DNA of 64,000 nucleotides from an uncultured candidatus Porisulfidus sp. (GCA_965215125.1 OZ244052.1:1344001-1408000), one strand, 5' to 3'. Positions 1 through 64,000 are shown, numbered from the stretch's first letter. Notes: generated by a model from the sequence alone, not told the origin. Made by a program: numbers and translations.

Positions 1-252
1 GGCGTCCGCTTGGGTGTCAAAACCACCGGCTGTTCGGGCTTGGCTTATGTGATTGAATATGTCGATGAGGTGAGTGTCGACGACACGGTGTTTGAAGATA
101 AAGGCATCAAAGTAATCGTTGATGCCAAAAGCCTGGTCTACCTTGACGGCACCGAACTTGATTTCGTCAAAGAAGGATTGAACGAGGGCTTTAAGTTCAC
201 AAATCCCAATGAAAAAAATCGTTGCGGGTGCGGAGAAAGTTTCTCTATTTGA
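1..252 (+). CDS. iscA: Fe-S cluster assembly A-type carrier IscA, 5' end outside the window
   Basis: Frame open from base 1 ([13 protein letters not shown]...CGCGESF); lies upstream of hscB-hscA-fdx. Confidence 0.95.
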
Positions 253-265
253 GCATCACTCTGTC

Positions 266-579
266 ATTCCCCTCCTGTGGAGGGGTGGCAGGCGTAATAG
301 AATCGCCGATTGAGCCAGTAGGTCAATCGGCGTCACATTGTGCAGAATCTTGATACATAGTACAAAATGTAAAGCCTTTCCATGGGGTAGTTGCAACCGT
401 GTCTGCACAGTGCATAGTATCGGACCATTCCCCTCCTGTGGAAGGGTGGCAGGCAAAGCCTGACGGGGTGGTTGCGACCGTGTCTGCACAATGCATAGTA
501 TCGGACCATTCCCCTCCTTGTAGGGGCGGACTTATATGTCCGCCCGTAAGGGTGGCAGGCTCCGCCTGACGGGGTGGTT
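266..579 (+). repeat. Three tandem composite palindromic units with nested inserts
   Basis: ATTCCCCTCC-x-GGGTGGCAGGC-x-GCCT..GGGGTRGTT units at 266-392, 427-473 and 508-579, separated by near-identical ~35 bp linkers (GCRACCGTGTCTGCACARTGCATAGTATCGGACC). Confidence 0.9.
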
Positions 580-600
580 CACAGCCGCAGTCTGCCATGA

Positions 601-1155
601 ATGTATGCAACCCAACCACCGATGGACTCCGACAGACACCAACAAAATTATTTTGAATTGTTCGGCATAAAACCGACATTTCGTATTGACGAACAAACAA
701 TAGAAAAAACCTATTTACAGATGCAAGCACTATTCCACCCCGACCGCTTCGCAACGGCAAGCGCACAAGAGCGGCGCATCGCCGCACAAAAATCCGCCTA
801 TTTAAACGAAGCTCGCGATGTGCTGTTGGATGCTTGCGACCGCGCCGACTATCTATTGAAACTAGAAGGTTGCGCGGTCAACCCGGATGCCTCAATGTCG
901 GATAACGATTTTTTAATGGAGCAGATGGAATATAGAGAACGCCTGGAAGAAGCGGCAACGCAACAATCGAGCGAACCGGCGGTTGCTTTATGCGCCGAGA
1001 TTGAATGTCAAAGTACCCGAATAGATGAAGATTTTGAACAAGCCTACGACACGGCAATGTTTGATACCGCACAATCTCTGCTCGCCCGAATGCGATTTAT
1101 GAAAAAACTGAAAGCCGAAGCCAAAGCAATTATCGCTTCTAAAGAGAGTCTCTGA
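601..1155 (+). CDS. hscB: Co-chaperone HscB
   Basis: J-domain with HPD motif (NYFELFG...FHPDRF) and [10 protein letters not shown] motif; isc context. Confidence 0.95.
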
Positions 1156-3038
1156 TGTCTTTGTTGCAGATTACCGAACCGGGGCAATCGGATGCACAAC
1201 ACAAACAGTCGGTATGTGTTGCCGGTATAGATTTAGGTACTACGAACTCATTGATTGCCGTCGTAGAAGCAGAGAAACCTCGCGTCCTGAACGATGCGCA
1301 GCAGCGAGCGCATCTTCCGTCGGCAGTGCATTACCGTGCCGATGCCCCGCCCCTGGTGGGCTTTGATGCCCTTGCCAAATCCGAACAAGCCCCGCTGGAC
1401 ACCTTGGTCTCTATCAAACGATTGATGGGGCGAGGTGCCGACCAAATCGATGCCATGAAGGAGACTTTCGGTTATCGCTTTATAACCGAAGACTCCAAAG
1501 TGCCGAAGATTAGAACCGCCGCCGGAGACAAGAGTGCCGTAGAAGTCTCTGCCGACATATTAAAGACACTGAGCCTGCGTGCCGAACAAGCCTTGGACAA
1601 ACCTTTAGAAGGCGTGGTGATTACGGTGCCGGCATATTTCGACGATGCGCAAAGACAAGCGACCAAAGATGCCGCAACGCTGGCCGGCTTGAAAGTCTAC
1701 CGATTATTGAACGAACCGACTGCCGCCGCAGTCGCTTACGGCTTGGATCGCATTGCAGAGGAAGAGACGATTTTGGTTTATGACTTAGGCGGTGGAACCT
1801 TTGATTTATCGGTTCTCAAAATGGAACGAGGCATATTAAGAGTATTGGCTACCGGTGGCGACACGCTGTTGGGAGGAGATGACTTTGACCTGCTGATAGC
1901 GCAACACTTCATACAACAATCATCGGTCCCCATAAAACCGGAATCCGAACTGATGCGTAGCCTACTCAACGAGGCACGCAGAGCCAAGCACATACTCAGC
2001 GCACAGCGCGAATATAACGGCACCCTAGAGATTGCCGATTTAGACCCATGGAAAGTTTCTTTAACGCAACCCGAATTAGACGAGCTGATAACACCGGCGG
2101 TTGATAAAACTTTGTCTATATGCAAGAAAGTATTGGATGATGCCGGCATCGGCACAAAGCAAATACATAACATCGTTTTGGTGGGAGGGTCTACTCGTAT
2201 TCCACTAGTGCGCCGCCGTATTCAACAAGCGATAGGCATCGAACCTTTGATCGGCATAGACCCCGATCAGGTCGTTGCGTTGGGCGCAGCGATACAAGCC
2301 GAAGTGTTGGCAGGCAATATGCAAACCGACGATAAATTATTGTTATTGGATGTGGTGCCGTTGTCCTTAGGCATCGAAACTATGGGCGGGCTTGTAGAGA
2401 GAATCATTCCCAGAAACAGCGTGATACCTACCTCCAGAGTGCAGGAGTTCACAACCTATAAGGATGGTCAAACCGGTATGGTGATACATGTGGTGCAAGG
2501 TGAACGAGAATTGATTGCCGATTGCCGCTCACTGGCACGCTTTGAATTAAAAGGCATCACACCCAGAGTTGCGGGGGCATCCAAAGTGCGTGTGACTTTT
2601 ACCGTGGATGCAGACGGTCTGCTATCGGTCTCGGCGGTTGATGCCGAGAGCGGCGCACAAGCGTGCGTAGAAGTGAAACCATCCTACGGCTTGTCCGATA
2701 CCGATATAGAACAGATGATTAGAACATCGGCACAACACGCCGCAGAAGATGTTGCCGCACGCGCACTCAAGGAAAAACAAGTGGAAAGCAGACGCGTGCT
2801 CGATGCCCTCGCATCGGCACTGGACGAAGACCGCGCCCTATTGTCCGACGAAGCAGAAGAACAAAACATACTCAAAGCACGCAATACACTACGGCACGAA
2901 TTGGATCACGGCGATGCCGACCAAATAGACAAAGCACTAAAGGACTTGGAAGCTAGTAGCGAAGCATTTATCGCTCGCCGTATGAATGCCACCATACGCA
3001 AAACCCTGCAAGGCAAATCGGCAGCAGAGTTTAACTGA
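1155..3038 (+). CDS. hscA: Fe-S chaperone HscA (Hsp70 family)
   Basis: [10 protein letters not shown] start, [18 protein letters not shown]; between hscB and fdx. Confidence 0.97.
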
Positions 3039-3061
3039 TGTAAAAAATACAGAGTATCGTA

Positions 3062-3400
3062 ATGCCTAAAATCACTTTTTTACCCCACGAAAAACTATGC
3101 CCCGAAGGCAAAATAGTAGAAGTGGATAGCGGCACCAGTATCTGCGATGCGGCACTGAAAAACGACATAGAACTAGAACATGCCTGCGAGAAATCATGCG
3201 CCTGCACAACCTGCCATGTGTATATACGCGAAGGTTCCGACGCACTCGACGAACCCACCGAAAACGAAGAAGACTATCTCGACAAAGCCTGGGGACTAGA
3301 CCCCGACTCACGGCTTAGCTGCCAAGCCATCGTAAAAGACCAAGACCTAGTCGTCGAAATACCCAAATACACCATCAATCTGGTATCCGAACAACACTAA
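3062..3400 (+). CDS. fdx: ISC 2Fe-2S ferredoxin
   Basis: HACEKSCACTTCH and SRLSCQ motifs. Confidence 0.97.
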   Translation: MPKITFLPHEKLCPEGKIVEVDSGTSICDAALKNDIELEHACEKSCACTTCHVYIREGSDALDEPTENEEDYLDKAWGLDPDSRLSCQAIVKDQDLVVEIPKYTINLVSEQH

Positions 3401-3403
3401 TAT

Positions 3404-3447
3404 TTCTCTTTTTTGGAGAGGTGGCAGGCTTCGCCTGAAGGGGTAAT
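3404..3447 (+). repeat. Degenerate copy of the palindromic unit directly after fdx
   Basis: GGAGAGGTGGCAGGC-TTC-GCCTGAAGGGGTAATT resembles the 427-473 unit. Confidence 0.75.
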
Positions 3448-3565
3448 TGTGTTGAGTTTGCACGGGAAATCCTGCACTTTGAAAAATTTATTAGTATGAT
3501 TATAATAATTAATTAGATATATTAAGCAAATATTACTAAAATGTTTTTTAGTTTAACTACAGTAA

Positions 3566-5758
<2,193 letters not shown>

Positions 5759-5785
5759 TCCTAGTCTGCCAATCCAGAATAAAAC

Positions 5786-5815
5786 CGCCGTTTGTTGTCG
5801 TTGCAACAAACGGCG
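5786..5815. repeat. Hairpin, variant of repeat module B; may terminate katG and/or the convergent gene
   Basis: CGCCGTTTGTTG-6 nt-CAACAAACGGCG, preceded by AATAAAAC (AATAGAAC in other copies). Confidence 0.7.
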
Positions 5816-5863
5816 CAATACTGCCGAAACCACAGCATAAACCACATGTGTAGAGGTGAACTA

Positions 5864-5907
5864 TTCCCCTCCTCTGGAGGGGTGACAGGCGCAATGGAAC
5901 CGCCGAT
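5864..5907 (+). repeat. Partial composite palindromic unit
   Basis: ATTCCCCTCCTCTGGAGGGGTGACAGGCGCAATGGAACCGCCGATT. Confidence 0.8.
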
Positions 5908-5941
5908 TATCGCCGAGTACCCCCCACTTGAGCAGAGTGCG

Positions 5942-6619
5942 TTAAACCATAAAAGCAATCAGCGCAGCACCCATAATGCCAAGCAAAGTAAAACCGAGGA
6001 GCATTATCCCCCCTAGAACCAACGGTAGCTTCCAGTTAACAGTTTGTTTGAGATCTTTCACCGTTGATACTAACGCTTGCAGTGTCCGCATCATTTCGGT
6101 TTGTGACATATATTCGCGTTCCAATGCGATTTTGATATCCTCCGGCGAAAGTTTATCTCGCCCTTGGTACGGGCATTCATAGAGTGTGGATGACGGATGA
6201 TGAAGGCGATGAAACTCAACTGTCAAAAATCTATCCTTGTGCGGCACGATGATTGGTTTACTAGATAAATTGGTTAATCCGATAATTAACCGCCCTTCAA
6301 AGCCGGGGTCAACTTGAGGTCCGACCGTGGCGATCAGACCTTTACGTGCGTAAGAACTAGTTAATCCAAAACGGGCTGTATGTTGCAAGTCCAGTGTCAG
6401 TTTTTCGTGTGTGAGCATAATAACAAAATCCCCCGGCGTGATTTCTATAAAGCCCGTTTTGGTTAAATCTAATACTTCCTTTTTAGCTGAACTGGCTGCT
6501 TGATCACCAACTCGCAGATCGTAAGATGCCGGCTGTAGTAGCTCTTCAGAAAAAGGTTCTATCACTATGGACGAACTGTTTTTACATGTATTAAGTATGT
6601 CTTCGTTGGAGAGAATCAT
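5942..6619 (-). CDS. dCTP deaminase/dUTPase-fold protein with C-terminal coiled coil and transmembrane helix
   Basis: MILSNEDI, QPASYDLRVG, SSYARKG and VDPGFEG motifs; hydrophobic tail LPLVLGGIMLLGFTLLGIMGAALIAFMV. Confidence 0.8.
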   Translation of the reverse strand: MILSNEDILNTCKNSSSIVIEPFSEELLQPASYDLRVGDQAASSAKKEVLDLTKTGFIEITPGDFVIMLTHEKLTLDLQHTARFGLTSSYARKGLIATVGPQVDPGFEGRLIIGLTNLSSKPIIVPHKDRFLTVEFHRLHHPSSTLYECPYQGRDKLSPEDIKIALEREYMSQTEMMRTLQALVSTVKDLKQTVNWKLPLVLGGIMLLGFTLLGIMGAALIAFMV

Positions 6620-6782
6620 ACAATACCCATATACCTGTGTTTAATTAATTGGTTTTCAATGTTCACGGATTATAGCACATGCGATCCTTTGCTTTGTAAA
6701 AAGCTGTTTTATCGGGACAAGATGTTTTTAGTATAAAAATTGAAGTGCGAGTATTTGCGATGCGAAGCGGTTGGGTTGATCC

Positions 6783-6909
6783 ATTCCCTTTCTATGGAGA
6801 GGTGGCAGGCGCAATAGAACCGCCGATTAAGCCAGTAGGTTAATCGGCGTAACGTTTTGCAGAATCTTAGTACATATTGCAAAATGTAAAGCCTTTCCAT
6901 GGGGTGGTT
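6783..6909 (+). repeat. Long composite repeat (unit A carrying the B/C insert)
   Basis: Closely matches 266-392 and 48818-48943. Confidence 0.9.
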
Positions 6910-7117
6910 TTATCAACCGCCACGCGCCCCGGACATATGTAAACCGGCACGTCGCTTTTGCACCAACTCAACCACCCTGCGCCTCAATATTTCCTAGCTA
7001 CTGCCTCTTTATTCGTTCCTTGATTACAGTTCTCTGGCACTGCTAAAATTAGGGTTGTATGACACCGCCTGAATATGTTGCATAATAACCCTTTTAATCA
7101 TTTATAAATCTACGGCG

Positions 7118-8674
7118 ATGGCAAAAAGCGATACAAAAAAAATTGAAAATATAGAGGCGCAATTATTCAAAGTAGCCGATAAGCTACGCAAAAACATTGA
7201 TGCGGCGGAATACAAGCACATAGTACTCGGCTTGATATTTCTCAGATACATATCGGATTCTTTCGAGGCACAACATCGCGAATTAAACCGCAAATTAAAA
7301 GAAACCAAAGTAGAATTTCCACCCGACCCCGAAGATCCCGATGAATACGCGTCTAGGAATACCTTTTGGGTTCCTGAAGAGGCTCGCTGGTCGTACTTGC
7401 AAGATCGTGCCAAGCTATCGAGTATCGGCAAGGATTTAGACTCGGCAATGGAAAAGATAGAAAAAGAGAGTCCCAACCTCAAGGGTATTTTGCCTAAGGT
7501 CTATGCAAAACCGAACCTTGACAGAGCCACCCTAGGCGGTCTGATTGATTTAATCAGCGATATTGCTCTAGGTGAAGCAGCGCAGCAGTCAAGGGATATT
7601 CTAGGCAAAGTCTATGAGTATTTTTTGGGAGAGTTTGCTTTAGCGGAAGGCAAAAAGGGCGGTCAATTCTATACGCCTAAATCAATTGTGAAGCTCTTGG
7701 TTGAGATGATAGAACCTTATCACGGCAGAGTTTTTGACCCTTGCTGTGGTAGCGGCGGTATGTTTGTGATGAGCGAAAAATTTGTTGAAGAGCATAGTGG
7801 GCTAATCAAAGACATCTCTATTTACGGACAAGAGAGTAATCAAACAACCTATAGATTATGCCGAATGAATCTGGCAATTCGGAACATTGACGGTTCACAG
7901 GTGCAATGGAACAACGAAGGTTCATTTTTGAAAGATGCACACCCCGATTTGAAAGCCGACTTTATACTTGCCAATCCACCGTTTAACGATAGCGACTGGA
8001 GCGGCGACCTACTACAAGACGACCCGCGTTGGAAATACGGCACGCCGCCGGCGAGCAACGCTAACTTTGCATGGGTGCAACACTTCTTATATCACCTAAG
8101 CCCTAAAGGTGTGGCAGGCTTTGTTTTGTCCAAAGGCTCGCTAACTTCTAAAACTTCCGGCGAGGATGTTATCCGAAAAAACTTAATCGACGGCAGTTTT
8201 GTAGACTGCATCGTCAACCTGCCGACAAAATTATTCCTCAACACACAGATTCCCGCGTGCCTCTGGTTCATATCCAACAAACGATACGGCTTTAACGGCG
8301 ACAGAAGTCGTAGTGGAGAAATGCTATTTATTGACGCACGGCACTTGGGACATTTAATAAACAGACGTACCCGAGAATTTTCCGATGAAGACATCGGCAA
8401 GGTTTCCGACACCTACCACCAATGGAGAAAGACAGACGGTCAATACAAAGATGTTCCGGGTTTTTGTGCATCGGTAGCGATTGAGAGAGTAAAAGAATTG
8501 GATTATGTGCTCAGCCCGGGACGTTATGTAGGCACCGTAGAAATAGAGGACGACCATGACTTTGCCGAGCGTTTTGCAGAACTAAAAGCAGAGTTTGAAA
8601 CACAGGTGAGAGCAGAGGCTGGATTGAGCAAACGGATTTTAGAAAACTTAAACAAAATTGAATATGAGAAATAA
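7118..8674 (+). CDS. hsdM: Type I RM methyltransferase subunit M
   Basis: EGKKGGQFYTP, DPCCGSGGM (SAM motif), ANPPFN (catalytic motif). Confidence 0.97.
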   Translation: MAKSDTKKIENIEAQLFKVADKLRKNIDAAEYKHIVLGLIFLRYISDSFEAQHRELNRKLKETKVEFPPDPEDPDEYASRNTFWVPEEARWSYLQDRAKLSSIGKDLDSAMEKIEKESPNLKGILPKVYAKPNLDRATLGGLIDLISDIALGEAAQQSRDILGKVYEYFLGEFALAEGKKGGQFYTPKSIVKLLVEMIEPYHGRVFDPCCGSGGMFVMSEKFVEEHSGLIKDISIYGQESNQTTYRLCRMNLAIRNIDGSQVQWNNEGSFLKDAHPDLKADFILANPPFNDSDWSGDLLQDDPRWKYGTPPASNANFAWVQHFLYHLSPKGVAGFVLSKGSLTSKTSGEDVIRKNLIDGSFVDCIVNLPTKLFLNTQIPACLWFISNKRYGFNGDRSRSGEMLFIDARHLGHLINRRTREFSDEDIGKVSDTYHQWRKTDGQYKDVPGFCASVAIERVKELDYVLSPGRYVGTVEIEDDHDFAERFAELKAEFETQVRAEAGLSKRILENLNKIEYEK

Positions 8675-8698
8675 ACCGAAACCGTCAAGAGGGAACTC

Positions 8699-9106
8699 AT
8701 GGATAATGATTTGAGATGGAAACAACGTTTTCAAAATTTTGAAAAATCTTTTGAGGCTTTGCAGAGACGGATAAATCAATACGAGCAATATCCTAACGAC
8801 GAGGGTTCTCAAATGGCATTGTTATCATCTTTTATAATCATGTATGAACTCAGCTGGAAAGTACTCAAAGATTATTTACAAAACGAAGGTGTAGATGTGA
8901 ACAATAGTCCTAGAAATGTATTCAGAAATGCATTTCAAAACGAGCTGATATTCAAAATAGAGCCATGGATGGAGTCAATTGTCATAAGAAATGAAACGGT
9001 TCATACCTATCATGAGGATATTTTGCGAGAAGTCATTCAGTTTATTACCGAGACCTTTTATCCTATTGTTCGGGATCTGTATTTTCAACTGAAAAAAGAA
9101 CTATGA
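8699..9106 (+). CDS. HEPN protein (HI0074/NTase substrate-binding family), putative HepT-like RNase toxin
   Basis: RWKQRFQNF start, YELSWKVLKDYL, SPRNVFR, RNETVHTY (RX4HXY). Confidence 0.85.
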   Translation: MDNDLRWKQRFQNFEKSFEALQRRINQYEQYPNDEGSQMALLSSFIIMYELSWKVLKDYLQNEGVDVNNSPRNVFRNAFQNELIFKIEPWMESIVIRNETVHTYHEDILREVIQFITETFYPIVRDLYFQLKKEL

Positions 9107-10578
9107 AATACGGTTTGTCCGAAGAACAACTGGCAGAGATCTGTAATATCATTGGTTCATATCCCCAAATAGAAGCAGCGGTTATTTACGGTTCACGGGC
9201 TGACGGTGCTTATAAAGAAGCCTCGGATGTAGATATTGCTATCAAAGGAGGAAAAACCAACGAATCCCTTGCCGCAAAACTAAAATTCCATTTAGAGGAA
9301 GAAACCTACCTGCCTTTCTTTTTTGATGTCATCGCCTACAATGCCATCACCTCCACCGAACTAAAAAATCAAATCAAGGTTAAAGGCAAAACAATCTATC
9401 GGAGGGGGTGGCGTGAAGTTAAATTGGGAGATGTTGTAGAAATAATAGGCGGAGGAACACCCAGTACCAAAGAACCTAAATATTGGAATGGTGATATTCC
9501 TTGGTTAACACCCAGAGATTTATCTGATTTTAAGTGTAGATATATAGCTAAAGGTGAGAGAAATATATCCAAATTAGGATTACAAAATTCAAATGCAAAA
9601 TTACTTCCCGTAGGAGCGGTGCTTTTAACTACTAGAGCACCAGTTGGTTACTTGGCAATTGCTAGAGATGAGATTGCTGTCAATCAGGGATTTAAGGGAT
9701 TAATTGCAAACAGACATATTGATAATTTACTTTTATATTATCTGTTGAAACACAATGTTGATTATCTTAAAGCACATTCAAGTGGAACAACTTTTGGTGA
9801 GTTATCTAAAGCCTCCTTAACATCTATACCATTTTACATTCCCTCTCTTCCCGAACAAAAAGCCATTGCCGAAGTTTTGAGTAGCCTTGACGACAAAATA
9901 GATCTTTTACACCGACAAAACAAAACTCTTGAGAATATGGCACAAATCCTATTCCAAAAATGGTTTATTGAAGACGCAGACGATACATGGGAAGAGAAAC
10001 CTTTGGCTGATTTACTAGATTTTCTAGAAGGTCCAGGCATCCGTAATTGGCAATACACAGAAAAAGGGACACGCTTTATAAATATCAGATTAATACAAGA
10101 TGGCGAAATAGATGTTAAAAAATCAAACTTCATATCTGACGAAGAGGCAAATGGTAAATATAAACATTTTTCACTACAGGAAAGAGATATGGTTGTTTCT
10201 ACTTCTGGTACTTTAGGAAAAGTAGCAATCGTTCGTTCTTATCACTTGCCCTTGATGCTCAATACAAGCGTGATTAGATTTAGACCTAAAGACGGCATAA
10301 ACTATTCGTTCATGTACCAATACTTACAATCAAAGGAATTTAAGAATGAACTGGAAAGCCTAGGAAGTGGTAGCGTCCAGAAAAATTTTGGTCCAACTCA
10401 TTTGAAAATGATGAAGATGAGAATTCCTCCAGAAAGAGCTTTGAATGACTTCAGAAATCATGTTGATGACCTGTATTCAAAATTATTACAGAACTATTCT
10501 CACATTTATGAAATTGAGACCATTAAAAATACGCTTGCACCCAAATTAATGAGTGGTAAAGCGAGAGTAGTAAAATAA
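9103..10578 (+). CDS. hsdS: Minimal nucleotidyltransferase (MNT) fused to type I specificity subunit HsdS
   Basis: aa 1-~100 carry YGSRA-x-SDVDIA and FFDV; then WREVKLGDV, two TRDs, LPEQKAIAEVLSSLDDKI spacer and PKLMSGKARV end. Confidence 0.9.
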   Translation: MKYGLSEEQLAEICNIIGSYPQIEAAVIYGSRADGAYKEASDVDIAIKGGKTNESLAAKLKFHLEEETYLPFFFDVIAYNAITSTELKNQIKVKGKTIYRRGWREVKLGDVVEIIGGGTPSTKEPKYWNGDIPWLTPRDLSDFKCRYIAKGERNISKLGLQNSNAKLLPVGAVLLTTRAPVGYLAIARDEIAVNQGFKGLIANRHIDNLLLYYLLKHNVDYLKAHSSGTTFGELSKASLTSIPFYIPSLPEQKAIAEVLSSLDDKIDLLHRQNKTLENMAQILFQKWFIEDADDTWEEKPLADLLDFLEGPGIRNWQYTEKGTRFINIRLIQDGEIDVKKSNFISDEEANGKYKHFSLQERDMVVSTSGTLGKVAIVRSYHLPLMLNTSVIRFRPKDGINYSFMYQYLQSKEFKNELESLGSGSVQKNFGPTHLKMMKMRIPPERALNDFRNHVDDLYSKLLQNYSHIYEIETIKNTLAPKLMSGKARVVK

Positions 10579-10659
10579 TTCGTATAATATCTTGATGAAG
10601 TTTAGAGGTTATGAAAGGAATAAAATAAATCACGGTAAAACACATATTATTAAAGAACA

Positions 10660-12057
10660 ATGTCAGAAGAAATCATTCTAAAATCTCGTGAAGATAGAGA
10701 ATTCATTACTCTTACAAAAACCAAAGATAACAAATACATTTCAAAGTCTAGTCATGACCATCCGTGGGCTAGAGGTGAAATTGATAATGCCGTTTTGAGA
10801 TCTCGTATTGAACCCTGGTTAACGGCACTATTTCAATCTGAACATTTTTCTTTGTTGGTAGGTGCTGGATTGACTGAAGCAGTGCTTGGTTTGGCGCAAT
10901 CTGATGACAAACCTAAGATGCCGACACCACGGTTTAGTGAGTTTTCAGAACAGATTAACGATGCCTCAAAGGTTTCTGATGCAAACAATTTAACTACTAC
11001 CGATATTGAATTACAACTTCAAGTAGCCAACGAACTACTTATAGGATTAAAACATTTGCATCAGAGAAACGAGAATAACGAACAAATTTCTACGCTAGAA
11101 AACGAAATTACAGAGTTTCTCAAAGAATTTTCGGAATACATTTTGGAACTAGAAAATAAAATAGTAGAAGCTAAAAATAGGAAACAAGCTTTTAATTATT
11201 TAGTCAACTTCCTAACTAGTTTTGCTAGCCGTTCCGGCCCTAGAGACCGATTACAAATTTTCACCACAAATTACGACCGGGTTATTGAGATAGGTGCGGA
11301 AGTGGCAGGATTACGCTTACTTGACCGTTTTGTAGGCAGTGTTTCTCCTATTTTTAGGTCTTCAAGATTGAATGTTGATATGCACTACAATCCGCCCGGT
11401 ATACGGGGAGAACCTCGCTATTTAGAAGGTGTTATCCACTTCACTAAATTGCATGGTTCTATTGATTGGAAGCAGTTAAATAAAGATATTCGTCGGATAG
11501 GTTTGCCGTTTGGTGCAAAAAGCCTTGATCCCTATTTAGAAAACTCTAACAAATTAATGATCTATCCGAACGCCGCCAAAGATAAAGCAACAGTCGTTTA
11601 TCCTTATGTAGAAATGTTTAGAGATTTCGCTGCTTCTATATGTAGGCCGAACAATACATTGGTTACATACGGTTATAGTTATAACGATGACCATATCAAC
11701 CGAATAATAGAGGATATGCTTACTATACCGTCCACTCATTTAGTCATTATTTCGTATGGTAATAAAGATAAAAAGATTAAAAGCATGTATAAAGAGATTG
11801 GCAGACCAGCTCAAATCACACTTCTCATAGGGAAGGATTTAGCTGGATTAAAACCACTGGTGGATAATTATCTGCCTAAAGCGGCGATTGACCGTATTAC
11901 TTCTCGCATGGTGGATTTACTCAAATCGCGTTTAGAAACCGAAAGTAATTCTGAAATCGAAACTGCAAAGTTTATCAAAGAGACACCCGAGCCTAATTTA
12001 GATCGCAATGAAAGCGAAACATCAAATACTATAAATGACGACGACCTCGATTTTTGA
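10660..12057 (+). CDS. SIR2-family NADase of a Sir2-HerA (Nezha-like) defence system
   Basis: LLVGAG, FTTNYD, KLHGS, GYSYNDDHIN motifs; overlaps the herA start. Confidence 0.9.
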   Translation: MSEEIILKSREDREFITLTKTKDNKYISKSSHDHPWARGEIDNAVLRSRIEPWLTALFQSEHFSLLVGAGLTEAVLGLAQSDDKPKMPTPRFSEFSEQINDASKVSDANNLTTTDIELQLQVANELLIGLKHLHQRNENNEQISTLENEITEFLKEFSEYILELENKIVEAKNRKQAFNYLVNFLTSFASRSGPRDRLQIFTTNYDRVIEIGAEVAGLRLLDRFVGSVSPIFRSSRLNVDMHYNPPGIRGEPRYLEGVIHFTKLHGSIDWKQLNKDIRRIGLPFGAKSLDPYLENSNKLMIYPNAAKDKATVVYPYVEMFRDFAASICRPNNTLVTYGYSYNDDHINRIIEDMLTIPSTHLVIISYGNKDKKIKSMYKEIGRPAQITLLIGKDLAGLKPLVDNYLPKAAIDRITSRMVDLLKSRLETESNSEIETAKFIKETPEPNLDRNESETSNTINDDDLDF

Positions 12058-14239
12058 ACAATTAGAATCTTTATGCATTGGGACGGTAGAGTTTGTATCC
12101 CCAGATGAAATAAAAGTCTCCTTAAACCTAGAAGCTCCCGAATCACTAGCCTTAAATGCAGAAAATCCTATAACTTTTCCTAAAATTAACAACTATTTGC
12201 TTATTCCCAACAATGAGGGATATTTAGTCGGACAAATAGAATGGTTAGCAAGTGAACGAGTACCCTATACAAAACGCAAGGATATACAAAAGGATTCTGG
12301 ATTGGTTGACCTGCCGTATCCTTCAAGAAAAATGAGCCTTAATCCTGTTGGGATACTAAACGAGATAAGAGGCGAGGCAGATAAAGAGAAAAAGGATTTT
12401 GAATTTAAGCGTGGCGTTAATGTATTTCCATCGGTGGGAGATAATGTTTTACTTCCTACGCAAGAGCAACTTCATGCAATTATAGTATCGGGAGAAGATA
12501 AACAAGTAAGTATTGGCATTAGCCCACTTGTAGATGGTGCTGAAGTATGCGTTAATCCAGATCGTTTATTTGGTCGACACCTCGCTGTTTTAGGCAATAC
12601 AGGAAGTGGCAAATCCTGTTCTGTAGCAGGACTTATCCGCTGGTCATTGGAAGCAGTTTCCAAAAAGGAGAAAAAACCGAATGCTCGTTTTATCGTGTTA
12701 GATCCAAACGGAGAATATTCCAAAGCCTTTGGATCCGATAATAGCAATGATTCTGTAGTTAAAGCACGAATATTTCAGGCGGAACCGAATGGCAAAAATA
12801 AAAAATTACAAGTACCTCTTTGGTTTTTGAATAGTTCCGAATGGGCTGCTTTTGCTCAAGCTAGTGAAAAAATGCAAAAGCCTACACTTGTGGATGCACT
12901 TAGTAATGTGAGGAGTGGACGCACGGAGTTCACTAGGAATAAAGGTCATGAGATGAGAAATTTTCTTAGAACAATTGTTACAATTATCCATGCAGCAAAA
13001 AATTCTGGCGATCCCTGGGGGAAGTTTCCTAAACCTAAAGGCTTCCTTGAGAAGATAAAGAAATGGAATGAGGGAGGGTTAGAAGAAGATGGTGTATTTT
13101 CAGAGAATCAAAAGAAAGCAATGCATATGCTAAAAGAATATATTGATGGGCTTGTGGAAGAGCGTCCTATAGAAAAAAGTACTAATTATGATTTTAAAAA
13201 ACATCAAATAGACTGTCTCTTAGAATTAGCCCAGCAGGCTTATTATGCTTTTGGTGGTAAAGACGAAGATCTCTTAGCAATAGGTGCGGATATCCCAAAG
13301 CCATTTTTCAAAGAATCATTTATTAGAAGTGTTGAGGCAAGTGCGGAAATGTTAAAAGCAGTTGAATATGTAGAACCTTTGCTTATGCGTATTCGTGCCA
13401 TGCTAGGCGACCAAAGAATGAAATCAATTATGGATGACTCTGGTAGTAAAATTACACTTGCTCAATGGCTAAAAGATTATATTGGTGGAGATGAAAATGA
13501 AAGTAACATAACAATCATTGATTTGTCATTAATTCCTGCTGATGTAATCCATATTATTACTGCTGTTATTGCGAGGATGGTTTTTGAAGCCTTGCAACGT
13601 TATAGAAAAATTCATACCGAGAAGAAAACTTTACCGGTGGTTATGGTTATGGAAGAAGCCCATACATTCGTGAAACGCTATAAAGACGATATTGAAAATA
13701 GAGGCTCAGCTACTATTTGCTGTCAAATATTTGAAAAAATTGCCCGAGAAGGTCGTAAATTTGGATTAGGGTTAGTTATTTCATCACAACGTCCTTCTGA
13801 GTTGTCTCCTACTGTTCTTTCTCAATGCAATACGTTTTTACTCCATCGTATTAGCAACGACAGAGATCAAGATCTAGTAAAGCGATTCATTCCCGAAAGT
13901 CAAAAAGGAGTACTTAGAGAACTACCCGTACTTCCTTCGCAACAAGCAATTTTAATGGGTTGGGCTTCTGAACTTCCTTTGCTGGTAAAAATGCACTATT
14001 TGCCGGAAGAACAGCAACCACAATCGGATGATCCAGATCTTTGGAAAGTTTGGACTCGAGAAAATGACAGAAAAGTAGACTGGGACGAAATCGCTGATGA
14101 TTGGGTCAAGCCGGAAGAGGAAACCAATTATGAGGCAGAAAGCACCAATCAAACAGAAAATTTTGATGAAAAGAAAATTGATTCTGAGACAGACAGTACT
14201 AATCAAATAAAAAGTCCTGATGATGACATCCCATTTTAA
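12035..14239 (+). CDS. HerA/FtsK-family ATPase (DUF87) of the Sir2-HerA system
   Basis: HLAVLGNTGSGKS (Walker A), EEAH (Walker B), IAREGRKFG...SQRPSEL. Confidence 0.92.
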   Translation: MTTTSIFEQLESLCIGTVEFVSPDEIKVSLNLEAPESLALNAENPITFPKINNYLLIPNNEGYLVGQIEWLASERVPYTKRKDIQKDSGLVDLPYPSRKMSLNPVGILNEIRGEADKEKKDFEFKRGVNVFPSVGDNVLLPTQEQLHAIIVSGEDKQVSIGISPLVDGAEVCVNPDRLFGRHLAVLGNTGSGKSCSVAGLIRWSLEAVSKKEKKPNARFIVLDPNGEYSKAFGSDNSNDSVVKARIFQAEPNGKNKKLQVPLWFLNSSEWAAFAQASEKMQKPTLVDALSNVRSGRTEFTRNKGHEMRNFLRTIVTIIHAAKNSGDPWGKFPKPKGFLEKIKKWNEGGLEEDGVFSENQKKAMHMLKEYIDGLVEERPIEKSTNYDFKKHQIDCLLELAQQAYYAFGGKDEDLLAIGADIPKPFFKESFIRSVEASAEMLKAVEYVEPLLMRIRAMLGDQRMKSIMDDSGSKITLAQWLKDYIGGDENESNITIIDLSLIPADVIHIITAVIARMVFEALQRYRKIHTEKKTLPVVMVMEEAHTFVKRYKDDIENRGSATICCQIFEKIAREGRKFGLGLVISSQRPSELSPTVLSQCNTFLLHRISNDRDQDLVKRFIPESQKGVLRELPVLPSQQAILMGWASELPLLVKMHYLPEEQQPQSDDPDLWKVWTRENDRKVDWDEIADDWVKPEEETNYEAESTNQTENFDEKKIDSETDSTNQIKSPDDDIPF

Positions 14240-14315
14240 GGCAACATAATTGTTCAGCGTTAACAGAATGATTTTTTTACGAAAGCAAACGATTTCAAAC
14301 GCCAAGCGATAAATC

Positions 14316-14376
14316 ATGCTTTCCCTCTACGAATCCGGAACTGATGAACGGTGAGGCACGGGTAAAACAGCCTTAA
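14316..14376 (+). pseudogene. Chimeric scar: first codons of hsdR joined to the last codons of an hsdS
   Basis: 14315-14337 is identical to 17448-17470 (hsdR start); 14335-14376 encodes PELMNGEARVKQP*, compared with the HsdS end PKLMSGKARVVK*. Confidence 0.8.
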
Positions 14377-14516
14377 TGCCGGATAAGAAAACACCTACAA
14401 AATAAGGTGTAAATTTATCTTATCAAAGTGTCGTTTAATCTATAATGTGCTTTTACCTATTGCTTTTAGCACCGAATATAATTTCAATACTCCGGAAGTT
14501 TTTAATATACAGAAAA

Positions 14517-15410
14517 ATGGATGACAAGGGAAAATATCTAGCCAGAATACTCTTTAAGCTAAAAATACACGAAACCGAAGGAAAATCTTTTGAAGATTTA
14601 TTTGCTCACATTATGAACTATTCAGAACCGGATTTTCAAAGGATAAAACCATGGGGCAGTATTGGTGATCGCAAAAATGATGGTTATATTCCTTCACAAG
14701 GAATATATTTTCAGGTCTATGCTCCGGAAGACATACGCAAATCTCTCGGTAATGCAATTAAGAAGCTGGAATCCGATTTTGCCGGTCTTTTAGAAAAGTG
14801 GAAAGAAATCAAAGCATATTATTTTGTTATCAACGATAAATATCATGGAGTGCCGGCACATCTTTTACAAGCCATACAAAAAATTGCCAATGATCATGAG
14901 ATAAAAGCAGAGGTTTGGGGTGTTAATAAACTGGAGGATTTAGTCTTCTCTTCTTTAGATGATGACCAAATATTAAGTATTACCGGTTCATTTCCTAATC
15001 CTGAAGAAATACACTTAGACTATTCTGTTTTAGACGAAGTGATAACACATCTGATGAAAATAGATATTAGCGACATTCAGGATGGTGACATTAAATATCC
15101 GAATTGGGGTGAGAAGATCGAATTTAATGGTTTATCGGAGGCAGTGAAAAGATACTTGGAGCAGGGTTTTTTACATGTTGCCGAACTGGATGAATGTCTT
15201 GACAACAATAGTAATTTTTTTGCGGAACAGGTCAAGGATCGGGTCAGAGAAATTTATATCAATAAAGCCAGAGAGTTTTCGGGAGACAAATTATTTATGA
15301 AAATAATGAATACTATTAGTCATAGGCAGGAACAACTATTCCAATTTGCAGCGATTATAATAATGGCTAAGTATTTTGAAATTTGTGATATTTTTAAGAA
15401 GCCTGAATGA
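14517..15410 (+). CDS. Lamassu/ABC-three-component effector (LmuA-like), restriction-endonuclease-like N-terminus
   Basis: FEDLF...GDRKNDGY...FQVYAP nuclease-like motif; C-terminal KYFEICDIF; start 14517 preferred over 14445. Confidence 0.75.
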   Translation: MDDKGKYLARILFKLKIHETEGKSFEDLFAHIMNYSEPDFQRIKPWGSIGDRKNDGYIPSQGIYFQVYAPEDIRKSLGNAIKKLESDFAGLLEKWKEIKAYYFVINDKYHGVPAHLLQAIQKIANDHEIKAEVWGVNKLEDLVFSSLDDDQILSITGSFPNPEEIHLDYSVLDEVITHLMKIDISDIQDGDIKYPNWGEKIEFNGLSEAVKRYLEQGFLHVAELDECLDNNSNFFAEQVKDRVREIYINKAREFSGDKLFMKIMNTISHRQEQLFQFAAIIIMAKYFEICDIFKKPE

Positions 15411-15649
15411 TATTACCTACAAAAAATATTAATTTTTCCAAGTCCCTATTAGGGTTCGGTTCCTATGTGTTGTCACTGCTTGATAGTTCCCAAAGTATTG
15501 ATGATTTATGGCAACAATATCGCAAGGACTATAAGAAGAAGAGATATCCGGGAAAACATACCTTTGATAATTTGATTATGACATTGATTTTTTTATATGT
15601 TGCAGGTTGTATTCTTGAACAGGACGGGCTTATAAAAAGATGCGTTTAA
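15407..15649 (+). CDS. ABC-three-component middle component (LmuC-like)
   Basis: 80 aa MILPTK...SLLGFG...FDNLIMTLIFLY; overlaps both neighbours. Confidence 0.75.
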   Translation: MILPTKNINFSKSLLGFGSYVLSLLDSSQSIDDLWQQYRKDYKKKRYPGKHTFDNLIMTLIFLYVAGCILEQDGLIKRCV

Positions 15650-17379
15650 TTTCAATATCGGCAAACCAAGATAGCTTCAAAAAAATAGACTTTAATCCAT
15701 CGGGTGCTAGCTTTATTATTGCCGAACAGAAAGACCCCGGCCAGAGCGATAAAAAGAAAACCTACAATGGTGTCGGTAAATCTCTTTTAGTTGCGTTAAT
15801 TGATTTTTGCCTGGGAGCCGGTGCGAGTAGTGGCATCACTAAAACATTAAGTTCGTGTGATGACTTAAAAGATTGGAAGTTTACCTTGAAGATAAGTATA
15901 AAGGGTAAGCCCTACATTATTACAAGATCGGTTGATAATCATAAATCAATTGAGTTGAACGATGAAACTTTGAAACTGACAGAATTTCACCAACGAATGC
16001 AAGAGCTATGTTTTGATATAGAGGAAGGTTTCAAGTTCTTGACTTTTCGTTCTTTGTTACCGTTTTTCCTGAGACCGTCAAAAACTTCATATACAAATTA
16101 TGATAAACCTCAGGCATCTTACACACCGTATCAAAAACTACTTTACAACGCTTTTTTATTAGGCTTGGATGTCTTTTTAGCCGATAAGAAAAAAGTACTA
16201 AAAGACGATTTAACGACACGAAGAAATAGCTTACGAAACACAGAAAAGGATCCCATCATAAGAGGATTTTTCGGTCACAATCAAAATGTGAGTGATGATT
16301 ATCTATTACTTCTTAGGGATATAGAGGAAAAAATTAAAAAATTGGAGGAAGATCTAAAAAATTACAGGGTTGCCAAGGATTATTATCAGCGTCAGGAAGA
16401 AGCGGATCAGTTGAAAAAATTGATTGATGAGAAGCAAAAACAAATCTATCTACATAAAAGTACCATAAAGCGGATCGATCAGAGTTTACGGTTTGAAGTT
16501 GATATAGATCAAAAGGACATTAAAAAGATATACGAGGAATCTAAAAAGGTATTTCAAGTTGAAGTAAAAAAGAGGTTATCGGATTTAGAAAAATTTTATA
16601 CGGATTTGAAGACTAATCGTACAAAAAGATTAGCGGAGCAAAAACGGTCAATTATGAACGAGTTAGAAAAGTTAGAAGAAGAGGCGGCAAAATTACAAGC
16701 ACAATTTGACGAAACCTTAGCATTTCTCGGGTCACATCGCGCATTGGATGTTTTTGTTGAAACAAACAAACAATTAAGTGAGCTAAAACAAAAAAAAGAA
16801 AAGTTGGTTTCTTATCAAGAATTTCAGAAAAAATACAAAAGAGAAATAGAAAAATTAAAACAAAGTTTAAGGGACGAAAACGGCAAAACAACCGAATACT
16901 TGGAAATAAACGAATCTTTTTTAGAATCTATTAATAACGATTTTAGGACTTTGGCAAAGAAATTTTACCCCGATGAACTAGCCGGTATCACGATTGTCAA
17001 TAACGAAGGGGAAAATCAAATTAGATATAACATAGAAGCAAAAATACAATCGGATTCTTCCGATGGAATTAATAGTGTCAAATTGTTTTGTTATGACTTA
17101 TGTGTGCTATTCGGTGCTAACAATCATCATATAGATTTTATTTTTCATGACAGCAGGTTATTCAGCGATATTGATGAAACACATTGTGAGGTGTTGTTTG
17201 ATATTGTTCGCGATAAATTTAAGGATAAGCAATATATAGCGAGTATTAATCAGAAGGACTTAATAACCTTAGCTGAACCGGTTCAGGCTTTTATAAGACA
17301 AAACACGGTTTGTAAACTAAACGATGAATCCGAAGAAGGTAAGTTATTAGGTAGGCGGGTAGAATTGGAATACGACTAG
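15640..17379 (+). CDS. SMC-like ABC ATPase, DUF2326 family (LmuB-like)
   Basis: NGVGKS Walker A, long coiled coil, SSDG signature, FIFHDS Walker B. Confidence 0.85.
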   Translation: MRLISISANQDSFKKIDFNPSGASFIIAEQKDPGQSDKKKTYNGVGKSLLVALIDFCLGAGASSGITKTLSSCDDLKDWKFTLKISIKGKPYIITRSVDNHKSIELNDETLKLTEFHQRMQELCFDIEEGFKFLTFRSLLPFFLRPSKTSYTNYDKPQASYTPYQKLLYNAFLLGLDVFLADKKKVLKDDLTTRRNSLRNTEKDPIIRGFFGHNQNVSDDYLLLLRDIEEKIKKLEEDLKNYRVAKDYYQRQEEADQLKKLIDEKQKQIYLHKSTIKRIDQSLRFEVDIDQKDIKKIYEESKKVFQVEVKKRLSDLEKFYTDLKTNRTKRLAEQKRSIMNELEKLEEEAAKLQAQFDETLAFLGSHRALDVFVETNKQLSELKQKKEKLVSYQEFQKKYKREIEKLKQSLRDENGKTTEYLEINESFLESINNDFRTLAKKFYPDELAGITIVNNEGENQIRYNIEAKIQSDSSDGINSVKLFCYDLCVLFGANNHHIDFIFHDSRLFSDIDETHCEVLFDIVRDKFKDKQYIASINQKDLITLAEPVQAFIRQNTVCKLNDESEEGKLLGRRVELEYD

Positions 17380-17448
17380 TGTCGTAGTTTGTTCTCTATC
17401 GGTATATGTTTGCCCTAAATACAGCCTCAATCTTCACAATCAACCCCC

Positions 17449-20400
17449 ATGCTTTCCCTCTACGAATCCGAAGTTGAAGAGTGGGTGATAGAGCTTCTGC
17501 AGGAGCAGGGGTATAGCTATCTTTCACCGGAGGAGCAGGAGCGGGCGCGTGGTGGTTTTTCGGAGGTTGTTTTCCGAGAGCATCTAAAGGATGCCGTCAC
17601 TCGCCTTAATCCCGATATTCCCGAAGATGAGCAGGAATATGCGCTACGAGAAGTTTTAGGATTATCCAGTCAGAGTATGATTGAAAACAACGAGACTTTT
17701 CATCGGTACTTGATCGAAGGTTTCTCGTTGGAATACCAAAGAGAAGGCGACACGGTCGGTGGTAAGGTGATGTTGGTTGATTTTGAAAACCCGATGAACA
17801 ACGATCTCATCGTTTGCAATCAGTATACCGTCGTAGGGAATAAAAATAAGACAAAGATACGCCCCGATGTGGTTTTATTAATCAACGGTTTACCTTTGGT
17901 TGTGATTGAACTCAAAAACCCTACCGATGAGAAGGCCACGGTTAAAAAAGCATATACTCAGTTACAGAATTATAAAAAGGCTGCGCCGAGTTTGTTTTAC
18001 TACAACGGGGTTTTGGTTGCGTCGGACGGTCTGGATGCTAGAGCGGGTTCGCTCACGGCGGGCATGGATCGTTTTATGGCATGGAAAACCGTTGACGGTG
18101 TCAGGGAGGATAAAAGCACGACACCACAGGTAGAGACGCTTATTAAAGGGATGCTTCGTCCCGATGTGCTGCTTAACCTTATAAAGCAGTTTACGGTTTT
18201 TGAAAAATCGCAAGCCGAAACCAGCAAAAAAATTGCTGCATACCATCAGTATTACGCAGTGTGCAAGGCAGTGGAGTCAACCATTCGGGCAACTGCGACA
18301 GGAGTTTCCGAAGCAGAGAAGGAAGCACCTGAGGACTCCGATTTGCCGATGGTTAACAGTCAACCGGCGGGTGATAGAAAAGTCGGTGTTGTTTGGCACA
18401 CGCAAGGCAGCGGCAAATCGCTTTCTATGGTTTTTTATGCCGGCAAGTTGATGGGAGATGCGCGTATGAAGAATCCGACCTTGCTCGTGCTTACCGATAG
18501 AAATGATCTTGACGACCAGTTGTTCGGGGCATTTGCGGCGAGTCGGCAATTACTAATAGAAGAACCGGTGCAAGCGCAATCTCGCGATCACTTAAAAAAA
18601 CTTTTGCAAACACAAGGCGGTGGCATCGTTTTTACAACGATTCAAAAATTTTCTCCCGAAGAGGATAGAGAGCAATTCGAGTTACTTTCGGGGCGTGAAA
18701 ACATCGTTGTTATTGCCGATGAGGCGCATCGCTCTCAATACGGCTTCAAAGCGATAACCGGCATAAAAGATAATCGGGTATCTATACGCTATGGTTTTGC
18801 TAAGTATCTGCGGGATGCCTTACCGAACGCCTCTTTTATCGGTTTTACCGGCACACCGATTGAGAGAGCGGACATTTCAACACGGGCAATTTTCGGTAAT
18901 TACATTGACATTTATGATATTCAACAATCGGTGGAAGATGGGGCAACTATTCCCATTTACTATGCATCGCGTCTAGCGCATGTGCATCTGAAGCCGGAGG
19001 AAATGCAAAAGCTGGATGATGAGGTTGAACAGATTACCGAAGATCAGGAGTTCACCGCTACGGAGAAAGCGAAGGCAAAATGGGCGCAAATGGAAGCGAT
19101 CGTAGGTAATGAGGAACGGCTGAAAGTAGTTGCACAAGACATCGTTGAGCATTTTGAGGAACGACAAAAAGCACTTGAAGGCAAAGGCATCATTGTTGCA
19201 ATGAGCCGGCGTATTGCCGTTGCGCTATACGACATGATTACTAAGTTTCGTCCGGATTGGCACGATACCGATCTTGAGAAGGGGCAGATAAAGGTCATTA
19301 TGACTTCTAATTCAAGCGACCCGTCAAGTTATCAGCCGCATCGTACAACCAAGAGGCAAAAGAAAGAATTGGGGGATCGGTTTAAGGATCCCACGGATTC
19401 TTTGAAGCTGGTTATCGTGCGAGATATGTGGTTGACCGGTTTTGATGCACCGTCTTTACATACGATGTATATAGACAAACCGATGCGTGGGCATAATCTT
19501 ATGCAGGCGATTGCGCGCGTCAACAGGGTCTATAAAAATAAACCCGGCGGACTTGTGGTGGATTACATCGGAATTGCTCACGACTTAAAGCAGGCACTTG
19601 CGATTTATACGAATAGTGGTGGGCGAGGGCAACCGGCATTGGAACAGGAAACCGCAATTGCAACGATGATAGAAAAATACGAAATCGTTGTGCAGTTGTT
19701 CAATGGTTTTGACTACAAGCGATACTTCGCTGCCGATACTGGAGAAAAACTGACCATCATTTTGGAGGCACAGGAGCATATACTCAATTTGGACGATGGC
19801 AAGAAAAGGTATATAGAACAACTCTCGGTACTAGCCAAAACATTTGCGCTTTCGGTGCCTAGCGACGAGGCAGCGAAAATCAGAGATGAGCTAGGCTTTT
19901 TTGAAGCGGTGAAAGCTAGACTAATAAAACTAGAATCGTCGGATAACGGGAAAAGCGATGCCGAAATAGAAACAGCAATTAAACAAATCGTTGATAAAGC
20001 GATTATGACCGACGAGGTTATCGACATTTTTGATGCAGCGGGAATCAAGAAGCCCGACATTTCTATTCTCTCCGACGAGTTTCTGGAGGAAGTGCGAGGC
20101 ATGCAACATAAAAATCTAGCCATAGAACTTTTGAAAAAAATTCTTAACGATGAAATCAAAGCCAGGATTAAAAAGAATTTTATTCAAGGTAGGAAACTTT
20201 CGGAGATGTTGGATGCTGTGATTAAGCGGTATCGGAATAATTTGTTAACCACGGCACAAGTCATTGAAGAGCTTGTAAGCCTTGCCAAAGAGATAACAGA
20301 TGCCGATAAACGAGGTGAGAGATATGGGCTTTCGCAAGAGGAATTGGCGTTTTATGATGCGCTTGCCGATAATGACAGTGCAAAAAGGGTGCTGGGAGAT

Positions 20401-20619
20401 GACACACTGCGAGATATTGCAAGAATTTTGGTTGAAAAGGTGAAGAAGGGAGCTACTATTGATTGGACTATTAGAGAAAGCGTGCAAGCGGGGCTTCGTG
20501 TTGCCGTGAAAGGCGTGCTGCGTAAATACGGTTATCCGCCCGACAAACAAGAGACTGCAACACAAAATGTTTTGAAGCAAGCAGAGAGTTTTGCCGACGA
20601 ATGGGCTTCCGATCTGTAG
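17449..20619 (+). CDS. hsdR: Type I restriction subunit R
   Basis: PD...IELK nuclease motif, WHTQGSGKS, DEAHRSQY, MWLTGFDAP, QAIARVNR. Confidence 0.97.
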   Translation: MLSLYESEVEEWVIELLQEQGYSYLSPEEQERARGGFSEVVFREHLKDAVTRLNPDIPEDEQEYALREVLGLSSQSMIENNETFHRYLIEGFSLEYQREGDTVGGKVMLVDFENPMNNDLIVCNQYTVVGNKNKTKIRPDVVLLINGLPLVVIELKNPTDEKATVKKAYTQLQNYKKAAPSLFYYNGVLVASDGLDARAGSLTAGMDRFMAWKTVDGVREDKSTTPQVETLIKGMLRPDVLLNLIKQFTVFEKSQAETSKKIAAYHQYYAVCKAVESTIRATATGVSEAEKEAPEDSDLPMVNSQPAGDRKVGVVWHTQGSGKSLSMVFYAGKLMGDARMKNPTLLVLTDRNDLDDQLFGAFAASRQLLIEEPVQAQSRDHLKKLLQTQGGGIVFTTIQKFSPEEDREQFELLSGRENIVVIADEAHRSQYGFKAITGIKDNRVSIRYGFAKYLRDALPNASFIGFTGTPIERADISTRAIFGNYIDIYDIQQSVEDGATIPIYYASRLAHVHLKPEEMQKLDDEVEQITEDQEFTATEKAKAKWAQMEAIVGNEERLKVVAQDIVEHFEERQKALEGKGIIVAMSRRIAVALYDMITKFRPDWHDTDLEKGQIKVIMTSNSSDPSSYQPHRTTKRQKKELGDRFKDPTDSLKLVIVRDMWLTGFDAPSLHTMYIDKPMRGHNLMQAIARVNRVYKNKPGGLVVDYIGIAHDLKQALAIYTNSGGRGQPALEQETAIATMIEKYEIVVQLFNGFDYKRYFAADTGEKLTIILEAQEHILNLDDGKKRYIEQLSVLAKTFALSVPSDEAAKIRDELGFFEAVKARLIKLESSDNGKSDAEIETAIKQIVDKAIMTDEVIDIFDAAGIKKPDISILSDEFLEEVRGMQHKNLAIELLKKILNDEIKARIKKNFIQGRKLSEMLDAVIKRYRNNLLTTAQVIEELVSLAKEITDADKRGERYGLSQEELAFYDALADNDSAKRVLGDDTLRDIARILVEKVKKGATIDWTIRESVQAGLRVAVKGVLRKYGYPPDKQETATQNVLKQAESFADEWASDL

Positions 20620-20660
20620 TCTATTTATCGCGGCTCTCGTTGCATAACTTCAAGAGGAGG

Positions 20661-22187
20661 TTATTCAGAGGTATACAAGATATTGTTATTCTCTAGATAT
20701 TCCAAAAACTCTACAATGGTTTTGGGAGAAATGAGCAGATTATCTGTTTGTTTCAGGAAGTTAATCTGGCGTATAGTGTCCTTAAAAATACTGGGTGCAA
20801 CAAAGTAACACATTGATTTTTCTACTTTCGTGTCAAACTTTTCTAAGTGTCTAGCAATCGGCCACACTTCCGCCATAGTTTGGGTTCTCCCCTCGGACAT
20901 TGTTACCTCAATTAAGACTCCGTTTACATCTTCAAAGCATTCAATGTCCCCGGTGTCCCTGGAGCCTTTTGCGGTTGATGTCGGTATACCTTCATCATCA
21001 ATAGGATAATTTGGTATTACTTGTATATTCGGGAATTTTGATTTCACTGCCAATGCCGTCAAAAACTCAAACCGTATTGGACCTGATAGATATTTCAAAG
21101 TTTCATGTTTCGTTAATTTTCTACTTGATAGTATTAGCATTTCTTTTTTGATTGTCTCCCAAGTATGTATATCAACCCACTTTTTCAAGAATTCATCGCG
21201 CTCGGAAGCTGAAACAGTTTTTGGTTTAGACGAAATTAAGTTTTTATCGATAGTGGAGATATACTCAAAATAACTTTCTTCTGTATCGTATTTTTTATAC
21301 TCGGAATAGTTTTTCAGAATATAATTTATTTTTACTTGCTCGTTTTTGTTGATATCGATAAACCTTCCTCCACCGCGCAAAGAGATAAGGCCGGTTAATC
21401 GCATTTTTCGGATAAACTCGTCGGGATAATCTACTATGATAGATTTATCGTTCCGTCTAATATCTCTGCCTTCCATGATTTCATTCCGACAAATTCTCAT
21501 AATTATTTCCCTGCTCGGAGAATATCGAAAGTCTTGCCGTAATCTTTTAATTCTCCGATATAACGTCTCTGCATCGTTATTTTTCCAATAAATTACCAGT
21601 GGTAATTCTAGTTTTGAAATGCCCGCGCCATTGTATTCATCGTCGGCGTTTAATTTAGTGATTACTCGGAGCAATAAGACCAAAGGTACATTTTCATTCA
21701 ATACCCTCCGAAAAGGACTATTTGCTTGGTATTTCACAAAAGCATTCAAGAAAGCCTGTTGCTCAAATTCAGGATATTTGTTGTCAACAAGTTTTAATCC
21801 TACCTTTGAGAATCTTATTTTCTTTCCGGTTCGGTAAAATACAAATCCTAGTTCTTTAGAAAATTTGAACCAAGTATCAAAACGAGATGGCCAGCCTTTA
21901 CTAAACCCTGCTTCTTTATGATTTTGCGGATTGTCTCGTAGTATCTTTTTAACTTCTTTATCGGACAGAGGGTTATTTTCTCTCATTTTTTGTTTTATAT
22001 TTTGGGGTAATCTAATCGGTTGGTATAAACCAATTCTGATAATTTCCCCGACAATTTCTTCTGCTAATTTGTCGTCAAGAATTTTTCCGTTATAGTCCTT
22101 TAAGACATTGAGAAAGTCTTTCAATCGCTCGGGGCTTCTAATCGTTGTTGTGAACAATAATGGTTTGTATTCGGCTTGTCTCGGCAT
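20661..22187 (-). CDS. AlwI-family type IIS restriction endonuclease
   Basis: FTTTIRSPER start; GDIECF...IEVTM...Q...E-x-x-PIARH catalytic region; follows two adenine MTases. Confidence 0.8.
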   Translation of the reverse strand: MPRQAEYKPLLFTTTIRSPERLKDFLNVLKDYNGKILDDKLAEEIVGEIIRIGLYQPIRLPQNIKQKMRENNPLSDKEVKKILRDNPQNHKEAGFSKGWPSRFDTWFKFSKELGFVFYRTGKKIRFSKVGLKLVDNKYPEFEQQAFLNAFVKYQANSPFRRVLNENVPLVLLLRVITKLNADDEYNGAGISKLELPLVIYWKNNDAETLYRRIKRLRQDFRYSPSREIIMRICRNEIMEGRDIRRNDKSIIVDYPDEFIRKMRLTGLISLRGGGRFIDINKNEQVKINYILKNYSEYKKYDTEESYFEYISTIDKNLISSKPKTVSASERDEFLKKWVDIHTWETIKKEMLILSSRKLTKHETLKYLSGPIRFEFLTALAVKSKFPNIQVIPNYPIDDEGIPTSTAKGSRDTGDIECFEDVNGVLIEVTMSEGRTQTMAEVWPIARHLEKFDTKVEKSMCYFVAPSIFKDTIRQINFLKQTDNLLISPKTIVEFLEYLENNNILYTSE

Positions 22188-22191
22188 AATT

Positions 22192-23097
22192 TCAATAGTT
22201 GGTAATCAAGACTTCTTTAATTTTTTTCCGGGTATTGTTGTGATAGTTGATGTAATTGCTTTGAATATCATGGACTTGGTATTTTTTCATCCATTCAATC
22301 AGTAAATCATTTTTTCTTCCGTTGTAATGAGTAATATTTGACAAAGCAAATTTAATGCTCTTTCTATTTAATGTATCAATTAAATCAAGCAAGTTTTTTT
22401 CTTCTTTTGAGTTCCATAACTTATTGTATTCGCTTGAAGCGATAAGGTAAGGAGGGTCAAGGTAGACGAAGTCATTTTTGGTAAATTCTTTTTTCTCAAA
22501 AAATCGCCTAAAGTCTTTAGTCGAGAACTGTATTTTTTTATTTTTTACAAAATCAAAATAATTATTAAGTGCTTTTACAACATTTTTATTAAAATCGACA
22601 TTTCCAACAGGCAAATTGAATGAACCACCGCCATTGAAACGTAACATCCTATTAAATCCGTATATCAATAGCACATACAAAATAAGAGGATCATTTTTTC
22701 GATTTTTGTTCACATCGTTTTTTAATTTTTCATATCCTTCTTTGTTGAATTTAGAATAATAAGTCTTCTTAAACTCTTTTTTTAGAGCATCGGGCACAAT
22801 ATCTTTTTTGTAGGAATGAGATAATTTGTATTTGAAGACGATTTTTTCAACTTTGTCAAAAAACTTTCCCGTATTTTCTGCATTCGAAATTAAGTATTCA
22901 TGAATATTAACAAGGTGTTTATTTATATCATTCAAAAAATACTTCTTTGCGTTGATATTCAGGAAAACCGTACCACCACCAACAAATAATTCATAAAAGT
23001 TTTCTATTTTCTCGGGAAACAAATTTAGCAGTTGTTCCATTAGCCGATATTTATCCCCGACATAAAAGAGAGGTGATCTATTTATTTTCTGTTCCAT
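22192..23097 (-). CDS. Dam/D12-class N6-adenine DNA methyltransferase
   Basis: SPLFYVGDK, ELFVGGG, FNLPVG, YLDPPY, EVLITNY. Confidence 0.92.
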   Translation of the reverse strand: MEQKINRSPLFYVGDKYRLMEQLLNLFPEKIENFYELFVGGGTVFLNINAKKYFLNDINKHLVNIHEYLISNAENTGKFFDKVEKIVFKYKLSHSYKKDIVPDALKKEFKKTYYSKFNKEGYEKLKNDVNKNRKNDPLILYVLLIYGFNRMLRFNGGGSFNLPVGNVDFNKNVVKALNNYFDFVKNKKIQFSTKDFRRFFEKKEFTKNDFVYLDPPYLIASSEYNKLWNSKEEKNLLDLIDTLNRKSIKFALSNITHYNGRKNDLLIEWMKKYQVHDIQSNYINYHNNTRKKIKEVLITNY

Positions 23098-24901
23098 GAG
23101 CAGTTTTGGTTACAAACAGATATTCTTTGTGATTATCGAAATTGGTATTTCCGGCGTTAAAATGTCGGTAATCTTTTTCAAACACTTTTGTTTTCCCTTT
23201 CTTGTTCAGAATATTTTTAATTTCTTCGAGCATAATTTTATTTTGCGATGAATTACTCTTGGGGTTGTAAGTGCTGTTATAGGAAACAATTAAATATTTT
23301 GCATTTATGTCATTTATCAATTCTGCAAACTTATCTTTCGCATTTACGCGGCAATAATCACTCATGTTTTCCGGGGTTGGTTTCAAGGCTACGCCGTGTA
23401 ACTTTGGCTTGTCCCATTTTGTAAGTGTCTCAAGTATATGATAAAACCTGCTATATTGTCGGGAGTTATAGGGAGGGTCGATATAGACAATGTCTGTTTT
23501 AATTTTTTTTGCAAGTAGATTTGCATCTTCGCGAAAAATTGAAACCGCCTTGACTTTGATGGGTTCTATCGGGCGCATGAAAAAATTGTCCTCAATAGAT
23601 TTCTTTTTGAAGTATGCATCGTAATGTCCGACTGTATTTGCAATTTTATCGGTGGAATAAAGCAAAGATGACATAAGCATATTATATTCTCGCTTTGTTA
23701 GGTTGTTTCTATTCTCTTCAATGTTCTCGCGAATAAACCCGATAATCTTCGCCGAATTTTTTGAGAAATATTTTCCGCCGAAATTTAGAGAAAAATAATT
23801 TTCATCTAAATCTTCTCCATTAATATTATTATAATCTTTAACAATGGAATTTATTTTTTTGCGATCCCAGTCTCCGTTTCCCAAGAATGCTTTGTATATT
23901 GTTTGATTTGAAAAAAGGAAATCGTTCAGGGTAATTTTGTCGAAATGTTTACCGGCAACTGCGGCAACCACACCGGTTCCGGCAAAAATATCCGTGAATG
24001 ATTTTCCTTCACATTCTTTATCAAGGATAGAAAAAATCCATTTTATTAGTTTGTGTTTGTTCCCGATATATCGCCGGTTGTGTAATTGGAAATAATTTTC
24101 GTTAATTTTCGGAATGTGAAAATAAGTTTCTTGAATTTTCTCTGCGCTAATTCCGTAAGCTGGTTTCTCAATCTCCAACAAGTCAAAAAGTGTTCCTTGG
24201 ATTCCGTCCGCTAGATAATCTAGATCTTTGTTTTGTTTTTTTAGTTTTTCATAAAAACTATAATCTCCTTTTTTGGAAATAATCATAAAATCAACAACGG
24301 GAATCGCCATTATTTCTCCTGCTTTTGTGATTTTCTTAGCCATTTCAATATCTCTCTTGCTTGGGGTTGAATCACCGGACGGATGATTATGAACAAGAAT
24401 AACGCTTGCAGCGTTGAGTTTTATGGCCGGATAAAAAATTTCTCTCGGATGAAACAATGTTTTATCAGAGAGCCCTATACTTACCACTTCCTTTTTTAAT
24501 AAAACATTTCTTGCATCAAGATATAAGCAAATAAGGTGTTCTTTTTTTTTGCTTCGTAAATCATAAGTCAGAGAGCCGACATCTTGAGAATTTTTGATAA
24601 CAATTTCGCTCGTTTCGTTTTCCCCATAAAATCTTTTGACTAGTGAAATTGCTGCCGCAATTTGTAGTGCTTTCGCTTCTCCAATTCCTGCAGTCTTTTT
24701 CAAATCATCAACGGTAATACTTAAAAAATCTTTGCTGAATTTTTTGATAATTTGTTGCGCAAGTTGCTGAACATTCTTTCCCTTGATTCCACTCCCGAGT
24801 AAAATTGCTAAAAGATCACTTTTTGAAAGTGCGTCCGCTCCCTTTTTGAGAAACTTCTCGCGTGGTCTGTCAATTTTTGGGATATCTTTGATCTTTGCCA
24901 T
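23078..24901 (-). CDS. RadC (JAB domain) fused to a D12-class adenine DNA methyltransferase
   Basis: N-terminal half: PREK...LLAILLGSG, HhH, HPREIF, HNHPSG...D. C-terminal half: RYIGNK, DIFAGTG, YIDPPYN. Confidence 0.88.
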   Translation of the reverse strand: MAKIKDIPKIDRPREKFLKKGADALSKSDLLAILLGSGIKGKNVQQLAQQIIKKFSKDFLSITVDDLKKTAGIGEAKALQIAAAISLVKRFYGENETSEIVIKNSQDVGSLTYDLRSKKKEHLICLYLDARNVLLKKEVVSIGLSDKTLFHPREIFYPAIKLNAASVILVHNHPSGDSTPSKRDIEMAKKITKAGEIMAIPVVDFMIISKKGDYSFYEKLKKQNKDLDYLADGIQGTLFDLLEIEKPAYGISAEKIQETYFHIPKINENYFQLHNRRYIGNKHKLIKWIFSILDKECEGKSFTDIFAGTGVVAAVAGKHFDKITLNDFLFSNQTIYKAFLGNGDWDRKKINSIVKDYNNINGEDLDENYFSLNFGGKYFSKNSAKIIGFIRENIEENRNNLTKREYNMLMSSLLYSTDKIANTVGHYDAYFKKKSIEDNFFMRPIEPIKVKAVSIFREDANLLAKKIKTDIVYIDPPYNSRQYSRFYHILETLTKWDKPKLHGVALKPTPENMSDYCRVNAKDKFAELINDINAKYLIVSYNSTYNPKSNSSQNKIMLEEIKNILNKKGKTKVFEKDYRHFNAGNTNFDNHKEYLFVTKTAHGTENK

Positions 24902-25151
24902 ATTTAACTCTATTCAATTCTCAGTGGAAATTTCTTGGTGTCCCTCCGAAAGCAAACATTTTTCTGTAAATTTTAATAGATTCTTCAAAATTTATTTAGC
25001 ATATATAGTCAAGTAAAGAATGTCTGCGTTGACTATTATATCAAGCCTTAATCTCTTAGGTATTGTCCACTACGAAATGCAAAATCTACCCAAGCGGTGG
25101 TACAATCGGCATAGCATCGTACCGAATTATCATAGACACAAGGAGAACATT

Positions 25152-25352
25152 ATGGCACTAAAGTGGACGGACAGTCGTGAGATTGCGATTGCTTTGGACG
25201 AGGCGCATCCGGATGTCGATCCGCAAGGAGTGCGTTTTACCGATTTATATCAATGGGTCTGCGAGCTTGAAGACTTTGCCGACGATCCTAAACATTCGGG
25301 TGAGAGGATTCTAGAGGCGATTCAAATGGCGTGGATAGAGGAAAAAGACTAG
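25152..25352 (+). CDS. iscX: Fe-S assembly protein IscX (YfhJ)
   Basis: [10 protein letters not shown]...VRFTDL...[15 protein letters not shown]; AGGAG RBS before the ATG at 25152. Confidence 0.93.
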
Positions 25353-25364
25353 AGGAGAACAACG

Positions 25365-25796
25365 ATGGCAATAGAGAGAACTTTGTCTATTATCAAACCC
25401 GATGCGGTTGCGGCAAATCATATCGGCGAGATTTACGCTCGCTTCGAGGCGGCGGGCATACGGATTGTGGCGGCGAGGATGATGCAGTTGTCCGAGTTGC
25501 AGGCGATGGGGTTTTATGCGGTTCATAAGGCGCGTCCGTTTTTCAAGGATTTGGTGAAATTTATGACATCCGGTCCGGTTATGGTGCAGGTGTTGGAGGG
25601 CGAGAATGTTATTGCACGCAACCGCGAGCTGATGGGCGCGACGAATCCGCAGGAGGCGGCTGACGGCACTATTCGAAAGGACTTTGCGAGCAGTATCGAT
25701 CAAAATGCGGTGCACGGCTCCGATGCGCCCGAGACCGCGCAAACCGAGATTGCTTTCTTTTTTAATGAAGCGGAGATATGCAAGCGGACTTTTTGA
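25365..25796 (+). CDS. ndk: Nucleoside diphosphate kinase
   Basis: [19 protein letters not shown]. Confidence 0.98.
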
Positions 25797-26905
25797 GTAA
25801 TAAGATTGCTACTCGCACACTGATAAACCCGTTGGCATTAAGCCGCAAAGAACTAGCCGACTTATGCTCGGCTTTGGGTGAAAAGGCGGTGCATGCAAAA
25901 TCGGTAATCAAATATATACACCGTTTTGGGGTATGCGATTATAACCGGATGCACGATCTTAAAGCGACCCTGCGCAACAAGCTTGCCCGAGTGTCGGCTT
26001 GGGATTTTCCGACGATCGTCAGAGAGCAACGCGCGCCCGACGGCACCTATAAATGGTTGCTTAGACTAAAAGACATGAACTTGGTAGAGACTGTATTAAT
26101 TCCCGAGCAGCGGAGAAACACGCTGTGTATTTCTACCCAAGTTGGATGCGCACTAAACTGTGCTTTTTGTGCGACTGCGCGTCAAGGCTTTGAGCGCAAC
26201 CTAGACTGCGGTGAGATTGTTGCCCAGTTATGGCTGGTTAATCGTCGTTTGCGTGCGGTGGATGAAGCCGAGGTTAGCAATGTGGTGTTTATGGGAATGG
26301 GCGAGCCGTTATTGAATTTCGATGCGGTTATTCGCGCCGCATCTTTGATGACTGACGACCTTGCGTACGGTATTCCGGCGCGCAGAGTCACCGTAAGCAC
26401 ATCGGGTTATGTCCCCGGCATCCTGCGCTTGAAGGCGGTGCCGAATGTTGCGCTCACGGTTTCTCTGCACGCACCTACCGACTCATTGCGCGACCGTCTA
26501 GTGCCTATAAACCGCAAGTATTCGATTGCGGTTTTGATGGATGCGGTGCGTCAATTTTTGGATGCTCGCCGGTCAAACACCGGCTTAACTTTCGGTTATG
26601 TCATGCTCAAAGATGTCAACGATACCGTGTCGTGTGCGGTGGCACTTGCCCGATTGATTGAGGGAATTCCCGCTAAAGTCAATTTAATCCCGTTCAACGA
26701 TTTTACGCAAAGTGGTTTTTCGTGTTCAAATGCCGAGACACTCGCTCGTTTTCGCAGTGTCTTATATGAATATGGTATTGTGACTACCCTGCGCCGCTCG
26801 CGTGGTTCGGATATATCGGCTGCCTGCGGACAACTAAGCGCATTGTGTAAAAATAACAACCTGAGCGACGATGTGAACACCGGTCGGCGGATTTATGTGG
26901 GATAA
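25778..26905 (+). CDS. rlmN: 23S rRNA/tRNA m2A methyltransferase RlmN
   Basis: CxxxCxxC (GCALNCAFC), MGMGEP, AACGQL; true start may be slightly downstream. Confidence 0.95.
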
Positions 26906-26937
26906 TGCTTAATTAAACATAGACCTGACACAACGAT

Positions 26938-28122
26938 ATGGACGAAGAACATATAGACGAACCGAAAAAGCCCGGACAATATCTAGCTTACGAGCGAGAG
27001 AAAAAAGGCTTTACGGTTGAAGATATTGCCGAGAAATTACGCTTGTCTCCGCGCATCATTCATGCGCTGGAAGAAGAGATACACGACAAATTACCCGAGT
27101 TGGTTTATGTGCGCGGTTATATACGGGCGTATTGTCGGTTGTTGCGTATAGACCCGGTTCCCGTGCTTGATATGTACACCGCTAATCTACCTCAAGAGAC
27201 AGACCAGTTACTTGAAGACTTGTCGTCGAGTTCTCCGCTCAACGAACGACAGCAGAAATATATAATATTTTGGGGAAGCGTCATCGTAGCATTTATATTT
27301 TTGGCATTGGTTATCGGTTGGTGGCAAGAGAATCGACCGACAACCTACCCTGTAAGTGAATCCTCGGTTTCGCAAGAGGAGGCAGCACCCGCCTTCGTGG
27401 GTGAACCTTCGGTCTTGCAAGAGGAGGCAGCCCCCGCCTTCGTGGGCGAACCTTCGGTCTTGCAAGAGGAGACAGCACCCGCCTTCGTGGGCGGGCCTTC
27501 GGTTTCGCAAGAGGAGACAGCACCCGCCGCCGTGGGCGAGCCTTCGGTTTCGCAAGAGGAGACAGCATCCGCCGCCGTGGGCGGGCCTTCGGTTTCGCAA
27601 GAGGAGACAGCATCCGCCGCCGTGGGCGGGCCTTCGGTTTCGCAAGAGGAGACAGCATCCGCCGCCGTAGGCGAGCCTTCGGTCTCGCAGGAGGATGTCG
27701 CTGAGCAATCGGAGATTCCCGATATTCCACCGCAGCAAGAAGCGGCACAATCTCCCTCCGATATGGAAGCTATCAATGTATCGGATGATGAGGTACGATC
27801 TACCGTGCTTGAGACCGAAGCGGACACCGAAGTAAATAGCCAACGACTCGATGCAATTGACGATGCGTCGCAACCGGTGACATTGGTTGTTATGTCTACC
27901 GGTGAAAGCTGGGCGCGTGTGAGAGACGGGGGAGGCGATATTTTTATCCATAGGATTTTACCCACGGGATACAATAAGATTTTTATGGTCAACTTACCGC
28001 TGAAATTTGAATTGGGCAATGCCAACCAAGTGAGTATTATGATTGACGGCAAAGACTATGATATTTCATCGTATATTAAACCTAATAAGGTAGCTAATTT
28101 TGAGGTAACCGAACTACCCTAG
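26938..28122 (+). CDS. rodZ: Cell-shape protein RodZ with a repeat-expanded periplasmic linker
   Basis: HTH with YVRGYIRAYCRLL, one TM helix, C-terminal DUF4115-like SWARV...LGNA; synteny. Confidence 0.88.
   Translation: MDEEHIDEPKKPGQYLAYEREKKGFTVEDIAEKLRLSPRIIHALEEEIHDKLPELVYVRGYIRAYCRLLRIDPVPVLDMYTANLPQETDQLLEDLSSSSPLNERQQKYIIFWGSVIVAFIFLALVIGWWQENRPTTYPVSESSVSQEEAAPAFVGEPSVLQEEAAPAFVGEPSVLQEETAPAFVGGPSVSQEETAPAAVGEPSVSQEETASAAVGGPSVSQEETASAAVGGPSVSQEETASAAVGEPSVSQEDVAEQSEIPDIPPQQEAAQSPSDMEAINVSDDEVRSTVLETEADTEVNSQRLDAIDDASQPVTLVVMSTGESWARVRDGGGDIFIHRILPTGYNKIFMVNLPLKFELGNANQVSIMIDGKDYDISSYIKPNKVANFEVTELP
27361..27693 (+). repeat. 45-bp in-frame tandem repeat, about 7.4 copies (PSVSQEETAxAxVGx)
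   Basis: Directly visible 15-codon units. Confidence 0.97.
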
Positions 28123-28130
28123 AGACCGGC

Positions 28131-29405
28131 GTGGCAATTTTAATAAAATCTATTCGCGGCATGCACGATGCTTTAGCTGCGCAGAGTATGTTATTCCGAA
28201 CGATAGAGATGTGTAGTATCGAGATACTGCGTTCTTTCGGGTATGCGGAAATACGGTTACCAATGCTTGAAAAAACCGAGCTTTATGCGCGCTCTATAGG
28301 CGATCACACCGACATCGTTACTAAAGAGATGTACACCTTTGAGGATCGTAACGGCGACTCGTTGACATTGCGGCCGGAAGGCACCGCAGGTTGCGTGCGC
28401 GCCGCACTGGAACACGGTTTGGTTTCTACACAACAACGGTTGTGGTACGCAGGTCCGTTCTTCCGCCACGAGCGTCCGCAAAAGGGACGTCTCAGACAAT
28501 TCCATCAGGTCGGAGCGGAAACCTTTATGATGGAAGGTCCCGATATAGATTGCGAGTTGATTGCAATTTGCAGTCGGATATTTGACGAACTGGAAGTTGG
28601 TAATTTATGCCTAAAGATTAATTCCTTAGGCGAATCGGAGGCTAGACAAAGCTATGTCAAGGCATTGGTAGAATGGCTTGAACCTCGCAACGATCGGCTC
28701 GACGACGATTCGCGCAAACGGTTGAAAGTGAATCCTCTGCGTATACTCGATAGTAAAAATACGGATACGCAAAAATTGCTGGAGGATGCGCCACAATTAT
28801 CCGAGTATATAGACGATAGTTCTCGCCTGCATTTAGAGAGGCTGAAATCAATGCTGGAAGACAAAAATATAACTTATCAACACGATCCCTTTTTAGTTCG
28901 CGGTCTAGACTATTATAATAAGACGGTGTTTGAGTGGGTTGTCCCGGAAGATGTCGGACAAAACACCGTTTGTGCAGGGGGGCGTTATGACGGTCTCGTC
29001 GCTTTGTTGGGCGGCAAGCAAACACCTGCGGCAGGTTTTGCTTTGGGAATAGAGCGTCTTGCGTTGTTACTGGAAGATCGGCACGATGACGAATTCCTCG
29101 ATGCTGATATTTATATGGTTGCAGTGGGCGAGGAAGCCGAACGTAAGGCACACCTTTTGTCGGATAGAATACGTGATCTTTTGCCTACCGAGCTGGTGCT
29201 TATAGATAATTGCGGTGGTGGCAGTTTTAAGACACAGCTCAAGCGGGCGGACAAGTCGGGTGCTAGCGTTGCGATCATTTTAGGAGAGGACGAAGTAAGC
29301 ACAGGAACCGTTGCGATTAAAGATTTAAGAGGAGAAGCGGAACAAGCAAAATGCAAAGAAAGCGAGTTATTTTATTTTATTCAAAGGCATTTTCCTCTTA
29401 AATAG
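28131..29405 (+). CDS. hisS: Histidyl-tRNA synthetase
   Basis: LRPEGTAG, FRHERPQKGR, LVRGLDYY, GGRYDGL. Confidence 0.98.
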   Translation: MAILIKSIRGMHDALAAQSMLFRTIEMCSIEILRSFGYAEIRLPMLEKTELYARSIGDHTDIVTKEMYTFEDRNGDSLTLRPEGTAGCVRAALEHGLVSTQQRLWYAGPFFRHERPQKGRLRQFHQVGAETFMMEGPDIDCELIAICSRIFDELEVGNLCLKINSLGESEARQSYVKALVEWLEPRNDRLDDDSRKRLKVNPLRILDSKNTDTQKLLEDAPQLSEYIDDSSRLHLERLKSMLEDKNITYQHDPFLVRGLDYYNKTVFEWVVPEDVGQNTVCAGGRYDGLVALLGGKQTPAAGFALGIERLALLLEDRHDDEFLDADIYMVAVGEEAERKAHLLSDRIRDLLPTELVLIDNCGGGSFKTQLKRADKSGASVAIILGEDEVSTGTVAIKDLRGEAEQAKCKESELFYFIQRHFPLK

Positions 29406-29444
29406 ACGATTTATTAAACTGATTTTATTGATAGAGATTAAAAC

Positions 29445-30194
29445 ATGGCAAAAAAGAAACAAGCAAGGCAATCCGATGGAATACAGAGGACATCGGCCAG
29501 AACACCGAAAACGCCGAGAGTTCAATCGGGAGACGAAAGCAAGGAGATGCTTTCGGAGTGGTGGCACGATAACGGCAAGTATTTTATTGCCGGTGCCGTA
29601 CTGGGCATCATGGCTATCGTTGGTTGGAAAGGTTGGGACTACTATACCGAAACCCGAGAGACCGAAGCGGCAACGCATTATGAGGAAATGCTCGATTATA
29701 TCGCATTAGAGGACGCGCAAGATGCAACGCAAATCCTGAGTACACTTCGTGATGAATATGCTAAGACTGCATACACCGTTTTTGCTTCGCTCGCAATGGC
29801 AAAATTCAAAGTTGAGCAAGGACAGCTGGAAGAGGCGGCAACGGACCTAAGATGGGTTGCGGAGAATGCACCATACGAAGAACTCAGATCGTTGGCGTGG
29901 GTTCGTTTGGCGCGTGTATTGATGGAATTAGAGCAGATCGATGAAGCCCGAGAAATTGTCGTCAACTACATTTTCCCGCGTGGTATAGAAGAACTGGCAT
30001 CGGAAGTCCACGGCGATTATTTAGCCCGTCAAGGTAATTATGAACAAGCTCAAGATGCCTATCAAAGAGCCGTCTCTACTTCTATGGTTGATGATTACAA
30101 TTTTATTATGATGAAGATAGAAGAGATCGGCGGCACCTTAGAACCGCCCGAGGACGAAGACGAACAGGGCGGAGACGACGAAGACGAAGGATAA
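29445..30194 (+). CDS. yfgM: YfgM-family TPR membrane protein
   Basis: WWHDNG plus TM, RLARV TPR; between hisS and bamB. Confidence 0.85.
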   Translation: MAKKKQARQSDGIQRTSARTPKTPRVQSGDESKEMLSEWWHDNGKYFIAGAVLGIMAIVGWKGWDYYTETRETEAATHYEEMLDYIALEDAQDATQILSTLRDEYAKTAYTVFASLAMAKFKVEQGQLEEAATDLRWVAENAPYEELRSLAWVRLARVLMELEQIDEAREIVVNYIFPRGIEELASEVHGDYLARQGNYEQAQDAYQRAVSTSMVDDYNFIMMKIEEIGGTLEPPEDEDEQGGDDEDEG

Positions 30195-30243
30195 CGATAC
30201 TATGGCATTGTTTGTGAAACCACATGGTTTCTATGGATCAAAT

Positions 30244-30436
30244 GGATGAATGTATAAGTCGTGCAGATACGACACAACCACCCTATGGAAAGGCTTTACA
30301 TTTTGTACTATGTACTAAAATTTCGCACAATGTTACGCCGATTGACCTACTGGCTCAATCGGCGGTTCTATTGCGCCTACCACCCCTCCACAGGAGGGGA
30401 ATGTACCGACACCATATTCGTGCAGACACGGCGCAA
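30244..30436 (-). repeat. Composite repeat in inverted orientation inside the yfgM-bamB operon
   Basis: 30276-30402 is the reverse complement of the 6783-6909 type, flanked by linker modules (GTRTCTGCACGA). Confidence 0.9.
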
Positions 30437-30441
30437 TTATA

Positions 30442-31623
30442 GTGTTTTCCCATCCAATTACGATACCCACCGCAAGTGTCCTCATCGCATGCATTTCGCT
30501 ATTATTGAGTGCTTGTTCTACTATCACCGATGCGCTAATGGGAAAGGAAGATCGTTATTTAGATGATGTTCCGTCTTTTCTCGTCGTGGATACCTTGTGG
30601 TCGGCATCCGCAGTAGGCAGTTTTGAGGACGACTATCTATTTTTCACTCCACTATTGGAAGGAGAGCGCATTTATGTTTGTGGACCGAGCGGTAAACTTG
30701 TAGCATTTGATGTGAACGGCGGCAAGCGTGTCTGGAGCGCGACCGTGCAGGAGGAATTGGTTGCCGGTGTCGGCGGTGGCGAAGGTATATTGCTAATCGG
30801 TACGAACAAAGGCGAAGTCATAGCCGTTGCCGAAGACTCTAAGGAGATATTATGGCGGCGCGGTTTGGGAAGCAGAGCTTTGGTGATTTCCGAGAATTAT
30901 AAAAACACCGTAATTGTGCGTACCGAAGACAACACGACTTTTGCTTTTCGTAGCGATGACGGCAAGCCGCTTTGGCGACGCAAAGACCCACCCCCACCGC
31001 TAACGATTAAAGGTGCAAGTATTCCGGTGTTCTACGAAGATGCAACCTTCCTAGGTTTGGACGACGGACAGATATTGGTACTTGCACTGGAGGACGGCAA
31101 GGTGTTGAATCAAATCAAGCTCGGTGTGAGTTCGGGTGAGTCCGATTTGGATCGTATCGTTGATGTAGACGGTCGTATGCTGATATACGACGATATTTTC
31201 TTCGCCGCGGCTTATCAAGGACGTACGATTGCTTTAGATCTCAAGCGTAATAGATTGTTGTGGTTGGCAGATGCGCCCTCGCATGTGGGACTCGATGTAG
31301 GACGCAGGGGTGTTTATGCGACCACACCGGAAAACCAAGTCGTAGCGCACGATCGTCAAACCGGTGAAAGGCTATGGTCTAATACCCGATTGCTGGATAC
31401 GGAATTGAGTGCGCCGCTGTCGGTAGGTGCGCTGGTTGCAGTCGGAAGTGATCGTGGCGATATTTACTGGTTATCACACAAAAGCGGGAAAGTGTTGGAT
31501 ATAACCGATATTGGTGGTTCACCGATTGTATCGCTGGCATCTTTTGCGAATGGAAAACTAATTGCTTTTGACAAAAGCGGTGATTTGACCGCACTCGATA
31601 TAAAAGGCTATCGCAAAAACTAA
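30442..31623 (+). CDS. bamB: Outer-membrane assembly lipoprotein BamB
   Basis: Lipobox LSAC, PQQ-like propeller repeats, LDRIVDVDG; synteny. Confidence 0.88.
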   Translation: MFSHPITIPTASVLIACISLLLSACSTITDALMGKEDRYLDDVPSFLVVDTLWSASAVGSFEDDYLFFTPLLEGERIYVCGPSGKLVAFDVNGGKRVWSATVQEELVAGVGGGEGILLIGTNKGEVIAVAEDSKEILWRRGLGSRALVISENYKNTVIVRTEDNTTFAFRSDDGKPLWRRKDPPPPLTIKGASIPVFYEDATFLGLDDGQILVLALEDGKVLNQIKLGVSSGESDLDRIVDVDGRMLIYDDIFFAAAYQGRTIALDLKRNRLLWLADAPSHVGLDVGRRGVYATTPENQVVAHDRQTGERLWSNTRLLDTELSAPLSVGALVAVGSDRGDIYWLSHKSGKVLDITDIGGSPIVSLASFANGKLIAFDKSGDLTALDIKGYRKN

Positions 31624-31632
31624 AAGTGTGCG

Positions 31633-32946
31633 ATGAAAAAATTAGCTCTGGTAGGACGCCCCAATGTGGGCAAGTCGTCTTTATTTAATGCGCTATCTCA
31701 TAAACGCGACGCGATTGTAGCAGCCAGTCCCGGGCTGACTAGAGACCGTCAGTACGGTGTGGTAGAACACGAAGGTTGTAGTTGCATCATCATAGACACC
31801 GGTGGTCTTGCCGCCGAGAACGAGATGGATCAGCTGATTGCGGCACAAACGCAGAATGCTATAGCCGAAGCCGATGCCGTTGCATTGATTGTCGATGCCT
31901 CACAGGGTTTAACGCCGTCGGATCAATCCTTGGCAACTCAGATGCGTAAAACGAGCAAAGGCTTATGGTTGGTTGTCAATAAAATAGACAAGCAAAGCGA
32001 GGCATACTACCAAAGTGAATTTTTATCGCTGGGCATACAACCCTGCTTTTATACAGCTGCTACTAGGGGTCGTGGGACACGGATATTGCTTGAGGCAATC
32101 GCTGCCGAGTTAGGCGGCACCTTGCCGAGGAAGAGCGACCCTAAGCGCATACATCTTGCCATTATCGGTCGTCCCAATGTCGGGAAATCTACACTTGTCA
32201 ATACCTTGATTGAGGAGCAGCGTATATTGACCTCGTCGACACCCGGAACGACTCGCAGTGCAATCAGTGTGCCTTTTTCTTTTAACGGGAAAAGTTTTTC
32301 TTTGGTGGATACCGCCGGTATACGGCGGCGAAGCAAGCTCAAAGACGATGTTGAGAAGTTTAGTGTCGCACAATCTTTTGAGCATATCGTGATGGGTGAT
32401 GTCGCGTTATTAGTTTGCGATGCTTCGGAAGGTGTCACCGACCAAGACGCACATCTTGCGATGCACGCGATAGAGCAGGGTTGTGCACTCGTAATCGCAT
32501 TAAATAAATATGACTTGGTTAATACCGCTAATAACACTTATCTTAAGCGTAGTTTGGATACGAGTTTAGGTTTTTTGGATTATATAGAACACTATCGCAT
32601 TTCGGCATTGAAAGGCACCGGCTTGTCGGCATTGATGAAAGCGGTCGTGAGCGCGTATCGCAATGCTTGTATTAAAATTCCCACAGCCGAGTGTAACCGC
32701 GTTTTGAAGGCGGCCCTCGCCCGACACTCGCCGCCACTGGTGAAAAACCGACAGATTAAACCTCGTTATATTTGCCAAGTCGGTGAATTACCGCCGCGTT
32801 TTGTTATTTCGGGCAGTAGAGTAGATTGTCTACCCCAACATTACAAACGTTATTTAGCCTCTTATATCCGACGTTGTTTTAGGCTTAAAGGCACGCCTAT
32901 TTTTTTAGAATTTCGCAGAACTCCGAACCCGTATACTTCCGATTAA
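31633..32946 (+). CDS. der: Ribosome biogenesis GTPase Der (EngA)
   Basis: Two GRPNVGKS G-domains, DTGG and DTAG, C-terminal KH-like domain. Confidence 0.97.
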   Translation: MKKLALVGRPNVGKSSLFNALSHKRDAIVAASPGLTRDRQYGVVEHEGCSCIIIDTGGLAAENEMDQLIAAQTQNAIAEADAVALIVDASQGLTPSDQSLATQMRKTSKGLWLVVNKIDKQSEAYYQSEFLSLGIQPCFYTAATRGRGTRILLEAIAAELGGTLPRKSDPKRIHLAIIGRPNVGKSTLVNTLIEEQRILTSSTPGTTRSAISVPFSFNGKSFSLVDTAGIRRRSKLKDDVEKFSVAQSFEHIVMGDVALLVCDASEGVTDQDAHLAMHAIEQGCALVIALNKYDLVNTANNTYLKRSLDTSLGFLDYIEHYRISALKGTGLSALMKAVVSAYRNACIKIPTAECNRVLKAALARHSPPLVKNRQIKPRYICQVGELPPRFVISGSRVDCLPQHYKRYLASYIRRCFRLKGTPIFLEFRRTPNPYTSD

Positions 32947-32968
32947 CACACGCACTGATGTATTCATT

Positions 32969-32989
32969 CCTCTCCTTTGTAAGGAGAGG
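32969..32989. terminator. Hairpin after der, related to repeat unit A
   Basis: CCTCTCCTT-TGT-AAGGAGAGG. Confidence 0.45.
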
Positions 32990-33051
32990 GTTAATATGTT
33001 TACCCACTTCTAAAGACAAATATGATATAATTTCCTCAATATATTGATAAT

Positions 33052-36000
33052 ATGCTTAAACCACTAAGGAAAATAAAGGGTATATTTACCTCTCAGCTTA
33101 TCCCTCAAACAATCTTTCTGTTTGCATGGTTTTTATTATCCGGTGTTTGCCATGCGCAAACCCAGCCCCAAATTCAAGTACGGGTATTCATGGAAGGCCT
33201 GCTGAAGCCGATACCGGAAATGGTACGGGTGGAAGCAGGTACGTTTAATATCGGGACCGAAGAATTAGTAGGTCCACAAAATAGCATTTGGAACAACGGC
33301 GCGATCGAAACAGATGATGGTCACAATTTTGAGGGAGAATGTGATATCCAGGATTGTTCAAAACCGCTAATCAACATCTTGCAGTCCTTTGAAGTCGGTA
33401 AGCATGAAATAACCCGAGAGCAATTTAAGTTTTTCCTGAATAGTGCAACACGAGAAAGTATCTCCCCTCATAGTGTGTGGAATGATCCTGAGTATTATGC
33501 CCGAAATACCGACCATCCGGCGACGTATGTGTCGTGGGACGATGCCCAAAAGTATGTGAGGTGGTTATCGGCAGAAACCGGACAAGAATATCGTTTATTG
33601 AGTGAATCAGAATGGGAATATGTAGCACGAGCAGGGACAACCTCGTTGTATTCTTTCGGTGATACGATTAGAAAAGATCAAGCGAACTTTAATAGTGTCG
33701 GCACTGTACCGGTAGGCAGTTATCCTGCCAATGATTTCGGGTTGCACGATGTTCACGGCAACGTATGGGAGTGGGTTGAAGATTGTTGGCATCAGAGTTA
33801 CAACGACTTGCCGACAGACGGTAGTGCTTGGGATACCTCTTGTGAAGGAACCGATACAGAATCGGTGCTTCGTGGTGGAGCATGGGATAGTGCCACGCCA
33901 TTACTACTACGTTCTGCGCAACGCGGCCTAGGTTCAGAAACCCGCCATTTTGACAATGTCGGATTCCGTATTGCCCGAACGCTTAAACCGCGCTTGACTA
34001 TAGCTAGCCCGCAACCGGATACGAATATTATGTTACTGCACGGAGGTGTTTCGGGTTCTACCCAAGTTCAAGTTGTAATCAACATTGCTATGCGAAGTCC
34101 GGGGACACTGATACTGAAGAGCGATGACGAGTCGGTAGTATCTGTATCTATTGACGATGCACAAATTAAATCGCCCGTCGGTAGCACCCAAACAACGGTG
34201 AAGTTTATGTTAACCGCTCAAGGCCCAGGCAATACAAGAGTCACCATATCCGTGGTGGATGACCAAGGGGTTACAAATGAGGTGAAGATTGGTGTGGAGG
34301 TCGGGTCTATCTATCCCGAAATGGTGATGGTGGAGGAAGGGGAATACATGATGGGGTCGACGGAAGGCGACATAGCTAGATTCAATGCCGGTGACGAGGG
34401 TCCGCAACATCTTGTTACCATTCCCGGAAGATTTGAAGTTAGCAGATACGAAGTAACACGAGGACAATTTGCAGCGTTCGCCGATATCGCTGGATATAGT
34501 ACTGAGGATAATGATTGTGACTGGGAAAATCCTCCAGACTTGGCTCAAGACGACAACCACCCGGTGGTGTGTGTTTCGTGGGACGATGCCCAAGCCTATT
34601 TGGAATGGTTATCGGAACAAACCAATCAGGAGTATCGGTTATTGAGCGAGTCGGAATGGGAATATGTAACACGAGCAGGGACGACTTCAACATATTATTT
34701 TGGTGATACGCTTAGCAGAGAGGATGCGAATTACAGCAGCGATGGCACCGTTCCGGTAACCAGCCCCGATTATTCTGCGAATGGTTTTGGACTGTATCAT
34801 GTTCACGGTAATGTAGAGGAGTGGGTTCAGGATTGCTGGCATGCAAACTACGAAGGTGCGCCAACGGATGGTAGTGCTTGGGAAGATAGTTGTTTCGTTA
34901 ATGCCGACCGCCGTGTAGTACGGGGTGGTTCCTGGGACGATGGGGCTACTGATCTGCGTTCCGCATCGCGCGGTTTTGACGACAAAGTAGAGCGTTATGA
35001 AACACTCGGTTTTCGTATTGCCCACTCGCCATTGACGATAGCTAGTCCGAGAGATACAGGTATTAGGCTAACACTCGGAGTTTCGCCGACTACACAAGTT
35101 CAAGTTGTCATTAAAGAGTCCGATACAACAATTCCTGCTAGGATGACATTGCAGCTAGACAGTGGTGGCGAATCGGTGGTGTCTATTTCTACAACCTCAA
35201 TCGTCATAGCACCGACCGTTAGCAAGCAAAGAACCGCAGAATTTATGCTCACTGCACAAAATGTAGGTAATACGGTGTTGACCATTGTAGTGAGGAATGA
35301 ATTGGGGAATCAAGATCAAATAAAAATACCTTTAGAAGCCGAGTCTGTCTTTCCCGAAATGTTGAGTATAAGTGCGGGGACGTTTATGATGGGGGCATCC
35401 GATGGAACTCGGGGCGATGCCGATTGGCCGCAACATCAGGTTGATATCGTCTCTGCTTTTGAAGTCGGACGATATGAAATAACGCGTAGGCAATTTGAGG
35501 TGTTTGTTGATGACACCGACTATACATCGAATGCTCGTTTATGCTCTTGGCGAGATCCGGGGTTTCCTCAAGGCGACAATCACCCGGTGGTATGTGTTAC
35601 CTGGGATGATGCCCAAGCCTATGTGGAATGGTTATCGGATAAAACTAATCAAGAGTATCGTTTATTGAGCGAATCGGAATGGGAATATGTAGCACGGGCA
35701 GGGACGACGACGACATATTCTATCAGGACCAACACCGGTTATGGTAGTAATACGATTACTACGAGCGATGCGAATTACGGCTTTTTTACACATTCAGGAA
35801 CCGTTGCCGTAGGCAGTTATTCTGAGAATGCTTTTGGGCTGTACGATGTTCACGGCAACGTATGGGAGTGGGTAGAGGATTGCTGGCATAACAGCTATGA
35901 TCCTTTTGAACCCGTTAACGGGCAATCAGATGCGCCGGCAAACGGTGAGCCTTGGTTGTCGGGTGGTTGTAGTCTGCGTGTAGTGCGTGGTGGTTCATGG

Positions 36001-36105
36001 ATAAATACCGATGCTTCTGATTTGCGTTCCGCACACCGTGCTCCAGGAACAGTAACTGCTGTCGACAATGGCTTTCGTGTTGCCCGCACACTTTCATCTC
36101 CTTGA
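33052..36105 (+). CDS. Secreted protein with three FGE-sulfatase/SUMF1 (CLec-fold) domains separated by beta-rich linker domains
   Basis: Signal-like VCHA|Q; three copies of PEM...YRLLSESEWEY..RAG...GNV(W/E)EWV.DCWH...RGG(S/A)W...GFR. Confidence 0.9.
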   Translation: MLKPLRKIKGIFTSQLIPQTIFLFAWFLLSGVCHAQTQPQIQVRVFMEGLLKPIPEMVRVEAGTFNIGTEELVGPQNSIWNNGAIETDDGHNFEGECDIQDCSKPLINILQSFEVGKHEITREQFKFFLNSATRESISPHSVWNDPEYYARNTDHPATYVSWDDAQKYVRWLSAETGQEYRLLSESEWEYVARAGTTSLYSFGDTIRKDQANFNSVGTVPVGSYPANDFGLHDVHGNVWEWVEDCWHQSYNDLPTDGSAWDTSCEGTDTESVLRGGAWDSATPLLLRSAQRGLGSETRHFDNVGFRIARTLKPRLTIASPQPDTNIMLLHGGVSGSTQVQVVINIAMRSPGTLILKSDDESVVSVSIDDAQIKSPVGSTQTTVKFMLTAQGPGNTRVTISVVDDQGVTNEVKIGVEVGSIYPEMVMVEEGEYMMGSTEGDIARFNAGDEGPQHLVTIPGRFEVSRYEVTRGQFAAFADIAGYSTEDNDCDWENPPDLAQDDNHPVVCVSWDDAQAYLEWLSEQTNQEYRLLSESEWEYVTRAGTTSTYYFGDTLSREDANYSSDGTVPVTSPDYSANGFGLYHVHGNVEEWVQDCWHANYEGAPTDGSAWEDSCFVNADRRVVRGGSWDDGATDLRSASRGFDDKVERYETLGFRIAHSPLTIASPRDTGIRLTLGVSPTTQVQVVIKESDTTIPARMTLQLDSGGESVVSISTTSIVIAPTVSKQRTAEFMLTAQNVGNTVLTIVVRNELGNQDQIKIPLEAESVFPEMLSISAGTFMMGASDGTRGDADWPQHQVDIVSAFEVGRYEITRRQFEVFVDDTDYTSNARLCSWRDPGFPQGDNHPVVCVTWDDAQAYVEWLSDKTNQEYRLLSESEWEYVARAGTTTTYSIRTNTGYGSNTITTSDANYGFFTHSGTVAVGSYSENAFGLYDVHGNVWEWVEDCWHNSYDPFEPVNGQSDAPANGEPWLSGGCSLRVVRGGSWINTDASDLRSAHRAPGTVTAVDNGFRVARTLSSP

Positions 36106-36155
36106 TTTATGGATCTGCTCTAAGGCATTTGCAAACTACCTCGTGGTCGTGTCGT

Positions 36156-36362
36156 GGGACTATTGAAATAGTATCCACGAACCGTAGGGGCGGACTTCAT
36201 GAAATTGCCGATTGACCTACTGGTTCAATCGGCGGTTCTGTTCTGCCCGTAACGCGTTGCGCCGGCACGATTTATACATTCATTCATCCAATTTATGGAA
36301 ACCAAAACCAAATGGCGCAAGCGGTTGCAGTTGTGCAAAAACAATACTTTTTCAACAGTCCT
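36156..36362 (+). mobile_element. MITE, copy 1
   Basis: Imperfect TIRs GGACTATTGAAATAGT / ACTTTTTCAACAGTCC; GTCGT on both flanks; internal homology to 63412-63700. Confidence 0.75.
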
Positions 36363-36624
36363 GTCGTATCTGCACTAGTTTATCGGAAAAACCGACTTTA
36401 ACATTGATACTAAATTGGGGGAGAACGTCAGTGCCATGCAGTTTGTGATGCTTTTCCTACGTTGCGGGATACAGCCTATATTTGATTATTCTATGTGTTT
36501 CGTTCATTTATTATTTTAACGCTTGTAGAAAGAGGTATATAATTCCCTTATTTTTTCTATAAAACTCTATAGTTTTATGCTATTTTAGTTCTGCACGGGG
36601 GGCTAATCGGCACTTATATTTTTC

Positions 36625-37134
36625 ATGATACATTTAAGCGACAACCGAACTATTTATCTGACAGCTTGGATTTTGTGCTTGCTGGCATTGATGATTTCGG
36701 TCTTTTTTATGCAGGGATACCTTAACCTTGAACCTTGTCCGTTGTGCATTATTAGTCGCTTTATAGTCGCCGCACTTGCATTGTTATTTTTATTGATCGT
36801 GTTGCACAACCCCGGTGTTTTAGGATACAGACTGTATGCAGGACTATCCATGATACTGATTGGGGCAGGCATCGCCGTCTCTGCCAGACATATTTGGTTG
36901 CAGAGTTTGCCGCCCGAACTTGTTCCCGGTTGCACCCCCGATATTCAATATCTATTCGACCGTTTTCCGTTGTTCGAGGCACTGGAGACAATTTTCAATA
37001 GCACCGGAGAATGTGCCGATATTAGCTGGACCTTTCTGGGGTTGACGATACCACAGCAGACATTATTATTTTTTATTGCTTTGTTATTGCTGGTATTATT
37101 TGCGTTTGTTAAAAGCTACAGACGGGTGCAATGA
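36625..37134 (+). CDS. dsbB: Disulfide bond formation protein DsbB
   Basis: LEPCPLC, RHIWLQ, second Cys pair, four TM helices. Confidence 0.93.
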   Translation: MIHLSDNRTIYLTAWILCLLALMISVFFMQGYLNLEPCPLCIISRFIVAALALLFLLIVLHNPGVLGYRLYAGLSMILIGAGIAVSARHIWLQSLPPELVPGCTPDIQYLFDRFPLFEALETIFNSTGECADISWTFLGLTIPQQTLLFFIALLLLVLFAFVKSYRRVQ

Positions 37135-37799
37135 GTCGTATAGTATCCATCAATGTATCTAAACCGGTGCCGTTGGTTTATAAAGGGCGTCGTGTTCAAA
37201 GTAGTATTCGCAAGCAGCCGGTCACCGGTACCGTCTCGTTAGGCATGCAGGGTTTGGACGGTGACCGGCAAGCCGATCTTCGTAATCACGGTGGGCGAGA
37301 AAAAGGCGTTTATATTTATCCGTCCGAGCACTATAAAACTTGGGAAGAGCATTTGAACAAGCGGTTGGTATACGGCACCTTGGGTGAGAACTTAACAGCC
37401 GAAGGCTTGTTTGAAACCGAACTTTGTGTCGGGGATCGTCTGGTCATTGCCGATGCCGTCGTTGAAATAACGCAGCCGCGTATACCTTGTTATAAGCTTG
37501 ATATGAGTGTGGAACAGGACGGTTTTTCTAAAACTTTTGCACAAAGTTGTAAACTAGGTGGTTATGCAAGAATTATCAAAGGCGGCACTTTGGTAGCCGG
37601 TGAAGAAATCGTGTTTGTGCATCGCGCCCCAGAGCGTATTAGCGTGCAACAAATCGCGCGTCTTTATTTTATAGACAAACAGAATTACGATGCTTTGGAG
37701 CAGGTTGTCAAAATCAAGGCATTACCGTATTCCATACGGCATGTATTCGAGAAGCGATTGGCAGCTTCCAAAATGCAAGGCAACTTGATACGAGATTAA
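37131..37799 (+). CDS. MOSC-domain protein (YiiM-like)
   Basis: GDRQAD..HGG, GENL, QPRIPCYK. Confidence 0.9.
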   Translation: MSRIVSINVSKPVPLVYKGRRVQSSIRKQPVTGTVSLGMQGLDGDRQADLRNHGGREKGVYIYPSEHYKTWEEHLNKRLVYGTLGENLTAEGLFETELCVGDRLVIADAVVEITQPRIPCYKLDMSVEQDGFSKTFAQSCKLGGYARIIKGGTLVAGEEIVFVHRAPERISVQQIARLYFIDKQNYDALEQVVKIKALPYSIRHVFEKRLAASKMQGNLIRD

Positions 37800-37801
37800 A
37801 G

Positions 37802-38641
37802 GTGACCGACGGAACAATAACACCGATTGCATTAATCGGCTACGGCAATATCGCACATAGTTTGCTGAAAGGCTTGCTCGCCGCCGGATACGAAGCCAAT
37901 AATATACGCATATCGGATCCGACTACCTCTAAATTGTCGGAGAGCAACAGGCAAAACGAGGCAATACGCACCTACGCTTCTAATTTGTCGGCGATTGAAG
38001 ATGCGACAATAGCAATTTTATGTGTGAAACCCGATGTGGTGCCTAAGGTGTGTGCAGAGATTAAAGATGCGTTGATAAGGCAGTCTGTGTTGTTGGTTTC
38101 GGTTGCCGCCGGTGTACCGGTGGATTTGTTGCAGCGATGGACTACGAGTACACAGCCTATCATACGCTGCATGCCTAATACGCCATCTTCGGTGGGTTGC
38201 GGGATGACCGCGCTATACGCTAATCGACATATCGGCGATGCTCATAAAAAATTAAGCGAGGATATTTTTGCCACGGTAGGTTCTACCGTTTGGTTGGAAA
38301 ATGAAAAAGATATGCACATCGTCACTGCGCTCTCGGGTAGTGGCCCTGCTTATTTTTTTAGATTTACCGAAGCCTTTGAGAAAGCCGCAAAGGAATTGGA
38401 TTGTCCGTCGGGGATAGCCCGAAAGCTGGCAATACAAACTTTGTACGGTGCTGCGACGCTCGCCTCAAAAAGCCACTGTGAGTTGTCGGTTTTGAGAGAA
38501 CGGATTACCTCCAAAGGTGGGACTACCGAACGAGGCCTGCAAGTTTTAGAGCAGGTGGATATAGATCGAATCGCACACTCGGTACTAACTGCAGCATCTT
38601 TGTGTTCTGCCGAAATATCGGATCAATTGGAGGATTCGTGA
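37802..38641 (+). CDS. proC: Pyrroline-5-carboxylate reductase
   Basis: IGYGN, RCMPNTP, ALSGSGPAY, TSKGGTT. Confidence 0.96.
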   Translation: MTDGTITPIALIGYGNIAHSLLKGLLAAGYEANNIRISDPTTSKLSESNRQNEAIRTYASNLSAIEDATIAILCVKPDVVPKVCAEIKDALIRQSVLLVSVAAGVPVDLLQRWTTSTQPIIRCMPNTPSSVGCGMTALYANRHIGDAHKKLSEDIFATVGSTVWLENEKDMHIVTALSGSGPAYFFRFTEAFEKAAKELDCPSGIARKLAIQTLYGAATLASKSHCELSVLRERITSKGGTTERGLQVLEQVDIDRIAHSVLTAASLCSAEISDQLEDS

Positions 38642-39195
38642 TGAGTAGTGTGCAGCAGATTGCTTTGTTCTTAGTCGATACGCTGATGACTTTGTATATT
38701 TTCTTTTTGATTGCCCGAGCAATACTGGAGGCGAGCGAGGCAGATTTTTACAATCCGATATCGCAAAGCGTTTATACGATAACCCAACCAATACTTAGAT
38801 TAATCAGGTTCGTGATACCGGTGAAAGGAACCTGGGATATAGGCTGCTGGTTATTGATTTATGTTATGCGAGTGTCCGAACTTTTTTTGATCGCGCTGAT
38901 ACAAGGTATTTCTTGGCCAGTGGAGCTATTGCTCAAGATAGCCGCTTTTCAGGTCGTAGAATGGCTGATTCAATTTTATGCGATTGCGATTTTCGTTTTA
39001 GCGATTGCGAGCTGGTTTGTGAGACCTACGACTATGATACAAAACCCTGTTTTGGCGTTGCTTAATCATATTGTCGCACCACTGATAGCACCGGTTAGGC
39101 GTTTGATGCCCAGCGTAGGTGTGGTGGATTTTAGTCCGATGGTTGTGCTGTTGGCACTGTATATATTGCTCAATATAATTCGGACATTTTATTGA
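38641..39195 (+). CDS. yggT: YggT-family membrane protein
   Basis: ADFYNPISQ, DFSPMV; follows proC. Confidence 0.9.
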   Translation: MSSVQQIALFLVDTLMTLYIFFLIARAILEASEADFYNPISQSVYTITQPILRLIRFVIPVKGTWDIGCWLLIYVMRVSELFLIALIQGISWPVELLLKIAAFQVVEWLIQFYAIAIFVLAIASWFVRPTTMIQNPVLALLNHIVAPLIAPVRRLMPSVGVVDFSPMVVLLALYILLNIIRTFY

Positions 39196-39206
39196 ACCGA
39201 GTATAG

Positions 39207-40223
39207 ATGGGAACCTTGGTTTTGGGTATAGAGACTTCTTGCGACGAGACCGGCATCGGTTTGGTTGACTCGCAGGCGGGTGTGGTGGGAGAAGCCCTTT
39301 TTAGTCAGGTTCTTCTACACCAATCTTATGGCGGGGTCGTTCCCGAACTCGCATCCAGAGATCATGTGCGCAAATTGTTGCCTCTGCTGAAAAAAGCCTT
39401 AGGTGATTATCGTATTGAACAGCTTGATGCGATTGCTTATACCGCTGGTCCCGGTTTGATAGGCGCATTGCTCACCGGTGCGGTATTCGGGCATAGTTTG
39501 GCGTGGGCATTAAAGAAACCGGCACTGGGCATACACCACTTAGAAGCCCATATACTCGCTTGTATGCTAGAGGTGCCGTCGTGGCGACCACCTTATTTGG
39601 CATTGTTGGTGTCGGGTGGACACACGCAGTTGATAGAGGTATTGGGTTTGGGAACATACCGATTATTGGGTGATACTTTGGATGATGCCGTAGGAGAAGC
39701 CTTTGATAAAGTTGCCAAGATGTTGGGCTTGCCCTATCCGGGCGGACCGGCAATTTCCAAACTTGCCGAGCGCGGCGTAGCAGGACGTTTTGAGTTCACC
39801 AGTCCCATGGTGGATAGACCGGGCCTGGATTTTAGTTTTAGCGGATTGAAAACACAAGTGATGAATCATGTCTCAAAATGCACAAATGACGAACAGACAT
39901 ACGCCGATATCGCATTGGCTTTTGAGACCGCTGCGATTAACGCACTAATCGTAAAAAGCAAGCGAGCATTGAAGCAAACAGCGTATAAACAATTTGTGGT
40001 TGCCGGCGGCGTTGCGGCAAACCGTCGCTTGCGCAATAAGCTAAAAGAATTGACGGAAGATGCCGTTCAAGTAGTCTACCCTAAACCTGATTTGTGTGTG
40101 GATAATGGGGTGATGGTTGCTTATGCCGGCATGGTGCGATTTCTGGCAGGGCAACAGGCGGATTTGTCTTTGCAAGTCAAAGCTCGTTGGCAACTATCCG
40201 ATTTGTGTCATGTCAACCCCTAA
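39207..40223 (+). CDS. tsaD: tRNA t6A synthesis protein TsaD
   Basis: GIETSCDETG, HHLEAH, VSGGHT, DDAVGEAFDK, DNGVM. Confidence 0.97.
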   Translation: MGTLVLGIETSCDETGIGLVDSQAGVVGEALFSQVLLHQSYGGVVPELASRDHVRKLLPLLKKALGDYRIEQLDAIAYTAGPGLIGALLTGAVFGHSLAWALKKPALGIHHLEAHILACMLEVPSWRPPYLALLVSGGHTQLIEVLGLGTYRLLGDTLDDAVGEAFDKVAKMLGLPYPGGPAISKLAERGVAGRFEFTSPMVDRPGLDFSFSGLKTQVMNHVSKCTNDEQTYADIALAFETAAINALIVKSKRALKQTAYKQFVVAGGVAANRRLRNKLKELTEDAVQVVYPKPDLCVDNGVMVAYAGMVRFLAGQQADLSLQVKARWQLSDLCHVNP

Positions 40224-40283
40224 AACCATGGTTTATAGTAAAATAAGTGGTTAATGAAATTGCTATAGGAAGAGGGCTTCATT

Positions 40284-42203
40284 TTGATTCAGGTAATTAT
40301 TCAAACTATTCAGCTGTTAGGACGCCGTGTCATACTAAAGATAAGCTATCTTTCGGGGGCACTCGTATTTTCCGGGTTATTTCAGATAATACCTCTAATG
40401 CTTATCATGCCTCTTATACGGGTAATAGCCCGACCTAATAAACAAAGCGAAGGCTTGCCTAGGAGAATGAAGGCTTTGCTTCCGGAAGACTTTGCAAATT
40501 ACTTGGATAATCTAATAGCAACTACGGAGACGACCACATTGATAATTTCTATTGCGGCATCTGCATTATTGCTATTAGGTACTCAGGCTTTGATGACTAA
40601 ATACATAAGAAAATACACAACTAACTTTGTGAACAAGCAAAGTAATACATTGGCAAATAAACTATTTAATAATTATCTTGAAGCGGATATATTTAGCTAT
40701 GCTAATCCTATGTCTCAGATAGATTCAGGATGCGGTGCTTTGGCACAAATGTTGAATGGCGCGATTATAACCTTTTTTAATATTAGTATGTTTTTCTTAA
40801 TGGCTTTTATTTTGATTTATATATATCCCTTACCCGGGTTTGCCAGTGTAGTAATTATCGTTGGTTCTGTTTCTCTACTAGCCTTTGTTATCCAACCTAA
40901 AATGAATCTTTTAATCAATCAGGCCGACTTGGCTATAAGCAAAGGCTCAAGTGCATTGAAGGATAGCATGGGTGCCATTAAGGAAATCAAATTAATGGGT
41001 AGAGAACGTTTCTTTTTCAATCGCTATCTACAAAGTCAATTAAATAAACAGGACCAACAAGAACTAAAGGAAAGATTTAAGGGCATATCAAATGTTATAC
41101 AGTTAATTATGCGATATTTAGGACTCGCTGTAGGTATTTCATTGGCCATATACTCGTTACCTAAACAGGAATTAGCCGGTTTTGTGATGATTTTTATGCT
41201 ACTTGCAATGAGAGTAACCATGCACGCGCAACAAATACTAACTAACAGTTCGATTGTTTCTCGTTCACTCCTGACGCTTAAGCTACATTACAAAACTCTG
41301 TTAAAGTACGATAAAAAACATTCAAATTTCAAAGATGAGCAGATAGTATGCAAAGAGAACATAGAATTTAAAAACATATATTTCCGACACGATAATACAA
41401 AAGATGATGAAGATCAGGAAAATTATGAAATCGAGGCATTATTACAACAAGAGAAAGAAGAGGAAGAAGAAGAGGAACTCCCATTTATATTGGAAGACGT
41501 AAATTTCAAGGTAAGGCAAGGTCATTTCATAGGATTAGTGGGGAGAAATGGTTCGGGGAAAAGTACTGTTCTTGATCTGTTTGCCGGGCTTCTTATACCT
41601 ACCAAAGGTAGTATATTATTAGATGGGAAGGCATTAGGGGTGTCCGATCGCAGAAACTGGCGTCGGCAAATTAACTATGTAATCCAAAAGCCTCATATCA
41701 TATCGGAGACTATTTTATACAATGTAACCCTAGGTTTGGAAAAAGAAGAAATAGACCAACAACTATTGGAAAACGCACTGAAGTTGTCTATGTTGGATCA
41801 AGTAATTGAGCAGTTGCCCAAAGGCTTGGAAACCCTCGTTGGTATGAGAGGAACAAAAATTTCCGGAGGACAAGCACAGCGTATAGTACTTGCTAGAGCA
41901 ATTTATCAAGATCGCCCGGTGTTATGTCTAGATGAAGCAACTCGCGCTATCGATGCAGCGACGGAAGCTGAGATTATGGAGAAAATTGCTGTTATGCGAG
42001 GTCAAAAAACGCTTATCATAGTGACACATCGAGTGCAATCGCTTAAACAGTGCGATAAGATTTATGTTTTGGACGATAAAAAAATAGCTGCTGAAGGTGA
42101 TTATGAAACGTTATGTGAAACTAGTGAATTGTTTAGGTTATTTGCTTTAGGTGAAAGGCGGAAGAAAACAAAGAAAGAAGAGAGAATTCCCTCGGTTGCC
42201 TGA
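40284..42203 (+). CDS. ABC exporter, fused TMD and ATPase; start uncertain
   Basis: TM helices, GRNGSGKS, ISGGQ, LDEAT, H-loop; AT-rich. Confidence 0.85.
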   Translation: MIQVIIQTIQLLGRRVILKISYLSGALVFSGLFQIIPLMLIMPLIRVIARPNKQSEGLPRRMKALLPEDFANYLDNLIATTETTTLIISIAASALLLLGTQALMTKYIRKYTTNFVNKQSNTLANKLFNNYLEADIFSYANPMSQIDSGCGALAQMLNGAIITFFNISMFFLMAFILIYIYPLPGFASVVIIVGSVSLLAFVIQPKMNLLINQADLAISKGSSALKDSMGAIKEIKLMGRERFFFNRYLQSQLNKQDQQELKERFKGISNVIQLIMRYLGLAVGISLAIYSLPKQELAGFVMIFMLLAMRVTMHAQQILTNSSIVSRSLLTLKLHYKTLLKYDKKHSNFKDEQIVCKENIEFKNIYFRHDNTKDDEDQENYEIEALLQQEKEEEEEEELPFILEDVNFKVRQGHFIGLVGRNGSGKSTVLDLFAGLLIPTKGSILLDGKALGVSDRRNWRRQINYVIQKPHIISETILYNVTLGLEKEEIDQQLLENALKLSMLDQVIEQLPKGLETLVGMRGTKISGGQAQRIVLARAIYQDRPVLCLDEATRAIDAATEAEIMEKIAVMRGQKTLIIVTHRVQSLKQCDKIYVLDDKKIAAEGDYETLCETSELFRLFALGERRKKTKKEERIPSVA

Positions 42204-42212
42204 TAGGATAAC

Positions 42213-42437
42213 CTACTTTTCCCACTCTTTTAGTATCGGCGGTGTGCGCTTTTCCTTGAGTTTGGCTTCGGCTTCTCCTTGGCTATCGGCAAAAATAATT
42301 TTCGCAATAATTGTATCGTTTTTTAAACTCGCCCGTATTTCCCGAACTTTCGTTTTTGCTTCCTTAAAAGAAACAAAGCAATCTAATTGCTCTATACTAT
42401 TTGCTTGCTTATCTATCTTATATATGAAGTACGGCAT
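42213..42437 (-). CDS. Small hypothetical protein downstream of soeC
   Basis: 74 aa ORF co-oriented with and 15 bp after soeC. Confidence 0.7.
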   Translation of the reverse strand: MPYFIYKIDKQANSIEQLDCFVSFKEAKTKVREIRASLKNDTIIAKIIFADSQGEAEAKLKEKRTPPILKEWEK

Positions 42438-42452
42438 GCCGATCAGATAGTC

Positions 42453-43391
42453 TTAAACCTTGGTGGTGCCGTGGTATAGATTTACGACGTGTCGTGCCTC
42501 CGAGAAAAATAACCAGCGTTCTATCAATACACCTAAAAAAGAAGATAAGAACCCTATAAGCATTAAGGGCAGTGCGATAGATACCTGTGCCATCGTACCG
42601 ATCAATAACAATGCCGGCAGTATGAACGCCAACATAAAAACCGAGGTGCGTAGTAATAAACTCTTGTTTTTCGTTATCGTATAGCCGAACTCGTCGGTTA
42701 GAAAGGTGCCGGAAGTATGCCCTACATCGAGCAACCGCACCGGCTCACGCGTGAATCCGGTTGCGGTAGCAATCGTGGAACTCTCGGGAATACCTATCCA
42801 TGCGTAATAAATAAGTTTTGAAACGGCAGCCAGCAAAACAAAAGTCAGCGCAAGGATTAAAACGGTTAAAGAATAGGTGCCGGTCGCTTCCAATATCGCA
42901 AGTATCAAAAGGCTTCCTGTCGTCAGTGCCAAAAAAATGTAATTCATCGGTGTCATTGCAGTATGCCACTGCGGAATGGTTTTCAGACAAGCGTATATCA
43001 TCCCCGTTGAAAAAACGGTAGCCAATGCCAAGCCTAGAGTTGATAAAGAAGCGACTATCCATAAGGTATACGACTGCTCGGCAATACCTAGCCACCATCC
43101 GCCTATCCAAAGTAAGGCAACGGGGAAGAACACGACGGCTATCACGGCCTCTCGTGCCAGCCACGATGTTTTGAAACGGCTGAATGCTCGCCACGCATTT
43201 TTAGGGTTTGCCAAATGCAAGGTAGACGAAAACAAACCCAAGATAATCAATATAAAACCGACCCCGCACAGTGTTGTGAATAGCGTAGCATCGGGCTTAT
43301 TAAATAAGGTATAAGCCGATAGAACCATGAATAAACCGAATCCTGCACCGGAGGCGGTAGTAAAAAATATAATCGATAAAGCGGGTTGCAT
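42453..43391 (-). CDS. soeC: DmsC-type membrane anchor SoeC
   Basis: PALSIIFFT, STLHLANP, SWLARE, ERWLFF...HVVNLYHG. Confidence 0.88.
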   Translation of the reverse strand: MQPALSIIFFTTASGAGFGLFMVLSAYTLFNKPDATLFTTLCGVGFILIILGLFSSTLHLANPKNAWRAFSRFKTSWLAREAVIAVVFFPVALLWIGGWWLGIAEQSYTLWIVASLSTLGLALATVFSTGMIYACLKTIPQWHTAMTPMNYIFLALTTGSLLILAILEATGTYSLTVLILALTFVLLAAVSKLIYYAWIGIPESSTIATATGFTREPVRLLDVGHTSGTFLTDEFGYTITKNKSLLLRTSVFMLAFILPALLLIGTMAQVSIALPLMLIGFLSSFLGVLIERWLFFSEARHVVNLYHGTTKV

Positions 43392-43404
43392 CGTAGCTTT
43401 AAGA

Positions 43405-44118
43405 TCAGTAGTCTATCGCTCGGTTGACCCAATCTTTGACTTTGCCGACTAGTCCTTTATTGCCGTTGTTCCGTGAAGTCGCTTTTGGATACTGTGGTGT
43501 CGGTTTGACTTCGCGCGGCGGTAAGTATTTGTTAACCGGGTTATAACCGAGTTCCGGCATCAGTTGCGCCCCACCGCGTTGGCGTGCCATTTTGGATACC
43601 TCCGAGTCGGGGTCGTCGAAATCGCCGAAAAAACGGGCGTGGGTAGGACATGTTAAGACACAAACGGGTTTTCTTTCCTCCTCGGGTAATGCTTGATCGT
43701 AAATGCGGTCTATGCATAGGGTGCATTTTTTCATAACGCCGTCTTCTCGATCCAACTCCCGCGCACCGTAAGGACATGCCCAAGCGCAGTAATTACAGCC
43801 CATACATTTCTCTTGGTCTACCAATACGATACCGTCTTCGGGACGTTTATACGATGCTCCCGTAGGACAGACCGTGACACAATCGGCATCCTCGCAGTGC
43901 ATACACGACATCGGGAAATGAATCGTTTTACTATCCGGATAATCGCCCACCTCGTAATTTCGGATACGATTGAACCATACGCCGGAAGGGTCTTTACCGT
44001 AAGGGTTATAGTCGGTGAGCGGCCCGGTCATACCCGAGGTGTTCCATTGTTTGCAAGCAACCGCACACGCATTGCAACCTACGCAAGTATCTAAGTCTAT
44101 TACTAATCCTAACTTCAT
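43405..44118 (-). CDS. soeB: 4Fe-4S subunit SoeB
   Basis: Four Cys clusters (CVGCNAC, CMHC, CMGCNYC, KCTLC). Confidence 0.9.
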   Translation of the reverse strand: MKLGLVIDLDTCVGCNACAVACKQWNTSGMTGPLTDYNPYGKDPSGVWFNRIRNYEVGDYPDSKTIHFPMSCMHCEDADCVTVCPTGASYKRPEDGIVLVDQEKCMGCNYCAWACPYGARELDREDGVMKKCTLCIDRIYDQALPEEERKPVCVLTCPTHARFFGDFDDPDSEVSKMARQRGGAQLMPELGYNPVNKYLPPREVKPTPQYPKATSRNNGNKGLVGKVKDWVNRAIDY

Positions 44119-47063
44119 TTGAGTCCTCTGGTTATGATGTCTTTGAAAGAACGTTTTAAGTGCACCGCCTTATGCGATTGATAGCGCAATGTGGCATCGG
44201 CATCCTGTTGTACCGCTTTAATCCGTGGCTCGTAGAGGGGCTGTACGCCGTCGTTGCTTCCGTTTGCAGGACTGATTTTGACGCATAAATCGTACCACGC
44301 CGCTTGTCCGGTAACGGGGTCGGCATTAGCAACCGGACGGTCGTACAAATCCTTGGGCAACAATTCATCTATTAAATGGTTCAGCAAAAATCCTTCGTTG
44401 GCTTCGTTGGCATCTTCGGATAAGCCCCATGTGCCGCGCGCCTTACCTATGGCATTCCATGTCCATACGGTGTCTTCTTGAATACCTTCCATCAATTTTA
44501 TCTGCACACGAATTTTAGCGTTGCGAGATTCCACCCACACCCACGACAAATCTTCAATGCCCATCCGTTCGGCACGTTTGCGGTTCATATAGAGAAAGTT
44601 TTTGGCAATGATTTGTCTGAGCCATGGGTTTTGTGAATCCCACGAATGGTACATCATCATCGGTCGTTGCGTAATTGCATAAAAGGGATAATCGCGACTG
44701 TCGTGTACCTGCGGAGTTTGCTCCAGCGGCGTGTAGTGTGAAGGCAGCGGCGAGCAGAAGGTTTTGATACGCTCCCGATCCTTTTGTTGCGGCGGTTGTG
44801 GTCCGTTGTATACGCCCATCGCTGCCAAGCGGAATTTTTGCAAGGTCTCCGAATAAAGCTCTATGACGACAGGCTCGGAGCTTTCGTTAAAGCCGACCCC
44901 TTTTGCAAACTCCAGATAGTCCTTGTTCGCAAAACGGTAAAAGCGCATGTGTTCGGGCAACTCGTAATGCAGAAAACATTTGTTTTCAATATATTTTTCC
45001 CATTGTTTGGGGTTGGGTTCGCCTCGCAGGTGTTTGCTTCCGTCCGCCCCGCGCCAGCCTGCCAGAAAACCGATTCCCGGAGCTTTCTGAAAATTGACTA
45101 TAAAATCTTTGTAGTCCTTATATTTGGCACCGCCGTCTTCGTTGAGGAATGCCGGGAATTTTAATCGGGATGCCAGTTCAATCATGACTTCTTGCCAAGG
45201 CTTTGCGTCGCGATCCGGCTCTAGTACCGGGGCGCGTATAGAGTCGCAAACGGCATCGGGATCCGAGATCGGTCTATCCAACAGCGATATAGTATCGTAG
45301 CGTTCTAAATAGGTCGTGTCGGGCAGAACCAAATCGGCAAATTGAACCATCTCCGAGTTAAAGGCATCTATAACGACCAAAAACGGGATTTTATATTCTC
45401 CGCCGGCATCTTTAGCCTTAAGCATATTTTGTATCTTGGCAACATTCATCGTTGAATTCCAACTCATATTTGCCATAAACAGCATCAGAGTATCTATGGG
45501 ATAGGGATCGCCGTTGGCAGCATTCGTTATCACGGTGTGCATCAGTCCATGGTTAGCCAAAGGTGCCTCCCATGAATAGGCTTTATCTATGCGCAAAGGC
45601 TGCCCTTTGTCGTCAATGACCAAGTCCTCGGGACAAGTAGGAAACCCCAGCGGAGGTGCGGGAAGGGCTTCGCCGGCTTTGCTGTGCTGTGCGGGTTTAA
45701 TTGACGGGGGAATATGCTTAGGATAGGGCGGCTTGGCTCGATATGCTCCGGGACAATCTATAGCACCGAGTAAAATTTGCAACAGATGGATCGCTCTGCA
45801 GGTTTGAAAGCCGTTGGAGTGCGCTGAAATACCGCGCATCGCATGCATAGATACCGGCCGCCCGATGAAGCTATCGTGCTGTCTCCCCGCACTATCCACC
45901 CATTGGCACGGCACCTCTATAGTCTCTTTGAAAGCGATATGCGCCATTTCAAGTGCCAAACGTTCTATCGTGTCGGCGTTGATACCGCAAACGGCGGCTG
46001 CGTGTTCGGGGGCATATTTTTCGTCAAGGTATTGTTCGGTGAGCGTTGTAAATACGGTTTTTAATTTAATGCCTTCTTTGCTCCGGTATTCGCCGAACAA
46101 TGCAGGTTGTGTGCCGCACAGTGCCGCTGCCGCAATGCTCTCTGTTTTTAGGTCCCAGATATACGGTTTGCCTTCGGTATTGCGATAGACCAAGCCATCG
46201 TCGGAGCCGCCCGGATTATCGATTAGCAAATAAGGTGCATTGGTATACCGCACTAAAAATTCCCAATCAAATAATTCGTTTTTTAATAGTACGTGCACCA
46301 TAGATAAAGCTAACATCGCATCGCTGCCGGGAATGACAGGAACCCACTCGTCGGCAATGGCTTGGTAGCCGGTGCGTACCGGATTGACGGCAACAAACTT
46401 ACTCCCGCGTCGCTTAAGTTTTTCCAATCCGATCTTAATCGGGTTGGAAGCGTGGTCTTCGGCAACCCCCCAAAGCATGAAATACTTGGTACGATCCCAG
46501 TCCGGCTCGCCGAATTCCCAAAACGAATATCCCATCGTATACAGGCCGCCGGCTGCCATATTAACCGAGCAGAAGCCACCGTGGGCTGCCCAGTTGACTG
46601 TCCCGAACTGTTGCGCCCATAGCCCGGTCAGAGCCTGCATTTGATCGCGACCGGTGAAATAAGCGAGCTTTTTAGGATCGCTTTTCCTGATTTTATCGAG
46701 CCGCTCAACCAAAATATCGAGTGCTTTCTGCCAACTAATTTCTTCAAATTCTCCGCGACCTCGGTCTGCAGTTGCCTTGCGTAGCATAGGCTTTTTGAGC
46801 TTGGCAGGCGAGGATTGTTTCATAATGCCGGCGTTGCCTTTGGCGCACAACACACCGCGGTTCACCGGATGCTCTCGGGTGCCTTGTATAAAACGAATTT
46901 TGTTATTTTCCAACGTCACCTTGATCCCGCAACGACAAGCACACATATAGCAAGTTGTGTGCTTTATTTGTTGATTAGCGTGATCTTCAAAACAAGGTAA
47001 GTTGCCGTCTTCGGCGGTATCGCCTGCAATGACTTTATCGGGCAATGATTTCTCTCCACTCAA
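44115..47063 (-). CDS. soeA: Molybdopterin sulfite dehydrogenase subunit SoeA
   Basis: TTCYMCACRCG, FTGRDQ, AHGGFCSVNMA, HAMRGISAHSNG; no Tat leader seen; ABC gene order. Confidence 0.88.
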   Translation of the reverse strand: MSGEKSLPDKVIAGDTAEDGNLPCFEDHANQQIKHTTCYMCACRCGIKVTLENNKIRFIQGTREHPVNRGVLCAKGNAGIMKQSSPAKLKKPMLRKATADRGRGEFEEISWQKALDILVERLDKIRKSDPKKLAYFTGRDQMQALTGLWAQQFGTVNWAAHGGFCSVNMAAGGLYTMGYSFWEFGEPDWDRTKYFMLWGVAEDHASNPIKIGLEKLKRRGSKFVAVNPVRTGYQAIADEWVPVIPGSDAMLALSMVHVLLKNELFDWEFLVRYTNAPYLLIDNPGGSDDGLVYRNTEGKPYIWDLKTESIAAAALCGTQPALFGEYRSKEGIKLKTVFTTLTEQYLDEKYAPEHAAAVCGINADTIERLALEMAHIAFKETIEVPCQWVDSAGRQHDSFIGRPVSMHAMRGISAHSNGFQTCRAIHLLQILLGAIDCPGAYRAKPPYPKHIPPSIKPAQHSKAGEALPAPPLGFPTCPEDLVIDDKGQPLRIDKAYSWEAPLANHGLMHTVITNAANGDPYPIDTLMLFMANMSWNSTMNVAKIQNMLKAKDAGGEYKIPFLVVIDAFNSEMVQFADLVLPDTTYLERYDTISLLDRPISDPDAVCDSIRAPVLEPDRDAKPWQEVMIELASRLKFPAFLNEDGGAKYKDYKDFIVNFQKAPGIGFLAGWRGADGSKHLRGEPNPKQWEKYIENKCFLHYELPEHMRFYRFANKDYLEFAKGVGFNESSEPVVIELYSETLQKFRLAAMGVYNGPQPPQQKDRERIKTFCSPLPSHYTPLEQTPQVHDSRDYPFYAITQRPMMMYHSWDSQNPWLRQIIAKNFLYMNRKRAERMGIEDLSWVWVESRNAKIRVQIKLMEGIQEDTVWTWNAIGKARGTWGLSEDANEANEGFLLNHLIDELLPKDLYDRPVANADPVTGQAAWYDLCVKISPANGSNDGVQPLYEPRIKAVQQDADATLRYQSHKAVHLKRSFKDIITRGLK

Positions 47064-47162
47064 ATAATTATCTAAAGCATTGAATTTTACCTATTAGTAG
47101 AGATTAAAGCAAGGCGATACTCCCCTATTGCAATGCACGTGTTATCCAATGATTGCGGTTCC

Positions 47163-47200
47163 GCACAATGTTACGCCACTTGCCCAGCCGGGCAAGTGGC
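47163..47200 (-). repeat. Module-B hairpin variant
   Basis: GCACAATGTTAC flank followed by GCCACTTGCCC-AGCC-GGGCAAGTGGC. Confidence 0.7.
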
Positions 47201-47337
47201 AGTCGGAGGTCATGTGAAAAGACTGGAAATTAAACAATCATTTCATCTTATAAGGTATCCGATTTGCACACCCTCACCATTCTGCACTTATAAGGATAAA
47301 CCCTAGTTTATCCGACCTACATACCCATGTTAAGGCT

Positions 47338-47390
47338 CTGCACAATGTCACGCCGTTTGTGCTACTGAACAAACGGTGGTTCTATTGTGC
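47338..47390 (-). repeat. Module-B hairpin variant
   Basis: CTGCACAATGTCA-CGCCGTTTGT-GCTACTGA-ACAAACGGTG-GTTCTATTG. Confidence 0.75.
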
Positions 47391-47430
47391 CGGTATACCC
47401 TATAATAGACCTTTTTACATACACGGGAAA

Positions 47431-48624
47431 ATGCCGCTACTTAATATAACTTTTTGGTTTTTAGCCGGCCTCATAGTCGGATGGTTCTTGGCTACGGCAC
47501 AAGATGACGGTTTTGACAATACGGTGTCGGTGCTTTCGGATAAGACCGAACAAAATATGGAGATCTCTCAAATGGTAGCTTTGAATGATAATCAAACCGA
47601 GAGTATCTATACCGAAGAAGCTATTGAGAAGAACAGTATCGTAATAGAGAAATTTGAAAAAGCGATAGAGAAGAATAACCGAGAGGCAGTCCTTATTTAT
47701 AAGCAAGAACTGCGTGCCGGTGGCGACCTTACAAAGCAAATGCGTAGCCGTTTGATTGCCCGCATGGTCAGGTTGATACGGCTACATCGGCACCGAGATG
47801 CTCGACAATTAATAAGCGCATACCTTGACTCCAACGCCTACGATGCCGAGGTCTTGGTGATACAAGCCCAGCTAAATCATATCTTGGGACGCCATTTGGA
47901 CGCACTTGGCAATGTTTATGAGGCAAAAATTTACGGAGATCGAAGCATAGAAGAGAAAACTATAGACCAGTTTATCGACAAAATACTCACCGAATACGAA
48001 AAGCTATTGATAGAAAAAAAAGAGTGGAATTCATTGGTTTCTCTCTACAGTTTGGTAGTGGAAAAAGATTATAGCGAGCGTCAATCTTCTTATTATTACA
48101 AGTTGTCGCAGGCACAATTCAAACTCGGCGATTATTACAATGCACTTGCTAGTCTAAGCCAAATTCTCGGCAACCCTTTGTGGAATAGAAAGGCGCAATA
48201 TTTCCAGTTAACGATAGAGAAATTCATTGAAGGCAACGGTATTGTTGCCATTCCCGTCAAATATATAGACCCGCATAAATTCTTGGCGATAGTAACCATC
48301 AACGATACGATTGAAGCGGAACTCTTAATAGATACCGGTGCTTCTCTTTCGGTGCTTAGACAAAAGTTTATAGACGAGGTTGAACTGCCGGTGAAAGACG
48401 AAGAACCTCTTACGCTGACCACTGTCAGCGATGTCGTCGAGGCACGCACTATCAAATTGGATAGTTTCGGTATCAACGATATTAAATTCGCCGATATGCC
48501 TATAGGGGTGACCGAAATGCCCGATGATTTTGTTCCCGATGGCTTACTCGGCATGGATTTTTTAAGTAAATTCGAGTTTAATCTAGATCAAGAAGATTTA
48601 ACCCTTTATCTATATAGTCTATAG
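47431..48624 (+). CDS. TPR-containing retropepsin-like aspartyl protease with an N-terminal TM or signal
   Basis: LIDTGAS and GLLGMDFL motifs; helical repeats; TATAAT at 47401. Confidence 0.82.
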   Translation: MPLLNITFWFLAGLIVGWFLATAQDDGFDNTVSVLSDKTEQNMEISQMVALNDNQTESIYTEEAIEKNSIVIEKFEKAIEKNNREAVLIYKQELRAGGDLTKQMRSRLIARMVRLIRLHRHRDARQLISAYLDSNAYDAEVLVIQAQLNHILGRHLDALGNVYEAKIYGDRSIEEKTIDQFIDKILTEYEKLLIEKKEWNSLVSLYSLVVEKDYSERQSSYYYKLSQAQFKLGDYYNALASLSQILGNPLWNRKAQYFQLTIEKFIEGNGIVAIPVKYIDPHKFLAIVTINDTIEAELLIDTGASLSVLRQKFIDEVELPVKDEEPLTLTTVSDVVEARTIKLDSFGINDIKFADMPIGVTEMPDDFVPDGLLGMDFLSKFEFNLDQEDLTLYLYSL

Positions 48625-48659
48625 TTCAGTTGCTGAAGTGATGCGAATACAATATTGTT

Positions 48660-48943
48660 ATTCCCCTCCTGTGGAGGGGTGGCAGGCGCAATAGAACCAC
48701 CACTTGTTGCAGTAGCACAAGTGGTGTCACTTTGTGCAGACCCTAACGCATATTGCAAAATGTAAAGCCTTTCTCTGGGGTGCTTGCGTCGTATCTGTAC
48801 GAGTATAGTGCCGGTACATTCCCCTCCTGTGGAGGGGTGGCAGGCGCAATAGAGCCGCCGATTGAGCCAGTAGGTCAATCGGCGTAACGGTATGCAAAAT
48901 CTTAGTACATATTACAAAATGTAAAACCTTTTCATGGGGTGGT
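48660..48943 (+). repeat. Two tandem long composite repeats separated by the linker module
   Basis: Units at 48660-48782 and 48818-48943; linker GCGTCGTATCTGTACGAGTATAGTGCCGGTAC. Confidence 0.9.
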
Positions 48944-48970
48944 CATCACAATGATGTGGCACAGCAGTCA

Positions 48971-49933
48971 TTAGGTCATAGAAACCCTTTTTACCTGATA
49001 GCCGTATCCTTCCAGCAGGCTCAGCACGCCTTCTTTGCCGTACAAATGTAAGGCACCGACGGCGATAAAAGTATTTTTTCTACGCAAAGGTGCCAACATA
49101 TAGTGTGCCATTACGATATTGCGAATATACAACACATGCTTGAGGTAGGTTTTTTTATAACCTTTATCCGTAGACTCTTGGGATATAAAACGCGTGGCAA
49201 GCGACAGCATCTGTGCCAAATCTTCTTTTAGATAAAATTCAATCATCGTTTCCGCAACGGACGATAGTTCATTGAGATGCTCCACACGATCCTTCAGCAA
49301 AGCTATCTGTGCATCAACCGGGAAAGCGTAGTACGCCGCCATCAACTCCTCGAGCGTCTCTAATTGATACACCGTTGCCGAATTATCCAGTGCCATTTGA
49401 AAAAGCAGATAATCCAACATAACCGAATTATTAGTGTTGCTTTTATCCGGGGCATCTTCGGTCCTATAAATTCCGGATAGTGCGTGCATCGCAGCCCACG
49501 GTTTCAATCTCTCTATGCGTTCATCCTTAAAGCCGTTCATTAGCAGTCGCTCGCGTATGGATTGATATGTTTTAGCATCGACCAAATCACTCAACCGCTG
49601 TCCCTCGTCGAGCATCATATCTTTGACTATGCTCCTGAAGCCGGAATTCGGGCTGAAATAACGTACTCCCGGGAAGGTTTCTATGCAAAAATTATCCGCT
49701 TCCAACAAAGCCGATTTGACCGACTGTTTTAATTCGGAGATACGCATGTCGTTTGAGTGTAAGGTTCCGAATAGATAGCCTATGTGTTCGCCCGCCTTTG
49801 ATATAGACCAAAACAATCCCTTATCGAAGCGCGATGCGGCTTGGGTTGTCTCGGCGGATTTTAATTCTGCCTGCAACGCAGCAGATGATACCAGCAGTGA
49901 TAAAGCCGATAGTGTTAATAAAAGTCTTTTCAT
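48971..49933 (-). CDS. TraB/GumN-family secreted protein
   Basis: Signal peptide, YLFGTLH, LET..E, RN..M, AVGALHL. Confidence 0.88.
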   Translation of the reverse strand: MKRLLLTLSALSLLVSSAALQAELKSAETTQAASRFDKGLFWSISKAGEHIGYLFGTLHSNDMRISELKQSVKSALLEADNFCIETFPGVRYFSPNSGFRSIVKDMMLDEGQRLSDLVDAKTYQSIRERLLMNGFKDERIERLKPWAAMHALSGIYRTEDAPDKSNTNNSVMLDYLLFQMALDNSATVYQLETLEELMAAYYAFPVDAQIALLKDRVEHLNELSSVAETMIEFYLKEDLAQMLSLATRFISQESTDKGYKKTYLKHVLYIRNIVMAHYMLAPLRRKNTFIAVGALHLYGKEGVLSLLEGYGYQVKRVSMT

Positions 49934-50042
49934 ATTTCACTCCCTATGTGTTTAAGGCGGTTAGTTGCCAATGGTTTTATTTTAGCAGTAAATTAAATGA
50001 TGAGCGATATTAGGTGCTAATACGATGGGTCCCAAGAGAAAT

Positions 50043-50825
50043 TTATCGTTTGCAATAATGCTCTATAATTGCCGGCAATATATCTTCGTCAATCGGGCTA
50101 CGGGCAACGATGGGTGGACGCTTGAAACCTAGCTTGCTATACAATTCTTTGATACCGAGACTTCCCAAAACCAGTTGTCTATCGAGCAACATAGCAACAG
50201 AATCCGCCTCGGTCATTGCGTGGAGGTTTGCCAAAGTTTCACCACTTGCCACGGTAATATAATCGGGCACCGGGTGCTGTTCGTCCAATCTCAAGCATTT
50301 TGACGGTCTTTGTCTACGATAGACTTCAACATAATCTACCTCCAGTCCTCGGCGAGTGAGTTCTCTCGCTAAATACGGGTTTCCTCCTTGACCGCGAAAA
50401 ATCAATACTGCCCCGCGTGTTATATTTTTTATGGACTGCATTGCTGCCAATGCCTCGCTACTCGCCGCTTCGTGCGGGTGTATTGCGTCGGCAATGCCTG
50501 CCTTTGCCAATGCTTCTGCGGTTTTAATGCCGACTGCGGCAACCGGTTTATTGATTTGGTAGATGCCCGTCTTGTGCAATAGCCGAGTGCCGTAATGCAC
50601 CGCATTGCGACTGATAAAAACCAACAGACTGTATTTATCAAGCTGTTTGATCCTGCTCAGATTGGCTTCACTGTGTGCGGTATCTACGATTTCCATACAC
50701 GGGAAACGAATGACCGTAGCACCTTGTTCGGCACAAAGCTCCGATAGTCTATCCGCAAGTTGAACAGGTCGCGTGACCATAACGCAACAACCTTGCAGGG
50801 GGAGATTTTTACGAGGTTTATTCAT
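50043..50825 (-). CDS. hemD: Uroporphyrinogen-III synthase
   Basis: VTRP, FISRNAV, AVG..TA, VYRR; coupled to hemC. Confidence 0.9.
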   Translation of the reverse strand: MNKPRKNLPLQGCCVMVTRPVQLADRLSELCAEQGATVIRFPCMEIVDTAHSEANLSRIKQLDKYSLLVFISRNAVHYGTRLLHKTGIYQINKPVAAVGIKTAEALAKAGIADAIHPHEAASSEALAAMQSIKNITRGAVLIFRGQGGNPYLARELTRRGLEVDYVEVYRRQRPSKCLRLDEQHPVPDYITVASGETLANLHAMTEADSVAMLLDRQLVLGSLGIKELYSKLGFKRPPIVARSPIDEDILPAIIEHYCKR

Positions 50826-51741
50826 TATCTCGGAAGGGTGCAATCAGCGCAGCTGCACCTTGGGCGAGCAAGGCGTTTGCAGCTGCAATACCAAGTTGTT
50901 CGCTTTGCTCCGGGGTGCCGTGCCGTTCGTCTCTTAGTATTTTCTTTCCATCTATATCACCGACTAAAGCACTCAGATAAAGGTTGCCATTATTGTATTG
51001 CGCATAGGCTGCGATCGGCATCTTACAATCACCTCCCAACGCCAAACTCAACGCTCGCTCTGCTTGCAAACAAGCATAACTCGTAGTATCGTTTAGTGCG
51101 GCGATATAAGACAGCATCGGGTGATCATGCAAACATTCTATACCGATAATCCCTTGTCCTATCGCCGGTAGACTGATAGGATGCGGTAGCAAATAACGAA
51201 TACGCCGGGATAAACCCAATCGTTCGAGCCCGGCGGCAGCTAATATCAAAGCGTCGCATTCGCCTCTATCGAGCTTGTCGAGACGGGTGCCGACATTGCC
51301 TCGTAAAGGCAACACCTTTATATTCGGATAACGATGTTTCAACTGACACTGCCGCCTTAGACTTGCCGTTCCTACAATCGCATGCTTCGGTAATTGCTCA
51401 AGATTGTCGTAATTTTTAGACACGAAGGCATCCGACGGGTCTGCGCGTGTTAATGCTGCGGCGACGATAAAACCCTTGGGCAATTCGCACGGCACATCTT
51501 TCATCGAATGAACCGCAATGTCGGCTCGGTCTTCTAACAGGGCTTTTTCTAATGATTTAACGAATAAGCCTTTGCCGCCTATCTCGCTTAGGGAACTTTC
51601 AATCCGTTCGTCTCCCTCGCTTACTACGGGGACGATTTCTATCTTGATTTCAGGATACAGTGTCGCTAGATGTTCGGCGACTATATTCGTTTGTTTTAAG
51701 GCGAGTGGGCTCTTGCGTGTGACGATACGAATCGTATTCAC
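50818..51741 (-). CDS. hemC: Hydroxymethylbilane synthase
   Basis: TRKSPLA, GGKGLF, VHSMKD, LRGNV, GGDC. Confidence 0.97.
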   Translation of the reverse strand: MNTIRIVTRKSPLALKQTNIVAEHLATLYPEIKIEIVPVVSEGDERIESSLSEIGGKGLFVKSLEKALLEDRADIAVHSMKDVPCELPKGFIVAAALTRADPSDAFVSKNYDNLEQLPKHAIVGTASLRRQCQLKHRYPNIKVLPLRGNVGTRLDKLDRGECDALILAAAGLERLGLSRRIRYLLPHPISLPAIGQGIIGIECLHDHPMLSYIAALNDTTSYACLQAERALSLALGGDCKMPIAAYAQYNNGNLYLSALVGDIDGKKILRDERHGTPEQSEQLGIAAANALLAQGAAALIAPFRDNE

Positions 51742-51805
51742 TATGTACTACGCGACAACGAGCAATCGCTATCGTGTGATCCGGAAAATAGGTGTCGGCC
51801 GATTT

Positions 51806-52618
51806 TTATACATCGCTTGAAACAAAAGGTTGCCATTCGGGTGAAGCGGGCGAATGTACTACGAACGGAGGATTGATTAAAGAATCCCGCGTGTTGTATC
51901 GTAGTGGTTGCCCTGCATAATCATTCAGCTGTCCGCCCGCTTCTTCTACGATGCACTGGCCTGCCGCGGTGTCCCATTCGCAGGTAGGTCCTACGCGCAC
52001 ATAGAGATCGGCACTGCCGTCTGCAATCAAACAGCATTTTAGAGAACTGTCGGCGCGCACCAACTCGTGGTTGCCGATTTTATCGAGCAGATTTTTCGTC
52101 GGCACATTAATATGTGCACGGCTAACGGCAACGATAGGCTTCGCTCGCGGATCTTTGCGTACCGATATTTTGACCGGTTTTTTGTCCGGGTCTCGGCGGA
52201 AAGCACCGTGTTTTTCGGCAGCATAAAAAAGTTGATCCGTAGCGGGTGCATAGATTACTCCGAGAATGGAGGTATTATTATCTATCAGTGCGATATTCAC
52301 GGTGAAATAATCGTTTTTATTGATAAATCCCTTGGTGCCGTCGAGTGGGTCTACCAACCAATACCGCTGCCACTGCTTGCGTTCTTGATAAGGATGTTCG
52401 GACGAGGTCTCTTCCGACAACACCGGAATATCGGGGCTCAAAATGTTTAGCTGTTCGGTAATCAAGGTATCCGATTTTAAGTCGGCAACGGTGACCGGAG
52501 ACTTATCTTCCTTGTATTCCACATTGATTTCGTGGTTTTTGTAGATTTCCATAATTTCCAGCCCGGCTTGCTTTGCAATCGTGCAGACTTGCTCTAAATA
52601 TTCATAGGGTGTTTTCAT
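51806..52618 (-). CDS. cysQ: 3'(2'),5'-bisphosphate nucleotidase CysQ
   Basis: KEDKSPVT, WLVDPLDGT, EWDTAAG. Confidence 0.95.
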   Translation of the reverse strand: MKTPYEYLEQVCTIAKQAGLEIMEIYKNHEINVEYKEDKSPVTVADLKSDTLITEQLNILSPDIPVLSEETSSEHPYQERKQWQRYWLVDPLDGTKGFINKNDYFTVNIALIDNNTSILGVIYAPATDQLFYAAEKHGAFRRDPDKKPVKISVRKDPRAKPIVAVSRAHINVPTKNLLDKIGNHELVRADSSLKCCLIADGSADLYVRVGPTCEWDTAAGQCIVEEAGGQLNDYAGQPLRYNTRDSLINPPFVVHSPASPEWQPFVSSDV

Positions 52619-53037
52619 CCTCGGCCCCAACGTTTGTACCTTTTTTTGCAATACGCTAATAAGGATTTGTAATCGGGAAAATAAAGTTCAAAACCATCCT
52701 CCGCGGGCGCATCGAACTCGCAATAATCGTTTGAATGATCCCTACAGATTTGGGGTCTATTTTCATAAATACCACAGCCTCCGTCGGGAAGCAAGTGACT
52801 GCACTTTGTGTCGAACAATAAACACCATCCGTCTTCGTCTTTATAGACGCTTACGTTGTGATGCGAGACTTGCCACAGCAGGTGTTCAAAATCCACCTTG
52901 CTACGCGGTGTGTCTATCGCTTGTGTTATATAAGTACAACATGTGCTGTTTTTACAAAAACTACATTTGTTTTCCGGGGTTATTTTATTTTTAACATTTG
53001 TTTTAACCTTGATAGGTATGGAAAGTGTCTGTGGCAT
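52615..53037 (-). CDS. YkgJ-family cysteine-cluster protein
   Basis: CSFC...CC...C...CGIYENRPQICR. Confidence 0.88.
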   Translation of the reverse strand: MPQTLSIPIKVKTNVKNKITPENKCSFCKNSTCCTYITQAIDTPRSKVDFEHLLWQVSHHNVSVYKDEDGWCLLFDTKCSHLLPDGGCGIYENRPQICRDHSNDYCEFDAPAEDGFELYFPDYKSLLAYCKKRYKRWGRG

Positions 53038-53051
53038 TTTATCAGAGCCTT

Positions 53052-53345
53052 TTAAGTGTCGGTTCGGGATTTGGATTTTTTGATTTTTGTCAAAGGGATC
53101 ACTTGACTGGTGCGCGGTTCGTCGGCAAATCGGGGACGCATTTTAGCTTTTGACTTTCCCGATGCTTGTTGCAGGGTTTGCTCGCGTGCGGAAATCAACG
53201 CAAAACAATCGCGAATATCTTTTATTGTGCTATCCTTTAGTGGATGACGCATGCCTGCCGGCGGTGTCGTGTCTTTGACAACATTCGCCAGCGTTTTGCG
53301 CATCATGATTAGTATGCGTTGTTCTACGGATAAGTCTTCGGTCAT
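53052..53345 (-). CDS. Hypothetical protein
   Basis: 97 aa ORF leading the ykgJ-cysQ-hemCD run. Confidence 0.75.
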   Translation of the reverse strand: MTEDLSVEQRILIMMRKTLANVVKDTTPPAGMRHPLKDSTIKDIRDCFALISAREQTLQQASGKSKAKMRPRFADEPRTSQVIPLTKIKKSKSRTDT

Positions 53346-53432
53346 AGCTTTATTCGGTGAATGGTTGCATTATAACCCGTTTGCGTACAGACTGATACGA
53401 TTGGGCAAATATCTAAGTTAGAAGAGGTGATT

Positions 53433-53741
53433 ATGAAACAAGCGGAATTTTCAATAGGCGAAGTCGTAAAGCATAAGCTATTCAATTACTACGGTGTGAT
53501 CTACGATGTAGATGCCGTCTTTATGGGCAACGATCTATGGTACAAGCAGATTGCAAAAACCCGTCCCCCTAAAGACCAGCCATGGTATCGCGTGCTGGTT
53601 GACGGTCACGAACACGAGACCTATGTTGCACAACGCAACCTTGAGCATTGTGAGTATAGAGAGATCGATCATCCGATGCTTGACTTTTATTTTGACGGCA
53701 ACGACAAAACGCGATATACATCCAATGCGCTCAAAACTTAA
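53433..53741 (+). CDS. hspQ: Heat shock protein HspQ (YccV)
   Basis: FSIGEVVKH..F.Y.GVI.DVD, QPWY.VLV, TYVAQ.NL. Confidence 0.9.
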   Translation: MKQAEFSIGEVVKHKLFNYYGVIYDVDAVFMGNDLWYKQIAKTRPPKDQPWYRVLVDGHEHETYVAQRNLEHCEYREIDHPMLDFYFDGNDKTRYTSNALKT

Positions 53742-53746
53742 ACACG

Positions 53747-54184
53747 ATGCTCGGACACCTAAAAAAACTTTTTGAAAATAAGTCCGAGCAAAAGGCCGAT
53801 GAGTTCGGTGCCGAATTAAGAGCAGCTGCTATTCTATTGATAGAAGTTTGTTATGCCGACTTTGATATACAACAGGATGAACTCAAAGTGGCGGCTTCGT
53901 CACTGGTCTCCTTGTACGGATTGTCGGAGCCTAAGGCGCAAACTCTGCTTGAGCAAACTTTAATCGAACACCAAAAAGTGATTTCGCTTTTTGATTATAC
54001 GAAACTATTGAACGAGCACTTTTCGGTGAAGCAAAAAGAAACTTTGCTGCTCGCTTTGTGGAAAGTTGCACACGCCGATGATCGCGTCGTTGCAAACGAA
54101 GAGCACCGCATTAGAAAACTAGCCGAACAGCTTCATCTGCCGCATAAATCGTTCATCCAAACCAAATTGACCGCCGAGGCCTAG
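53747..54184 (+). CDS. TerB-like domain protein
   Basis: LLIEV..AD and LW.VA.AD...E...IRKLA motifs. Confidence 0.8.
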   Translation: MLGHLKKLFENKSEQKADEFGAELRAAAILLIEVCYADFDIQQDELKVAASSLVSLYGLSEPKAQTLLEQTLIEHQKVISLFDYTKLLNEHFSVKQKETLLLALWKVAHADDRVVANEEHRIRKLAEQLHLPHKSFIQTKLTAEA

Positions 54185-54185
54185 C

Positions 54186-54263
54186 GGGTGGTTATTCCCC
54201 TCCACAGGAGGGGAATAACCACCCCGTCAGGCTGCGCCTGCCACCCCTCCGAAGGAGGGGAAT
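54186..54263 (-). repeat. Unit A copies forming an 18-bp-stem hairpin between convergent genes; probably also acts as a terminator
   Basis: GGGTGGTTATTCCCCTCC-ACA-GGAGGGGAATAACCACCC overlapping an inverted A unit. Confidence 0.85.
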
Positions 54264-54284
54264 AGACATCGTAGTTGCAAGATC

Positions 54285-54884
54285 TTAGCCGTCGTGCGTC
54301 AGCAAATAGAGTGCAACTTCGCTCATTAGATTGGGTAACAAACGGGTGCTTAAGGAAATTTCGTACGAGTGATTGACCCCGGCGCGCGCTTTGCAATGAA
54401 TTTTTTTCTTGTCGCATAGTGCCTCAAAATCCGAGAGCGTGCAGAGATGGACATTTTCGGTTTCGTACCATTGTGCGGGTAACACGGTTGTGACCGGCAT
54501 ATGCCCATGAAATAGTTGCATACGGTTTTTCCAATACCCCATATTATAAAAGGTGATAATCGTCTCCTTAGCAATGCGTAGCATTTCATCCAACACCCGA
54601 TCGGGGTGGCGTACTGCTTGCAATGTTTGGGTCATCAGCACATAATCAAAACTTTGTGCCGAGAAATAATCGTGCCATTGCCCTTCAAGATCGGCTTGTA
54701 TTACATCAACGCCGTTCTCTATGCAATGTGCGATATTGTCGTCGTCTATTTCCAATCCCAGCCCCGATACATTCCTTACTTCGCGCAGATACTTCAACAA
54801 TTCGCCCTGCCCGCAACCTAAATCCAATACTCGCGTATCGGGTTTAATCCAGTTGGCAATTAATTCCCAATCGGCACGCATCAT
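54285..54884 (-). CDS. metW: Methionine biosynthesis protein MetW
   Basis: [26 protein letters not shown]; follows metX. Confidence 0.93.
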
Positions 54885-56020
54885 AGCCCCGCTGCTATTT
54901 GCTCCATATAGGCCCGCAAAGCCTTATGGTATTGAGGCACCGGCATCAGAAACGAATCGTGTCCGTGGTGTGCTTTGATTCCGCAGTAACTTACACGGCG
55001 ATTTGAATGTACCAGGGCTTTAACTATTTCGTGGGATCGTGTGCTTGAAAAACGCCAATCGGCAGAAAAAGAAACTACCAAGAAACCGCAGCTGGCTTGT
55101 CTAAATGCTTCGCTTAAATCGCCGTCGTATTCCGCTGCCGGGTCGAAATAGTCCAGTGCCTTAGTCATCAATAAATAAGTGTTTGCATCAAAACGGTTGA
55201 CAAAAGACTCACCCTGATAGCGTAGATAACTCTCCACCTGAAACTCAACATCAAATCCGTAATTAAGTTTGGTCGACTTGAGCTCTCGCCCGAACTTCTC
55301 GCGCATCGCATCGTCCGATAGATAGGTGATATGTCCCAACATCCGCGCCAACATCAACCCTTTTTGAGGAATGCCGTCATCGTAATAATTACCACCGTGG
55401 AACGAGGGATCCGACACAATCGCTTGTCTTGCGACTTCGTTGAACGCAATGTTCTGAGCCGACAATTTGGGCGCGGTTGCTATCAGCAAAGCATGTGCCA
55501 CCTTGTCCGGATAATCTATTGCCCACTGCATAGCCTGCATGCCGCCCAAACTACCTCCTACCACCGCTGCCCAGCGAGGTATCTCAAAAGCGGTTCTTAG
55601 CATATCTTGACTATGCACCCAGTCTTTAACGGTAACTATCGGAAAATCGAGCGCATAGTGTTTTCCGGTTTTAGGGTTAATCGTATTAGGTCCGCTGCTA
55701 CCGCTACAGCCGCCTAGATTATTCGGGCAAATAAAGAAAAAACGATTCGTATCAAACGGCTTACCGGGACCTATGCAATTATCCCACCATCCGGGTTTTT
55801 TATCCGCTGTGTTGTGATAGCCGGCAGCGTGCTGGTCGCCCGACAATGCGTGACAAATCAAAACGGCATTAGACCGTGCCGTATTCAACTTGCCATAGGT
55901 CTCATACGCCAAAGTGAACCCGGAAAGCGTATGACCGCAATCTAAAGTTAGGCTTTCGTTAAAATCCATCTGTTGAGATTTTACCAAGCCTACGGAGTTG
56001 GAGTATTTTTTTTCGGACAT
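54881..56020 (-). CDS. metX: Homoserine O-acyltransferase
   Basis: CHALSG, GGSLGGM, FDAN, HGHDSFL. Confidence 0.95.
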
Positions 56021-56090
56021 TATGCTAAGTAAAGCGACTCGAGACTAAAATTATTATTATATTGTAATAATCCCTAACCTAGAGTATGGA

Positions 56091-57231
56091 TGTACAATGC
56101 CAGATACATATTGGACTCTTTAGAACCTAATCTTTCCACTAGGAAAAGTACTTTTCCTAGTGGAAAAATACCTCTTAAATCAAAGTAGCCGACATGCAAA
56201 ACCAGCACATCGGCTACCGCATTACAGGTTTTTATAAAATAGCCTCTTTTTCCAACAAAACGGAGGCTATGATGGCAACAGATGCCAAACAAAAACTTAA
56301 TGCATTAGAATTTTGGAACAAACACGGCTTAAACGCAACCCAAGACTTTGTCGGGGTGAGCCGTTCCACCCTATACCGCTGGAAAAAGTGCTTTGACGAG
56401 GGCGGTGTATCCGCTTTGCGAGACGCAAGTAAAGCACCTCGGCAGCATCGTCGCCGTAATTGGTCTACTCACATCAGCGATGAGATTAGGCGACTGCGAC
56501 ACAGCTATCCGAATATGGGTGCGCCGAAGATTTATTACTTCTTAAAGCCGTGGTGTGATGCACGCGAACTGCAGTGTCCGAAGCCGCGCACCATTGCACG
56601 GTTGATTGCCGATGCATCCGACAACATGCGCTGTTCGCCCCCTAAACTCTCTAAAAGAAAACACAAATGCAAGACTTCTCAACCACGCAACCGTCTCAGC
56701 AAAGATGCCAAAGCGCAATTTCCCGGACACTGCGTGGCTATGGATACTATCCATTATTTCGTTAATCGAACACGCTATTATCTGTTCACTGCGATTGACC
56801 ACTACAGCCGTTTTGCCGTTGCCATTACCTGCCGACGCGCCCACAGTAAAAATGCTGCGACATTCGCAAGATTGGTGGACACGGTATTCCCCGGCAACCT
56901 CTCTCAAGTACTGACCGACAACGGGAGCGAGTTTGCCGGCGACTTCGAGGCTTATCTACAACGACACAACATTAAACACTGTTATACTTATCCTCGTTGC
57001 CCGAAAATGAATGCCATAGACGAGAGATTTAACCGTACCATTCAGGAGGAGTTTGTAGCACATCATGAGGATATTTTAGTGACCGATTTAGCACAATTTA
57101 ACGACGTATTATTTGAGTATCTCGGGCGGTATAACTTCAGGAGACCGCACCAAAGTCTAGCCTATAAAACACCGGCACAACAGCTTGCTTCCTTTTGTCC
57201 CCATTTGTCCAATATGTCATGGCATCGTACA
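56091..57231 (+). mobile_element. IS481-like insertion sequence with TIRs and a 5-bp target duplication
   Basis: Left end TGTACAATGCCAGATACATATTGGAC; right end GTCCAATATGTCATGGCATCGTACA; ATGGA on both flanks. Confidence 0.9.
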
Positions 57232-57264
57232 ATGGATTTCATCATTTTGAGATATTGTATATAA
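56194..57264 (+). CDS. DDE transposase (HTH plus integrase core), IS481-like
   Basis: SRSTLYRW HTH, MDT, TDNGSEF, ERFNRTIQEE, YNFRRPH. Confidence 0.92.
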   Translation: MQNQHIGYRITGFYKIASFSNKTEAMMATDAKQKLNALEFWNKHGLNATQDFVGVSRSTLYRWKKCFDEGGVSALRDASKAPRQHRRRNWSTHISDEIRRLRHSYPNMGAPKIYYFLKPWCDARELQCPKPRTIARLIADASDNMRCSPPKLSKRKHKCKTSQPRNRLSKDAKAQFPGHCVAMDTIHYFVNRTRYYLFTAIDHYSRFAVAITCRRAHSKNAATFARLVDTVFPGNLSQVLTDNGSEFAGDFEAYLQRHNIKHCYTYPRCPKMNAIDERFNRTIQEEFVAHHEDILVTDLAQFNDVLFEYLGRYNFRRPHQSLAYKTPAQQLASFCPHLSNMSWHRTMDFIILRYCI

Positions 57265-57331
57265 TATCTGCTTTATCGGAATAAATGTAGCAAAAGCTAC
57301 GGTAAGTTAAAATTTTAGACAGGAGAACAAA

Positions 57332-57694
57332 ATGGCTGAAGCAGATCCGTCAAAAACTATAATTCATAAGCAAAGGGAAATACACAGAGATAAAAACGGC
57401 TACCTTCTCAACCCCTTAGATTGGAGTCAGGAAGTAGCGGACATCATTGCTAAAGAAGAAGGTTTGACCATCACCGAAAAGCACATGGATATCATCGTGC
57501 ATTTGCGCGACAGGTTTTTCAACTTTAACGAGGATCAACCTAATACGCGCAATATTCTTAAAGCGATGCAAGCGCAGTGGGGAGACGATAAACTTTCGTC
57601 TAAAGATCTCTACGACCTTTTCCCTCAAGACCCGAGCAAGCAAGGCGGACGTTTTGCAGGATTGCCCGAAAGTCGTCGCAAAGGCGGTTATTGA
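57332..57694 (+). CDS. DsrC/TusE-family protein with no cysteine
   Basis: D..GYL....W...VA..IA..EG, LY.LFP..P.KQ....AGLP; AGGAG RBS. Confidence 0.85.
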   Translation: MAEADPSKTIIHKQREIHRDKNGYLLNPLDWSQEVADIIAKEEGLTITEKHMDIIVHLRDRFFNFNEDQPNTRNILKAMQAQWGDDKLSSKDLYDLFPQDPSKQGGRFAGLPESRRKGGY

Positions 57695-57725
57695 TTGCCG
57701 GATAGTAGGCGTAGATTAGATTGAA

Positions 57726-57802
57726 TGGTAGGCGCGATTGGATTTGAACCAACGACCCCCACTATGTGAAAGTGGTGCTCTAACCAACTGAGCTACGCGC
57801 CT
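57726..57802 (-). tRNA. tRNA-Val, anticodon CAC
   Basis: AGGCGCGTAGCTCAGTTGGTTAGAGCACCACT-TTCACAT-AGTGGGGGTCGTTGGTTCAAATCCAATCGCGCCTACCA; cloverleaf with encoded CCA. Confidence 0.95.
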
Positions 57803-57841
57803 ACGGTGCGATCGGGTGATTAGGGGAACCCGGCCGAATTC

Positions 57842-58168
57842 TTAGATGTTTTGATCTATGAAAGCAACCAGTTGCGAGTGTGTCAACATACCAACTTTGG
57901 TATCTTTGATTTCGCCATCCTTAAATAAAATTAAAGTCGGGATGCCTCTGATGCCGTATTTAGGCGGTGTCTGTTTATTTTCATCCACGTTTAGCTTCAT
58001 AATTTTAATCCGCCCTTGATATGTGTGTGCAATTTCTTCTATCAAAGGAGCGATTGCCTTGCAAGGACCGCACCACTCTGCCCAAAAATCCACTAAAACG
58101 GGTAAATCTGCATCTAATACTTCTTTCTGAAAATTACTGTCATCAGCTTGACCTATATCATTACTCAT
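57842..58168 (-). CDS. trxA: Thioredoxin
   Basis: DFWAEWCGPC, YGIRGIPTL. Confidence 0.97.
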   Translation of the reverse strand: MSNDIGQADDSNFQKEVLDADLPVLVDFWAEWCGPCKAIAPLIEEIAHTYQGRIKIMKLNVDENKQTPPKYGIRGIPTLILFKDGEIKDTKVGMLTHSQLVAFIDQNI

Positions 58169-58375
58169 AATCACCTACTGTTTTAATATTTATAACCTAT
58201 AACGCTATGTTGCGGTTATAGGCTTTATTTTATAGATTGCTCTGCTTGTGGAGAGCAATCTGTGAACATAATGGCACATGATACTTGCATAAACGCGTTA
58301 TGTCTAGGATTTTTTTTATATGAGTCCATCCCTACATATCGTATCGCACATCGTGGTTATGCAGAACAGCACACA

Positions 58376-58498
58376 TTAAACTGCGAGAAAATCGTATTGT
58401 GCTTGATAGGCTTTTAGGTCGCTCAAAAACTTCGCGTAGCGGTCGTTTTGCTTAACGACTGCGACTAAATCTTTAAGCGTAGCACCCGATAATGCCTT
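58376..58498 (-). pseudogene. Diverged duplicate of the last 41 codons of pyrE
   Basis: Encodes KALSGATLKDLVAVVKQNDRYAKFLSDLKAYQAQYDFLAV*, compared with 60152-60274. Confidence 0.9.
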
Positions 58499-58812
58499 GT
58501 CCGTCCTGCAGCATGTCTCCTCCACTTCCTAGGCACTGCATCTACCTAAGCGTTTATCTTATATCAAATAAGCCGAAGTTTAATATATCTGTCCGCCCGA
58601 TAGGTCAATCGGCGGAACAGTTGTACGAAATCTGAATACTATGTCCATTAAAAAATATATCAAGGTTCAATCGGCGGCTTTATTCTGCCCGAAACGCATC
58701 ATGTTTGCACGATGAACGCATTCACCTATTCGTTTTGTGGATATAATATACATGCTGGTTGGCACATGGTAGAAGTGCGCAAGAAATTCATAAACAACTT
58801 ACTGCATAGGAG

Positions 58813-59562
58813 ATGATGATGAACGATCTACAAATCAACGAGGCGAAATCGGGTTACGAGATATACAATGCGAAAGCAAAAAGAAACACAAAGGTAAATA
58901 CGCTTAAGCGATTTTACCCACCACTGCCCGATATGAAATTCTCAATTTTGTATGCCGATCCGCCATGGCATTACAACGGGAAATTACAATTCGATAAAAC
59001 CGCTACCATTGAAAACAATAAAGGCTGGAACAAAGATGTTTTTGTTAGTGCAGCCAACTTTAAGTATCCGACCATCAAAACATCCGACCTTAAGAAACTG
59101 GATATAAAATCAATAGCAGAGAACGACAGTTTATTGTTTATGTGGACAACCAACCCCCATTTGCAACAGGCTATTGAACTCGGAGCAGCATGGGGGTTTG
59201 AATACAAAACAGTTGCCTTTGTGTGGAATAAGATGGTACACAATCCGGGTCAATATACTATGTCTTATTGTGAACTCTGTTTATTGTTCAAGCGGGGGCG
59301 TATTCCTCACCCTAGAGGTGCTAGGAACATTAAACAATTGATTAATTGCCCTAGGAAACAGCATAGTAAAAAACCTATTGAAGTTGCAGAGAATATAGAA
59401 AAGATGTTTCCGGTTCAAAACAAGGTAGAACTTTTTGCTAGAATGAAAAGAGATGGTTGGTACTCTTGGGGTTTAGAAACCACTAGGAGGAATGCAGTTG
59501 CTAGTACAGAAGGTGTTTCAGGTTCTGCTCAAAGTGATTTGTTAGCAGGGCTGGGTCTTTAA
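58813..59562 (+). CDS. MT-A70 family (M.MunI-like) N6-adenine DNA methyltransferase
   Basis: YADPPW, LFMW, WGF.YKT..FVW.K, HSKKP, ELFAR. Confidence 0.9.
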   Translation: MMMNDLQINEAKSGYEIYNAKAKRNTKVNTLKRFYPPLPDMKFSILYADPPWHYNGKLQFDKTATIENNKGWNKDVFVSAANFKYPTIKTSDLKKLDIKSIAENDSLLFMWTTNPHLQQAIELGAAWGFEYKTVAFVWNKMVHNPGQYTMSYCELCLLFKRGRIPHPRGARNIKQLINCPRKQHSKKPIEVAENIEKMFPVQNKVELFARMKRDGWYSWGLETTRRNAVASTEGVSGSAQSDLLAGLGL

Positions 59563-59699
59563 TATCACGCCAAAAGAAATAATGGTGAGAGAATTTGTCA
59601 AACCAACAAGTAATTTCTCTAACCCTGCACGGATCTCTAGTTATATCTCCTTGGAACCCCCCCCAAAAAGGTGTACGGTGCCGAAGTTTTGAGACTATT
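59501..59699 (-). pseudogene. 3' remnant of a MunI-like restriction endonuclease, truncated and frameshifted
   Basis: Minus strand reads PFWGGFQGDITRDPCRVREITCWFD...YFFWR, then after a shift LLTNHFEQNLKHLLY*; resembles the R.MunI C-terminus as I recall it. Confidence 0.7.
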
Positions 59700-59918
59700 T
59701 TAGAGATATTTAATCACTCCGATAATCGCTATACCAATACCCACTAGCTTCCAAGTCATACGCGTTTCTAGCTTTGCTATCTCCGCCTTTAGTTCTGATA
59801 TATCCATTTTAGTTGCTACGTCCTTTGAACTAGCAATATCGGCAACAGCTTCCTTTGCTTCGGCATCGGATACTCCGTTTATTTTTCTTAATGTGTCGTA
59901 AAGTGCTATTTCTGACAT
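59700..59918 (-). CDS. Small coiled-coil protein with C-terminal TM (DUF1640/CCDC90-like)
   Basis: L...G.S..EA, VATK.DI..LK.EI..LE, hydrophobic tail; GGAG RBS. Confidence 0.7.
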   Translation of the reverse strand: MSEIALYDTLRKINGVSDAEAKEAVADIASSKDVATKMDISELKAEIAKLETRMTWKLVGIGIAIIGVIKYL

Positions 59919-60151
59919 CTCTATTTTCTCCTATATAGATATGTGTGAAGTATAACACATATTAAAATTTGGTGACCACGCAGGTGCTCAAGCCACCGGC
60001 GGCCGTCGCCGGGGCGACCTCAAGCCACTCGAAGTCGCCCCGGCACGGCTATTTGCGTTAGAAGCAAAGTTTTTCTGGAGGGTCCGCTCCAATAGATTCG
60101 CCGGTCGAACCGGTAGGTCAATCGGCGCGACATTGTGCAGAACCGCGCACA

Positions 60152-60799
60152 TTAAACATCGGGAAAACCGTATTGTGCTTGATACGCTGTTAGGTCGCTC
60201 AGAAACTTCGTGTAGCGGTCGTTTTTCTTAACGACTGCGACTAAATCTTTAAGCGTGGCAACCGATAATACCTCAATTCCGAATTGTGCTTTCAACTCGG
60301 CAATCGATGATGTATTGCCGCTACCTTTTTCTTGTCTATCAAATGACACGATGAAAGCGACTGCTTTTGCGCCGTGGGATTTGATCAATTTTAACGAGTG
60401 ACGTGCGGCGGTGCCGGCACTCACGACATCGTCGACGATCAGGACGCGTCCCGTTAGCGGTGCGCCTATCAAGTGTCCGCCTTCGCCGTGTGTTTTTTCC
60501 TCCTTGCGATTGAAAGCAAACGGTTTATGTATGCCCTGTTGCTGTAGGCAAATAGCCGTTGCACAGACTAGAGGTATTCCCTTATACGCCGGTCCGAACA
60601 GTATATCAAAATCGATACCCGATTGAACAATCGTGTGAGCGTAGAAGTTTCCGAGTTCCCATAGAGTCTGTCCGTCGTTGAATACGCCGGCGTTAAAAAA
60701 ATAAGGGCTTGTTCTGCCCGATTTCAGTTTGAATTGCCCCAGCTTGATTGCCTCGTGTTCAAGGGCATATTCTATAAAGCGATGCGAGTTATATTTCAT
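60152..60799 (-). CDS. pyrE: Orotate phosphoribosyltransferase
   Basis: LKSGR.SPYFFN, GPAYKGIP, RKE.K.HGEGG, VDDV. Confidence 0.97.
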   Translation of the reverse strand: MKYNSHRFIEYALEHEAIKLGQFKLKSGRTSPYFFNAGVFNDGQTLWELGNFYAHTIVQSGIDFDILFGPAYKGIPLVCATAICLQQQGIHKPFAFNRKEEKTHGEGGHLIGAPLTGRVLIVDDVVSAGTAARHSLKLIKSHGAKAVAFIVSFDRQEKGSGNTSSIAELKAQFGIEVLSVATLKDLVAVVKKNDRYTKFLSDLTAYQAQYGFPDV

Positions 60800-61695
60800 T
60801 GTCCTATATGCGGTTTGACTTTCATACTCATGTCTATTGCGTGTAGATGTTTGCTGAGTGCGCCTATGGAAATATAATCTACCCCATAACTTGCAATGGT
60901 CTTGATGTCTTGAAGTTTTATGTTACCCGATACTTCTACTTTGGCTTTGCCCGAGATTGTCGCGACGGCTTTCGGGATGTCACTCAATGCAAAGTTATCC
61001 AGCATGATGACATCAACCTCCGCAGCAAGTGCTTGCTCTATTTGTAGCAGTGTCCGAACTTCTACTTCTATCATTTTATCGGGTGTGTGCTTGCGTATCG
61101 CAGCGACGGCTCGAGCGACAGACCCGTGCATTGCGATATGGTTGTCTTTTAATAGCACACCGTCGGATAAATCAAGGCGATGATTGATGCCGCCGCCGCA
61201 GACCACGGCGTATTTTTGTGCCAATCTGAGGCCGGGGATGGTTTTGCGGGTATCCGATATGAGCGTGTGGCTCGCTTTGCCTAATTGTGCCACATAGTGC
61301 GCCACGGTGGTCGCAGTCCCCGAGAGTGTCTGCAAGAAATTCAATGCGCATCGTTCTGTGTGCAGTATCGCCGGCAACCGTCCGCTGATGGTGCAGAGCT
61401 GTTGTCCGGCACTGACCGCGTCTCCGTCTTTTGTGTGCCACTCCACCGAGAGATCGGCTTGTATTTGATTAAACACTTCGTCCACCCAAAATTGACCTGC
61501 AATTATTGCAGCTTCGTTGGATACGATTACCGCCTCTCCGGTCGTTTGAGGTTGTGCCACACGCGTGCTGAGGTCTTCTTCCGGCATATCTTCGGCAAGT
61601 GCGGTGCGGACATTATCCTGCACTACTTTATATAGCCATTCGGGGCAGTTTCCGGTGCTGAGATACCGTTCGGATTGTGAGATGATATGTTTCAC
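60796..61695 (-). CDS. nadC: Quinolinate phosphoribosyltransferase
   Basis: ER.ALNFLQ, DTRKT.PG, LKDNH, MLDNF. Confidence 0.96.
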   Translation of the reverse strand: MKHIISQSERYLSTGNCPEWLYKVVQDNVRTALAEDMPEEDLSTRVAQPQTTGEAVIVSNEAAIIAGQFWVDEVFNQIQADLSVEWHTKDGDAVSAGQQLCTISGRLPAILHTERCALNFLQTLSGTATTVAHYVAQLGKASHTLISDTRKTIPGLRLAQKYAVVCGGGINHRLDLSDGVLLKDNHIAMHGSVARAVAAIRKHTPDKMIEVEVRTLLQIEQALAAEVDVIMLDNFALSDIPKAVATISGKAKVEVSGNIKLQDIKTIASYGVDYISIGALSKHLHAIDMSMKVKPHIGQ

Positions 61696-61704
61696 TATGG
61701 TTGC

Positions 61705-62373
61705 TTATGTCGGTGTAGTGGTGTCGGTAAGTAGCGAATTTAATCGTTCCATTGTACCGATATCCACCCATTTTCCTGGATAATATTCGCCGCTAATCAA
61801 ACCGCGCGCGATTGCCGGTTGCAGAACCTGAAGCAACGGCAAGCGTTGCGGCTTCAACCCCTCGAATAAAGCGACGGTGTAATAGCCCATGCCGCTGAAA
61901 GTGAGTCGGGTTGGCGCATCGTCAACTAAGCGGTCATCGGCTATGCCGAAGTCTCCGTCAGGGTTATGCGAGGGATTGTTCACCATAATCAAATGCGCCT
62001 GCATGGGTGCTCGGAGTGTGATCGGATGAATCTGGTAATCCGTATAGACATCGGCATTGATGACGAAGAAAAGGTCGTCGCCTAGCAACGGCAGAGCATT
62101 GACGATGCCGCCGGCGGTTTCCAAAGTGTGCGTCCCTTCGTCCGAATAAACGATGCGCACACCGTAGGCACTACCGTCTTTTAGCGTGTCTTTTATCATT
62201 GCGCCCAAGTGTCCTAAATTGATGACGACATCGGTGATACCGGCGTCTCGTATACGCATCAGATGGTGTTCTATCAAGCACGCACCGTTCACTTCAATCA
62301 GTGCTTTGGGAATACGCTCGGTCAACGGACGCATGCGCATGCCTTGACCTGCCGCCAAGATCATCGCCTTCAT
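61705..62373 (-). CDS. murU: MurNAc-1-phosphate uridylyltransferase
   Basis: ILAAG.G.RMRPLT..PK, LETAGGI, NP.HNP.GDF; follows amgK. Confidence 0.9.
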   Translation of the reverse strand: MKAMILAAGQGMRMRPLTERIPKALIEVNGACLIEHHLMRIRDAGITDVVINLGHLGAMIKDTLKDGSAYGVRIVYSDEGTHTLETAGGIVNALPLLGDDLFFVINADVYTDYQIHPITLRAPMQAHLIMVNNPSHNPDGDFGIADDRLVDDAPTRLTFSGMGYYTVALFEGLKPQRLPLLQVLQPAIARGLISGEYYPGKWVDIGTMERLNSLLTDTTTPT

Positions 62374-63323
62374 TGTGCAAGCCCTTTGATGAATTCATGC
62401 AACCCCGCAAGTTCGGGATAATTGGTAATCGCTTGTTTTATGTAGCGTAGGTTTCTCGGGATAGAGGCCAAATAAGCGGGTTTGTGGTCGCGGTGATTGA
62501 GGCGAGCAAAAATGCCGGTTGTTTTTAGATGCCGTTGTATGCACATCAAGTCAAACCAGCGTATAAAACGTTCTTCGTCTAATCGCTGCGGTGTATGCTC
62601 CAAAAAATAGTGTAGCCATTTTAATTGTTGTGCGGGTTGCCATTCTATATAACAATCTTTTAGCAAGGAGACTAAATCGTAGGTAATAGGTCCCAAGACG
62701 GCATCTTGATAATCCAGCACACCTATCGAGTGGTCGGCGCAACGCATCAGGTTGCGGGAATGATAGTCGCGATGTACGAAAACTTGTGGTTGTTCCAGCG
62801 CATTATCTATCAAATAATTGAAACTTTGTGTGATGAGTCTCTCGTCGTCTGCGTTGAATTTCTTGCCTAAATGAACCTTGCAATACCAATCGGTAAACAG
62901 TTGCATCTCTTCGAGCAATAAGGTGCTGTCGTAAGGCGGCAATGCATCCGTTTCAATCCTTTGTATTTTTAATAACTCGTCTATCGCAAGCCGATATAAC
63001 GGGTCGGCGGTGTCTGCCGAGAGAGCCTTGAGGTAGGTCGTGTTGCCGAAATCTTCCAGCAGGAATAGTCCGGCGGCAACATCGCAGGCGTGTATCAACG
63101 GCACCCGCACATTATTATCTGCGAGTAGGGTTGTGATGTCCTTAAATGCAACCGGGTTCTCCTTATCGGGAGGCATATCGCTTGCGATGAATGTATCCCC
63201 GTTTGTGAAAACCCTGTAATACTTCCTGAAACTTGCGTCGTTATTGAGTGCTTGTATGGTGAAATCGTCTTGACCGAACTTCTGTTCAAGCCAACCGTAC
63301 AATTGCTCGTATCTGTTATCCAT
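62370..63323 (-). CDS. amgK: Anomeric MurNAc/GlcNAc kinase
   Basis: DASFRKY, HRDYHSRNLM, LDYQDA, QRHLK..GIFARL. Confidence 0.92.
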   Translation of the reverse strand: MDNRYEQLYGWLEQKFGQDDFTIQALNNDASFRKYYRVFTNGDTFIASDMPPDKENPVAFKDITTLLADNNVRVPLIHACDVAAGLFLLEDFGNTTYLKALSADTADPLYRLAIDELLKIQRIETDALPPYDSTLLLEEMQLFTDWYCKVHLGKKFNADDERLITQSFNYLIDNALEQPQVFVHRDYHSRNLMRCADHSIGVLDYQDAVLGPITYDLVSLLKDCYIEWQPAQQLKWLHYFLEHTPQRLDEERFIRWFDLMCIQRHLKTTGIFARLNHRDHKPAYLASIPRNLRYIKQAITNYPELAGLHEFIKGLAQ

Positions 63324-63357
63324 CCTACATCAAAGCAACTAATTTACGACAACCATA

Positions 63358-63403
63358 ATTCCCCTCCTGTGGAGGGGGGGCAGGCTGTGCCTGACGGGGT
63401 GGT
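63358..63403 (+). repeat. Unit A palindromic repeat
   Basis: ATTCCCCTCCTGTGGAGGGGGGGCAGGC-TGT-GCCTGACGGGGTGGT. Confidence 0.88.
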
Positions 63404-63411
63404 GGTAGCGT

Positions 63412-63700
63412 CGGGCTGTTGAAAAAGTGCAGACATCGCACAAATCCAACCGCTGTGCGCCACATAATTGTCCAAACCACCTGTAGGGGCAGGATAAAGC
63501 CGCCGATTGAGCCGGTAGGTCAATCGGCAATTTTGATGTCTGCCCTTAAATACCGTCCAGAACAACCGTAACCGCTTACGCCATTTGGTTTTGGTTTCCA
63601 TAAATTGAATGAATGAATGTATAAATCGTGCCGGCCAACGCGTTACGGGCGGACATGCAAGTCCGCCCCTACGGTTCATGGATACTTTTTCAACAGCCCC
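63412..63700 (-). mobile_element. MITE, copy 2, carrying two GTAG-type REP hairpins
   Basis: Perfect 16-bp TIRs GGGCTGTTGAAAAAGT (63413-63428) and ACTTTTTCAACAGCCC (63684-63699); AGCGT on both flanks. Confidence 0.8.
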
Positions 63701-63864
63701 AGCGTGTCTGCACGATTTATACATTTATCCACCAAGTTTATGGCCCACCCCTACGGTTATGTAGCTTACATTGTTTTTTACAAACATTACATTCTGCCTT
63801 TGCTTATATCCAATACTTTTTGAAATGAGTTTATACTATTAGCCTCATTACAAGCAAACTTAAT

Positions 63865-64000
63865 ATGGAACCTCAAAGTCTCTACGGATTGTTTTTAGAA
63901 CGGCTTCGCGTGTCGGGCGACCGATGCGCTTATTTGCAATGGCACAAAGAACGAGATGCTTGGCACGAATACACATGGCAGGATATCGCAAAACGCATAG
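63865..64000 (+). CDS. Start of a probable AMP-dependent (long-chain acyl-CoA) synthetase, truncated by the window end
   Basis: Open frame MEPQSLYGLFLER...AY...W..YTW.D, typical of the FadD-like N-terminus. Confidence 0.55.
   Translation, partial: MEPQSLYGLFLERLRVSGDRCAYLQWHKERDAWHEYTWQDIAKRI

Follow-up and report, generated by a model that had tools for sequence, protein, structure and literature searches.

A 62-nt hsdR–hsdS element between two defence cassettes as the probable joint of two alleles of a type I restriction-modification locus

Results

Organization of the type I locus and its embedded cassettes

The window (the whole 64,000-nt stretch analysed here, from genome G000) holds a type I restriction-modification (RM) locus on the plus strand, in the order hsdM, HepT-like gene, hsdS, SIR2, HerA, a short scar, an ABC-3C triad and hsdR. 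The hsdM gene (7118..8674) encodes a type I methyltransferase (Pfam N6_Mtase, E 1.3e-106, and HsdM_N, E 5e-26; PADLOC MTase_I, E 5e-182). The gap between hsdM and hsdS is occupied by a HepT-like/NTase-substrate-binding gene (8699..9106, plus strand; Pfam NTase_sub_bind, E 5.6e-31, and HepT-like, E 1.4e-6), and hsdS itself (9103..10578) carries an in-frame N-terminal MNT (Polbeta) domain at residues 12–101, with Methylase_S beginning at residue 102. The hsdR gene (17449..20619) is intact and encodes 1056 aa, matching Pfam HSDR_N, SWI2_SNF2, T1R_D3-like and T1RH-like_C. It is preceded by a leader (17428..17447, plus strand) that is common to the three ABC-3C-bearing alleles and is also copied into the scar of the related genome G003. 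The components of a type I system are present in full, namely HsdM, an HsdS with two target recognition domains (TRDs; two stretches of Methylase_S) and a full-length HsdR with nuclease and SF2 motor, and tblastn shows the genome to hold just one type I locus of this family.

Two cassettes lie between hsdS and hsdR, with all genes pointing the same way as the hsd genes, an arrangement that corresponds to embedding in the sense of Payne et al. 2024. Cassette 1 (10660..14239, plus strand) consists of adjacent SIR2 (10660-12057) and HerA (12035-14239) genes that cover nearly the full PADLOC profiles (E 8e-149 and 8e-242, respectively), and is a putative SIR2-HerA system. Cassette 2 (14445..17379, plus strand) is a predicted ABC-3C operon composed of a CTD10 effector (14445-15410), a small MC6 middle component (15407-15649) and a DUF2326 SMC-like ABC ATPase (15640-17379), assigned by Pfam CTD10, MC6 and DUF2326. 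A first-pass annotation of the window, made from the DNA alone, had identified hsdM, hsdS, SIR2, HerA and hsdR correctly and had called the triad Lamassu. The best PADLOC matches of the triad are to the candidate system PDC-M68A/B (E 9e-12 and 7e-82), those to LmuA (E 3.9e-4) and LmuB (E 2.4e-8) being weak, so that "Lamassu-like" is the safe name.

The locus is flanked by katG, a dCTP-deaminase-like gene, an AlwI-like restriction gene and two D12 methylases, and then by housekeeping genes. The dCTP-deaminase-like (DCD) gene, just upstream of hsdM (5942-6619, minus strand), could be another of the island's defence genes. Directly after hsdR, on the minus strand (20661-24901), an AlwI-like endonuclease, a D12 adenine methylase and a D12 methylase/RadC-like JAB fusion make up a second RM module.

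The HepT-like gene overlaps the MNT-hsdS fusion by 4 nt (window 8699-10578). The same pairing of MNT-hsdS fusion and HepT occurs in L012 (4273-6146), L013 (5383-7271), L011 (10087-11957, minus strand) and L015 (1456-3398). All four congeners carry the fusion, and tblastn covered residues 1–489 in the distant metagenomic loci L078 and L082-L085. The antitoxin-like MNT domain on the specificity subunit could tie the HepT RNase to the RM complex's state. A literature search returned no description of an MNT-hsdS fusion.

A scar of hsdR and hsdS ends between the cassettes

A 62-nt element (14315..14376, plus strand) separates HerA from the ABC-3C triad; in it the start of hsdR is joined to the final 42 nt of a foreign hsdS allele. 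Its first part (14315..14337) comprises the nucleotide upstream of hsdR and the first 22 nt of the gene, including the ATG, and is identical in 23 of 23 positions to 17448-17470, as the first-pass annotation had reported. Allowing up to three mismatches, this 23-mer matched twice in the window and never in 100 dinucleotide-preserving shuffles; exact copies number two in the whole 2.22-Mb genome, both at the hsd locus. The second part (14335..14376) shares the nucleotides CCG with the hsdR-head copy and comprises 13 codons and a stop of an hsdS allele (hsdS') that is intact in the related genome G001. Read from the shared CCG at 14335, it encodes PELMNGEARVKQP followed by the stop.

The first-pass annotation had taken this peptide for a diverged HsdS C-terminus. 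On an HMM built from 45 HsdS C-termini of the window's type I family it scored 13.9 bits, compared with 11.1 bits for the top reversed-sequence control. This places it above chance by a margin that is modest when the peptide score is taken alone; the DNA-level comparison with G001, in which the remnant is colinear with the inside of an intact hsdS ORF, is decisive for the assignment. That the match arose by chance, from a transposon target duplication or as an assembly artefact is a negligible prospect: such explanations could draw on nothing but the short peptide match, and they are opposed by the shuffles, by the colinear parental allele in G001, by cassette ends that lack inverted repeats and by the recovery of the whole stretch on single contigs in independent runs.

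Immediately upstream of the hsdR-head copy, a 19-nt remnant (14296..14314, plus strand) resembles the OLD-family gene of G004 at its 3' end, where that gene abuts hsdR (16/19 nt, counted from the two sequences). Across the remnant and into the scar, blastn aligned window 14296-14351 with L013 (G004) 9214-9269 at 85.7% identity. The match to the OLD 3' end indicates that a G004-type flank accompanied the part of the scar on its hsdR side. Directly 3' of the hsdS' stop lies a hairpin (14391..14410) that is identical in G003 and degenerate in G001, and that is terminator-like by consensus scan only. Because a promoter scan gave 36 promoter-like sites against a shuffle mean of 36.3, and a terminator scan likewise performed no better than shuffles, we claim no regulatory role for the surroundings of the scar. 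The retained hsdR ATG opens a 12-codon ORF, and we found no evidence that the scar has a function of its own.

Parental forms of the joint survive in sister species

A DNA search over 60 relatives recovered the locus in three of four same-genus genomes (G001, G003 and G004). The window is colinear with G001 from 14334 to 20619 (L012 6101-12386; 86.6% identity over 6298 nt). The beginning of this block (L012 6101-6146) corresponds in G001 to the last part of an hsdS ORF that is intact and 489 aa long, and the gene order there is hsdM, HepT, intact hsdS, the same ABC-3C triad and hsdR, that is, a single cassette. Homology between G001 and the window stops at 9999, at the start of the hsdS TRD2, and resumes at 14334, exactly at the joint and inside the G001 hsdS ORF, 46 nt before its end.

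The left part of the window finds its counterpart in G004. The TRD2 and tail of the window's hsdS are of the G004 type, and homology extends to 10561, within the hsdS tail and right behind the conserved PKLMSG codons. G004 combines this window-type hsdS with a single 649-aa gene for an OLD-family ATPase-TOPRIM protein, followed by hsdR from the position corresponding to window 17448. G003 has a G001-type hsdS, a 381-aa DUF4917/PDC-S21 gene, a scar with the same breakpoint as the window's, the ABC-3C triad and hsdR; its copy of the hsdR head is longer (46/48 over −25..+22). The slot between hsdS and hsdR thus has four contents in four species of one genus, two of which (G001 and G004) are single-cassette alleles, and the two scarred alleles differ upstream of the scar, with SIR2-HerA in G000 and DUF4917 in G003.

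As its main check, the first-pass annotation had proposed to look for single-cassette alleles of either cargo in related genomes. The hsdS-ABC3C-hsdR form exists in G001, joined by the hsdS-OLD-hsdR form of G004, and an hsdS-SIR2/HerA-hsdR form was not found among 16 HerA-related loci. SIR2-HerA lies inside type I loci in 4 of these 16, always with other cargo or in a different gene order. Searches with the ABC-3C ATPase across the class gave two weak matches (25–27% identity) in 399 other genomes, with no usable context. The DNA of the scar and ABC-3C cassette had no match in a plasmid collection, and the ATPase protein none in a phage collection.

Segment identities of 95–97% between G000 and G003 and 93–95% between G001 and G004, against about 86–89% between the pairs, show G000 and G003, and likewise G001 and G004, to be sisters. 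The ABC-3C cassette follows this species pattern, being 94.9% identical to that of G003 and about 86% (86.1%) identical to that of G001, and therefore looks vertically inherited in G000 and G003. The cassette was probably already resident in the G000/G003 ancestor, and the scar is probably older than the split of the two species.

Two further features of the congener loci were noted. An alignment of the four hsdS genes revealed a common TRD1 and two TRD2 types (window 10000-10578), each represented once per sister pair (G000 with G004; G003 with G001) at 86–89% identity, a pattern suggestive of an RM-specificity polymorphism that is long-lived, trans-species and linked to the cargo. In G003, an insertion of about 1.9 kb (L011 about 1136-3028; window 20056-20094) splits hsdR near its 3' end and encodes a 401-aa HTH protein with a weak integrase-core match and a 155-aa ORF, with about 39 nt of hsdR on both sides; restriction has probably been lost in this species.

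The joint lies at a six-nucleotide microhomology

At the joint, hsdR reads GAATCCGAAG and the hsdS tail of G001 reads CTTCCGAAAC, with TCCGAA common to both. In hsdR this hexamer lies at codons 6–7, and in the hsdS tail it belongs to the conserved LLPK codons. A comparison of the hsdR-head region (−70..+150) with the hsdS' tail region (−150..+84) yielded 12 shared 6-mers and no shared 7-mer. The presence of TCCGAA at the joint fits an illegitimate, microhomology-guided joining. The arrangement, a short-microhomology joint near homologous hsdR and hsdM/hsdS flanks, corresponds in form to a product of homology-facilitated illegitimate recombination (HFIR), an established process in which one end of incoming DNA joins by homology and the other illegitimately (PMC3240628). 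We consider it probable that the 62-nt element is a functionless fossil joint of two cargo-bearing type I RM alleles, formed by a homologous and a microhomology crossover.

Most likely, a single joining event in the ancestor shared by G000 and G003 gave rise to the scar. Two independent scars, with TCCGAA as a recurrent preferred joint, are an unlikely alternative that takes its support from the immediate flanks: the DNA upstream of the 23-mer is OLD-like in G000 and leader-like in G003, and the base at the joint is G in the one and C in the other. Since TCCGAA is only one of 12 equally long microhomologies, however, two independent events at the same site are improbable; moreover, the two species are sisters with a 94.9% identical cassette, and joints in other loci fall at many positions (see below). 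The base directly after the joint CCG (window 14338; L012 6106) is A in both parental types, so that a single origin needs two changes at one site. This difference could hint at independent events, or it could be a trace left by the joining.

Similar remnants recur across the type I family

We surveyed the hsdS-hsdR gap more widely by searching metagenome contigs with the first 400 HsdR residues, which returned 73 loci. Once the window, G001, G003, G004 and two HerA-related loci were added to these, 51 loci held both an hsdS end and an hsdR start. The two genes abut in 8 of these (gap ≤23 nt), and in the other 43 they are separated by a cargo gap of 195 nt to 10.6 kb. HMMs of the HsdS tail and the HsdR head were run against these 43 gaps (114,028 nt), translated in six frames, with a threshold above the best control score of 11.1 bits. 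Remnants exceeding every control match were present in 8/43 loci, or in 6/41 when the two discovery cases (the window and G003) are set aside; these counts refer to one type I family in which some loci are near-duplicates, L078 and L085 sharing one remnant. The expectation of the first-pass annotation that similar junctions occur at other type I loci was borne out by these six further loci of the same family.

The scores ranged from 70.6 bits for the head remnant of L060, through 49.3 (tail) and 39.5 (head) in L085, 49.3 for the tail in L069, 43.3 and 12.9 for two tails in L015, 38.8 in L078 and 22.8 in L084, to 14.6 in G003 and 13.9 in the window. A borderline remnant in L052 (11.8 bits) was dropped, as DNA alignment gave it no support. 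All remnants lie on the hsd strand and between ORFs. Their breakpoints vary (+22, +72 and +102 in hsdR; −40 to −108 in hsdS), and their DNA identity to the resident gene end extends from 67/68 (L069) to 100/131.

Colinearity of L085 with L080, L082 and L083 extends across a DUF488 cassette and exactly 72 nt into hsdR; beyond this 72-nt head come a further cassette, made up of a 111-aa ORF and a gene for an M78 peptidase-like protein, and then a complete hsdR. L085 thereby replicates the structure in the window independently. L078 and L085 have two upstream modules in common, with a tail remnant between them, indicating that modules recombine in different combinations. The closest HerA relatives of the window, L014 and L015 (hsdM 73% and hsdR 61–64% identical), place SIR2-HerA within the same type I family among other cargo, and in L015 hsdS-tail remnants stand immediately before SIR2 and after HerA. 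Across the survey, the cargo resembles defence genes, its families including OLD, PIN, Abi_C, GmrSD, RelA/SpoT with Shedu, reverse transcriptase, McrBC, DUF488, TIR-like and others, and 79 of 87 non-redundant cargo ORFs of at least 90 aa are on the hsd strand. Separately, the slot of L094 (3101-8731) and L097 (3089-8635) holds a single ORF of about 1850–1876 aa without a Pfam match at E ≤ 1e-4, followed by a PNP_UDP_1 phosphorylase-like gene.

The remnants also bear on whether the joint began as a tandem duplication, in which unequal sister exchange at TCCGAA would have doubled a unit of hsdS tail, ABC-3C, leader and hsdR head, the left copy being replaced later. The G003 scar retains about 25 nt of the leader found after ABC-3C, as a duplicated unit would, although this leader could equally be the common hsdR leader of several alleles. 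No second ABC-3C remnant lies upstream of the scar in G000 or G003, and tail-only remnants such as that of L069 (−64..+3, 67/68, flanking a 189-aa ORF) need no duplication of a whole unit. We regard this history as improbable, with about one chance in a handful, and favour the direct joining of two alleles.

Excision, circles and site-specific recombination

The stretch occurs in five sequencing runs from two studies, four of which were examined as assembled Logan contigs, which drop rare variants. Contigs from these four runs, representing both studies, bridge the scar and the hsdR start in the stacked form. No contig carried a 14337-to-17471 deletion or a circle joint, within the limit that rare events are invisible in such assemblies. 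In run X4, a low-depth contig (depth 12 versus about 464; window 9999/17428-17470) carries a G003-type scar, which points to a close relative with another stacked allele in the same sample.

These data speak to the proposal of the first-pass annotation that the 23-bp repeats let the second cassette excise. As a working switch, the direct repeats flanking ABC-3C (23 nt in the window, 48 nt in G003) would delete the cassette, leave hsdR intact and restore hsdS-SIR2/HerA-hsdR. The contigs of the four runs contain no such product, the only skipping contig being that of the low-depth relative with the G003-type scar, and the predicted single-cassette SIR2/HerA allele is absent from the relatives and HerA-related loci searched. 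We consider such a switch very unlikely.

A circular intermediate was also suggested in the first-pass annotation. A cassette excised through TCCGAA in the hsdS tail and hsdR head, which is a direct repeat flanking the slot in the parental alleles, would yield a circle with a chimeric scar that could integrate homologously into another allele; the predicted product is identical to the one observed. G003 indeed looks like a clean insertion of a new tail, DUF4917, leader and hsdR 1–22 at TCCG|AAA in an otherwise G001-like hsdS. The reciprocal deletion, however, would wreck both hsdS and hsdR, neither a circle junction nor a deletion product was seen in the contigs of the four runs, and other loci vary in breakpoint and are often tail-only or head-only, contrary to what the model predicts. 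We therefore judge a circle unlikely, on a par with independent scars. One-ended homologous integration, unequal sister exchange and circle integration all lead to the same product and are indistinguishable by end state.

The first-pass annotation had described the locus as an integrase-free, integron-like array. No recombinase was detected among the ORFs of at least 110 aa scanned between 3.6 and 36 kb of the window, and the three tyrosine recombinase (Phage_integrase) genes of the genome, at 259, 856 and 1826 kb, are at least 470 kb from the locus (about 1351-1365 kb). A general repeat scan of 10579-10659, 14240-14444 and 17380-17448 found no attC-type inverted repeats. The variation of breakpoints between loci and the absence of a nearby recombinase argue against a site-specific system. 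The modular organization and the lack of an integrase nearby therefore stand, and the likeness to integrons is one of analogy only. As in integrons, same-strand cassettes are ordered, promoter-proximal and combined modularly, exemplified by the four modules of L085 that are shared piecewise with L078, L080, L082 and L083. Unlike integrons, the array has no IntI near it, no attC-like repeats were found, breakpoints vary, and the boundary sequences are pieces of the flanking genes instead of recombination sites.

Discussion

The G001 and G004 alleles, the exact joint and the recurrence of such junctions support the core of the first-pass annotation, namely that the hsdS-hsdR gap is an exchangeable slot in which allelic cassettes were joined. 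In the history that we propose, two alleles of one type I RM locus would have held different defence cargo in this gap. A crossover in the hsd flank common to both, combined with an illegitimate one at the 6-nt TCCGAA, would have left hsdS and hsdR both intact, with hsdR head 1–22 fused to the hsdS' tail between the cassettes. The recipient would have been a resident hsdS'-ABC3C-hsdR allele of the G001 kind, and the part upstream of the scar would have been swapped later, giving DUF4917 in G003 and, in G000, a G004-type left part including TRD2, in which SIR2-HerA replaced the OLD gene except for its last 19 nt. With a single origin, this later exchange would have had its right-hand crossover inside the short hsdR-head copy. 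That step counts against our reading, as a crossover through the scar has only 23–48 nt to work with, and so does the lack of a single-cassette SIR2-HerA allele among the loci searched. The joint, its parental forms, the breakpoint common to G000 and G003 and the comparable remnants at other loci are observed; from them we infer the order of events, the route by which DNA entered and a later role of the scar as an anchor.

With regard to entry, the host genome encodes ComEC and DprA, as do most control genomes, and four DUS/USS motifs (Neisseria- and Pasteurellaceae-type) are not enriched in it. Its commonest 10–12-mers look like REP-type dispersed repeats, several GC-rich 12-mers being present in 95–126 copies.

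In more general terms, the conserved hsdS tail and hsdR head may act as homology handles in this type I family. A cassette would be replaced without trace by a pair of homologous crossovers, the first side lying in the hsdS tail or upstream of it and the other in hsdR; the end of the window–G004 homology within the hsdS tail, just after PKLMSG, fits such a replacement. One homologous and one illegitimate crossover would instead add a cassette and duplicate the gene end on the illegitimate side. A broader reading, to which we give slightly less than even weight, is that these handles are generic and make the hsdS-hsdR gap an integrase-free array, the scar copies serving as secondary handles for swaps of single cassettes. 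Under selection for RM function, additions would survive only if both genes were regenerated, and so each would leave a copied gene end. Internal copies acting as secondary handles would also explain why G000 and G003 have the same scar and different upstream cargo.

P2/P4 satellite hotspots carry defence cargo between conserved flanking genes and turn it over by recombination in these anchors. A comparable arrangement of variable defence cargo between conserved anchors has been described for the E. coli immigration control region (ICR; PMC12707154). The locus studied here resembles both in placing variable defence cargo between conserved anchors. It differs in that the anchors are two genes of one enzyme, in that the cargo splits an operon-like unit, and in that additions regenerate the anchor genes by duplicating their ends. 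The resemblance to HFIR lies in the hsd flank, which would be the anchor, and in the 6-nt microhomology at the other joint; HFIR was defined experimentally with transformed or conjugated DNA, whereas our case is known from its product alone.

Defence genes embedded in type I RM systems are well documented, among them PrrC (EcoprrI), DarTG2 (EPEC RRDM island), TgvAB (V. cholerae VPI-2) and the Campylobacter rlo genes (Miller et al. 2005, as cited in PMC5183652 and PMC11411939). The hsdS-hsdR site has been termed "a potential recombination hotspot" (PMC12255303), and the "guilt-by-embedding" survey of Payne et al. 2024 reports thousands of embedded cassette combinations and says of what underlies embedding that it "remains to be explored"; its main text nowhere uses the words recombination, remnant or hsdR. 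The cargo families at our locus are defence-like, as in these published systems (PrrC, DarTG2, TgvAB, rlo and those of Payne et al.). Unlike them, as far as the portions of those texts covered go, it displays hsd-derived remnants, a joint with parental alleles and stacking by duplication of gene ends. None of these three features was found in the literature searched. Embedding and the hotspot idea are already known; boundary scars and modular stacking did not turn up in that literature.

A joint whose two parental forms survive in sister species, together with comparable remnants in about one-fifth of cargo-bearing loci of the family, offers a concrete and testable mechanism, in which a homologous and a microhomology crossover add cargo and duplicate a gene end. 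This mechanism explains how the RM enzyme stays intact while its operon gathers cargo. Remnants of hsd ends are easily recognized in sequence and can mark where cassettes meet and in what order they were acquired. If the hsdS tail and hsdR head are indeed generic handles, a scan for such remnants would delimit embedded cassettes genome-wide and give the order in which they were acquired. The similar leftovers in other bacteria suggest that this is a usual way in which such loci collect defences.
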